From: Owenia fusiformis
Lineage: Eukaryota
Length of the DNA stretch: 64,000 bases
Assembly (NCBI GenBank): GCA_903813345.2
Contig: CAIIXF020000001.1
Span: 16,120,001 to 16,184,000, forward strand
Direction: 5' to 3'
The position numbers and the translations under genes are program-made. The notes below the pieces were generated by a model, which made no database searches, was not told where the DNA came from, and saw only the letters and a program-made list of their open reading frames with translations. Each line of letters opens with the position of its first letter. The first letter of the stretch is position 1. Positions 1-64,000 of the stretch are shown piece after piece.

Positions 1-532
1 AAATTCTAAAATAAAACCAATTAATCAGTGAGAAACAGATAACAGCAACGCTGAGTCTAGCAAATCCCATCGAACAGCCAGGACTGCCCTTTTTGGGAAA
101 TGACTGCCTGTAAGGGAAATTGTCATTAGACATTGTAATATGCTTTTAAGTACTTACATATGAAATTTGAACAAAATGGCTCCACTACTTTTCCATTGCT
201 GCAATTTTCTGAAATGCCTGTATATTAGGCAAATTGTCATTGACAGTGTAATATTTTTCTAAGTATTCACATATAATTTCAACAAAATCGCTCAACTTTT
301 TTTTCATTTATAGCAAAAAAACGTAAAATAACACACATAAAAATGGCCAGTGTAATAAAACAGGGTAGCATGCTTTAGGAGTATTCAGGTATCAAATATA
401 AACAAAATCGCTCGAGTAATGGCTGCCATTTCTCAAGATGGCCACAATGCATTTTCAAAAATAATTAGAATTTCAACAAATCGATATCCTATATATTTCT
501 AAAAATATAACCATGGAATTCAAGTACTTAAC

Positions 533-2661
533 CTGTTTATATTTCTGTTTTATATCCTCAGTTGAGTCTCCTTTTGCCAGGCCCATAATACCCAGGAATG
601 CAGTCAGAAAACAGGGGGCAAAAAATAGCTGAAACAAAAGATCACACAATAGCAATTTTAATTTATATAACTGATGCCAATCCATTCACCTGATTATATA
701 TGATTATTTTTGAAAAAAACAGATAAAAAATAAAATGGAACTTACAAAATCGGTTTCAAATGATATAAAAAATTGTATGGTATGGTACTAGACATGGTAA
801 CAGCGGAAGCATTGAAGCAAGGACCATATTGTATGTTTCTGTTGACTAATGTATTGAAACATCTCTATTATTCAGGACCTACAATTACAAGATGACAAGA
901 AAACTTGATACATATGTGTACCTGGTCAAATGAGACTTTCCCTAGTGCTGCTAGATTTGCATTCTTTGGCTTGACTACCTTATCCAGCACTCCATACCAG
1001 CCTCTTAATACAGGGCCCTGGAAAGTTAAAGTATGTGTAAAAAGAATTCACAGAGATCCTGTAGTGGGCTCATATGGTAAATAATTGGTGTAAATTTACC
1101 CTCATAAAATGGATATAAGCATTCGGTCAGATGTATGACTTTTCATTTGTCCAAAACTGGATGGATGTGTGAATGTATGGATGGATGGATGGACAGACGG
1201 ACGGTCAAGTTGGTGATTCAAAAGGATCAGAGCAAAGTCAAACTCTGGGTTTATATCTGAATTCTAAATAGGGTTATAAGTGAAACTAGCTAGTAATAAA
1301 TGGTGGCCAGTATCAATCTATAATCAGAACAACGGCAACGCCAAAGCGTAGCGAATCCCATAGAACAGAAATGACTGGCATTTTTACAAACAAAATATAT
1401 AGCAAATATCATAAAATAACACACATAAGAAAGGCCACCATTTTCAAAATGGTTGCTCACTAGCCAAGTTGTCATCAGAAGAAGTAATATGCTTTTTTTT
1501 ATAGTATTCACATACCAAATATGAACAAAATCGCTCCACTACTTTTCGAGTAATGGTTTAAAATACTTCAAAATGGTGGCCATTTTTCAAAATGGCCGCC
1601 TTCTACCAAAAATGTCATTAAACAGTGTGCCATGCTTATAGTATTCACATACCAAATATGAACAAAATCACTCCACTACTTTTCAAGTTACAGCAAAAAT
1701 CGTTAAATAGCGAATAAAGGCCGAGTAAATTACGTTTAAATGGCGGCCATTTTTCAAAATGGCCGCCTTCTACCAAAAGTGTCATTAGACAGGGTACCAT
1801 GCTTATAGTATTCACATACCAAATATGAACAAAATCGCTCCACTACTTTTCGAGTTATAGGAAAATAAGTTAAAATGGCGACCATTTTTCAAAATGGCTG
1901 CTTCTACCAAAAGTGTCATTAGACAGTGTGCCATGCTTATAGTATTCACATACCAAATATGAACAAAATCGCTCCACTACTTTTTGAGTTATAGTAAAAT
2001 ATGTTAAAATGGTGGCCATTTTTCAAAATGGCTGCTTCTACCAAAAATGTCATTAGACAGTGAGTCATGCTTATAGTATTCACATACCAAATATGAACAA
2101 AATCGATCTACTACTTCTTGAGTTACAGCAAAAATCGTAAAATAACGAGTAAAGGCCGCCATTTTTTAAGATGGCTGCCATGTGCTTCTTTAATATCTAC
2201 ATTTTTAGCTTTATCAAAGTCCTACATAATTTTTTTACATTTAAAACATATTGCTATTACAGTTTTACATATTGCACCTAAATTACTGTAAAATCAGCAC
2301 TAAAATGGCCGCCATTTTTAAATGAGCGGCCATTTTGAAAATCGGCTTTAGAGCAGAACTTCTACCCCCATAGGGTATATGTGTACAAAATATGAACAAA
2401 ATCGGGCCAACGGTATTTGAGTTATTGCCCGGACGGACGGACGGATGGACGTACGGACGGACGTACGCATGGATGGACGTACGTACGTACGGACAGAGGC
2501 GTTCCCTATATCCCTCCGAACCTTGTTCGATGGGATAATAAGTGTACTTACTCCAAAAAAGGCTCCGAAACAGAAGAATCTTGCTGACCTCTTTATTTCA
2601 AGTTGTGGTTTTCTTTCAATCAGTTTCTGTGCAATGGCATCTCCTGTAGCCATAATGGCAC
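533..2661 (-). CDS. MPV17: MPV17-family mitochondrial inner-membrane protein, partial. Exons 2661-2552, 1017-922, 628-533; continues beyond window start; first coding exon unresolved
   Basis: Three phase-compatible AG/GT exons give GAIMATGDAIAQKLIE...FCFGAFFG|GPVLRGWYGVLDKVV...KVSFDQ|LFFAPCFLTAFLGIMG...IKQKYKQ. This matches the Mpv17/PMP22 motifs GD..AQ, GP...WY..LD and DQ..FAP. Confidence 0.9.
1283..2540 (+). mobile_element. Helentron-associated (HINE/DINE-1-like) non-autonomous element with an internal ~120-150 bp tandem array
   Basis: About 6 tandem units (aaaatggcggccatttttcaaaatggccgcc...agtattcacataccaaatatgaacaaaatcgctccactac), then a (GACG/GGAC)n microsatellite and a terminal palindrome tatccc-tccgaac..gttcga-tgggata. 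Related fragments lie at ~30-470 and ~15190-16160. Confidence 0.65.
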
Positions 2662-2832
2662 CTGGATAGTAAAGAATCAACATTTAAAATATATTATGCA
2701 GTGATCTCCCGGTAGCTGATATGAGGCCCTTGGATATGTTAACTAAGAAAATTGTTTAATAAAATTCCCTGTTACACTCAATTGGTAATGTGAAGTGAAC
2801 ATATATTTATATAATGCAATAGTGTAAAGAAT

Positions 2833-3110
2833 CGTGGGGAGCAGGAGGGGACTCGCCGGACTGACTAGCAAGCTAGCCTAATGTACACTAGGTGCACCGC
2901 GAATGTGTTCGAGTCCCACCTGATCCTCCCCTGGTTTCTCTATAGGGGTGGTCAGATTGGCGGTTGGGTATCTACCTGTAGCCTACTGAAGGTGTGGCCG
3001 AGCGGAGACCATCTTCGGGCCTGTATCCCCCGGGTGAGGATACCAAGCTCCCTGTGCAAGCAGCAGGAGTAGGCTAGGATCGGTGTCGGAGTGTGTGTGC
3101 AGTCTTGGGG
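2833..3110 (+). other. GC-rich, highly structured island in an MPV17 intron (SINE-like element or unknown ncRNA)
   Basis: Helices gggactcg/cgagtccc (2848/2910), tagcctact/agtaggcta (2979/3068), gtatcc/ggatac and gaaggtg/catcttc; B-box-like GTTCGAGTCC at ~2907. Confidence 0.45.
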
Positions 3111-5477
3111 AATATGATTAATCTGAATGAATTTACACTTAATAAATGACAAACATATGAGTTAAGTTTATATCAATTTAATGTGCTATTATAGCCAAAC
3201 TTACCAAACAATGTATAATAATGTCCAAATAAGCCAGTGTATGAGTTATATGAAATAAAGCCAAAAAGCCCACCCAAAGTTAGAATGTGAAAACGACCCT
3301 CCCCAAAACTGCTAAGAAACACACTAAAGTTGTACTTCCTTGTCCCAGTATATACAGTAACAGTTTAATGTATCAGTTCAATGAACAAACCAATCACATT
3401 ACCGGACAAGGAAGTACCTCCCCTTTAAACCAAGGAACCCCAAAGTAAGAGTGGCTCATACACTGGCTTTTACAAAAATGCATTGATCAATGATTGACAG
3501 AGAACACTATGACACGTGTTCTCTACAATAGTTCTCTCCAATAATTTTCAATATGAGAAAATCCAGGGGATCAGCGGATCACTATTTTCAAATAGTGTAT
3601 CTCAGAACACACAGCATGCATTTCTTTACATTATACCAAACCCTCATCAATGTATAAAACTTAATGACAAACAAAGAAATAGGTCACCAGAAACAGCTTA
3701 CCAGACAAACAAACAAACTTATAAGGTCAATTGAGTACACAAACATGTACAACATGTTCTTACCAATGGGTGATACAGATTTTTCATCCTGAATGCAAGA
3801 TTTCAGGATGGAAATCCAAAATAACCACCTTCACAGCCAGAATGCCAAAAACTGTTCAGTTTGATATTTTCATAAAAAGAATCATCCCTGAAAATTTGAA
3901 ATCAATCTGTCTAATGGTTCACCTGGAAACGCATAGACAAGACTTAAAATGGCTGGAATCTAAATTCAAAAGTTTTGTTGTCAAATAGAACATTGATTTA
4001 CTGCAACAACAGACTGTTGAAGGAACAAAATAAGGTAACAATAAATAAATTATGTATTGATTCAAATATATATAGGGCATTATAAACGCTACTCAGCACA
4101 GCGTTTAGTCAAAATGGGCTCGATTTATTCTCTTCAAGTACACATACATCCAACTTCCCAGAGCTGACTTCTGTCAGCTCAGTAGAGTAATCTTACCATA
4201 TTCTATGGCCACTGAGTGTGGCCATACAATATAAATAAGACACTCTTTGTTGCCTTTAAATTGCAGAGCCGTCTTATTTTTATTTATGTAAACATAATAA
4301 ACTTACCTTCATTGATCTTTACACGCAGTCCTATTTCATAAATTGGTCTACTTCGCAGGATATTTATTCACAAAAGAATTATAACAAAACTGAAAGAAAT
4401 TTTTACAACAAGCGGCCATCTTGACTAAATCGCAATAGCAGAAAAAAAGGCATGCTTTCCAAATGGAGAACGAGACGACGTCTATTTTAAATGAAAACGT
4501 TCAATATCTCATCAACAAGACAAGCTGTTACCATTTCGATTCATGAAATGTTTACAGAACGATTTTTTGAATAATACATACATTTATTGAACGACAGCTT
4601 AAGATTTACAATAGTTCACGGTGTTCCAGATGGAATCACTTCTAGCCAAGAATTGGGTAGAGAATCGAGTAAAAGTAGACTATCACTATGATCCCACAAA
4701 AAATACAAAACCTGTTTGAAGAGCTGTGGTGATTAGTGGACGTTTCTCCAGCAATCGTATGTAACCTCTCCATATTCCTGACATCAATGGACCTCAGTTT
4801 AACGTTGTAGTATGTTTGAAATGGTTTTAATATCGCAAGATGTCAAAAAGTGTGTGAAAATCCGATTTTCAACTTCAGCACAAGTAACTTTCAACAGAGT
4901 CACTAATTAGTCTCGTATTTTTAATAATCAATTTGATATGTGTAAATCTTTATGTAAAATTAATCCTTATATCAAGTAAATATATATTGAAATCCTGTTG
5001 TCATTTAGAACTTATTTGTTACTGTCATTTCTATTGTTTGAAAATAAAATAAAAAACGCATAGTACTCGGGAATCAGGGCTAGTTTTCAGGTTTTGGGGA
5101 TCGATCATTCTTGACATTGTTGATTATTCTGCATTTTCTATGCACACCTGCTAGTATATGAAAACATACTTTTGCTTGGTTTTATAAAATCCATGTGTTA
5201 ATATAACCATAAAAATGTGTTATCAATATCAAACTTATCGTTATTTGAATATCCATTCTTCTTGTGTAAGTTCACATTAGTCTACAATAACTGGATCCAG
5301 AGATTCACCCATTTACTGGATAATCATTTATTTGATACCTTAGTTTCCTTCAATTCCATTGATTCTATGATTTGAAAAATATAAAGCCATCTGTGAACAT
5401 AACACTGGGTATCTAAATAAAACAGCTAATCAAACATTTGGTTAAATGAAGCACGCCACAATTGTTCAAGCTATGTA

Positions 5478-5656
5478 CAGGCCCGTAGCTGGGGGAGGGG
5501 GGGTTCGAGTCCCCCCCCCCCCGCCAAAAATCTCTCAAAATCGTGCAGTTTTTCATCATTCTGGGCACTATTTGGACCAAAATTATCGCAAGTGAAACTC
5601 CCCCCGGAGTTTTTCAAAAAGTGAACCCCCCTTGGCAAATCCTGGCTACGGACCTG
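5478..5656. mobile_element. Short hAT-like MITE (CAGGCCCGTAGC...GCTACGGACCTG)
   Basis: Terminal inverted repeats; second copy starting at 63858; related ends at ~31076 and ~41420-41600. Confidence 0.6.
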
Positions 5657-7436
5657 ATATATCAAATTGGATTATAGAAAGAGGGAGGGGGCATTTTTAT
5701 GATTCATGATACAGCTTCATATTATGTAAGAGTCTTCCAGGTGCTGACAATTAATGCTGTGTAGGGCTGGACCACTAATTCACTATTTTTTTTACTAACC
5801 AAAATATTTTCTAGAAATGCTCCCATAACCCAAGATGAATTGTTTCATGCATAATTTTCATCCATCATTGACACATAATAATAAGTCAGAAAATAATCAT
5901 TCATTGCCATGCATCTGTACATCCCTTCTATTTAATATTGATATTTAAAACTACAATATAAAGTGGGTGAGGGAGGTACACTGCAATTTGTTTTAGTTAG
6001 GCAATATTTGACTTGATTTTTTTTAATATTTTAAAATACTTAAGAGACACCATGGTAAAGCGCTTATTGATGAAGATTTAAATTAATGATCTTGTAGCAG
6101 TACTGAAATGGACACCTTGAATCAACAAAAAACATTTTTAAAATATTACTTTTTATTATTATCACTATCACAATTATATTACTTTAATATCATTCACTTT
6201 CACATACCAGTAAGTTATTGAACATAATTTATTTTAATTTACATTGACATCACATGCCTGGGCACTATAGTATAACCAGACCTCACTATATCGTCTCCTC
6301 ATTCAGAATCTGTGCTTAACTCAAAACTTTTTTCAGATACACCAAGTGTGTTCTGAGCTGACGATATAGCAAGCATTTGTGGATCCATGTTAAGCTTAAC
6401 ATACCACTTGGCTTGCTTATAAATATGGTCTGGTCGATACCCATCATATATACGATACAATTTAATAATTATATGATGTAAAATCAATAGTCTTTCATTA
6501 AGAATCTGTCAATCCCCCCCCCCCCTATTCCCACTGGGATAGAGAGAATGGGTGTGGGGTTGATACAGGGTCTTGATGCAAGCCATTAAAAGGCATTAAG
6601 CCATTACCATGAAAAAATGTCACCACCTTGTAAGTTTTTGCAAATTGTGGTGGTGACATAAAAATCAACACACAGGTACACAGCACATCACAAAATACAA
6701 ACTTTCCTTTAGATTTCTTTCTAAGGACAATATTAAAGTCAGAAGCAACTGATTCATTCTACAGCCATTACTACTACTTAGATGCGACTTAAACTACATA
6801 GTACATACTAGTATACATTTACAAGGATACAAAGCCTGAGAAAAAGAATTAATTTAAGTATTTCGAATTTCCAATTGTACATGACTAGGAATTCTCTGCA
6901 TTATGTAACAAGGCCCTAGATATACAACTGGTATTTGTACAGGACTGACAACATTACTGCATTTCTCATATAAGTATATGTCTTTATAAGTTTAGTACTT
7001 TACAATGTCTTTTGTGACATTAACATTGTTAAGATTACAATATCACAGTTCTGGGTTACTACACTTGCTTAACTGTTAACTTGTGGTGCTGATTTTGGAA
7101 AGTATTTACTTTTCTGCAACAGAAATTCTCACAGTGAGTGCTACTTTGAGTTTTATGAACAAGTCGTTCAACAGTATTTTTTATAGGCCTACCCATGCAT
7201 CAATAAGCCCTGTGAGTCACCTTGCAAGTATATTCAACATAGTGCTATTCTATCTACTAAATAATGGCACAGCCATAATATTGATAAGATTTACCAAAAC
7301 TGAATGATGACAGATATGTATGGACAACATGATTCCACTTCTAATTTGAAGGTTTCAAATTACACAACAAATTCTGGATATATGCTACATTTCTGTCTCC
7401 TGGTGTTTCTCTATATTGTAAATGAGGATAGTCCAG

Positions 7437-10400
7437 CTATGTAAAGTTCTCAGTGATCTGTTTGGGATCCCCATAAACAGCAGCATACATCCCTGGCTGC
7501 AACTTTTCTGCTGTTGATAATACTATGTGGAAATCTCCCTCTTGAGTTAAAGTCATATCTTTCTTAATTTTATTAACATTGCACTTTGTTTTTCCCCTGT
7601 TCCTGAAAGATAACAATATAAAACTTAAATTACAAGTTTATCATGGATAAATGAAACCCATACTACAATAGGACAATTCTTTACAATTAAAAAAATAAGG
7701 TTATCACAAAAATTTCAGTTAGCTAAAAACAAAATTTAAATCAGATGAAATCAATCTAAATCAACTCACGTTAATAATTTGCATATGACAAATGTACAAT
7801 AACTGTGACCATACCCAGTGATGACTTTCTGACCCTTTACAACATTTAAAGTTATAGATACTAACGTGTCTAGTTCTACAAGCTTTATGAGAGAAAGGGC
7901 TCTGCGTTCTAAAGACATGATGAACTGCTCAATATAGGTCTCCCGTATTCCACAGCTTGCCTTCAATTCTGCAAGCTGTAATACAATAAATAAAAAAAAA
8001 ATATACATCCAAGAATAGTGCAAGACACATTAGGCCTTTTCACAGTTTCAGTATACTGTAGATTGGGTTAATTTGGTGCTACTTTATTTGGCAATTTTGC
8101 CATATTGGCGGCTATTTCATTTGGCGAACACTTGGGCTTGGACATTGCTTTGACGGAACAACTTTTATATACACTGAAACAAAACACAAATTGTTACACC
8201 TATTCCTTCAATTCAACTACTATGTCTAGTAGTTTATTAATGACACAACTCCCTGAGCCAATTAAGAAGTGATATGTTCTGATTATTACCCTTATCCTTT
8301 TCAGATTTTGTAAAAACTAAACCATAATTGACTTAAACACACCAAAAGAAATTCCCTGGGTTTCTTTTAAAACTTTGTCAGGATGTAAATTGGCAATTTT
8401 TCAATTTCGCCAAATTCGCCACATTAAAGCGGGCCCCAAATTAACCCAAACTACAGTATGTAAATTCTGTATCTAAAGTCATGACTTGCATTCCAGTTAA
8501 ACAACATCATCAAATTCATTCTTTTAACAAAATAGGGCCATAAAATTCTTCAAAATTCTCCCTTTTCACAAATATACTTTTTCATAAAAAGTTCACATCT
8601 TGTCTGCTATTGCATCACTGCCAATGGTTTGAGAGGTCGTATTTCCTAAAATTGTGTTTTAGCCGAGAAATAATTGATATAAATTGATCATATTTAGCCA
8701 GAATTCAGTTTTCAAATTGTCTTAATGAGTGACCAAGTCAGCTTGACCTTCATGTTTTAGCATACAAGCAATCAATTTCATTCCATATATGGAAAGTGTA
8801 AAAATAGAGCTGTCAATCAAATCTTAGAATGATCAAACATACTAGCTGTTTCAGCTATTTTGTTCAAATGATGGAATATTTCAGTTTTGGAAATATACCA
8901 TTCAAATTGATACTTTAATAAAACATCAGATGTCAATTTTATAGATCAGTGCAATGCCTTGACAAATTATTTGGCAATAGTTTAGAGAAAGTGATAAAAT
9001 TATTCAGATAATGTGAATTTTTCTGCAATTAGTATATATATCATCAATACTTTCAATATTTTATTAGATACCTCAGTTTTTTCAGGAAATTGAAGGGAAC
9101 ATTTTCGCATGATTTAGGGAAAAAGTGTACATTCCATATTTTGCACTCTCTATCAATTGATAACAACACTTTATGTAACTTGTTGTTCCAATTTTGAAAT
9201 AAACCATTCCTCATCATATAATTTTTCTAAAAATGCTAAATGTTTATACTTTCTCAAAGAAAAATTAACTTTTTTTCATTCTTGTGTTCATTCCTCTATG
9301 AATGTGGATAAGCACAATCAATATTTAGGAGATCACCCTTTTTGAACTTGAATTTTCAAAACTTAAATAACTGCACCATATGATAAGGTAAAAGAGATAA
9401 AAAATACCTTTGGTCAAATTCACACATTGCTTCCATTTATGCCAATCATTACACATGTATATCTCTGATTCTGTTTATAATATACTAAAGAATTTTCTGT
9501 TATATGCTTGCTGTGTAATACAAATTGAAGAAATTATATAAAAATGATGAACAAGGCATTAACATGCAAAATGTCACCACCTGCCATTTGTTACAGACAT
9601 CGACTGCCACCTGAACACCAGACACTGACCCCCGAACACAGTCCATTAAAAAGTTGTAGACTATAACACTTGTGGTGGTAACATAAAAAAAATGATGCAA
9701 ATATGGCGATATTATTGGTTACTTACTTCACAGAGAAGTTTTCCAACTAAGGTTTCACCCTCATTATACGGCTTGAATATTTCACTGCAAACATACAGAA
9801 AATTGAAGAAACATGCTATAAAAATTAATTTGTTTTGTGAAGCATGTCATTCATTTGCCTTAGTAAATCACCCAATCAAATATTTCATTCTCATTAAATG
9901 GAAAAATAAATTTATTATTTGATGACTTTATTCCTCATTTTTCGTCAAATGTATTAAAATTTCAAAAACAATTAGGCTAAAAAGAACTTTAAAGAAAACG
10001 AATCCTAGGTGCTTATGTACTTGTAGATAGAGACTAGATGTTCTCACCAGGATTTCTCATATATGGGCAATAATCTTTTCACAATTCTGGTCAAAATAAG
10101 TCAAAATAGGAACAATCATCATTATATACTTCTGTTATTGATGGGGTCCCGCTGAAAATGTAAAAGTAATGGAATTTGACTTTCTCAACCTTTAGCACAT
10201 ACCCCAGGGTCAAAGAATGTATGAGGTGCTTGTCTGAAAAGTGGTCAGTGAATTTTTAATAAACTACTATAGTGGCCCCATTTTTCCATTTTTTGACATA
10301 GAGGCAATAAGTCTGCTTAGAGAATATAAGTATATACTGTACGCCCAGTATTTTTCACGTGCGATTTAGTTTCGCGCTTTTCGCGACTGTATTAAAATCG

Positions 10401-13400
10401 CGAAAATTAATCGTCGCGTATTTCGCCAATTAAAGGCTGAGGTGCATTATGCCGTTGACTAAGATCTAAAAATTTTAAATCTTATCCAAATATGACATTG
10501 GGTAGGTGTAATTACTGTAGATAAGGTAAATTAGTGTACAGAGCTTGAGGATTCAGAGAATAATGGAATTGAAACCTTTGAAATCCGCGAAATTTAATGG
10601 CTGCGAAATTGGTATTTCTCAAAATTCGCGAAATTAAAACTCGCGAATAATACCGGGCGTACAGTACTTCGTTCATTTGGATAACTAGCCAATCTGTTAA
10701 AGTATTATACCTGGTATGAAGTTGTCAATGTCTATAGTCTTATAGATTAATTATTCAAAGATTCAAGAATTTAACTTTCATTTTGACGAATAACATCTAT
10801 GAAACATGACTTAGAATTCACAACATGCTTCAATAAATAACTTAAAAGGGCAGTTGAATCTCAAACTCCTAATTCTTGAAATGTTGGTTTCAGTTTCAAT
10901 TTTAGATTCATAAATATATTACACATTCTTTTGATTTTTGTGTGAGGTTTTTACTAAAGCCATGACCCCCCTCCCCCCACACACACACATTACACAGTTA
11001 ATTTTTACATCTATTAAACTCAATTCATGACATTTTCAAGCTTTATTTAGCTAGCATTAACACTCAAGACAGCTTTGTTTCCTGGCTATGTTCAGTACAA
11101 AAACACTTTCCATTTAAAAACTTCCAGCCAAGTTCGTAATAATTGTGTTGCAGCAAATTACTTCATAAAACAAATCACTCAATAAAACTTATCTACTACA
11201 TCAAACTTGCATGAGAAAACAGTGTCATATATAAATATACAGTTATATCACTAAATGGTGGACATTTAGTCAAGGGACATGATAAAAATGGAGAACAACA
11301 AGTCAACAACTGACAAATTTTGTAACAGTGGTACATAAGGGGATGCATCAGAAGTTCAATGTCTGATAGGAAACTAAATAAATCTAAATAACTCAACTTC
11401 ATTTACTTCAGAGTATAATGGTTTATTTCCGATGTTTATTTGATAAAGCTAGTTGGATGACTGGCAAAACATGGAAAATAATGAATCTACACAGAAATAA
11501 ATAAATCTAGTTTTGAGTTTGACCCCCTCCCTAGATACTAGATACAATGGAAGCTGATCGTAAATTTTTCGCATGTTCTTGTGGACTTGGACATTCGTGG
11601 CCTTTGAAATTTGCTGGATAGCAAACTGAAATAGCTTTGACCCCCCCCCCCTAATTAGATTTATTTGGTTTCCTAGCAGACATTAACTTTTGATGCCTCC
11701 CCTAACCATGTAAAACGAAAGCATGAGCAAGCCAGACATGAGGTCAGGTTGACATCAGGAATGAGGAAACATGTTGAATGTTACTATGGTATCATAAAAT
11801 AAATTTGAGTTATAGTGTTGAAAACTGAGCAACAGGATTCACATCTTTTTTATCACATTTAAAAATGGGCAATGGATGCAGTCAAAAAAGACACAACAGA
11901 CAAAGTACTAGTTTGATCAAAGACTCACTTGATAAAGATGGAGAAGAAAAACTGACCGATTTTGTAACAGAGGTATACAACCATGTTAAACTAAAGCACA
12001 GTCCAGCTGAGCTTGCAAGACATGAACTGGACATCAGGACGCGTATTGTACAACCAATCTGTGATACACTGAGCAGTTCACATCCTGCACTAGCAGTATG
12101 GGATGTACATTTAAATGGAAGTATGTCAAATCAGACAAAGATAGATACACCAAATGAATTGGATTATGTACTTCCAATGGTTCATTCTGATTATATTGAG
12201 TTCTTTAAAAATGAAACATCGGACAAAAAATATAAATGCAAAGTTCATCCCTCACAATGCCCAAAATTATCTCAATATTCAAGATTCATCGACTCCAGTT
12301 GTTTACTTTCAAATCAATTAATTCAGAAGTTTCTGCCACAAGTTGTGAAGGAAAGTCTCAGTCTATTAGACAGGAACTCAGAGAATAGCCTGATTTACAA
12401 GGGTGAGATAAAACTTAAGGGGAACCCCATTGAATCATCCAAGCTGAGCATACATGAAGTAGAGCTAGATACAGAAGTACATGGACCAAGTATCCAACTA
12501 CGTGTTGGAGGATTATTATGTGTTACTGATATTGACTTATGTTTCTGCCTGAAGATGCTTGAGTTACCTCATACAAGTAGAAGATTCTACATAGTGGTGC
12601 CTGATTATAATGGCTGGATAAGGTCATATTATGAAATACCAGATGAAAGAGTTAAACGATTAGATGAGCATCACAGAAAGATAGCTGTGACATTGAAGTA
12701 TATTTTGTCGCAGGTTAAGAAACATAAGTGGAAATCACGATTTCATTCTCATGCTTTGTTTACTCTGGTCCGTAAACATCAGGCTCAATGTGACAGTAGT
12801 GATAGATCACTTGGGAAATGCTACCATGATATAAATCATAGCGTATGTAAGTTGGTGATTAAATCTATGGAGAATAACAAGTACCGGTATGTTGAGCTTG
12901 ATAAGACTTTACATGAAAATATCAAAGACATAGAATGTCCAGAACTTTCTCTCCTCAAACCTGCAAAAAGTATTCCAACTGACCTATTTGTATTTGCAAC
13001 ATACAATCTTACAAAACTAAAAGCATCAAAAATGTGTTCTACTGGCTATAGGTGTACAAATCTGATTGATCTGGTGATTAGGGAGTGTTGGTTAGAACTA
13101 ATGAAACAATGGGCGCTGCAAAAGAATAGCAAGGTCAAATCTAGTGTGAGGAACCTGATCTTGTCAGCAGAGAATGGACAACTATTCAGAGAGTTGATAG
13201 ATCAATATGGTGTGAGTATAGGGGTTTACGAAGGTCTGGAAGTTGATGTACAAAGACTGCTGTCAAGACTGAAGGAGAAGATTAGCTCACAAAGTGAACT
13301 CATAGACATTGAAACATGGTTAAAGAGGGACACTGGGTATATAGAGCCAACAAAAAGTTCTAAAAAGTAACCCAAATATCCCGTTTAAGGATTCCTATTC

Positions 13401-16400
13401 TTACTATTGAAAATGGATTCTAGCAATACTATGATCCCACATGAATCTACTTGTTGAGACTCTATCAACTTGAGTTCTTCTGAGAAAATGAGGATCTCAG
13501 CAAGACTGTTTTGACTTCGGTTTACAATTTTGGGGATACAATGGACTTTAAACCTGCATATTACCATGTATGTTGCATGTATGTCATCATGGGGATAAAT
13601 CCCGGGGGATAGATACAAAGTCCTCATTATCTCAGAACTCAAATTTATTGAGTCTAAACAAGTAGATTCATATGTGAGAGTATTGGTTGTTGTTTGTTGT
13701 TGTTGTTTTTTATTATCATAGTAATTTTTTTTACAAAGATTTTTCAAAAAGTTGCCGAAGCAAACATTATTGGCAACTATACATATAAACACACTACAAT
13801 AAAATTATACAAAAATAGACAGATTTTGACAATACAAAAATGGGCTGCTGGTGGTTGGTTGGTAGTTTGGTTGGAGTAGGTGAAAAGAATAGGTAGCATG
13901 ATCTTATTCAACAAGTTTGATAGATTCATTAATAAAGGTACTTGTAATAGACAAAACTTCTCTATTTGTTTCAATATTTAAAAAGTTAATTCCATACAAA
14001 AGAGTTTCAATTTTATCATCTTGTTTTAAATTGTTAAAGGAGAAATTTATGTCATGCATGGTAAATAATCCATTTAGCCTGTCAAGCATTTGGCGTCTTA
14101 TATCATTGTTGAGGCGACAGTGTAAGAGGAAATGCTTTGTGGTTTGTTTTAAACCACATCTACATACATCAGAATCGATAGTTGTAAAAGAGTGGGCCAT
14201 TTTATGTGCATTTAACAAGAGGCCAACACGTAATTGGTTCAGTTTGATTTCTAAATTACGGGGAAGAGATAAATTTTGTGAATTTGTCTGAATATTTTGA
14301 AAATTTTGGAAGTGCTTTTTGATTTGGCCTTTAAAAGAAGAGATAGTAGGCACCTGCCTGAGCTGTAATGGTAAGGAGTCCCAAATTTTAGAAAAAAGGA
14401 TAGCTCCACTATCCTTGAACCTGGTAGAAATATGTAATGGGATGTGATAGGTTGGCCTATCCCTTAACTCTATTCCTATTGGTACAGGTGTCAAAAGTCT
14501 AAAAAATCTCTGATATATGAAGGGCACATATTATGTTTTACCTTGAACATTAACACACCTATGTGTGATAATCGTCTGGCTTCTAAAGTTGGCCAGTTTA
14601 GAATTTTCAAAAGTTTGTCGCCATTTGATCCATGCAGAGCTCCAGATACTAAGATTGCAGCTCTATAGTGCAAGGTATCTAGCAATTTTAAGGTTGTTTT
14701 GTTACTGCCGTGGTATAAAATGGTAGAATCCATTTTCTATAGTCAGAATAGGAATTCTTAAACAGGACACTAAAGGCCTTTTGAAAATTTTGGTTAGCTC
14801 TATTAAATAGGAGGTAGATTAACCGAACAGAAATAACAGAATTTTTGATTCCACAAAGTTGGTCAATTTTCATTTTGACTGAAAAAATGTATTACTTCCA
14901 ATTTTGCTATGTGCATCTTTCAATGTTTTGATGTTCGTATTCTGCAGTTAGATTTTAATTTTATCAATTTGTCGCGTCGAGGTGTAATAAGACATTTAAA
15001 AACAAAGCTTAGCCATTCAAAAGTATTTAGCAGTGCTGTAATAATTAACTAATCCTGACTTTACCATGTTAAATACTGTACCATTTTAAAGTATGGATGT
15101 AACCTGATATTTTAAGGGGAGTTGCTAGCAAGTTTCGAATCCTGCCTAGCTGCAGGTTTGGACCTGAACCAATAATTTCACTTATTGGAATAACAAAACA
15201 AAACTAAAATAACTAGAAAACAACAACTCCACGAAGTAGCTCATCCCACCGAACAAAACATGATAAATGGCTGCCATTATGATAAATAGAGGCCATGTTG
15301 AAAATTTATCTGTATGCATCAGCTCATAAAATTTGAACCAAATCCATCCACTATTATTTGGGTTATCAAACATTTTGAAGCTAAGAGCAGAACTCCTTTG
15401 CCTCTAGGCATCAGCATATAGAATCTGAACCAAATCCCTCAACTAGTATTTGAGTTATCAAAGATTACATACTGTTACAAAGAATGATGGCCATTTTGAA
15501 ATTCAAGTGCCATCTTGAAAAGTCATTCTCGACCAGAACTCCTGGGTCCCTTAGGTATCAGCATAACAAATTTGAAACAAATCTGTCCACTGCTATTTGT
15601 ACAAAAATGGCCACCATTTTGAATAGCTGCCATCTTATTAATCTCTTCTTCAGCAAAGCTCTTTTGTCCCTAGGCATTAGCATATGAGCCAGGCCACAGG
15701 AAAAGGGGTCTTATCACAGATTTTTTCAATATTCTGATTTTTTGTTTACCTTAGAAAGCACAAAAAGACCTTTCAAATGAGCCATGGCTTCTTGTCTCAA
15801 CAATTTTTCCTTGCATATATAGACCAAAAAGTCGGATTTGAATTTAGCACATTTTCCTCTAAATCGTGGGCACATTTTTGCCTCTATAGCACAATTCCAA
15901 TTTTTGTGATAAGACCAGTTTTCCTATGGCCAGGCTCATATATTGAAATTCAAACCAAATCCTTCGACTTGTATTTGAGGTATTATCAAAGATTACATTT
16001 TTTTACAAATGGTGGCCATTTTGAATTGAGTGGCCATACTGAAAATTCCTTCTCAAGCAGAGGTCCTACACCCATAAGGCATAAGCCTATAAAATTTGAA
16101 TCAAATCTATCCCCCAGTATTTGAGGTATCACCTGGACACACAAGCAGACAGACGGACGAACCAAGATTTGGTGTTTAAAGGATTAATTATTCAAAACTG
16201 CTATTCACACAAACAAATGTCAAAAAAATCAGAAGATATTACAGACATTTAAGTACATTTATACAGATTCATTATTCCATAGACTAGACAAAAGAAATGT
16301 AAAAAATATTTTGTCAAGCCACCCCTCTGTCAGAAAATTAGGAAAGATGGCGCCACTATAATACCGAACTAAAAATTCACTGACCACTTTTCACACAAGC

Positions 16401-19400
16401 ATCTCATCTCATTCTTAGACCCTGGGGCATGTGCTAAAGGTTGAGATTTAGTCAAATTTTCAATGGGACCCCATCAGCAACAGGAGTGATGGTTTTTCGA
16501 ATTTTCAATATTAGGTGAAACACCCACTTGCGTCAATGCAGGAAATGTTCAGAATACTGTATTTTATAATCAATATAACATGATACAGACCTCGTTGGAT
16601 AGACCTTATCCTCTCTATGCTCAGCCCAAAGACAAGTCAAATCTTGCTTCATCATTTCATAACGTCGCACACTGTGGATGTGACAGGGCTGTGTCACATG
16701 AATTTCTTTGGTTGACATGTCAATCAAAGCTGATGGGAATTTACTGCATAACACATCAATAGAGGGGATATTGGTTGTGTCATTATCATCCTGAAATGGC
16801 ATAACTTGATGGTTGTCATTTTATTTCAGTGATCTCCCCTCCCAGGGTTTTTGTAAAACAGAGATTAAACAATGCAAGTGAAGACTCTTGCAAATACAAT
16901 TGTAAAGAATTTTAGGACTCAGAAATTCTGACAAAGCTAGTAATAGATTCAAGAAATTGTTTCAGCACAATAGCCAATCACTGAGAAAAGTATAGTTGAA
17001 GTAACCAAGATGAAAACCTACCTTGATAATGGCCTGTATGCTAAGGTCCGAATGGTAAGGGAATCTAGGGTTGTCTGATGTGGCAAGTCTTGAGCAATGA
17101 CGTTCCGTAGCACCAAGGAAAAGAGCCAGAGTTCTAACTAGCTGAAATGTTGATCATACAATAAACATCAATACTTTCAACTAAACGTACATTATGGCGC
17201 TGATGTTATATTACAAACTGACTTATGTTAATCATAATGCAGTTAATAACATTTTTGATGTAGGTCTGTGGAATACTGAAAAAGTACGAAATGACATTTG
17301 AGCCCAAAGGTAAATACATGTTTAATGTACCCTGTCCCTGTAAAGGAGATTGATGATGTGAAGCAGGATAAGCAAAGTAAAAAAACAGTTAACGTATGTA
17401 CTTGGGACATGACAGATCCAGCCACAGAACTGTATTATGTTGTCAGCCTGGATACCATTATTGTCATGTCCCATCAAAGTACAAATTATGTGTTTGATAC
17501 TGATAGAAATATCTAACCACAACCTTGTTTTATGGCAATGCACATTCGGGGGAATCCCCTATTCAGTTCAATTAACATATTGTATAAAATGAAAATATTG
17601 GGGATTGAAAGCCAAAAAATAATTGGCCGTTTTTCAGATATGTTATTTTTGTCTGTTATGCATGACCCAATACACAGTTTATAAGTAATTTAGTATGTAC
17701 ACTGTATTATACGATATGTTAATAAGTAAGTATTTACAAAATGGTGTTTCTGCACTAGGATGAGTGAACTTTGGGACACATTTATAAATTCCTTACTGTG
17801 TTTAACTGGCTCTTTATTTTGCCGACTACTATACTGTGACCACATGTTACTAGATGAGCTGCAATGGCTTTACGCAGGAAGGCATTCTCAATGGGATGGT
17901 CTGAGCGGAGCAGGGTGGTAGAGATCTAGAGAGGGAACAACAATATATGGCATGTTAGGATCAAGTCATCATGCAGCAAGTTACATGTATACAAGATGTC
18001 ATACAATGCAAAGCTTATATTCCAGAAAGAACTTGGGGATAAGATCCAGACTGTGTTCCAATTAAAGCAAATATAACTGAACATTGTTTATTGCAAAACT
18101 TATTTGAACGGAAGCAATCAATAATAAACATTTTCTTATTGCATGCAGATGTGAACAATTTTCAATTTTTCAATTGCTATTTCCTCCTGAGATTTAATTT
18201 GCCAATCTCAATATATCATTTTATTTTTCAAGTAAACAATTATCTCGAAACTCAAAATTTAATAATGTGTTAAAGCCTGGTAGGAAAGTCAATGCAAAAT
18301 CATGGTGGGTGTTGAAAAGGGTGGTCCAAATTAGACAACTTTGAAGTTCAATTACCTTCACCAGAATTTGGGATGGTATTGACCTAAAAACATTCCCTGT
18401 GTAATATTTCAACTCAACTCCATTTGGAAATTTACCCGCCTACTGAACCCCTTACACTACTTACATTTATTGTTGATGGCAGAGCTAGCATACTGAGTGA
18501 TCTTAGCATTTGTATAAAGCTTTGGATGTTCTTTGGCATTGAAAACTCTCCTATAGCACCATTACCAGGGTCCTAGAATAGAAGATGATATAGTACAGTC
18601 CATGTATTGGATAGGGCCTCCTAAGCTTTTGAGGGAAATGTTTTGATGAAGTTTACAAATATGATTGAGCAAATGAGCACAGTAAGATTCAAACAGAATT
18701 ATTGTCTGATCTGCCCCATATTACCTTTGAAAACAGAAAGTTGGAGCAGGGAAAATTGATCTGTTGGTCCTTTTCTGTAAAAAATGTTTTCTTAACTTCC
18801 TATAGTAAAACTATGACAAAAATGAATATGCAAAATATATAAATATTGCAAAGTTCACTTCTAAATAAATGATACATAATGGATAAAATATATGTTTTTT
18901 AACAAATTATCATTTACAATTACAAGTATTTTCCTTTTCTATGCCAATCTAGTTGTTTGCTGTTCAGGGCATTAAATAATTTAAAACTTTTGAGAACTTG
19001 AAAACTTACTATAGATTGTAGAACTTTCAGCCTACTAATCAGCCTTTTCATCCAAATTACACAGAGGTCATGCCATTTAAGATAGGTTTCTAAATGTTCT
19101 AGAGGCACCACTAATGATAGTGAATGCACACACTTTCCTACAGTTGACTTAGCACCAAATATAAATGATGTCACTGATATTGACTTTTCTTGAATAACAT
19201 AGAATTTATCATCAATTGTTCGATCGCTAAGATCTCTGGTGATTTCTCCACTAAGCGTATGATTTGCCACAAAGCGCAGGGTCTTTAACTGAGCAGGGGT
19301 GGCTTCTTGATTGTATGTGTTACTCCAGAGATGTATAATCCTCGGCCCCATTATGTTATCCCAATGCGAAAGAATAATGGCACTGATGATACAGTTATCT

Positions 19401-19519
19401 GATAAACCATTTGGGTCTTTGAGACTGGAGCAACCAAAGCTACTACTAGGGCTAAGCAGATCAAAGAAAACTTCCTCCTTTACACCACCAGGTCCAGGAT
19501 CATTATATGGATTGTCCAT
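7437..19519 (-). CDS. C9orf72: C9orf72 orthologue (DENN-like). Exons 19519-19010, 18572-18465, 17925-17797, 17141-17022, 16790-16591, 9784-9727, 7975-7866, 7602-7437; ~466 aa
   Basis: Phase-consistent GT-AG exons encode SHWDNIMGPRIIHLW, FVANHTLSGEI, KAIAAHLVTCGHSIVVG, LVRTLALFL, ERRALSLIKLVE and EGDFHIVLSTAEKLQPG, collinear with human C9orf72 motifs (WDNILGPR, FLANHTLNGEI, AEKIKPG). Confidence 0.95.
8054..8458. mobile_element. TA-flanked MITE with TACTGTA termini
   Basis: tactgtagattgggttaatttgg ... ccaaattaacccaaactacagta inverted ends. Confidence 0.7.
10335..10666. mobile_element. TA-flanked MITE with TACTGTA termini and internal cgcgaa repeats
   Basis: tactgtacgcccagtatt ... aataccgggcgtacagta inverted ends. 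Confidence 0.75.
10886..10901 (-). promoter_or_regulatory. ISRE-like (IRF-binding) element ~1 kb upstream of the cGLR start codon
   Basis: ggtttcagtttcaatt reads AATTGAAACTGAAACC on the minus strand, matching GAAANNGAAA. Further AANNGAAA half-sites at ~11623 and ~11712. Confidence 0.35.
11865..13370 (+). CDS. Single-exon cGAS-like receptor (Mab-21 domain nucleotidyltransferase, cGLR), 501 aa, predicted N-myristoylated
   Basis: Long uninterrupted ORF. NTase signature LNGSMSNQTKIDTPNELDYVL (GS..K...P.E.D), third carboxylate in TDIDLCF, WIRSY and TLKYIL segments typical of cGAS/Mab-21 proteins; N-terminus MGNGCS. Confidence 0.88.
   Translation: MGNGCSQKRHNRQSTSLIKDSLDKDGEEKLTDFVTEVYNHVKLKHSPAELARHELDIRTRIVQPICDTLSSSHPALAVWDVHLNGSMSNQTKIDTPNELDYVLPMVHSDYIEFFKNETSDKKYKCKVHPSQCPKLSQYSRFIDSSCLLSNQLIQKFLPQVVKESLSLLDRNSENSLIYKGEIKLKGNPIESSKLSIHEVELDTEVHGPSIQLRVGGLLCVTDIDLCFCLKMLELPHTSRRFYIVVPDYNGWIRSYYEIPDERVKRLDEHHRKIAVTLKYILSQVKKHKWKSRFHSHALFTLVRKHQAQCDSSDRSLGKCYHDINHSVCKLVIKSMENNKYRYVELDKTLHENIKDIECPELSLLKPAKSIPTDLFVFATYNLTKLKASKMCSTGYRCTNLIDLVIRECWLELMKQWALQKNSKVKSSVRNLILSAENGQLFRELIDQYGVSIGVYEGLEVDVQRLLSRLKEKISSQSELIDIETWLKRDTGYIEPTKSSKK
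13683..14760 (-). mobile_element. 5'-truncated, frameshifted LINE (CR1/L2/Jockey-group-like) 3' end
   Basis: Overlapping ORF pieces (LNWPTLEARR, WDSLPLQLRQVPTISSFK, LRVGLLLNAH, CRCGLKQTTKHFLLHC) typical of a non-LTR ORF2 C-terminus; A/(CAA)n tail at ~13683-13712. Confidence 0.8.
15682..15941. mobile_element. MITE with ~40-bp TIRs (atatgagccaggccacaggaaaa)
   Basis: Inverted ends atatgagccaggccacaggaaaaggggtcttatcaca / tgtgataagaccagttttcctatggccaggctcatat. Confidence 0.7.
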
Positions 19520-19549
19520 TGTCACGTTTTAGAGGTCAACTCTCTGGAC

Positions 19550-19810
19550 CTATTGTAAAATCACTCGAATCTCTTTATGGATTTGTATGGTATAAACAAA
19601 GTAGTTTGCGAGAGCAATGTTTGTAAACATAAAAGTATAGACCAGAAGCACGTTCAAACTGAAGAGGTCTATTTCATCAGTGCTGGTCTGAGCCAAGAAG
19701 AAAAGGAAGACTATGAACATCATAACGATACATGATAGGAAGCTATAGTTTGCAAACAGCAGGACGAGTCTATCTTGGTTCAACACCTGAGATGTCCAAT
19801 CAGCCCTCAT
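19550..19810 (-). CDS. Possible 86-aa two-TM upstream ORF ending 30 nt before the C9orf72 ATG
   Basis: ATG-initiated ORF with two hydrophobic stretches. A candidate acceptor at ~20015 would put it in the same exon as the C9orf72 start; an alternative acceptor coinciding with its stop would make it intronic. Confidence 0.3.
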   Translation of the reverse strand: MRADWTSQVLNQDRLVLLFANYSFLSCIVMMFIVFLFFLAQTSTDEIDLFSLNVLLVYTFMFTNIALANYFVYTIQIHKEIRVILQ

Positions 19811-22068
19811 TTAAAAGGTGTTTGGTGGGGTACGTGTATACCCCTTAGTTATGTTAAAAATCATAGAATGCAATCTATGGAAATAACTGCTAATGATATG
19901 AAATTTCAATATCCATATAAGAGTCGTCCCAAAGGCTACATGAGTTTAGTATCAATCTCACACTGGCCTCCTTTTATATTAATCGGTTAAATGCTTTTGT
20001 GTAAGCTTCTCCACCTGCAAGCAAAACATGCAGATATGATCATATACATAATTGTCAATATGTATAGTCCATTTCAATATTGGGTTGTTTGTGTATCAAT
20101 AAAACCTTGAGAAATTAGCAATCAAAAGACCATCGTATGGCGTATATAGTATCATAGGGAAAATGCATTAATATTTCAAAGACAAAACATTTGTATATTT
20201 CAGTTTTATGTGCAATAAACCCATGACCTCTTGTAATTTAGGAAGTTTCAGCCATGTTTATTTTTCTTAAATGAAATACATAAGAATTACAGAATTACAT
20301 GTCAGAAAAGAATACAAGAGGCTATCCATTTTATTCGCCATCTGCAAGCAATTCAACATTAACAAAAATTTTGCATATTGTCTTCTTTTTTCTACTTCTT
20401 CATCTTTGATTACAGTAGTCTGACCTTTTGAGGATATTTCGTACTTTGTATGTTTACGTAAAGTATAATTGTCGTGTGATGATGCATAAAATCTTTACAA
20501 TCGTTTTTAAATCATCATTATTTTGTACAAAAACATCAAACTCTCTGCCTTATTAAAAATTTCAAAATTACTTAAGATGTCATTATTTAAGCGGGGGTAA
20601 ATTTTTGCACTTTTTATAAATTCGTTAATTTTGCGTGTTTATATTTTTGCGCTGATTCCACTTCTGTATAAACAAAATAAATAAACTTAAGAAAAGTTGC
20701 CATATATTTGCAAAGCATCTTGGGAGTTTTCTGTGCACTGAACGAAAATGCAGTTAACGAATCTGATATCTGAATCTGGGACTGACAAGATGCTTGGCAG
20801 TCAATCAAATAAGCATGTTGATTACACATACATTTTGAGCACTGTATTGCACTGATTGCAGGGTTAGTTCTAAGACTGATGTTAATTTTGAACTTTTACA
20901 TGTGAGTTCAGTGCGCATGTGTGAAGTGAAATTAAGATGTTTGAGATCGTGTTTCACTATAAATAACAACTTTGTGTGCATTACTATCTTATGATTATGA
21001 CTCGTGAAGCTATACTTATATGCACGCACCTACAAACTATGATGCAACATATGGATATGAGGGGTAAGTGCCACGGACTTATAGAAAATCAACAAAATCA
21101 TAATTTTTTCGTAATTTTTACAAATTTTTTTTCCAAGACAACTATCCTTAGTCTATATCCAATATAGACTGAATTTCCTGAGAATTCAGTCTATTGATCA
21201 TTATGTCCCTCCTGTGGGAAAAAACAGGAAATTTCCTGCACACAATTATTAATTTAAGGAATCTTCACTTCCAAAAAATAAGCATATTAACAATTCAATT
21301 AAGTAGTAAAGTACAATTAAATGCTATAAAAAGTAACACAGCATATTGTCAAATGGAAATAAACCTAGGGGAAGTAACAAATATGCAAATTAATTTACTC
21401 CATCGCCCATTTTGAATGGCACTTCCTATGTCAACAAATAATTTTCAATCGCAAATTTTAACATAAGTGGGCTATAGTCTGAATATTTTCATTCCAAATT
21501 TCAAAAAAATATCAGACTGGAGGATATAATCTACAACTATCCTACAGCTAATAATTTGCAGGTCCTTTTTCACGGATGGAGGGCATCCTGCAAATAAAGC
21601 AAAAATATACAAACTGCGAAATTAAAGACGTCTACAGTATGGTACTGTTAGTCTTTTGATTGCTTTTTTTGAGGTTTTATTGATGCACAGCCCAAGTGAA
21701 ATGGACAATAAGTCCATGGGCTTAAATCGTAAGATCATTTTCATTTTTGAAGTAAGCAAAAGTTCTGATTAGTATTCGACCACATGTAAAACCTGTAGGC
21801 TACCGCCATGGTGTAAAGAGTCTTGATAAAAATGTTCAAATGTACACTTTGTGGGCGATAATAGAGTGTGGTCTACATGAAAATAATTCTGACAATTTTA
21901 TTTCTAATTTTCTGACCTAAATAGCAATACTTTCACCTTTTTGCTAGTATGTATCAGCTTTTGTATTTTCTTGGTGATAAAAACATTGTCATAATTCTAA
22001 TTTTACACGGATTATAGACAAAAGGGTAGTAAAACTGAGTACATAACATTTTGCATTTTTTCACTTAC

Positions 22069-22150
22069 CCGGATGTGTCTATATTCTCAACTTAACATGA
22101 AACGAAATTAATCATCGGACTCCCTGATCGGACTCTGGAATCGGCTGGTT
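22069..22150 (-). other. Putative non-coding first exon / promoter of C9orf72
   Basis: Strong donor CGG|gtaagt at 22068 in a locally CpG-containing stretch upstream of the gene. Confidence 0.45.
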
Positions 22151-22326
22151 GACAACGCATCCCAAAATAACTCATCTCAAGACAATAAATCCATTAGGCA
22201 ACTTCTCCTAAGACATCTTATCCCAAAACATCTCATCCCAAGACGATTCATTCCACGATCACAAACATGTACTGCACGAACCGATTAATTCCCGGGTATT
22301 GTAACGCGTCCTTGCTAAATAAATTA

Positions 22327-23321
22327 CAGGGTTGTCCTAAAAAAAGTGAACCCTTGCAACTGACTATATTTCCCTTATTACCTGCAGGAATTCTTTCATA
22401 GTTTCACATGTTGTAGAGGAAGGTCTAAATTTTTGTTGGTACGATACATTTTTCTTAGTATTAAAATTTGCAGAAATTATAAGCCTTTACGAAACATCAC
22501 TGAAAATGGGTAAAATGTGAACTTCAATATCTGCGATTCTTCAACCCTTCAACAATCTTCCCATTGAAATCTTTTAACCCGGAGTCTGGGGAACCTTATG
22601 TTTTCTGACTTTGTTTGGCTTTGAATCACACACAATATGATGTAAAATTAGCATCCTACCTCTGTTAGTTGCAAGGAGTTATTGTGATCAAAAGAAATCG
22701 GTTCAATGTTTCCAAAGATGTGAACATCTTCCAGTGAAATCGCAACATAACCCTATATGGTCTTAAAATGTCAATATCTTCATTATCATGGACCAATTCT
22801 AATGAAATAGATGGCTCAAAACACTGAATATTAGATTTCCTTTTGATTTTTGAAAGATCTTATGAAGGACTTCTCAGATTTTGGGTCACAAGGGGTAACT
22901 TGGCCCCCCCCCCCTCTACCCGTTTATGTAGATAACATGTCTCTAAACTGCTAAATGGTTAAAACAGCTTCAAAATGGTCAATAAAAGTGTGAAATGTGT
23001 TTTCTGCTCAAATAGTGTCCCATTTGTCATATGGTATGGTTTAAACTTATAATCTCTCACTCAGTGAAAGCTTTTTTAAGATCATCTAATGTGTTTCAAC
23101 AATTTCCGTCAATCACATTGGTAAAATTTTGCACAAAATCTAATTTGAGGCATGTTTGTTTAAGTCTTGTAATTTCTTCGAAATTCAAGACTGAGAATAA
23201 ATTATGGTGTCAACAAAAATTTTAGACCTTTCTCTACAAGATGTGATAATACGAGCAAATGTATGTATGTATTATGGAAAATATAGCCTGTTGCAGGGGT
23301 TCACTTTTTTGGACCACCCTA
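22327..23321. mobile_element. Non-autonomous Tc1/mariner-type element, ~1 kb
   Basis: TIRs cagggt(t/g)gtcc(t/a)aaaaaagtgaaccc(c/t)tgcaac with TA flanks; inverted second copy at 50544-51531. Confidence 0.85.
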
Positions 23322-25210
23322 TATATGATTTTGTAACGGCTCAGAGCGAAAATGTTCTAGAGGAATGGATACACCTCACACCTCGCATCTCAAAAAACAA
23401 TCATAACGACCTGAATGGATATAAATTCTGAATTTATTTTATATGTCTCAAGGACACGTTAAAAGTCCCCAGACCTCATCAAATATCTTGAAATGGAAAA
23501 ATGATTTGTATGAGGGGACCAACATTTGCCGCCGCCCCTACACTACCCCCATAAATGTGGGGTCGAATTGGCGTTTTTTCTTATATTTTATCATTCTTGG
23601 AGAATTGGCACTAGAATATTAAAAAATAAGAAAAAACGCCAATTCGACCCCACATTTATGGGGGTACCCTACACGGGCCCTACAAATTGAAAAAAAATGT
23701 TCCCTGTTTTTCTTTTCAGTTTTATCTATTGTCTTACACTTTAAAGATGTCCAGTAGCCTCATCACCAACATTGGATCGGTAAAATTTCTTAGAAAAAGC
23801 CTAAGAGCATGATAGAGTCCCAAGCTTAATTCTTCTCGCTCACTCCATTCTCGAACTTTGCGAATTTAATGATTATTCGGCCAGCCATTACTCCCTGTGA
23901 ATGAATGACATTCCATTGCAAAGAAAAGTAGCCTAATTTGGCTTTTTGGTAGATTGAATGAAATTGATGCAGTCATCGGTTTTACTTATCACTGACTTTC
24001 GCAATGTTTATAAATTGGTCCCAAGCTAATTTTGGTCCACTTTGCAAAAAGAATGATTACTCGCCAAACCATGACCCAATATCAACGAATGGTATTCCAT
24101 TGGAAAGTGGAGACACATGGCTTTATGGTACATTGATTAAATCAATGATGTTATCACTGGTTTTGTGCTCTTCCGAGATCTGATGCGTTTCTTTTGATAC
24201 GCACTGTATAACTATTTTCTTTACTCCATTGAATAAATCAGGCAACTGTTATATTATTTCAAACATTCAATCTATGATTTTATGCATATTTGTTTTAAAT
24301 TATATCATTACAAATTGATTTAATTATTTACAAATATAATGTTTTTCTAAATGTGCTAAACTTTCAAAATAAAGTAATACTGTTGGCTTATCTTGGTTGA
24401 AAATACGTTTTATCATATTTTTACCATTGTAAATTGCTGTTTCTCTGAATTTTCTTCTGTTCACATTTTTCGAACAAAAAGTCCTTCAAAATCAACATTT
24501 GAAATTGAATCGAAAGGTTTCCCGAGGAATTTGGAAAAAATCGTTAGAATACTTTCAGAGGGGGAGGCCACCGGCATCATTTACCAGCTCAAGATCCTAT
24601 TCAGTGAATTCTGGCTACTTTTAAGTGTTTTCAGTATCAACAAAATCAACCAATAGAAATTCTGATTTTTTAGTGGGAGCGAGGGGGCAGAGGGAGAGGG
24701 GTGCCTCATTCCTCTGGGAATTTTACAAGTTCAAGATGCTATCTGGTTATTTCCTGGCACTTTAATGTGTTCGAGTAAATAAAAATTCATTTTTTGGGTG
24801 GAGTCCGAAATGTTTATGATTTCAATATGACATGGAGCGATTTCGGGGTATATTTTAACTAACAAATACAGCTCCCTAAAATTCTTTTTGGTAAAAAACC
24901 AAACCACCGTTGAAGAAGAGGGTCTGACGAGCCTGTTTTGATGATGGAGACTGTTTTTAACAGACATTTCATATTTCATAACAATTTATAACATTTAATA
25001 CAGGGACCTACTTTTGCCTTATATTTAATATAATGTAACTTATTGATAATTAAATACAACGATAAACCAAGTATCGGGTCACGATGCACAGCTCAAAAAT
25101 ATTTAATTTAGTTTTATCACGTCAATCAATTGGACCAGAATCAAAATAGATTATGCCGAGATTATGAAGTATACATACATAAGAAAAGTGAAAGACATTG
25201 AAATTGTAAA

Positions 25211-28200
25211 ATGGAGAAAAGGTCTCAAATTTTGATTTTCCTGCTGGTAATTTGGGCAGCTATTATCTCATTTGTTTCAACAGATATAAAAGAAGGTAAA
25301 TCATTTTAACGTACATTATATCTAAATTTCATTTTGTCAATAAATTATTTAAGCTGCACATACGCATAACATTTGATATGACATCAATTGGCAGTTGATT
25401 TGAATTTATATCATAATCCGATTTTAATTTTTCATTCTTCAATCTAAAGCTATAGTTAGTAATGGTATTTTGGTAAAAAAGCAACTACTTTCACATCAAA
25501 CTATAAACGTTCTCGAAATTTATGAACTTCATGGACGTGCTCGACTTGAAAGATTTCAAATCCGATGGCGGCGACCATACCGTTCTGTAATTAGATCGAG
25601 TGACAATGCAAACGAGATGACCTACTGTGAAAGTAATTGCCGTACTTCGACCCTAATAGGGATCGACGCGTTAACGTTGTGCAATCGGATATCAGTTGCA
25701 GTACGTGTACACACCGACATGGTGCGACCTGAACGAACTGCGAACGAGATGGACGTATTGAAGACTGTTTATGAACAAAGCATTTAATTATTTTAGACAT
25801 ACTTCCCAACCACTCAGCTAGATTTAGTCCGTTTGTAGAACTGGAAAGAACGTAAGAGAACTAGTTTGGTGTGATAGGGGGGTTAGATTGAAATGTAAAG
25901 AATATTTTCAGTTTGCCCAAAATCAAGTGGCTACATTATTGAACCGACAAGCAATGGAGCACCAATTTCCGTAGACATCCTAACAGACTTTGTGTTTCCC
26001 TGTCGTGGGAAACTGGTGGGAGTTGACTTTTATGATTCCATGGGGATCCCCTTCAAAATAGGCATTTTCCAAGAACAAATCCTAGACGACGGAGAGGCCT
26101 CGACGTATTCATTGAACAACTTCAGCTCTGTAATTCCAAGCGATGAACCTGGATATCATCGCCATACTCTGAATATTACGGTGAGTTTTGATGATCCACG
26201 CTGCTAATCAGAGCTTATAAATAGATGCCCACAACTATTCACCTCTTCCGAGGTTAACTGTCTATGTATCCAGATACAACCAAGGTCAATTGAATGGATA
26301 GGTCGCCTCTAATTGTTCGTTATTGAAGAGAAAACACTATTTTTCTTTTCTTTTTCTTTCACATTTCGATCGTGACCTTCTATTAGCTTAGGCCATGGGC
26401 ATGTTTTTAGTTGGAGGTAGAAAAATGTGAAGAGTATCAGAAATGCAAGACAACACCATATAAGTTATTAAAATTAAAAGGCCCTGGCAGCTACTGTAAT
26501 TGGCATAGTGGCTCAGGATACATGTTTAATCTATTCAAGGGATGAAGTTAGCCCCACTATCAAGATCTAATACCCCATCCAAATCATTTTTAACCTTGTA
26601 TGGGTGATTGGTCGATCAATCTTTGCTTTCACGCAAACCCAAGAAATGCATCAAATATATCGTGTTTTACAGGTATTAACTATAGTTAAATGTTTCCGCA
26701 TTCAATACTAAATTACTAATTACATTGTCTAATTTTCTATATTAAAACATTCTAACCCGGAGCCTGTTATTTAGATCATATAATTTTTATTGTTCTATAT
26801 TCCACATTTGCGCAAGTTGTACGACGTACAACATTGTTGGCAAACAAATAAAAATTAATTATGAATCATAAACATACACTCAAGATTGACAATTGACGTA
26901 TAACTGCATTAATTAAAACTGTGTAATGACGTTTGATCACTGCAAAATTTCACTTGTTACTATATTTTATTTTTTTGTCTTCCTTTAAAAGTTATATATA
27001 TATTTATTTCGAAAATATATCTGACCAGTAGTGATATCGATTATTGAGTGATTTAACAAGTTTATTAGTATTTTCTTTATTTGAACTGTATACTTTTAAA
27101 TTTATTGCAATGAAATAAGAAATGGTCCTCCGTGCGTCTTATTATCACAGATTTAAGCCCTGGACTCGGAGCAATGTGAAATGACCATTCCTTGAAGGTG
27201 TTGCGTTTTTAAGAAACAACGCCTGAAAGGAATGGTCATTACTCGATGCATTGTGAAATTCTTTTCACACATTGCAAAATATTTTCTACAAAATCATAAA
27301 GATACGAAATCACTATTTTCAATTTTTTGAAGTATCAATTTCAATCTGAAAAGTTCAGTTCAACCTGTGACCTTGAGTTGGTTATTGGTTATATAATGGA
27401 ATGCAATTATGTGAAATAGCGTCTTCGGATTGGCTGGAATCGGACACATTATGTGTGAATGACAAACCAAGCATTTTCTTTCTTCAGTAGAGGTAATTGA
27501 CAGACTGTTCCTATCAAGCGTAAGGGCCTCTGAAAGAGCCCGGAAAGGGGATCTGACAAATCAGAATGGGCAATTGATAACATGCTTCAATCTTGTCATG
27601 CTATTTATTATGTAAAAGAATTGTTCACTAATTATCTTAATATTGAATTTCCAATCGACGAGGGTTACACATTTTAAGAAATCGACATTTTTATTCTATT
27701 GGAATTAAGAATGGATAAAAGACTAGCTCAATTGCATCACTTTTTGATGCCAAAGTATTTGATTTGAACTAACTACTTGTAAAATTATCTATATTAAATT
27801 TAAGGCCCGTTGGATAATTAAACCACTCCTGCAAATATTGTAGTATTGCAAATATTGTAGTGTCTATCTTTTCTGCGACCAGCGGCTAGTAATATTCCTC
27901 TATAAATATTTCAGTACTTACATGTACTTTGCATGAAAAGTATGCAACTTTGGCTTACCCATTGGTGAACTAAATTCAATCATATTATATTTGATTTTAT
28001 ATCATTGGACCTCTATCCGACCTCTATACAGGCCCATGACATCATACTAGTCGAACCCTTGTGCCGTACAGGTGTCAAAGGGTAGGAGGTCCTATCAAAT
28101 TATGGTCCTACTTTCCATTGATTTATATGGTGACCTAAATACAACTCTTTCACTTATTATCTTATACACAATCAGGGCCAGTAAGGGCCTTTAAGAAAGG

Positions 28201-31200
28201 GGACCATAATCCCCAGGGGACCATAATTTCTCTTACACCGGTCCATTATCGACAACTCATATTGCTTTAACATAGGAACATTAAACAACTCCCGTTGTAG
28301 TATTACTTCCGATTAAAATAATTTTATAATTTAACAGGTCGAGAAGGGAGACGTGCTTGGAATTATGTCATCTGAATCTGATGCCTCTGCATCCAACATA
28401 GGCATTCACCACGACATCATAGATGATGGCGAAATACCAACAACTGATAAATACTACAACACAGCTGAAGTGGAGCTTGGTACTAGAGCCAACAATTACC
28501 ATGTTATCCGAAACAAAAATAAATCTTACTCTATTAGGATATTTTATGCCAACCCAAGTAAGGATAGGCTAATTTGACCAAAACTATTATTTACTTCAAA
28601 ACAATTTTCATTTGCTCGTAATTTAGTACTTTATCATTGATGTGAGCTCTCCGATATTCACATATATAGGTGTCGCTCGGGTCATCTTCGTTCACTCAGG
28701 TCCCGTCTGTCTGACGCAGGGAAGAGTGAATGTGCGAAGATGCGCTCAGATAGTAATGCTGTGATTTCTGAAGATAAACATATATACTTTTATATGAACA
28801 AGCAACACATTTGATAGTCTTGCTTCAATATCCTGGACTATCTACTCTAACAACTGGTTAGATAGGAGGTCCACAGTCGTGAAGCAAGACTGCACATTGG
28901 ATCAAGAGATATCTGTGTTATTTTTTATTTTAGATGAAGAATTCAATCCACTCTACACACATAAAGGTTGCAATGACTTTCCCTTGTCCACCAATCCAAA
29001 TATCGTCCAACTTACTGACAATGACGATCAAGGTGATTCAGGTCAAATAGAAGACCCGATATACAAATGCTATTTGAAAGCTTTGGATGACGGCAAAACA
29101 ATATTTGGATTAAAAGAACGACACTGCTACGTCGAAGCAAATAATAATAACGTTTGGATAGATAATAGTACTCAATTAACGTACTGCAGTGGTATTGGAA
29201 ATAAAAGTGTTGACGTTTATGAGATACATACAGGTTAGAGAGTAACATGTGTATCACTTACTTAATTGCGTCCGGTTACGTTTTCCTTTTGTTTTGGTAA
29301 TCAAGGAATCCTTTTGTTATATCATAGAAACTATGATATATTTGCTATATTGATGATGTCATTGGTTGTACTTTTGTAGTTACCTACAACCTTAATGACA
29401 TCATGAATCTATAGCTAATATATCATCGTTTCTATGATATACCAAAAGGTGAGAGGGCTTATTGGAAAGGACTCTTGTTATAGTATACAGAAATGATAGA
29501 ACTAAAATAACTGTTTGTATGAGTTTTGGGGTTATTGTCATTTATGTTAAAACGATTAATACGTGCGTAGTAAAATAAAAAAAACGGGAAAGGGTACTGT
29601 AAGCTAACAGTAAAGCTACTGATAAAATTAAATACCACAAGCATCTTTCATTTTCATTTAGATAACGCTGCTATTGGTAAACAGGTGTACCAATCCTCAG
29701 AAACATGGATAAAGAAATCATCTCAAAATGCGCTTCTTTTGGGGTTAGATAGCTACAAGGATAGCTGCTCAATCAGCTTAACTTCAAATGAAATTAATCC
29801 TTACTGGATAGTGTTCATTGGAGAAGATGTTCGGATAATGAAATTGGTGATAACCCCTACAAAAGGTATGAAACCGATGTGTCCTATAGTAATTTTTCTA
29901 GACGCAAGCGTTAAATGGTAAATCATGTCTGCACCTATCTCTTATTTGGATGCATACATGATTAGACTCTCTTTGTATTATTTTTTAATCTCCTACTAGT
30001 CGCTTTACACGAGAAATGATCTATAAATGTTGATAATCAGGAAATGTTACATGTAATTATTGTTAAGCCCAATGTTAATATTTTCGTATTTCCCATTCAA
30101 GTGTTCAAGGAATATAATTGTTTGACCTATATAAACTTGTATCAAATTCGAAAATGATGGGACAATATTTTTGCTTTATAGAATATCCTCTGAGGAATTT
30201 TGCTATTTACATTGACAAAAAGTTATGTACGATATACAATGGTGAGATAACGACTCCTCACAAGGTAACGTGTGATAATCCTCTACATGGAGGATCAGTT
30301 AAGATCCAAATGATGGGCGACAATCCTACTCAACTAGCTCTATGCTATGTAGAAGTTTATACGACAGGTATTTCTGACAATATTACGTATATCATGATGC
30401 TCAATAGTCCGTAACCCACCGCCCCCCCCCCCCCCCACCTCCCGATCTATCCCCAGGAGTGGGAGTATATGATTATGATTATTATGAGCTTTATTATACT
30501 TGTATCCCACATTTGGGCAAAGTGTACAGCTTAAACAGAAAAAATGAAAAAGCTTAACTAATTATCTATATAGTATATGAAGGAGCGAGGTTTTATAAAC
30601 TATTATCTAGAAACTATTAGATTTTTATCTATAGAGGGGTTGATACAAAAGTCCTGTACCGTTAGCTCCTTCGCATTGCCTCGTTGACAAGGCCTTTCTG
30701 GATTATTATAAATATAACATTTTTACAGAGGGGGGGGGGGGGGGGGGTCAGTAATGTTAAAATATTAGCTTTAATTCTACATTTCGTCATTACAATATAA
30801 AGGTGTTGATATATATTTGCGGATAGCATCTCATTTTTGTTTTCTTATGTTAGCTACCTGCCCAGTTGATACGCCAGAACGACTGATATCTGGCGATATA
30901 CCATGTTGATGATAAAAGGCTTACCGCATCATCGTTTAAAGAGGGTCACGTATTTTTCGGCACAAGCAGATCTAGATTAGACACGCCAGATACGTACGTA
31001 TATTTATCATAGGTATTTTCACATAGCAATTTGCTATATGACACAAGTTTGACAAGTTCATGATAACACAAATACCATGGGCGTAGCCAGGGGGGGGGGG
31101 GGTGCGGTGGGGGCGATCGCACCCCTCCCCGATCAAGTCCAGCGGGACCTTATTTTATTTCCAAACAAAATTCCAAACACAAGTAATCAAGATATTGGTT

Positions 31201-34200
31201 CAAATCTTTTGGACTGTTATGAACTATGAGTAAACTATGTTATAAACTATGAGTACTGGGTTTTATGAGAAATAATAGCCGAGGACCTTGGCCTGAGGCC
31301 ATTAGTTTTTCATAGACCGAGTACGAATGGTCTATGTAACTTAAACCCAAAACTGACTCTTGTGGAAGGTAAATGGCCCATGCTCAAATTCTAGGAAAAT
31401 TTTATTTCATATGTGTTGACTAAGAGGTAAGTGTGTTGAGTGAGTGAGTGTATTAGTTCAGCTTTGGTGCACTGGATGTGACAATCAATGATGTCCTTTG
31501 AGCCACACTGGTTTTGGATTGCTAGCTAAGTGTCAATTATTTAAAAACAATAGAAAAGGAATGTACTCTTCTTTGTTACGGCTGCATATTAAAATAAATT
31601 ACAGTTCATTCAATTGTGCAGCTTCCTAAGTGGGGTTTAAAGTCAGTTGAAGTGTCAGAAAATAACAATTTTTTGCTTCCCCGGGAGCCAATCCTCCTTG
31701 GTAAAACATGAAATTTTGAAAAAGCCAACAACCAGAACGGCAGCATGATTATGTTTTATTCTAGAGGAAGCATGGCAGGAGGATGGGCTCCAGAAAACGA
31801 CGACAAAGGCCAATGGATACAAGCAGCACTGGGTGAAATTATGTTTGTGACAGGGGTGGTCACTCAAGGAGAAGAAAAAGTCGACCACTGGGTTATATCG
31901 TACAAGTTTCTTTATGGTAAAACGGTAGAGACTTTGGAGGAGTATCGGAAGGTAAAATATTGAAATTCTTTTTACTATTCACGTTTATAAGTTAGTATTC
32001 CTTGCTGTCTTTGGTCTTTGTACCTTCACGAATACAGTGAACTAAATTGGAAAAAATGAAATCTGTGATCATTTATAAAAAGCAATTATTTATAATAACA
32101 AAATTTTTGTTTTTTAGATTCTACAAGGGAATAATGACCGAAATACACATGTTACTAACATGATAGATCCACATGTGCTGGCCAGATTTGTTCGCATTAA
32201 TCCTCAAACGTGGTACAAACGTATAGCCATGAGGTTCGATGTTATTGGATGCCCTAAAACAGGTAACAAACGTGAAAGTAATAAAGGATCAGTCATATTC
32301 GGTAGGTCATTTGGCAGCAAATGATATAAAAACGATTAGTATTTATATTTTAATAGCGGTGCAAATGTGTCGCCAAAATCACTTCATTGTGAACATTTTC
32401 AGAATTGGTAGATAATCTCAAAGGTAGCATTTTATGCAGTTTAGTCATACTAAAAGACTCAGGTACCACATCAACCGCTTTCTTCAAGAGATCCAGACTG
32501 TGATTGCAACAATGCCTTACTGACTAAATGCCAATCAAATGTGGCATTTACATTTTTACCATATTATTCTAGTCGCCCAGTGCCCAATGTTACCAGACCC
32601 TCCTATTGGGCACACAAGGATATCTCAGCTGGATGGATTGTACAATGGGGCAATAGTACAAAATGAATGCCTACCAGGGAACCATTACTACTCGGGGGAT
32701 TTTGTGAAAAAATGTATTGCATACAATTCCTCTGACGCTGGTGAATGGGTTGGTGATGACCTTATATGTCGAGGTAATAATAATAAGTGTGACCCGTCCT
32801 TATATGTGTGACCCGTCCTTATCCCTAATAATAGCCTGTGGAAATAAACGATAGAGATACCATTCAATATATGCTTTACATAATAGCATGATCTTATGTC
32901 TTGTATATCTTTTCTGAGGTCAATTACATCACTGCTCCCGAGTGTGGAAAGTTTCCATCGCTTAAATTCAAATATGCTCTGAATTTAGATTGATGTTTGA
33001 TTCATAGCTTTGTTAGAAAAATCCATTCTAATACGCATTACATCTTTATGTTATGCGACAATTGTGAGAGCTTTATTAATCAAACGGACGGACGAACGGC
33101 TATGTACTATATCCCATCTTTTAACCATAATTTCCTAACATACTTATAATGTTCATCCTTAGGCTGTTGTGATTTTGAGAAGACTCCCGATACAACCCTT
33201 GTATACAATTTCAACACACTGTCACTAGGCCCTGTTGATATCCTACAAGGTATTGTTAGAATTATTCTAATTATAAATATTTAACTTTTCTTAACTATGG
33301 CCAGTCAATTATGAAGACCAAGTATGAATGTTTTTTGGATTGTATTTGTTATATTGTTTGAATTAATGATGCATATTATATTAATTATCTATTTGTATTT
33401 ATGTGAAATAGCTCTTTAACAAATAAATTTTGCTTGTGTTTTTCTTTTGTAGGGAATGCAACTATTCAACGACAGGGGAGATATGTTGGACTCAATACAA
33501 TGCCAAGTGGTGTTCTCAATATACAAGATCAAATACTTTCCGGTCAACTCGAGCTCACATTCTGCATAGAAACTTGGATAGATATCATATCAAATACAAC
33601 AAATACAACACAACAAAATGAAACAGACAAACATGTTATCATTGAGGTATCAAATACCTTTGGATTGACGATCACCAATAACTCAAATGAGAATATCAAG
33701 TTTATTGCATTCTTCAATCTAAAGAATGAAACAGTTTATCAATCGATAACATTAGATATGGAATTCTTGAAGGACTCAAACTTACTCCAAATAGTCATGA
33801 CAAAAGTCAAAGATGTGGTTGTATATTTTGTAAATGGAGTTCAAGTTTTCAGCAGTGTAACTGAAGAGGAAATATTTGCTTCAATGAATGAAACCACTCG
33901 GGAATTTGTTGTGTCAGTTACTGGTGACGTAACCCTGTATTCAATCCGCCTGCAAGACACAAGCTGCTTTGACACGGTGACATATAAAAATGGTAGTGAA
34001 CATGATACATTTAACTTTGTGGTTGAATTTCATGATGAAGCCTTTGTGCAAGGAAGTGCTTTGAAGATCTGATAACTTCATTGTATTCATTACATTGTTG
34101 AAGTAATGCACAGCTAAATTTGTGCTTCAAATGATAAATATGAATTTTCACCTTCAAAGTGTTCAGCGTGTGCTATAAAATTATTGTAAAACGTTATGCA

Positions 34201-36804
34201 GTTTTTGACACCCTGTGGATCTAGTTCTATTGTGTTCAATTACACAGTTTTCATGTTCTACAGTTATTATTCAGTCTACATCAAAATTAATCGTAATATT
34301 TTCAGTTCAACGACAAAGGCGAACTGGCTGCGAAAATGGAGACAATAGCATCAAGTTATCATGTGCAAGAGGTGACGTGCTAGTAGTGCACACTGTAGAA
34401 GTAGGCCAGAGCAACAGCAGCAATGGTATCAACCGCATGTGTGAATTCCTATACGACCCCTCGTGCGCTATCCAGCTAGTGAAAACCCAAAATTTAATCA
34501 AGGAAATGTGTGATGAACATAATGAGTGTATGATAGCGTATCATGATTACACGGAACTCAGACCGGATACTTGTGACATGAGTCACAGTGTAACAGCAGT
34601 GGTCACATACCAGTGCATAAGTGAGTATCATCAGTATCAGTAATAGAGAAAGAGATTTAATAAAAGAAGAAAATAGATTAGGATGTGTGGTGTACATTTT
34701 TGAAGCGTTGCTTATTAATTGCCATATGGCAATCAAATTTTATTTTAAATTCACAGTTGTTCGAACAAAGGTTCTTCCAAAAACATTTTTTGGAATCAAA
34801 AAACCGTACTAGCACATTTTAGTAACATTGGGCGAGGCTACAATTTAAGCCAAATGGTTTATAGTGGCTTTCAACCAGTTGAACTAATATAATGTTCTCT
34901 TAGTTTTCAAACAATTTCGCGAATTTATAGTAATAAGCTGTTACGATCATTCACATCTTGCGTTTCTAGGAAAGATAAATGCAAACTCTCGGAATTTATC
35001 ATCAACAATGAACTCATCATCGGAAGTGATGGATTTGTTTCCATATGAAACTTGTGTCTCAACCATGGAGGTGATAGAATTTGACATGGGAGCCTATTCT
35101 CAAATTGATGAACTAATACTTTACTTTAGTAAGTATGGTTAGAGATAAGGGTCTTGTCACTTGACACACCTCATATGTCTGTCTTTTTGCCTGTCAATTC
35201 AGCTTTCTCCGCCAAGAGTTCAATAGTACAAGTACTGGCAATGTGTCACTACCTCATTCACAGTGTCATTGCCGTACCAAATCATACTTAAATCTAAAAC
35301 AACTTTAGCATCCTCCGAGCGCAAGGCTGCTTCTTTCCTTTACGGATTCTGGCTTAGGCTTAGGCTTAGGCGGATGCACCTTAAATGTTTATCTGTATCT
35401 ATTTTAATTCAAAACCTACTAATTACTAAAACCATAAAATTAAGTATTCATCAGGAAATTGTTCAGTAGCTAGTTTATGAACTAGAATGGTTTTAAACTA
35501 AATATGAAAAAACAACATTGATCTATGAAAATCTGAGAATGGATTTACGACTCTAGTTTGGTGTGGCACTCTGTATAGCTCTTTGATACTGAGACATTTT
35601 AGAAGTATCATAAAAAATCATAATGAAGTAGACATTATACCAATACCTTATTTCAGATGTTTCATCTACTATAGCAACTAACAAGGCTAAATTGGTAAAC
35701 ATAAAGGTCTCTACTAATGATACGGAGGCTGAAACCAAGACCTGCAGTACAAACGCAACTGTGACACATTCTATGCCTGTTCTCTATGACTGTGGAGATT
35801 CAGTGTTTGGGAATTTGGTGGCTTTAGAAATAGAGGGTAGATTTCCAGGTTGGATGATTTGCAATGTGGAGATATATTCAAAAGAAGGTAACGAAAAGCA
35901 TTTCGAAAAACATTCAATAGTATTTATTACCATGGTCATGATACCCCAATTAATAAATACATTCTGTATGTAGAACCAGTACAAAATATAACAGTACACA
36001 TTTGGATCACTTTTGGATCATTCCATCATGAACAGCTTAATATATCTTGAAATATATTTTGGTTCGATGCTCATTTTAATTGTAGTGGCATTTCAAACTA
36101 TTTCACCCGTCATTGAAATTGATGATACTACCACCACAACTGGTGAAACTACCAAACCAACTGATGAAACTACCACAACTACTGATGAACCTGCCGAAGC
36201 CACTGAAACTGCACCAGCTGCTACTGAAACTGCCGCTAACACTATTGAAACTGCGGCAGCAACAACTGACTCTGCACAAGAAACGAGTGAAACTGCCCTG
36301 ATAACTACTGAATCTGTCCCAAGATCGACTGAAATTGCCCCAGGAACTACTGAAACTACTAAAACTGCACCAGAAACTACTGAATCTGCCTTAAGAACAA
36401 ATGAAACAACCCTTATAATTTCTGGAACAATTCCAGCGACTACATATGGAATCATCCCGACAACTACTGAAACCAGTCCAACAAGTACAGAAACTGATAC
36501 ACCCAGTACTGGTTTCACCAAAACAACAAAAACAACACCTTTGGAGATTTTTCTTAAAGTAGAAGAGGATGAAAATGCTAATGAATATGTGGCTGCTAAG
36601 AGAATTGAGCTTGAACCAACTGAAGCAAAATATGCTGCTGCAGTGGGAATTCCTGTATGTGTCCCACCCATCATTTTCATATCGACCCTTATTCTCCTAG
36701 ACCTCCCTAAACTTGTACAGGATCTCAGGCAGGCGTACAACTATGTTGTATATGGCACAAAGGTGAAACCAAAGGTTGGCCAGAAGTCTCCTATATTAAA
36801 CTGA
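25211..36804 (+). CDS. Mosaic multi-lectin type I membrane protein, ~1330 aa if the frameshift is corrected. Order: signal peptide, unknown beta domain, WSC-like, F-type-lectin-like, F5/8C discoidin, Sushi, LamG-like, SUEL lectin, second F-type-like domain, Thr-rich stalk, TM. Exons 25211-25295, 25912-26180, 28338-28557, 28934-29233, 29662-29865, 30182-30367, 30854-30993, 31765-31951, 32118-32262, 32573-32773, 33163-33249, 33453-33992, 34306-34620, 34970-35128, 35657-35887, 36086-36804
   Basis: Canonical splice sites with matching phases except exon 7 (1 nt off). Motifs: MEKRSQILIFLLVIWAAII, YTHKGC..KCYLKA..IFGL, NAAIGKQVYQSS..LALCYVEVY, GGWAP..QWIQ..VTGVVTQG..GNNDRN..ARFVRINPQTW..IAMRFDVIGC, QCPMLPDP..ECLPG..W.GDDLIC, GCE..LSC..MCDEHNEC..VTYQC. 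Confidence 0.82.
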
Positions 36805-37989
36805 GTCTATGTAGAATGTATTTATTTGCACCATTAAGTCAGAGAGAAAAAATTGACTTGAGAGACAACCCATAAGCATGCCCATTGTTTAAATATGGTG
36901 GTGGGCATTGTGATTCCTAAATTATATTTAACAGGGGCTACGGTGAGCAATATCGTACCTTAAAATCAAAAGTGGCCGACTAATACAAAACTTATTAGTT
37001 ATACTACCATCTACCATAAATAAAACACAAGGCGATGAGCACCTTGTGTTTTATTTATGGTAGATCATATTTATACCAAGTATCAAGAAACATGCCGGAG
37101 AATTGAAGTCAGTCCCATTGCCTGCTAAACTGGCAACCGCATGACTACTTTTAACTACTTTTTTTAGGTTAGATAAAAAGTAAATACTCATACTTTTCTT
37201 TAGAAATTACATGACTTTTCTTTTTATACGTTCACAATAAGCTTTGTATTTGTTCGCAAAGCATCAAATATTATTTAAAGCATTTTGACACGGTGTGTCA
37301 TTCTTCAAATACAGATTCATTTTTCAAATACCATTTTAAATTATAATGACATTTATTTTGTTTATTTCGTTCAAGGAGAATATATTCAATGAAACAACCA
37401 TGCTATATATCTTCATAATGTTTTTAGACATTGCAGTTATTTGATAAATGAGGTTCAGGAGAAAATACCTTTGTCCGTCAGTCTGGGTAATTATTTAAGC
37501 ACCATTGGTCTGGGATTATTTGTATTTTATTTGGCGCCAAATAGCTTTTGAGCAGAACTTCTCCTACCATAGGGTACATGTCTTATAAAAATTGCAATAG
37601 AATATGTTTTTATGAAAACCAATATTTATAATGTTAATTTAGAAAATGATATGGTTTTCACATAGAAAACTGTGATCAAAATTATTTAACGTATTTGTGA
37701 GAGATACGACAGTGTGTTGTTTGAAATATTTTTGATCTAATGCCATATTTTATAGCTTAAAATTGTCAATCATACTTTTGGAAATTCCGGGTTTCGCTTT
37801 GCAATTTTTGTCAAGTCTAGGACCATGATTTAAAAACCATTAAATATCATAAAGGCCTATCATTTAAAAGCATTCTTTGAAACTAATTTGTACGGACGTT
37901 CAAAAGTGGTTAATCAAATGAAAGTTCAATAAAAATTATGTCGCGATAATTTTCAAAAATATTTTAGGATTTAAAGCCTACGGTCTATC

Positions 37990-40709
37990 TCAATAGTTAA
38001 TGAGTGGTCCGTAGAATCGATTAAGCGTATCATCGTTTGTGTTCACAAGGTAATCTTCGTGAGCTTTCACGAACTCCTCTTCACTTATTTTTCCATCTTG
38101 GTTAGTATCAATGAAGTCAAACTGCATCCTTGCGAATCTCTTATCCAGATCGAATGCGTTCCAAAACACCAAATACTCGTCGAATGTAAGAAATCCCTTG
38201 GCATTGACATCAATAATCTACAAAGGTAATGAAAAGGATGTTAACCATTTTTTCCTTTCTCTTCGAGTAAACTCAATTGTGAAGATTTTGTGGTGCTACA
38301 CAATGATGGTTTATGTGATACCCTTACTTTTTTAGTGAGTAAAGCATTCAAAATGAAATGTTCTCTTGGCAATACTATTTGGGATTTTGCACTCCCTTTC
38401 TAAGCTAATTACAATTTATAGCCTATATATGATTTGACATTCAGCCTTTTTTAATATGGAAAAGCCATTTAAAATTCTCTTGATCAATATTCTGAATCCC
38501 CAAAGTTGAGTGTTATGATGCGTGTCCTCCCATTTAGTTACATTTGTTTGTGTATTGAAATGAAGCAGGCGTATTTCACTTAAGCATCATGGATCCGATT
38601 CGTGTCATATAACTAATTTCTACTTTTTTGTTTTACCTGAAACATGTGAATATATATTTGACCCAACGACTTCAGTGCAGCTGGATTACTCTTGGCTCTC
38701 CAAAGGCCTTCTATCTGCTCGGACAAAGATGTTACATTGACAATTTCTACCACAGGGTTATAACTTGTACGCTTTGTTAAATCTCTGAAGAACTCTATTA
38801 CATTATCAGCAGATTTCTCATTCATATCACCTTAAATGAAAATTGACTGGTTTGAGTTGGTGTTTGAGCTCATTTGGGCGAAGAAATAAGACGCCCATTG
38901 AGTCATACTTGCATTTGGTGGCATTTCTGTCAAGTTATCCTTATATTTTTCTTAAATTAAATAAAAAACATATGTGTCCAACATCAAAATTGACTTCTGA
39001 GTCAGTCTTTGAAAACAAAGAAAATAATAAATTAAGAATTTTAGTGGGGGCTGGTCAAGGGATCTTCTCTTGTGCCTCCTATTATACTCTTGTGCCTCCT
39101 ATTATAAAGCCTTTAGAGGAGGTAATTCAGTTAACAGATAAGAGCACATGTGTTCAGACCCCTATTCCGTTCCGTTCCGTTATATTCTATTCTATTGATT
39201 AATTTATTTCAATTTATTTAACCCTACTATCACACCAAACTAGTTCTCACTACGTTCTCGAAAACGGGTTTCAACTGTGTACGGACGGACTGGACCTACT
39301 AAGAACCGTTTGGGATCTATTTACAAACTTCATCGAACGTACTCGAACGCGTAGGTCCTCTAGAACTTACATAATGCTCAAAATGTTCTCGTGGTCGTCA
39401 CGTTCTACAATTAGAACGAGTGACAACGTACTAACGACGAGCTGGACGTACTACGAACGGAACAGTCGTACTTCAATCCTACTAGGGACATTTTAACAAC
39501 GAGTTGAACCGTCTGAGGACGTGTTGAGAACGAGGTAGAACTAATTGCAAACGGGTTTAAACGGATTAAGAACGTATTTAACACTGCTTATGAACGAGTT
39601 AGCAAAAATATAGCTATCACACCAAACAAGTTGCCACTGCGTTCTTCAAAAAAAAAACTGGTTTTAAACTGTGTGCGAACGGAATGAACGTAGCTGCAAC
39701 TTTCTAAGGTCTATTTACGAACTTTATGAATGTTCTCAGACGGGAATGTGATTTTAGAATTTTGAATCGATTCAAAATTCGATGGCGACCATACCGTTCT
39801 GTAATCAGGTCATGTTGACCTTCTAGACTAAGGGACGCGTTCTACGACGTTGCACACCGACGTGGTGCGACCTGAACGAACTGCGAACGAGATGGACGTA
39901 TTGAAGACTGTTTATGAACGAAGAAGCTAATTATTTCAGACATATTTCCCGACCACAGCCAGATTGAGCCCGTTTTACGACGTTTTCGTAGGACTGGCAA
40001 GAACGGGTAAGAAAGGAAGATTTCTCTCTCTCTCTCCTACAGTAAATAACATTAATAACCTGTAAAAAATAATATGTGAAAATAAAGATTTATTTATAAA
40101 AAAAAAAAAGAACGGGTAAGGATTAGTTTGGTGTTAGGGGGGTAAAAGCCTTTATTTTTGTGGTATTCTGTAGTATAACATAATTACAGCTATAGCTACT
40201 TACCAACGTGGATAAACCTGTCTGCTGTATTCATTATATCATCATACCCAGCATAGCCATCTTTGTCCCAATCCCAGGCAAAGAGGATCGTAATTATTTT
40301 CCTGAGACATAGTGTAGGTATTTGTCTGATCTAAAAATGTGCAAATAAACTGAAACTTAATGTTGTATAGATCTGCTTTCATTTTGAAGATCTTAACACA
40401 TCAGTCAAAGGGGAAAACAAAGCAATAAAGGGCGAGGTGTTGTGGGTTCGATCCCCGCTGGGATGGACTGACATTTTCACACCAGCCCTTCGCACAGGAT
40501 ATCAATCGTTGTTTTCATTAACAAATAGATGGAACATTGAAATATAATTTGTTGTAATAAACAAACCCAAACAACCCAAAACCAATGATCAAGCGCAGTT
40601 CAAATGATCCGTTTCACTCCACCACCTGACAAGAATCGGCACTCTATAAAATCATATTTACCTCTGGCACCTGTTTATTATCACAAGGGTCTTCTGGTTT
40701 ATCTGCCAT
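37990..40709 (-). CDS. Sarcoplasmic calcium-binding protein (SCP)/photoprotein-family EF-hand protein, copy A, 198 aa. Exons 40709-40662, 40330-40204, 38830-38637, 38217-37990
   Basis: Phase-consistent exons; EF loops DWDKDGYAGYDD, DVNAKGFLTFDE and DTNQDGKISEEE; C-terminal RFYGPL resembles annelid SCP (FWGPL) and Renilla luciferin-binding protein (FYGDL). Confidence 0.88.
39222..40142. mobile_element. PIF/Harbinger-like MITE (CCC..TCACACCAAACTAG termini, TWA flanks) in SCP-A intron 2
   Basis: Inverted termini ccctactatcacaccaaactag / ttagtttggtgttagggggg; absent from copy B; family members at ~25490-25882, 42400-43545 and 51800-58100. Confidence 0.7.
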
Positions 40710-40927
40710 TTTGATAAAGTTTCTTCCAAATTAAAAGCCTCATATGTTTATAAAGTTTCGTCACATAATAAACAAACAACATCAAGGTTAGCAAATAACT
40801 TGAAATAAGATATATGCGTCTGAAACCACATTATACTCCTAGATGTATCAAGGCCATCTAACTAGAATGTGAGTCATTCTTTTGATGCGGATACGTTCAA
40901 AATAAACTCTGTGTGTGTTTGTAAAGC

Positions 40928-42022
40928 TTCCTGGTCATCTCAACCCCAAGTCAACTCAGACCAGTAAAACTCAACCCCAAGTCAACTCAACCCCAAGTCA
41001 ACTCAACCCCAGTAAAACTCAACCCCAAGTCAACTCAACCCTGTAAAACTCAACCCCAGTAAAACTCAACCCCTATATTTCTATATATTGATAAACTTAT
41101 AAGAAAGTTTATTTAATAAAAATAATTCGAATGATTCAGTTTGTGATTTTCATTCTTAGACCACTGCCTTTTTGGATGATAGTTAATAATGAGTTTATCT
41201 CCAAAATGTCAACATGGTACAGTGTACTAATAGGATTAAAATATGGGTCATTTTATTAATCTTGCTAATACGTTTGTTTTGTTGTAATCCCTATGAGGTT
41301 GACACTCTTGATTATTTGGAAAACCGTACCCTGCGTGCAGAGTCTAGTTAAACTACGAAGACGAAGTGAAGTCAAACGAATGCAAAGGGTAGGAAAACCG
41401 GAACATGACCATTGCTTTCCAGGGGCATAGCCAGCTTTCAGTCAGGAGGGATGCGATCGCCCAAAAAATTTGGTTTTCAGTCAGGGGGTGCCGATCGTGG
41501 CATAAGAGAGCCAAAAAAGATATGTTTTGACAAAAAATGATGCAACTTCCTTCAAAATTGGGGGGAGGGTGTGTGCGAACTCCTCCTGGCTACGTCTATG
41601 CTTTCAGTCTATTAATTACTAAATGTTAATGATTTTGCTAAAGCATGTTCATATAAATAAAAATTTATATTACATTGTTAATTATTTCTAAATTATCTAA
41701 AATTTGATTTCAAAATATGTCTTAAATTCAATAATAGTGACAACTTGATGAATTATCCTTGAGCTTAACCGTTTTTTTAAATACTTTTACAACTTTCTAT
41801 TCAAAGTATCATGCAAAATGCTAGATTTTCAGAAATTAATGACTTAAATTATTCTTCATAAGAAATTAAATTAGACATTGCACAAATGAATAGGGTTGAG
41901 TTTTACTGGGGTTGAGTTTTACAGGGTTGAGTTGACTTGGGGTTGAGTTTTACAGGGTTGAGTTGACTTGGGGTTGAGTTGGACTGGGTTGAGATGACTT
42001 GGGGTTGAGATGACCTGTCACC
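40928..42022. mobile_element. Foldback-like DNA element with tandem 15-mer TIR arms (aactcaaccccaagt)
   Basis: Inverted arms at 40933-41072 and 41892-42015; flanking direct repeat tttgtaaagc; empty site in copy B (~50440). Confidence 0.8.
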
Positions 42023-42636
42023 TTTGTAAAGCATCAGCAAATATTTAAAGAATTTTGACAAGATTAGTCATTTTCAGGTAAATTTTCGAAATAAATTTTA
42101 ATTTTATAAGTTGAATAATCAAATATATCTAATGGGCATAAAATCATGTATTCTTCATATTGTTTTCAACACTACCGTTATTAAACAAATGTGACATCCT
42201 GTGTGCATATTGATGAACGGAGTTCAGGGGATATAGAGAATGCCTCCACCAGTCTATCCGTACATTCGTCTGGGCAATTATTATTATGTACCCTATTTGA
42301 GAAGTCTTGTTCGAAAGGTATTTACAAGTTATCAAATTGTAACATTTTAATGTATTTTTAATCCATTTCACACACTTCTTGAAATGTCCTCAATCCTACT
42401 ACTGAAGTGTTGAGATCCTGCTTGGATTCGTTGTGTCGACGGGATAAAGACTGCCTATAAGCAAGAACTTGGACGTGCTCGGACGGGAAGGTAATTTAGA
42501 ATTTTGAACCATTTCAAAATTCGACGGCGGCCATACCGTTCTGTAATTAAATCGTGTGACAACGTAGTTCAAACGAGATGACCTACTAGACTAGGAACGT
42601 AATTGCCGTACTTCGACTCTACTAGGGATGCGCTTA

Positions 42637-43377
42637 CCCCCCTTTCACACCAAACTAGTTCTTACCCGTTCTTGCCAGTCCTACGAAAACGTCGTAAAAC
42701 GGGCTCAATCTGGCTATGGTCGGGAAATATGTCTAAAATAATTAGCTACTTCGTTCATAAACAGCCGTCAATACGTCCATCTCATTCGCAGTTCGTTCAG
42801 GTCGCACCACGTCGGCGTGCAAAGTCGTATAACGCGTCCCCTTAGTCTAGAAGGTCATCATGACCTGATTACAGAAGAGTACTTCCCGTCTGAGAACGTT
42901 CATGAAGTTCGTAAACAGTCCTTAGAAAGTTGCAGCTACGTTCATTCCGTTCGCACACAGTTTAAAACCAGTTTTGAAGAACGCAGTGGCAACTTGTTTG
43001 GTGGTGTGATAGCTATATTTTTATACGTTTTTAATCAGTTTAAACCCGTTTGCAATCAGTTCTACCTCGTTTTCAATACGTCCTCAGACAGTTCAACTCG
43101 TTGTAAAAACGTCCCTAGTAGGATTGAAGTACGACGGTTAAGTTCGTAGTAGGTAGTTCGTAGTACGTCCAGCTCGTTCTAATTGTAGGACGTGACGACC
43201 ACGAGAGCATTTTGAGCATGTTCTAACTTCTAGAGGCTGTTTAAGTTATGGTTTAAGTACGTTCGATGAAGTTTGTAAATAGACCCCAAATGGTTCTAAG
43301 TACGGCCAGTCCGTTCGTACACAGTTGAAACCCGTTTTCGAGAACGTAGTGAAAACTAGTTTGGTGTGATAGTAGGG
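42637..43377. mobile_element. Harbinger-like MITE nested in a related older copy
   Basis: tta|ccccc..tttcacaccaaactag ... ctagtttggtgtgatagtaggg|taa; inverted relative of 39222-40142. Confidence 0.7.
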
Positions 43378-44247
43378 TAACGACGTTTTGCAATCGAACA
43401 TCGATTGCAGTACGTGTCCACACCGACATGATGCGACCTGAACGAACTGCGAATGAGATGGACGTATTGAAGACTGTTTATTAAGGAAGTAGCTAATTAT
43501 TTCCCAACCACAGCCAGATTTAGCCCGTTTAACGACGTTTGCCATTTGTATTCGTTTGACGACTTCGCTTCTTAACTAGACTCTGCGTGCAGCGTAGACT
43601 TTTTTGTAGGACTGGAAAGAACGGTTGGGAGCAAGAGGCAATGGTATCGACAGAACTCCAAATGTATCTTTGGTATGCATCGGAGATGGCCGAAGATTAG
43701 GTATGTAAGTCTCCGCTTCAACCCGAGCCCTATCCCTAATCCCAAACCCAACCCTAAATAAGAATCGGAATTTTGCTCGGCTATCTTCCGTTGCTTAACG
43801 TTTTGTTCTCGCTTCAAAGGTTTGCAAAAGGCATGGCAGGGAACCAATCCTCCTTGATGAACATTAACAATTCGAAGAGTAACTCAAGAATTTCCTGAGA
43901 CAGTCACTGGAGATACAATCATTTACAAGCAATGTAGGTTAACATACAAAACGTTTTAGGAGATAATCAAGTACATTCTCAGATATCACTGGATATGTCT
44001 TGCTGTAATAATTAAAATTCTCAGGGAAATGCTGAATTTTGTATACCAAGCAACATTAAAGATTTCAGTTCTGATTAAAAACACCTGTTTATTTCTTGTT
44101 ATAAGTACATGATTACAATTTTAAAAAATTGCATAGTATTGTAATCAGTTATTTAACATATGATCTTGCATTTTAATAATTTAAGAGTGTTTAAACGTTA
44201 ACTATGCTATCTTATGAGTCAGTGCAAGTGGTCTCATATATGATCTA

Positions 44248-44891
44248 CAGGGTGTCCCGAAAGTATGGGCCCCCCCCTAGGCAGACATACACCAATGTTC
44301 CCATAGTATGTGTCATATATCATTTTAAAGCTTATCCAAAGTTACATTGATTTGCCAAGTATCATCATTCAACTTACAAATGGGAAAAAGTTACAGGCAT
44401 TTCAAAACTTAGTGTATGGCCAAAATTAAAGTTAAAATCAGTATCCTGGAAATACCGCTAGCCTGAAGGTGACCAAAAATATGGGTGCTATCGTTAAAGA
44501 GAGGATGGATATTGAGTTCTAAAAAGAGGACTTTTAGGGTAGATACTCCAAGGAAACTCTTCTAAAATGCCTTAAAACGGTTTTATGAGGATTATTAAAT
44601 GCCATACCCCTATTTGCAGTGTATTAAAGGTCATATCTGGAAAGAATTGCTGCTGTTAACATGGCCAAGGGAGACACGGTGACCATTAATTTTGTGTAAA
44701 ACTAAACTTTAATTTTGGTAAAACACTACATTTTGAAATGTGTGTAACTTTTTCCCGTTTGTGAGTTGAACCATGATACTTGGCAAATCAGTGTAACTTT
44801 GGACAAGCTTTGAAATGATATATGACACATACTATGGGGACATTGGTGTATGTCTGCCTAGGGGGGGGGCCCATACTTTCGGGACACCCTG
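44248..44891. mobile_element. Tc1/mariner-type MITE with ~170-bp TIRs
   Basis: cagggtgtcccgaaagtatgggccc ... gggcccatactttcgggacaccctg; TA duplicated relative to the empty site at ~58220. Confidence 0.88.
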
Positions 44892-45536
44892 TAGTTATAT
44901 AATACTATCTTTTGAGACCCTTATTGTTTTATATTCATATTCATACTTCACACTGTTTTATATAGACTTTGACATGATCCAAATGTTACATGTACAGTCA
45001 TATTTTGTTCATGGAATGTATTCTGTACTTTCATTGCAAAGATATTTTACTGCACACTCAAATTCATAAATGTATAAATAATATCACAATAATCTGACTA
45101 AACATTATATTAAATCATATAAATTGTCAAAGCATGAAGTCAAAAAGTAAGACATTATATAAAATCACATACAAATCATTTAAACTTAACTCATATTATT
45201 CTAACAATTACTTCATTTTTATCATGTAAGTTCTATATGTTAAAACTGTCTAATAATATATTTTACTAAAAAATAAATATGTTGGCACATTCTGGATGTG
45301 TGGTTGGCTGTACCATAGATAGCTGATTAGCATATCTAAGACTAGGCCAAAATCTCAATGTTACAGTCCCAAATTATACTAAGTAATTAATCCATTGTTT
45401 TTCAAATTAGAGCTAACAAAATGTAATGGACTTCTACCCCATTCACTTAAAATTTACAGGCATACATCTATGTTTGACCTTGCCTCACATTTGTGAAAAC
45501 AGTCCTTATTTTAACACAAAAGCACAAGAATTAAAA

Positions 45537-45975
45537 TATAGTAGCACCCTACATTTGTTCTCAGAATCCTACTTTGACTTGGACTTCAGCGAACATGAGG
45601 CTTGGGCAAAATAGGTTCAATTCTTATGCTAGGCATAAGGGAAGATCTGTTGTATGCCCGGCATAAGAGTATATCTATTCTTATGCCGGTGTAAAAGCGT
45701 AGGATGTCATCTCAAATTATGGTCCTACTCTCCATTGATTTATATGGTGACCTAAATACAACTCTCCCTCATTATCTTATACGCAATCAGGGCCAGTAAA
45801 GGCTGTTAAGAAAGGGGACCATAATCGCTGGGGGACCATCATTTCTTTCACACCGGGCATAAGAACAGATCTACTCTTATGCTGGGCATAAGAATTATTA
45901 TATTTTGCCCAAACCTCATGTTTGCTGAAGTCCGAGTCAAGGTAGGATTCAAAGATCAAATGTCGGGGTGTTATA
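45537..45975. mobile_element. MITE with long inverted arms; internally deleted copy at ~58866-59010
   Basis: tagcaccctacatttg..cttcagcgaacatgaggcttgggcaaaata is inverted with tattttgcccaaacctcatgtttgctgaag..caaatgtcggggtgtta. Confidence 0.6.
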
Positions 45976-46591
45976 GACGTACCTGGCATAAGAATAAATA
46001 TGTTTAAGATCAGACAAAAATCATTGTGTTAATATCAAGAATATTCTGGACGGTAACTCATTGAGGTGCTATAATATCTGTGAGAGGGGACTGTACTACT
46101 ATACAGGGCGTGCTAGTCTATTAAAAAGTTAATGGACCGGTTGATAATTTCAACATGCAAAATACAGTGCACTTTATCCATGGTATAAGATCTGTGCCCA
46201 TACCCATGTATTACAGTCCTATGCTCAACCAGATCTTTGAGGGAAGATTTGGGCACTTATGGGTATTAAATTATGGGCACTTTTGACCTTTAAATATGAA
46301 ATGTGTAGCACACAGCCTACACCCCTGGGCATAACTATTGTTATATCTTGACTTCTTCTGAGACTGCATTGTATTGTGCGCATTCCTCCACCTCCACTTT
46401 TCTACTTTGAGTTTCACAATATCTGGAAAAATCCAAGAAATAATAAACCAAAATATTGGAATATGGCAAGTATATTGAAAGATGTGTGGTTTTAGCATCT
46501 GGCATTGAACTTTAAGGTTGTTTACTGGTGAAAAATGAAACTGTAGGACATCAACCTTTTATTTCATTAATATTAACTTCATACAGGTATA

Positions 46592-47506
46592 CAGGGTGAC
46601 CAAAAAACAGAACCCGCCAAAAATATAATAATTTCTTGAATACTTATGTAATCTTCATTTTTCATGTACAGAAACTACAATCTATGGATGACAATGTTAC
46701 ACTAAATTCGTAACATAACATTCAATATTCTTCTTGTCATTGTCAATTAGAAAATGTGCCCACCTTTAAAAGAAAAGAACATTTTAGGATTTTCGTGTCA
46801 ACCAAAGGGTTACACCTCCTTTGCTTAAACCCATCACATTCATTTGGTTTCTTGTTATGCTGCATTTTGTGACTATAGAGGTTGGTGCAGGTGCACCTTC
46901 TGAGTGATATTTTGGAACTACGTTCAATGCAATCACACACAGTGCTTTCTGGTGTTCTCATACCCCCATTCTAAAAACCTTCCTGGATAGGAAAGTTGAT
47001 CTTTGTTTCCATTCAGGTGTTTAACAGTTCTCCTTTTTATCTTCCAACTCAGTATTAAATATTTGACTTTGATATCACAGTGCTCTCGGCCGATCATTCT
47101 GTTGTCTTCATGATTTCTTGAGAATTCATCCAATGGAATTTTATACAGTGTTTGAGGTGTTCTTGCTCAGAGGCCATTCTTTTCTAGATATTTTACAATT
47201 GCCTATTCTTCATTTATCAATTAAAATATGAATTGAGACTTTGATTTCATGTCTTCTTTAAAATTTCCTTCAGAATTTCAAGAAGAATCTTGAGATATGA
47301 TTTTGTCTCAATATTGATTTTCCGAATAATGGACACTCTAAGAACATCCATGATATCACAAATAATTAATTTTGTGTAATAAATTTAATACTGTATAATT
47401 TTATCATACATAGAATCTAGTTTATGTACATAAAACATTGAGTTGATAGGATAGGTATTTAAGAAATTATTACACTTTTAGAGGGTTCTGTTTTTGGGTC
47501 ACCCTG
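46592..47506 (-). mobile_element. Internally deleted mariner-like transposon with decayed transposase remnants
   Basis: TIRs cagggtgacc(a/c)aaaaacagaaccc with TA flanks; minus-strand fragments such as ERSSKISLRR resemble mariner transposase; absent from copy B. Confidence 0.7.
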
Positions 47507-48799
47507 TATATTAGGATTTCTATGAGTTGAAAAATGTATTTCGCTAAAGTATATTTTTGGAAGTCAACTGATAGTTGTGCCCATTTTGAAGTACAAGTAT
47601 ATTATAATTTTCTTTTGAAATTTACATAGTCTTGAAACAACCAGATGGCCAACTTAAACGAAACTTCAGTTATAGATATTTATACCATGTATCAAGGAAC
47701 ATGCCTGAAAATAGAAATCAATCCTTCGGGCTTCGTGGAATATCACTTGTGCAAGATGCACAGATATTCACCTTAATAGAATTAAAAATGTATAATATCG
47801 TATACATCCTAATAATAACTACCTTTTTAGGTTAGATAAAAAAGTAAAAACAGTACTCATACTTTTCTTTAGAAATTACATGATATTTTCTTATGATACG
47901 TTCACAATAAGCTTTGTATTTGTTTGTAAAGCATCAAATAGTATTTAAAGCATTTTGACACGGTGTGTCATTCTTCAAATACAGATTCATTCATCAAATA
48001 CTATTTTTGGTTATAATGACATTTTTGTTTACTTCGTTCAAGGAGAATGTATTTGTGGTACGAACAACCATGCGATCTTTATAGTTTATATTATTTTAAT
48101 TTACACTTAGGTAGCAACACAATATTATGAACTGTATTTTATTTTTAAGAATACACAGCTATAACAAAGAGGAGTGCCTTATTTCTTTATTGTTTTTAGG
48201 AATGTACACTTGGCATTAGCTATCCAAAACTAGTGTGACACAAAAGATGAATGACCGGCTCATGCAGTGCACTAAAGCTTAACTAAGTATACCGTATTCA
48301 CTCTTTCAATAGTTGCATAGTAAACACAAAAGCAACAAACTTAAAACTATACATGCCCTGTTAAATGATGTGCAGTGAAACTGAACTAATTACATCCACT
48401 TGCTTCTTCTCAATATACATACCTCATCATGTCATAGTCAATACAAAAGAAACCAATTCTCCTAAAATTGGATCATGGACCACTTACCCTTGAAAAGAGT
48501 CAGTGCCCATTGTATCGTTGTAAGTTTATAACTAAAAATATTGTCAATCATACTTTTGGAAATTTTGGATTTCGCTTTGCAATTTTTGTCAAGTTTAGGA
48601 CTTAAAAATCTCATCACTGAAATGTATTTTAATCCATTTTACACAATTGAAACACAATACAATTAAAAACAGTTGAAAACATTCTTTGAAATATTTGTAC
48701 AAAAAGTAAAAGTGGTAAATCAATTGAAAGTTCAATAAGAATCATGTCGCAATCATTTTCCAAAATATTTGAGATATTTTAGAATTTAAAGTCTATGAA

Positions 48800-50303
48800 C
48801 TAGTAGTTAATGAGTGGTCCGTAGAATCGATTAAGCGTATCATCTTCTGTATTCATAAGGTAATCTTCGTGAGCGTTCAAAAACTCTTCTTCGCTTATTT
48901 TACCATCTTGGTCAGTATCCATGAAGTCAAACTGTATCCTTGCGAATCTCTTATCTAGTTTGAATGTGTTCCAAAACACTAAATATTCGTCGAATGTAAG
49001 GTATCCCTTTGCATTGACATCAATAATCTGCAAAGGTAATGAAGAATGTGAACCATTTTCCCTTCTCTTCGGGTAAAACCAATTATGAAGACGTTGTACA
49101 GTGCTACACAATGATGGTTATGTGATATCATGTTTACTATTTTTTGAGTAAAGCATTCAAATTGAAGTTCTCGTGGGAATAATTTGGGATTTTCTACTCC
49201 GTTTCTAAACTTAATGCAAATCATATCAATATTTTTCAATGTGGAAAAGCTATTTAAACTTTTCCTGATCAATATTCCGAATCACCAGAATTTGGTGTTA
49301 TAAAACATGTCCTCCCATCTAGATACATTTGTTTGTGTATTGAAATGAAGCAGGCATATTTCACTTAAGCATCATGAATCCGATTCGTGTCATACAAAGA
49401 TAGGCTTAAATATTTTTTGTTTTACCTGAAACATGTGAATATATATTTGGAACAACGACTTCAGTGCAACTGGATCACTCTTGGCTCTCCAAAGTCCCAC
49501 TAGCTGCTCTGACAAAGATCTTGCTTTGACAATTCCTTCCACAGGGTTATCACTTTTGCGCTTTGTGTAATCTCGGAAGAACTCTATTACATTATCAGCA
49601 GATTTTCCATTCATATCACCTAAGATGAAAATTGACTGGCTTGAGTTGGAAGTTGGTTGATTTGAGCTCATTTGGGCGAAGAAAAAAGACGCTCATTGGG
49701 TCATACTTGCAGGTTGTGGCATTTTTGTCAAGTTAATTCCTTATATTTTTCTAATATTAGACAAAATGCATACAGGTGTCCATATAAAAATTGTAGTATT
49801 CAGTAGTATTACATAATTACAGCTACTTACCAGCTCTGATAAACCTTTCTGCTGTATTCATTGTATCATCATACCCGGCATAGCCATCTTTGTCCAAATC
49901 CCAGGCGAAGATGATCGTAGCTGCCTTTCTTAGCCATAAATTAGGAATTTGTCTGATCTGAAAATTTGGAAATAAACTGAAAGTTCATGTTGTCTGCTTT
50001 CATTTTGAAGATCTAAACACAGCAGTCTAAGGAGGAAACATAGCATTAAAGAGCGAGGGGTCGTGGGTTCGATCCCCACTGGGATGGGTTGACCTTTTCA
50101 CACCAGCCCTTATCACAGGATTTCATTGAAATATAATTGGTAATAATAAAAAAACCAATCAACCCAAAACCAATGATCAAACACACTTCAAATGATCCCT
50201 TTTAGTTTTACTCCACCACCAGACAAGAATTAGCACTCTATAAAATCATATTTACCTCTGGCACCTGTTTATTATCACAAGGGTCTTCTCGTTTATCTGC
50301 CAT
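48800..50303 (-). CDS. SCP/photoprotein-family EF-hand protein, copy B, 198 aa. Exons 50303-50256, 49957-49831, 49619-49426, 49027-48800
   Basis: Same exon sizes (48/127/194/228) as copy A; LWLRKAATIIFAWDLDKDG..TAERF closely resembles the annelid SCP N-terminus (LWVQKMKT..DFDKDG..MAERF). Confidence 0.9.
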
Positions 50304-50543
50304 TTTGATAAAGTTTCATCCAAATTAAAATTAAAGCAGTTGAATAAGTTATATTCCATTCCTCATGTATCAAGGCCATCTAACTAGAATGTGAGTTATT
50401 CTTTAGATGCGGATACGTTCAAAATAAACTCTGTGTGTGTTTGTAAAGCATCAGCAATTATTTAAAGTATTTTGACAAGATGAATCATTTATCAGGTAAA
50501 TTTTCGAAATAAATTTTAATTTTATAAGTTGAATGATCAAATA

Positions 50544-51531
50544 CAGGGTGGTCCAAAAAAGTGAACCCCTGCAACAGGCTATATTTTCCTTAATACTTGC
50601 ATGAATACTCTCATATTATCACATGTTGTAGAGAAAGGTCTAAAATTTTGGTTGATGCCATAATTTATTCTCAGTCTTAAATTTTGAAGAAATTACAAGA
50701 GTTTAACAAACATGCCTGAAAATAAGATATTGTGCAAAATTTTACCAATGTGATTCACGGAAAGTGTTGAAACACACCGGATGATCTTAAACAGCTTTCA
50801 GTTAGAGATACAAGTTTAAAACTCTACCATATGACAAATGGGACACTATTTGAGCAGAAAACACATTTCACACGTTCATTGTTCATTCTGAAGCAGTTTT
50901 AACCATTCAACAGCTCAGGGGTATGTTACTTACACAAACAGTTAGAGGGGGCCTCTTGTGGAAGGAAGTTGCCCCCTGTGACCGGGTATCTGAGAAACCC
51001 TTCATCAGTTAGCTTTAAAAATCAAAAGAAAATCAAATATTCAATGTTTCGAGCCATATTTCATTAGAATTGGTACATGATTTATGAAGATATTGACATT
51101 CTAAGATCATATAGGGGTATAATTGCGATTTCACTGGAAAATGTTTTTGTCAATGGAAGCTTAGAACATTTTTTGGGATCACAATAACTATGCAACTAAC
51201 AAAGGTAGGATGCTAGTTTTAGGTCATAATGTACAGGATTCAAATTTGAACAAAGTCAGAAAATATTAGTTCTTTGAGACTGCAGCTTAAAAAATGTCAG
51301 GGGACGGGTGTTGAAGGGTTGAAGAATCGCGGATATTGAAAATCACATTTTATCCATTTTCAGTATTGTTTGGTTAGGGCTTATAATTTCTGCAAATTTC
51401 ATGAAAAATATGTGGTACCAACATAAATGTTAGACCTTCCTCTACAACATGTGAAAATATGACAGAATTCCTGCAAGTAATAAGGGAAATATTGCCCGTT
51501 GCAGGGGTTCACTTTTTTTTGGACCACCCTG
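50544..51531. mobile_element. Non-autonomous Tc1/mariner-type element (same family as 22327-23321)
   Basis: TIRs cagggtggtccaaaaaagtgaacccctgcaac; TA duplication relative to the empty site at ~42125. Confidence 0.88.
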
Positions 51532-52709
51532 TATATCTGATGGGCATAAAATCATGTATTCTTCATATTGTTTTCAACACTACGGTTATTATAAGCAAAC
51601 GTGACATCCTGTGTGCATATTGATGAACGGAGTTCAGGGGATATAAAGAATCCTCCACCAGTCTATCCGTACGTCCGTCTGGGCAATTATTATTATGTAC
51701 CCTATTTGAGAAAAGTTCTGTTCGAAAGGTATTACAACGTATCATTTTAATGTATTTTTAATCCATTTCACACACTTCTTGAGATGTCTTCAATCCTACC
51801 ACTGAAGTGTTGAAAACGGGTTTAAACTGACCAAGGACGTAATTGACCTGCTTGGATTCGTTGTGTCGACGGGATAAAGACTGCCTATAAGCAAGAACTT
51901 GGACGTGCTCGGGCGGGAAGGTAATTTAGAATTTTGAACCATTTCAAAATTCGACGGCGGCCATACCGTTCTGTAATTAAATCGAGTGACAACGTAGTTC
52001 AAACAAGATGACCTACTAGACTAGGAACGTAATTGCCTTACTTCGACTCTACTAGGGATGCGCTTACCCCCCTTTCACACCAAACTAGTTCTTACCCGTT
52101 CTTGCCAGTCCTACGAAAACGTCGTAAAACGGGCTCAATCTGGCTATGGTCGGGAAATATGTCTAATAAAAGCTACTTCGTTCATAAACAGTCGTCAATA
52201 CGTCCATCGCATTCGCAGTTCGTTCAGGTCGCACCACGTCGGCGTGCAAAGTCGTATAACGCGTCCCCTTAGTCTAGAACGGGGTTTTCGGAAAAGACCG
52301 ACCCCACCGACCACCGACCGGTCGGTGTTTTCCACTGGTAGCCTCAAAACAGGGTTTGAAGAAAATGTGTAAAAGACCGACCATATCATGTAAAAAACCG
52401 AACATATTTGTAGCCTTAATAATTTGATTTTGAATGTCAATCGTTGGACTAGGCAACGTTTTTTACCGATTTTGTACCTTGCAACGAATGGCAAGCAAAC
52501 AAATTGGTCATGACCGTCTCCTCTCGATTAATTGCCCTGCCTTAGGTCCTAACCTATCATGAACCAACCTATCGTTTCTACGGGAATCTATCATAATTTT
52601 TTACTGAAATTTAACTATTCCCAACAGCCAGGGTGATTTATTGTAGGAATTTAAGTAATGGTTGAGAAGGGTATATAACTTATGTTCTGTAAACCACATT
52701 TTTTTTAAA

Positions 52710-55700
52710 AACTGTATATTCAATTATTACCGCTACTGTACGCATACGACTGGACTTCTATGCAAAGGTTTTGAAGCGGCGTCTTTTTGTATTTTGAAAA
52801 TGAATATTGTTTCTGTTAAATACTCTGTGAGTCTCGAATGTTTGGGTGTGAATGTATGTTTTTGTGACTTTGCAAATCATACCATGTATTTATGTGCGAT
52901 AGTGTGTGCTTTGATGTGCGTGAGTGTGTTGCACCTGAATGCCTTTTGTGTGTGCATGTCTTTTGTATTGAACAGGATTTATGTGAGTAACTCAAATACA
53001 TATACGAGTTTTTATTGTGTAAGGTATGAGGTAGTGTGTTATATCCTATCTGTAGATGCACTAGACCGAGAAAATATAAAATGCTTTTATCTGATATTCC
53101 TCCGGGGTTTTGACCACCTTGGCAAGTATAATGTATGTATGCCTGTGTTACGCGGTCTTATGGCTAAATCTTTGGTGAAACCATATTGCTCCTATCCGTA
53201 ACTTAAATTTAGGGTCCCTAAATACGAAGGGACTGAGACAAAATAAAAAGAGGGCGTCTATTTTCTTATTTCTGAAAAGAAAAAGACTTGATGTTGTTTT
53301 TCTACAAGAAACCCATTCGTCAATAGCCGATGAAAATATGTGGAAAAGGGAATGGGGATCTGATATATATTTTGCGCATGGTCAAAAACGGAGCGAGCGT
53401 GGAGTCGCGATACTTTTTTCTAAACATCAGCGATATGACATTTTGGATATCGATACACATTCGTCAGGTAGGTATGTTATCATTAAATGTAAAATAGGTA
53501 CTCACTCTTATACTTTTGTGAATATCTACGCGCCAAACGATGGTCACGAAAATAAGACTTTTTTTGAAAAGCTTCACACTCATATTTCAACGAACTTTGC
53601 TTCAGATTTTTTGATTATAGGAGGTGATTGTAACATGATTCTCGACCCTAATACGGATAGATATTCCTACGGAATGACAAAACATAAAGAATCCGAATCT
53701 GCCGGTATCGTGAGATCAATGATACATGATTTTAATCTTTTTGATATCTGGAGAACGTTAAACCCTTCTGCGGTACAATATACTTATGAGTCCTTTGCGA
53801 AGGATGAGTTTAAAAATTCTAAATTTAAAAGTAGGATTGATATGTTTTTTGTTGACAGGAGGATCAAAAAGAATTGTGAGTGCTTTATCGAGCCTGCCAT
53901 TCTTTCTGATCATAAATTATTACGACTTAATATTGGTTTGGATACAGAAATGAGGGGGGCGGGTTTTTGGAAATTTAATAATAGTTTGCTACAAGACGAG
54001 GAGTACTCTTTAAGCATCCGAAGCCTCATAACAAAATTACGTGACGAGCACCGTGATCTCAGCAAGATCGAATTATGGGAATTCATGAAGTTCAAAATTA
54101 AGGAAAAGACAATACATTTTTCTAAGTTAAAATGTCGTGAAAATCGAAAAGCTGAACTTGAGTTACTAAAGGAAATCGAACATCTTGAATCTTTAATTGC
54201 AAGTGACGGCTCTACCTTAATCTCTTCGGTATGTGAAGCCTATGAAAGAGCAAAAGTCAAACTTGAAAAAATGTGTATCTATAAGGCGGAAGGTCATTTG
54301 ATCCGAGCAAAAATTGACCAGTATGAAAAAAATGAAAGATGTACGTCTTTTTTCTTTAATTTGGAAAAATCAAGCCACGAGAAAAATCACATAACAAATT
54401 TGTCGATTGGTGGAGTAAGTATCGAAAATGATACTCGTATTTTGAATGAAATTAAACTCTTTTATCAAGATTTATACTCTGAAAAGGTCTCGCCCGATTT
54501 CAAAGATTTTGACATTTTTACTAATAATCTACAGTCGCGTAAACTATCTGAAGCGCAGAAGGCATCGTGCGAACTCAGACTTACTGAAGCAGAATGCTTT
54601 AAAGTTCTCTCAACGTTTAAGTCCAACAAAACACCGGGGAGTGATGGCCTTTCGGCCGAATGGTATAAAGCATTTTGGAACGACATTTCGACAGGTGTTG
54701 TTGACAGTTTTAACCTCTCACTTAGAGTAGGACTCTTATCTGTTAGTCAAAGGCAGGGCGTAATATCTTTGATTGAAAAATCGGGAAAGGATTTATCTCT
54801 GCTTAAAAACTGGCGTCCAATTTCATTGTTAAATATAGATTATAAAATTGTTTCTAAAGTGGTAAGTAAGAGAATTGAAGCGGTTCTCTGTGCGATTATT
54901 GAACCCGATCAGACTGCCTTTGTCAAAGGAAGACTGATTGGCGAAAACATTCGATTTATGGAGGATTTACTAGTATATACTAGAGAAAGGAAAATACCAG
55001 GCATTATTTCTTTAATTGACTTTGAAAAAGCATATGACAGTATCGAATGGAGTTTTATTGATTTTGCGTTGCGGTACTTTAATTTTGGCGATGAGTTAAT
55101 CCGTTGGGTTAAGCTCTTTTACACTGATATCAATAGCTGCGTATTGAACAACGGGCATTCTACTGGGTGGTTTAAAGTACATAGGGGTGTCCGTCAAGGA
55201 GATCCGTTAAGTTGCTCCCTTTTTGTTATATGTATTGAGGTTCTTGCCCTTAAGATCAGGCAAGATGAAAATGTGAAAGGAATCGATCTAAATGGCCACA
55301 CTCAGAAATTGATTATGTATGCCGATGACACGTCTCTAATACTCAAAGATGCAAATTCCCTTGAAGCTGCCTTAAGCATTTTCGAAAATTTTTATCAATT
55401 ATCGGGCCTAAAAATTAATAAGGAAAAAACCGAATGTTTTAGTGTTGGTGCCAACCATGATGGTGTAAATCCGAATATTGGGGGCTGTATTTGGGTAAAG
55501 AGGCCAAGTAAGTTTTTAGGCATCAGTGTATCATACGATCCAGAGCATAATAAGGCGATAAATTTTGACCGGAAAATAGAATCGTTGAAGAGGGTTCTGA
55601 ACCTCTGGGGTAAGCGAAATCTCACCATTTACGGTCGTATTATGATAATCAAATCCCTTGCAGTTTCACAGATCGTATATTCTATGTCCATGACTGTTAC

Positions 55701-57120
55701 GCCCGACAGCATCATTTCAAAGGTGAATACTTTGATTTATAATTTTTTGTGGAAAGGGAAACGGGATAAAATAAAGCGAAATACTGTGGTCGGATCTTAT
55801 GATCAGGGGGGCATTCGTATGGTGAACATGACATCGATGGAAAAAGCACTAAAAATTATGTGGCTTAAACGATTCCTTGATGACCAACTTAGCCACTGGA
55901 AAGTGATTCCGCGAATATATTTTGAACATTTTGGCGGTCTTAATCTACTTCTGCAATGTAGATATGATGTACGCCTATTTAAACAAAAAATCCCCGATTT
56001 CTATATGAATGCTCTTTCATATTATTCAACGGTAAGTGAGACGGAGGAACCAAAAAACAGTTCTGAGGTAAAGAGCGAGATACTATGGCATAATAAATAC
56101 ATACTTAGGGAGGGTAAACAGATATTTCAAAAAAGCCTTTTCGAAATGGGGGTTGTTCAAATAAATGATTTACTAAATGGGAATGGTAGTTTTATGGAAC
56201 TGAATGATTTTAAATACAAGTTCCAGGTGGATATAAACTTTTTAGACTACATTAGCCTAATATCTTCCATTCCAAAGAAATGGAAATCAATTTTAAAAAG
56301 CGATCCGAAAGCGAAGTGTGAAACCGAATATACTGAAAGCATCGAAGAGTTTTTTATTGGTAACAAAACGGTCCACATCAAAAATTTGAATACAAAAATG
56401 ATTCAATTGTACATCAATCAACAATGTTTTTCTGAATCAATAAGCGTTAAGCGCTTATGTTGCAAATATAATGTTAACGCTCGAGATATGTGTTCAATGG
56501 TATATGACATAACCAAAAACCACGCTTTTTGGGAATTACAGTATAAGATTATTAATAATATTTATGCCTCAAATTTGTACCTTAAACTTGTTGGTATACG
56601 TACGAATGATAAATGTGATTTTTGCGGCCAAAAAGAGACGATTGTCCACCGTTTTTGGGAGTGCAAGAACATCAAAAGTCTTTTAAAATATTTCGGAGAT
56701 CAATGGAGAGAAAAGGATATACACTTAAATGAGCAACACGTCATTGTTGGGTATTTCGATAGGAAACATTTTAGAACGTTTAACTTTTCCGTTTTGATAT
56801 TAAAATACTATGTTCATACAGCTTATTATTCCAACATGCCACTGACTTGTGTTGGATTTCAAGCCTATTTAAACGAAGGTCTCAGACTGGAAAATATTTT
56901 TGATGAGTGATTGTATGTGTGTGGTATGCATGATTGAATGAATGTCGTGTGAGTGGAATGGGTCTGTGTGTCGAATTTGGTATTCTTTGTATTTCTATTT
57001 CATTTGTAAAAACGGCTTACAGCAAATCACTTGTATCCTTGTATCCTTGTGTAGTGAAAATGTATATTGAGAAAAAAAAAATAAACAAAAAAAAAAAAAA
57101 AAAAAAAAACAAAAAAACAA
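52710..57120 (+). mobile_element. Tx1/L1-clade non-LTR retrotransposon, apparently 5'-truncated (no ORF1); 5' boundary approximate
   Basis: APE+RT ORF2, short TG-rich 3' UTR and poly(A) at 57072-57120. Confidence 0.9.
53179..56910 (+). CDS. LINE ORF2 (APE endonuclease, reverse transcriptase, C-terminal Cys/His motif); open from 53179, first in-frame ATG at 53338
   Basis: GSLNTKGL, FLQETH, NIYAPN, GGDCN, SRIDMF, SDH, WKFNNSLL, KTPGSDG, NWRPISLLN, DFEKAYD, GVRQGDPLS, YADD, CDFCG..ETIVHRFWEC. Confidence 0.95.
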   Translation, partial: NHIAPIRNLNLGSLNTKGLRQNKKRASIFLFLKRKRLDVVFLQETHSSIADENMWKREWGSDIYFAHGQKRSERGVAILFSKHQRYDILDIDTHSSGRYVIIKCKIGTHSYTFVNIYAPNDGHENKTFFEKLHTHISTNFASDFLIIGGDCNMILDPNTDRYSYGMTKHKESESAGIVRSMIHDFNLFDIWRTLNPSAVQYTYESFAKDEFKNSKFKSRIDMFFVDRRIKKNCECFIEPAILSDHKLLRLNIGLDTEMRGAGFWKFNNSLLQDEEYSLSIRSLITKLRDEHRDLSKIELWEFMKFKIKEKTIHFSKLKCRENRKAELELLKEIEHLESLIASDGSTLISSVCEAYERAKVKLEKMCIYKAEGHLIRAKIDQYEKNERCTSFFFNLEKSSHEKNHITNLSIGGVSIENDTRILNEIKLFYQDLYSEKVSPDFKDFDIFTNNLQSRKLSEAQKASCELRLTEAECFKVLSTFKSNKTPGSDGLSAEWYKAFWNDISTGVVDSFNLSLRVGLLSVSQRQGVISLIEKSGKDLSLLKNWRPISLLNIDYKIVSKVVSKRIEAVLCAIIEPDQTAFVKGRLIGENIRFMEDLLVYTRERKIPGIISLIDFEKAYDSIEWSFIDFALRYFNFGDELIRWVKLFYTDINSCVLNNGHSTGWFKVHRGVRQGDPLSCSLFVICIEVLALKIRQDENVKGIDLNGHTQKLIMYADDTSLILKDANSLEAALSIFENFYQLSGLKINKEKTECFSVGANHDGVNPNIGGCIWVKRPSKFLGISVSYDPEHNKAINFDRKIESLKRVLNLWGKRNLTIYGRIMIIKSLAVSQIVYSMSMTVTPDSIISKVNTLIYNFLWKGKRDKIKRNTVVGSYDQGGIRMVNMTSMEKALKIMWLKRFLDDQLSHWKVIPRIYFEHFGGLNLLLQCRYDVRLFKQKIPDFYMNALSYYSTVSETEEPKNSSEVKSEILWHNKYILREGKQIFQKSLFEMGVVQINDLLNGNGSFMELNDFKYKFQVDINFLDYISLISSIPKKWKSILKSDPKAKCETEYTESIEEFFIGNKTVHIKNLNTKMIQLYINQQCFSESISVKRLCCKYNVNARDMCSMVYDITKNHAFWELQYKIINNIYASNLYLKLVGIRTNDKCDFCGQKETIVHRFWECKNIKSLLKYFGDQWREKDIHLNEQHVIVGYFDRKHFRTFNFSVLILKYYVHTAYYSNMPLTCVGFQAYLNEGLRLENIFDE

Positions 57121-59646
57121 TTTCGAAACAAAAATGATTTGTTATTGTCATAGCCTACTGAATACTGAACACGATATAATGTTACATGCGTTCTCTTATC
57201 GGGATTAAAAGTGACTTACCATTTCAGTACACCATTAGAAAGCTTTTTTTTGTCATATCAAATGTAGTTTTTACCAGTTGACGTTTAACAACTGAGAAAT
57301 CAAACATAACGTTACGACGTCAACATCGACGATGTTTGTGTGTTTTTGTTATTGCGTTTCATATGAATGAAGAATGAACGTAATGCAATGTTACGTGCGT
57401 TTTTTCCAAAGTGACTAACCAGGATGAAATTGGTCTTCTAACAACTGAAACATCACTTAAAAATATGACATTACACACCACGACGATGTAACGTTTTCAT
57501 CGTGATTTGAAATGATAATTATACGTTTTTAAATCACGACCTAGTAAAGGTACTATAGTCATTGGATTCCCAGTTTTAGTTTTACTTCTAATTTTGTATT
57601 TTTCATCTTTATGTAAAAGACCGTCAGCCGACCACCGACCACATGTACCCAACTGTGGAGAGTGACTGGTCGGTGGTCGGCGGTCGGTGTTTTACGAAAA
57701 CCCGTCTAGAAGGTCATCATGACCTGATTACAGAACGGTATGGTCGCAATCGAATTCTAAAATCACCTTCCCGTCTGAGAAGGTTCATGAAGTTCGTAAA
57801 CAGTCCTTAGAAAGTTGCAGCTACGTTCACTCAATCACTCGTAATTCGCACACAGTTTAAAAGTTTTGAAGAACGCAGTGGCAACTTGTTTGGTGTGATA
57901 GCTATATTTTTGCTAACTCGTTCATAAGCAGTCTTTAATACGTTTTTAATCAGTTTAAACCCGTTTGCAATCAGTTCTACCTCGTTTTCAATACGTCCTC
58001 AGACAGTTCAACTCGTTGTAAAAACGTCCCTGGTAGGATTGAAGTACGACGGTTAAGTTCGTAGTACGTAGTTCGTAGTACGTCCAGTTCGTTCTAATTC
58101 TAATTGCATAGTATTGTAATCAGTTATTTAACATATAATCTTGCATTTTAACAATTTAAGAGTGTTTAAACGTTAACTATGCTATCTTATGAGTCAGTGC
58201 AAGTGGTCTCATATATGATCTAGTTATATAATACTTTCTTTTGAGACCCTTATTGTTTTATATTCATATTCATACTTCACACTGTTTTATATAGACTTTG
58301 ACATGATCCAAATGTTACATGTACAGTCATATTTTGTTCATGGAATGTATTCTGTACTTTCATTGCAAAGATATTTTACTGCACACTCAAATTCATAAAT
58401 GTATAAATAATATCACAATAATCTGACTAAACATTATATTAAATCATATAAATTGTCAAAGCATGAAGTCAAAAAGTAAGACATTATATAAAATCACATA
58501 CAAATCATTTAAACTTAACTCATATTAACAATTACTTCATTTTTATCATGTAAGTTCTATATGTTAAAACTGTCTAATAATATATTTTACTAAAAAATAA
58601 ATATTATGTTGGCACATTCTGGGTGTGTGGTGGGCTGTACCATAGATAGCTGATTAGCATATCTAAGACTAGGCCAAAATCTCAATGTTACAGTCCCAAA
58701 TTATACTAAGTAATTAATCCATTGTTTTTTTCAATCAGAAATAACAAAATGTAATGGACTTCTACCCCATTCACTTAACATTAATGGGAATACATCTATG
58801 TTTGACCTTGCCCCACATTTGTGAAGGACAATCCTGATTTTGGCTCAAAAGCACAAGAATTAAAATATAGTAACACCCCGACATTTGTTCACACAGATCA
58901 CACAGATCTCTTATGCCCGGGATAAGAATTGAACCTATTTTGCCCAAACCTCATGTTTGCTGAAGTCCAGTCAAGGTAGGATTCCAAGATCAAATGTCGG
59001 GGTGTTATAGATGTACCTGGCATAAGAATAAATATGTTTAAGATCAGACAAAAATCATTGTGTTAATATCAAGAATGTTCTGGACGGTAACTCATTGAGG
59101 TGCTATAATATCTGTGAGAGGGGACTGTACTACTGTACAGGGAGTGCCAGTCTATTCAAAAGTTAATGGACCGGTTAATTTCAACATGCAAAATACAGTG
59201 CACTTTATCCATGGTATAAGATCTGTGCCCATACCCATGTATTACAGTCCTATGCTCAACCAGATTTTTGGGGGAAGATTTGGGCACTTGTGGGTATTAA
59301 ATTATGGGCACTTTTGACCTTTAAATATGAAATGTGTAGCACACAGCCTGCACCCCTGGGCATAACTATTGTTATATCTTGACTTCCTCTGAGACTGCAT
59401 TGTATTGTGCGCATTCCTCCACCTCCACTTTTCTACTTTGAGTTTTACAATATCTGGAAAAATCCAAGAAATTAGAAAACAAAATATTGGAATATGGAAG
59501 TAAATTGAAATATGTGTGGTTTTAGCATCTGGCATTGAACTTTAAGGTTGTTTACTGGTGAAAAAAGAAACTGACGGACATCAACTTTTTATTTCATTAA
59601 TATTAAGTTCATACGGAAGAAGTGCCCATTTTGAAGTACAAGTTTA

Positions 59647-62600
59647 TTATAATTTTCTTTTGAAATTTTCATAGTCTTGAAATCTAGTCAAAAATAAGTT
59701 ATTCATTTGACATTTAAGTCTGACCCTATCGAGATTCTGACATGAAAGAATGCAATTGGTAGTCTACGGTAGATCTTGTTACTGTACCTTTCATATAATT
59801 CTTGTTGCGTTCTGAGTCTCCTCTCCTCTGTAATTGGATAGGACCAGAGAACCAGAAGACCAATCAGGATAAAGACGATTGGTAGAGGTGCGACTAATAA
59901 TCTCAGAGTGAGGCCAACCGATTTTGGTTGTGTACATGCCCCAGTCACATAGCCACCAATACTGAAAGCAGATTACAACAATTTTAAGTGAACAGTAAAA
60001 CCTGTCAAAGTGGAACACCTTTGGTATCTCTAAAATGTGTTCCACTTGGGAGTTGTTCCACTTATATATAGAGGTTCATTAAACATTAAGTCACTTGGTC
60101 TTGGGACTCTGAAATGTTTTCCATAAACAGAGATATTCTACTTCTAGCGGTGTTCCACTTATGTTCCACATTTACAAAACTAACATTTTAGTATTTTATA
60201 TCATTTGATATTCCACTGATCCTACAATTGATACTACAATTGATACTACAAGTGCACATGTGTTCAAACAGAATTCACTAGGGTGTTGACTGAGGTTACA
60301 TCAATAAGTTAACACTTAAATGGTAAGAGACAAAAATAAAAAATTATATACCCCAGTGCTAGTTGTGACAGTCCCAGTGAGACCCCTACAGCTAACTTGT
60401 TGAAGAAGACATAGAAAGAGTAGAAAAGGGCATCTTTCCTGGTGTTTGTCTTCAACATAAAGTCATCGAGAACATCAGGCAGCATTGACCTATAAAAGGT
60501 TTAACAAAAACATTTTTCAATAAGCATAGAATGTTTTCAAATTAACAATTTTAAAGTATATGATCTAATGCACAATCTTGATTAATCTTCAAAAAGTCAA
60601 ATTAGGAATAAATAGCAACTTTTCAAAAATTGGTGTCTGATTTTGGCTCACTTTATTCCTTCTAGTATTAGGGCAGTTGTTATTCATGTAATGGAATTAT
60701 TGGAGTAATACATGGATTTTAAATCTAAAGCCGCATCATTTGTTTAGAAATCACGATTCTTTTTGGGATATTTGGATTAGTAATGGCTTGGGTCACATTT
60801 TCTCGGAGTTGGCGCCCGTCTGACTGAGTATTTTGTTCAGAATTTAATACAATTTTGAACAAAATTCTCAATCAGCCCGGTGTCGGACGATGAATTGGAG
60901 CAAATGTGACCCATGCATCAAGGACAAAAAATGATTAAAAATTTTGTCACAATTTCTGTTCATGCAAAATGACTGCAAAATAAAATGAAACTTGTCATGA
61001 AGTTTAAATAATGTTTACATGTAAAATTATAATTAAAGAAGCTCACCATGGCAATAAAAATGCTACAGAGAGGGCAGTACCAGCTATTGCCACGGTTGCA
61101 TAAAAAACTGCAACATTTCCTGCTGGAACAAATAGCTGTACAAACAACAGCGGAATGAAGATCTGCAACAAAAAGTAACTACTGTAATATGTAATAAGTG
61201 AAAATATTGGACAATCTTGTGGTTGAAAGTATTTAAGACTAGATGTTTTCTCTAATAAGGACATCGCCTTGTATTATCATTAACTGACACTTTTTCAGAC
61301 ATGTTTTAATATCCTCTTGCATGTAAATCTTGTCCTTGCCTATTTAAATTTGCCCAATGGCCAGAATATAGAACCATAGAAGAAATAAAAAATAATATAC
61401 ATGTACATGTTTCCGCTATAATAGAATGATACCTCAGGTACTTACTATCATGCCATAGGCAAATGTGGCTTTCTTGCCTATCTTTCTGATACAGATCTGC
61501 CATAGTGGCATACATGCTATAGCTACAAGCTGAAAGAAAGTACAATGGGCTATTATAGTGGCGAAAATGCAATCATTGTGGATAGGGGAACCCAGTTTTA
61601 CTCCGAAACAGTTTTAGGCTGATTCTGATGTTCTGTTTATGAGCATTTTTCAACATTTTTAGACTTTGATAGAAATGAACTTTTTGACAGAAAAATGAAT
61701 AAATTTAGTGTTACCTGTACACTGTCTTTGTTCACAATTTTCATAGCAAAAATCAAATCAAAGAAGGAAACTTGTTCTTGTAATAGATCAAATGAAAATA
61801 TACTATTGGTTTAGTTTTCAACTTCACCCCTTCCAACCCTCAAGTGAAATAACTTTTTGGTTGGGAATACATTGTTATTTTGATACCATCCCTTGAACAA
61901 TTCATGGCATCTGACATCTCATTGGATTAGGAATAACAAATTAGAATATCATAACTTACCAATAAGACAAGAATTCCTAATGCAAAGTGACTCCCAAGGT
62001 TAAGTGCATGTGTGCAGTATAAAGCCAGGTTGCCCTGTACCACCTAGGACAAAAGTATTTATATTAAAGTTTATTCAATTGTTATTTTCATGTAATGTTC
62101 TGTATAGGCTAGTGAAACCTAACTAAATGTCTTATGTGAAGGTGCCAATTCTTTCATCCGAGCACTAATAACTTGCATATACTCTGCACTTTTGAAGAAC
62201 ATGTTTAGGAGTAATTTACATATCTTGTACTTGTACGTTTTATGGGGTTTTCACCGCCTATATCTAATATCAGTAACAGGCTGATACTTGTACTGAATGT
62301 ATCCGAAACTGTCACACATATACTGGTACCGTTAAAACAGTAATATTTATGCAGGTGTTTTACATATGGCCACCCACCCACCTGTACTGCTAGAGATACA
62401 AATAAGAATGCCACGGTTAGTTTAACATATGGACCATGGGTGAACACCAACTTTAACCCTGAGAGAAAACCTTCCTCTTTTTCATCTACAGATATACCTA
62501 TAATGAAATCATAATGCATCTTGTTCAACATGCTTTTATGAAAAAATGAGGATTTCTCAATACAATACAATACAGTACAATACGATACAATACAATGCAA

Positions 62601-63615
62601 TAGTCCAAGTACAGTACGTCAGTACTATAGTATAAGCAATTTCTATTATCTGAGGTTTGCAAGTTGAAGCAATTTTTTTATCAATAAAAATTATTTTAAT
62701 CAATCTATCAACAATAATTTTATCAATCAACATAGTATTTTGAAACTCAAATTCTTAATCACAAAAGTTTTGAAAAACAAAAGAGTTTTCATCATTGTAT
62801 TTTAAATGGAATAGACTGACAGACTATAATTCACAATTTAATCATAATTCATTATTTTACAAACATATTATGATATTTTACTGAAGTGGAATAAAAAAAT
62901 GTGGCAAACAAGACCTACTTTTATGTTCTTTGACTCCAAAGAAGACAAGACAACAGCAGATGAGATAGAAACAGCATGTTATAATGGCTGCCAGTATGTA
63001 GGACTTCTCCTGTAACACACCACATAAAAAGTACATTTTTAACACACACATTTGATAAAATATTGGTGACAGAGAGGGAGATTTGAATAATAAAAATGGA
63101 AATTTCAATGATCTTTTCTTTTTTGGTTGGAAGAAATCATACTAGTAGAAAGATATTCAGAGCATGTATTTTGGAAAACCTGTATGATCCTTACAGGACA
63201 AGAATACCATGTTTAAGAACAGGAATGTGATGTTTACAGGGCAGGACTCTGATATTTTGTCACCAGGGTCTAAGCGAGACATATTTAGGCACCTTTTGAC
63301 TTTATTTAATTACCAAGGCTTGGTTTAAAAAAAAGTTGACAAATATATTTCTTTAAAGGCAAAGCTCTGCCTTATACCTGGCTACACCCATACAACAGAA
63401 AGTACGAGTGTATGACAAAACTTTTTCTGTATTTAGCTAGAGTTAAGCACACACATTATGAGATACATAGAGCGTTACCTGAAGCAGTTGTTGTTCTGGT
63501 GAAACAGTGGGTGTCCCACCATTAGAGCTACATTCTGAGGCCACTCTGTATCTGTTCACCAGTGCACCCTGTATAGCAGTCCCCAGCACAATACCACCTA
63601 TTTCAGCTCCCATTC
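59647..63615 (-). CDS. MFSD2A: MFSD2-family (Na+/lysolipid symporter-like) MFS transporter, 3' part. Exons 63615-63479, 63009-62919, 62497-62382, 62043-61960, 61529-61446, 61162-61047, 60489-60352, 59961-59788, 59683-59647 (last exon tentative)
   Basis: RMGAEIGGIVLGTAIQG, LVFTHGPYVKL, VQGNLALYCT, FLLPWSMLPDVLDDF, FYSFYVFFNKLAVGVSLG, GYVTGACTQP and YPITEERR match MFSD2A/B motifs. A and B cannot be distinguished in an invertebrate. Confidence 0.92.
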
Positions 63616-64000
63616 CTATAGAACATATGAAGAATTTGAATAAACCTTGGATATTTATTTGTTGTACTGTTCCACTATAATGTCACCTACCAAATTTCAC
63701 ATCACATACATACAGTTCAAACTATATAGACATATTGCTCAACAGAGAAGGTGAAAGATTGAGTACATGAGGGATATTGTATTACAAGCTGAAAGATACT
63801 GTCTCCAATTGATATGTGTATCCTATCATGGCAGAACACACACACACACAATATAATCAGGCCCGCAGCCAGGGGGGGGGGGGAGTTTGAGCAATCCACT
63901 CTGGCCAAAAATTCTCTTGAAATCATGCAGTTTTCACCATTCTGAGCAATAAAGGGCCAAAGTTGTCCAAAGTGAACTCCCCTGGAATTTTTTAAAAAGT

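Follow-up and report, generated by a model that had tools for sequence, protein, structure and literature searches.

Does the long open reading frame (ORF) that runs antisense through an intron of the Owenia fusiformis C9orf72 gene encode a cGAS-like receptor (cGLR), and does its position there mean anything for either gene? We addressed these questions in a window of 64,000 nucleotides of O. fusiformis genomic DNA, in which the original prediction had placed an intronless cGLR gene head-on inside a dampener of STING signaling and had suggested that the two might be coupled. From the evidence set out here we put the probability at about 0.7 that the ORF is a real, undisrupted O. fusiformis gene with a single coding exon, that it encodes a divergent cGLR belonging to a family of dispersed copies, and that its nesting is neutral.

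The host gene was delineated with the O. fusiformis protein P0044 (466 aa, with the C9orf72-like family PF15019), which is 100% identical to the first host exon and maps by tblastn to eight exons on the minus strand that together span 19519 to 7440. Pfam finds PF15019 on the translations of exons 1-5, and all seven C9orf72 splice junctions are observed in stranded RNA-seq, including those from 7975 to 9727 and from 7601 to 7865. The elements of the host gene are as follows (exon boundaries approximate, +/-1).

~19519-19010, 18571-18465, 17925-17797, 17141-17022 and 16790-16591, minus strand: C9orf72 coding exons 1-5 (tblastn with P0044, PF15019, RNA junctions)
~9784-9727, 7975-7866 and 7601-7440, minus strand: C9orf72 coding exons 6-8 (tblastn with P0044, RNA junctions)
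9785-16590 (6806 nt), minus strand: C9orf72 intron 5, the repeat-filled host intron (spliced reads from 9784 to 16591 in 3/3 RNA runs)

Since spliced reads join 9784 to 16591, the host intron is 9785-16590, exactly as had been predicted. This junction is covered by 16, 12 and 2 reads with the first mate on the plus strand in runs X12, X13 and X14, respectively, and by a further two reads with the first mate on the minus strand in X13; it skips 6806 nt and its ends read CT..AC, equivalent to GT..AG on the minus strand. Intron 5 is the longest of the gene, the other six measuring 231-1752 nt, and the 3' UTR extends below 7440, with an RNA depth of about 22 in 7000-7433. The ORF is thus nested antisense inside a real C9orf72 intron.

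Intron 5 contains both inverted and direct repeats. High-copy depth in run X1, a DNA-like data set, marks 10472-10905, 11340-11773, 13076-13509 and 15246-16113, and an inverted repeat, 10173-10304 / 16322-16458 (84% over 137 nt), flanks the ORF-bearing segment. Pfam returned no family above threshold for ten other intronic ORFs, and searches of 7000-20000 with Rfam (gathering threshold) and ARAGORN gave no matches in either case. We also observed an open-frame fragment at 13904-14736 on the minus strand, adjoining the ORF, that we read as LINE-tail-like; BLASTP of the minus-strand fragments 13907-14530 and 14494-14736 against the LINE ORF2 of the window gave nothing significant (a CxxC..H..C patch, E 0.2).

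The ORF itself was confirmed as a 501-aa single-exon frame:

11865-13370, plus strand: single-exon cGLR-like coding sequence of 501 codons plus stop, with its ATG at 11865 and its stop codon ending at 13370 (ORF, family profile, AlphaFold2 model, Foldseek, VIA-align, sense RNA reads)

Ranked by length among the open frames of the window, it comes second to the LINE ORF2. At the stop-codon frequency of the window (0.061), the probability that a run of 513 codons at a given position stays open is only about 8e-15, which excludes openness by chance. A candidate polyadenylation signal, AATAAA, lies downstream at 13798. The ORF is co-linear with its relative P0007, free of gaps, from Met1 to the KLKH motif (residue 45), and this supports the assigned start codon; the paralogues are co-linear with it from the start codon on, in agreement with a single coding exon. 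All 44 tblastn HSPs of the family in the window fall within 11800-13400, leaving no second family copy there, and the depth in run X1 (16-31 over the ORF vs 12-29 over the C9orf72 exons) indicates a single-copy sequence. The protein has no 100% match in the deposited Owenia protein set that we searched, and the gene is apparently unannotated at present.

The lack of introns had been taken as a sign of retroposed or otherwise mobile origin, and the ORF might on that account be a young retrocopy or transposon cargo, possibly decaying, and not a maintained gene. Its single coding exon would suit such an origin; however, there is no A-run of at least 7 in the 730 nt past the stop codon (13371-14100), and the direct repeats shared between 11300-11864 and 13371-14000 are only 10-11 nt long, a size expected by chance. 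The high-copy repeats around the ORF, the adjoining LINE-tail-like fragment and the flanking inverted repeat point in the same direction, but they surround a sequence of single-copy depth, and none of the ten intronic ORFs matches a transposase or reverse transcriptase family (0/10). Low transcription and the apparent want of annotation would likewise fit a decaying copy, as would the polymorphism in run X1 (five synonymous and eight non-synonymous SNPs, giving a pN/pS of about 0.42 that this underpowered comparison does not place significantly under 1, P=0.11); yet these 13 SNPs come with no indels, and the frame is intact in this second data set. GC and GC3 of the ORF match those of the C9orf72 exons, which also argues against a foreign element. 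Finally, the copy is not young, because its closest relative is only 66% identical, and the ORF is nevertheless still fully open. We consider a retrocopy or mobile cargo improbable, and this part of the original prediction is not borne out.

The maintained gene that we favor encodes a protein whose family is recognizable only with methods more sensitive than a single-sequence search. The proposed Mab-21/cGAS signature held up in its residues, in that the GS, E-L-D and D-I-D motifs are present and align with those of cGAS, but not as a Pfam assignment: the HMMER search that had been suggested, with the single sequence, gave no match to PF03281 (Mab-21) at E<=1, its sole hit being a subthreshold DUF7841 (E 0.11). 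A phmmer search of the single sequence against the PDB likewise gave chance-level matches only (sulfotransferase, E 0.074). Within the family of 43, the Pfam Mab-21 model recognizes 13 sequences at E<=0.01, the best at 1.7e-6, and misses 30. Because PF03281 misses the single sequence, the fold can be assigned only with a profile of the family or a modeled structure.

Both gave the same answer. A profile built from the 43 family sequences matched 41 PDB chains at E<=1, every one of them a cGAS, cGLR or Mab-21-domain protein; the best match, 7lz3_A (E 4.3e-14), aligns profile positions 43-343 with chain positions 11-318 in a single stretch, followed among others by 8gjy (E 9.9e-12) and 7lt2 (E 6e-9). 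In this alignment the GS, ExD and D positions of the ORF fall on the catalytic residues of cGAS. The AlphaFold2 model of the protein is confident throughout (pLDDT 87.5, pTM 0.88), and its best Foldseek matches are cGAS (E 2.2e-10), the Tribolium cGLR 7lt2 (1.1e-9) and MAB21L1 (5eom, 2.2e-9), with TM scores, normalized to the target, of 0.64-0.68. VIA-align superposes residues 28-403 of the model on mouse cGAS 145-507 with a Z score of 22.1 and an rmsd of 3.1 Å over some 305-307 residues, and the model superposes on Cv-cGLR1 (8gjw) with a Z score of 20.8. Mab-21 clusters account for 28 of 30 ESM Atlas feature matches. The domain layout read from these alignments is as follows.

11946-13073, plus strand: cGAS/Mab-21-like catalytic domain (residues 28-403), nucleotidyltransferase (NTase) core and C-terminal helical lobe (VIA-align with mouse cGAS 145-507)
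12117-12164, plus strand: activation-loop G85-S86 and catalytic E98-x-D100 (aligned with the GS and EFD motifs of cGAS)
12528-12536, plus strand: D222-I-D224, with D224 as the third catalytic acidic residue (aligned with the 'VD' strand of cGAS)
13074-13367, plus strand: C-terminal helical extension (residues 404-501), outside the cGAS alignments

The middle residue of the ExD motif is leucine (E98-L-D100), and D224 lies within the family signature HGPxxxLRVGGxLCxTDIDLCFC; it is nearly invariant, and the position is acidic in all 37 family members that cover it. The full set of GS, ExD and D residues is kept in 36 of the 37 members covering the region. As judged from the alignments and the predicted model, the ORF product has the cGAS/Mab-21 nucleotidyltransferase fold together with a complete GS / E-x-D / D set, and the identity first proposed for it therefore stands.

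Comparison with vertebrate cGAS (mouse 8g10 and 4k96, human 6edc) defines what is shared and what is not. The whole catalytic domain superposes, with the bilobed NTase core and helical lobe in common and the GS loop, ExD motif and third aspartate aligned. The proteins are, however, only 14-18% identical, and the Cys-rich stretch that precedes the KYLLEQL helix in cGAS, which we take to be the Zn thumb, is unmatched in the profile alignment. The ORF protein has about 30 extra core residues between the ExD and D motifs, extends about 100 residues further at its C terminus, and starts with MG, whereas cGAS has a long basic N-terminal tail. The extension is alignable only in the closest paralogues; residues 395-501 folded alone reach a pLDDT of 73, and the isolated extension had no Foldseek match in the PDB at E<=0.001 (best 1.8).

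The unusual spacing bears on how the protein is classified. In the strict cGLR motif, h[QT]GS-X8-20-[DE]h[DE]h-X50-90-h[DE]h, the 11 residues from GS to ExD fit, but N84 precedes GS and the 121 residues from Y101 to I223 exceed 90. The looser form of Li et al. 2023 is present in full, with G[S/G], [E/D]h[E/D] and a third [E/D] at cGAS-homologous positions, and it is this form, not the strict one, that is described as the final selection step of the cGLR catalogue paper (PMC9980059).

The same departures raise the alternative that the protein uses its Mab-21 fold as a scaffold or adaptor and is non-enzymatic or non-canonical, as with MAB21L1, MiD49/51 and crustacean Mab21. Consistent with this, Pfam Mab-21 misses the protein, its sequence departs from the published motif in catalytic spacing and at the position preceding GS, and its structural neighbors in the ESM Atlas include MiD49/51, ITPRIPL2 and TMEM102 clusters, with MAB21L1 among the neighbors in structure as well; functions that fall outside the canonical sensing paradigm have been reported for shrimp Mab21 proteins (PMC12928593). 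The non-immune Mab-21 proteins MAB21L1, MiD49, MiD51 and TMEM102 do have the same fold, but they are absent from the 41 profile matches at E<=1, where cGAS and cGLR chains are present. Moreover, 36 of 37 relatives keep the five catalytic positions across long branches, which argues for selection on catalysis. We regard a non-enzymatic role as unlikely.

The relatives of the ORF place it in a wider family. Seven named Owenia paralogues all lie on contigs that differ in length from the C9orf72 contig, with lengths of 31.9, 34.9, 35.8, 37.5 and 40.8 Mb, compared with 62.2 Mb for that of the C9orf72 locus. In the family tree P0006 groups with the ORF as its sister (support 100), both within a five-row clade (support 99), and the median end branch is 0.76 changes per column. 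The ORF thus belongs to a family of paralogues that is dispersed and fast-evolving. Its fold and profile matches include the invertebrate cGLRs of Crassostrea virginica (Cv-cGLR1, 8gjw) and Tribolium castaneum (7lt2) and the chain named 'cGAS-like receptor 1' (8gjy), and it belongs to a lineage-specific expansion of the kind described in bivalves and cnidarians (PMC9980059). Unlike those receptors, the named members of its clade come solely from O. fusiformis, 30 of the 43 family sequences escape Pfam Mab-21, and the motif spacing lies beyond the X50-90 of the catalogue (PMC9980059). On the strength of alignment and model, we class the ORF protein as a divergent member of an already known kind, the cGLRs. 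Annelids have no occurrence in the main text of the catalogue paper, its supplementary tables aside (PMC9980059); a literature search for 'cGAS-like receptor' with annelid found nothing, and one for Owenia with cGAS had none on topic by title among the matches listed.

The MG start of the protein is part of a possible lipidation signal:

11865-11882, plus strand: N-terminal MGNGCS, a candidate for N-myristoylation (Gly2, Ser6) and palmitoylation (Cys5) (sequence reading)

The N-myristoylation consensus comprises Met1-Gly2 and a small residue at position 6, preferably Ser or Thr, the lipid being attached by NMT. The MGxxxS pattern recurs in P0007 and P0034, and again at an internal methionine of P0001, a partial model, whereas only 4 of the 31 family proteins that begin with Met have an MG start. 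The ORF protein is possibly N-myristoylated or otherwise lipid-modified, and the MGxxxS start, being conserved among its closest relatives, is suggestive of a lipid-anchored cGLR. The OAS proteins offer an analogy: OAS2 and OAS1 p46 are lipid-anchored RNA sensors with the NTase fold, and the ORF protein, with its Gly2 and Ser motif, may work in a similar way, although they form a separate branch of the NTase superfamily and lipidation in Owenia is read from the motif alone. Myristoylated OAS2 has an N-terminal Gly2 and a Ser further in, which partly supports the consensus, and its myristoylation is reported to direct it to Golgi or membranes, as needed for antiviral activity (PMC13372824). That paper was the only relevant one among the matches listed in a search for cGLR with myristoylation.

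Expression of the nested pair was assessed in three stranded RNA runs of a single study (X12, X13 and X14; 6-12% sampling). Over the ORF bins (11774-13075) the depth of reads with the first mate on the plus strand is 0 in all three runs, and that of the sense reads, with the first mate on the minus strand, is 0-2.8; the bin 13076-13509, which also holds a repeat, has a sense depth of 1.3-3.6. With C9orf72 exon 1 at a depth of 28-32, transcription of the ORF is weak and confined to the sense strand: its depth is about 2-5% of that of C9orf72, and each run contributes between a few and about 17 reads at this sampling. No C9orf72 pre-mRNA reads were found over the ORF at the sampled depth in any of the three runs, so there is little antisense partner RNA at steady state.

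These measurements bear on the proposed coupling, in which the antisense position is functional: induction of the cGLR would interfere head-on with C9orf72 and lower a dampener of STING, and/or the overlapping transcripts would feed the sensor with dsRNA. The geometry is real, as the mapped exons and spliced reads attest, and the mammalian link that had been invoked is found in the literature, where C9orf72 is reported to promote lysosomal degradation of STING (PMC9930166); transcriptional interference between nested genes is also reported in Drosophila (PMC5174743). Against this, the zero first-mate-on-plus depth over 11774-13075 in all three runs leaves little antisense RNA, and C9orf72 is fully spliced and expressed in the same runs as the ORF. 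The other seven named paralogues lie on contigs that differ in length from that of C9orf72, so the position is not a family trait. In addition, mammalian nested pairs are described as showing no expression divergence (PMC8467205), a search for Owenia with STING had none on topic by title among the matches listed, and the association was itself chosen post hoc. We consider such coupling very unlikely. The most elaborate version, in which a myristoylated and palmitoylated, membrane-anchored cGLR of an uncatalogued annelid clade lowers C9orf72 by antisense transcription through intron 5, is more doubtful still; if true, it would amount to a built-in feed-forward amplifier of cGLR-STING signaling, to which sense-antisense RNA might possibly add a self-made dsRNA ligand.

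A neutral position for the cGLR gene accords with what is reported of nested genes in general. They are about 10% of Drosophila genes (PMC3814207) and typically arise from short young duplicates inserted in long introns (PMC5174743); short antisense genes in the long intron of an unrelated host are known in metazoans (PMC5174743, PMC3814207, PMC8467205). We propose that the ORF copy landed, as young duplicates usually do, in a long intron, here the longest and repeat-rich one of C9orf72 and in antisense orientation, where its own strand has low basal transcription. By analogy with characterized cGLRs, its product may be inactive until a ligand, nucleic acid or other, binds it, possibly at a membrane, and once activated would make a cyclic di- or oligonucleotide that signals through a STING-type receptor. 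As the family is scattered, it is unremarkable that one cGLR copy lies in a long intron. The nesting with C9orf72 is probably coincidental and most likely functionally neutral; apart from which two genes are paired, a cGLR and its host C9orf72, this is on present evidence an ordinary nested gene.

Taken together, the ORF and its paralogues would add a divergent clade to the cGLRs of one annelid, and a lipid-anchored Owenia cGLR, if true, would parallel myristoylated OAS2. Because this sequence escapes both Pfam Mab-21 and the published motif spacing, counts of cGLRs in spiralians may be underestimates.

The candidate cGAS-like receptor (cGLR) open reading frame, referred to as the ORF, and the C9orf72 open frames that match PF15019 (C9orf72-like) are placed as follows:

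11865-13370, plus strand: the 501-aa ORF (stop to stop, 11829-13370)
18923-19528, minus strand: C9orf72 open frame, profile positions 2-87
16965-17153, minus strand: C9orf72 open frame, profile positions 158-194
16536-16820, minus strand: C9orf72 open frame, profile positions 201-230

The 18923-19528 frame was found at 100% identity in one protein only, the 466-aa P0044 (PF15019; 'unnamed protein product [Owenia fusiformis]'). Aligned to the window with tblastn, P0044 resolves C9orf72 into eight minus-strand exons running from 19519 down to 7440. All seven junctions were seen in three stranded RNA-seq runs (X12-X14). Intron 5 is defined as 9785-16590 by spliced reads joining 9784->16591 (CT..AC on the plus strand), with 16, 12 and 2 first-mate-on-plus reads in X12, X13 and X14 and 2 first-mate-on-minus reads in X13. 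This intron measures 6806 nt, the remaining six 231-1752 nt, and the ORF lies entirely within it on the opposite strand. Every coordinate of the original prediction (ORF 11865-13370 on the plus strand, intron 9785-16590, opposite strands) proved correct.

Several further observations were made on the host gene. The C9orf72 exon joined to 9727 has two acceptors 3 nt apart, 7972 and 7975 (NAGNAG-type), with 7975:7972 reads of 38:10 in X12, 29:10 in X13 and 15:16 in X14, and 2 further first-mate-on-minus reads for 7975 in X13; the choice would gain or lose one codon. A short segment of intron 6 (9550-9599, about 50 nt) is covered on the C9orf72 strand to an RNA depth of about 470-610, and its coverage is also very high in X1, a DNA-like sequencing run. 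Rfam and ARAGORN gave no matches to it, and thousands of its reads run into unrelated flanks on both sides, A/T-rich before and (ACACCAA)n-like after, which indicates part of a repeat that is transcribed widely rather than a local RNA gene. The same intron shows antisense (plus-strand) transcription at 8076-8735, where each of the three RNA runs has a depth of about 22-25, reads begin at 8324 and 8092, and there is a small joint 8223->8292. The source is probably a transcribed repeat, given the high copy number of this region in X1.

The ORF, taken from an ORF listing (standard code, ATG starts), ranks second in length among the open frames of the 64-kb window, after the 1243-aa LINE ORF2 at 53179-56910. 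The window is AT-rich (GC 0.31-0.41), and from its stop-codon frequency of 0.061 the chance of a 513-codon open stretch is about 8e-15 at any given position. Co-linearity with the close relative P0007, gap-free from Met1 to residue 45, confirms the start codon. Elsewhere in the window, the 53179-56910 frame (plus strand) reads by eye as a complete non-LTR retrotransposon ORF2, with endonuclease, reverse transcriptase and a C-terminal CxxC...H...C knuckle. Several open frames of 144-270 aa lie at 33407-36804 (plus strand), and the translation of 35992-36804 has a hydrophobic segment after a low-complexity stretch rich in Thr, Glu, Ala and Pro; this composition points to coding exons for a membrane protein of mucin type.

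As a single sequence, the ORF had no Mab-21 match in Pfam (only DUF7841, at a sub-threshold E of 0.11) and no meaningful phmmer match among PDB sequences. A word-index search returned five homologues, all Owenia fusiformis 'unnamed protein product' entries (best 41% identity), while exhaustive phmmer returned 41 at E<=0.001, led by P0006 (a 209-aa fragment, 66%) and P0007 (40%). Across A1, the 43-row alignment of the ORF and its homologues, 13 of the 43 family members match PF03281 (Mab-21) at E<=0.01. At E<=1 the A1 profile finds 41 PDB sequences, all of them cGAS, cGLR, Mab-21-domain or 'uncharacterized protein' entries (4jlx and 4kb6, the latter titled porcine cGAS in the structure comparison); the best, 7lz3_A (E 4.3e-14), aligns as a single stretch, profile 43-343 against chain 11-318. 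AlphaFold2, run on A1, gave a confident model (mean pLDDT 87.5, pTM 0.88), whose top Foldseek matches in the PDB are cGAS (E 2.2e-10, target-normalized TM 0.64-0.68), followed by the Tribolium dsRNA-sensing cGLR 7lt2 (E 1.1e-9) and MAB21L1 5eom (E 2.2e-9). VIA-align superimposes model residues 28-403 on mouse cGAS 145-507 with Z 22.1 and an rmsd of 3.1 Å over 307 residues, and gives Z 20.8 against oyster Cv-cGLR1. In the ESM Atlas, which contains the exact ORF sequence, 28 of the 30 feature matches are Mab-21 clusters. The proposed assignment to the cGLR-type enzymes is supported by fold and active site, but not through the PF03281 HMM search of the ORF suggested alongside it. The ORF product is probably a divergent, newly found member of this known group.

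The catalytic motifs G85-S86, E98-L-D100 and D222-I-D224 align opposite the GS, EFD and (V)D positions of cGAS in the profile alignment. The N-terminal motifs are covered by 37 family rows, and 36 of these retain GS, [DE]x[DE] and a third acidic position all together. The family, whose tree has a median terminal branch of 0.76 changes per column, is old or fast-evolving; retention of the catalytic residues in spite of this argues for a functional active site. The family differs from cGAS in having no counterpart to the Cys-rich stretch before the KYLLEQL helix, which we take to be the Zn thumb, and the ORF adds a helical extension to the cGAS fold at residues 404-501 (pLDDT 73 when folded alone; no match among solved structures at E<=0.001). 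A1 also shows a sequence block characteristic of the family, HGPxVxLRVGGPLCxTDIDLCFC, where two or three conserved cysteines surround the third catalytic Asp, and the C-terminal lobe keeps an HQxxC...GxC pair; these cysteines could form a metal or disulphide site. Set against the cGLR definition in the relevant passages of PMC9980059, the ORF shows two-lobe homology, AF2 structural homology and the looser catalytic pattern G[S/G] plus [E/D]h[E/D]...[E/D]. It falls outside the strict regex given there, with N before GS (Q/T required) and 121 residues between motifs 2 and 3 (50-90 required). The extra length is an insertion immediately upstream of the HGPS strand, opposite gaps on the cGAS side.

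The N-terminus of the ORF is MGNGCS, beside MGQAIS in P0007, MGAFAS in P0034 and ...M-GAGSS at the aligned position of the partial model P0001. Gly2 and Ser6 fit the N-myristoylation consensus, and we take Cys5 as a candidate palmitate site. Among the 31 family proteins with an initial Met, an MG start is found in only 4, and the candidate motif, if real, would characterize the subclade of the ORF and scattered others. The same Gly2/Ser features are described in PMC13372824 for OAS2, an NTase-fold sensor that myristoylation, which its antiviral activity requires, targets to Golgi membranes; lipidation of the ORF product is a reading of this shared motif.

The reading frame is intact. X1 behaves like DNA, since its contigs cross exon-intron borders unspliced and contain no C9orf72 junctions, and its depth over the ORF (16-31) resembles that over C9orf72 exons (12-29), indicating a single-copy gene. 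X1 differs from the ORF by 13 substitutions and no indels, 5 synonymous (311 sites) and 8 non-synonymous (1192 sites); the resulting pN/pS of about 0.42 (binomial P 0.11) is only suggestive of a ratio below 1. The RNA libraries are stranded, as minus-strand C9orf72 yields nearly exclusively first-mate-on-plus reads. Over the ORF bins 11774-13075, none of the three runs has any first-mate-on-plus coverage (depth 0), and first-mate-on-minus depth is 0-2.8, rising to 1.3-3.6 in the last bin, 13076-13509, which overlaps a repeat. The ORF is therefore transcribed in sense, at about 2-5% of C9orf72 exon 1 by arithmetic from depths. Cross-mapping is of no concern at a 95% likeness threshold, the nearest paralogue having 66% protein identity. 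The protein is absent from the deposited Owenia set searched, in which nothing matched it at 100%. A repeat may extend into the 3' end of the gene: 13341-13425, made up of the final 30 nt of the ORF and 55 nt downstream, recurs inverted 1.3 kb away at 14721-14803 (78% over 85 nt), and the similarity extends no further into the ORF.

The original prediction had also proposed that the nested gene could be coupled to C9orf72 in STING signaling. In mammals, C9orf72 favors the breakdown of STING in lysosomes (PMC9930166). Both genes are on in the three RNA runs, which come from one study, and at the sampled depth no C9orf72 pre-mRNA reads cover the ORF, giving no hint that complementary RNA is plentiful. 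On priors, we regard such coupling as very improbable.

A retroposed or otherwise mobile origin had further been suggested for the intronless ORF. Retroposition found no support, as no A-run of 7 or more lies within 730 nt past the stop codon and the two flanks share direct matches of 10-11 nt only, though the gene may still be a retrocopy. The GC content (0.370; GC3 0.329) matches that of C9orf72 exon 1 (0.392; 0.335). Intron 5 is rich in high-copy repeats, with X1 depth in the thousands at 10472-10905, 11340-11773, 13076-13509 and 15246-16113, and holds several inverted-repeat pairs, including:

10173-10304 / 16322-16458: inverted-repeat pair, 84% over 137 nt, probably reaching about 10141 and about 16474

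This pair encloses 6.3 kb of the 6.8-kb intron, the ORF included, and could represent a dispersed repeat present twice or the remnant of a large element; its ends are ragged and no target-site duplication was seen. Searches with 10 other intronic ORFs gave no transposase or RT match. In a 42-row tree (P0044, P0035, P0040 and P0012 omitted), the ORF and P0006 are sisters (support 100) within a clade with P0001, P0007 and P0002 (support 99), and the Owenia-labelled rows require at least three separate placements. The named Owenia paralogues are on contigs of five lengths, all different from that of the C9orf72 contig. The picture is of a dispersed multigene family with one member in a long intron, and insertion of a family copy into a long intron is, as described in PMC5174743 and PMC3814207, the usual route by which nested genes arise.
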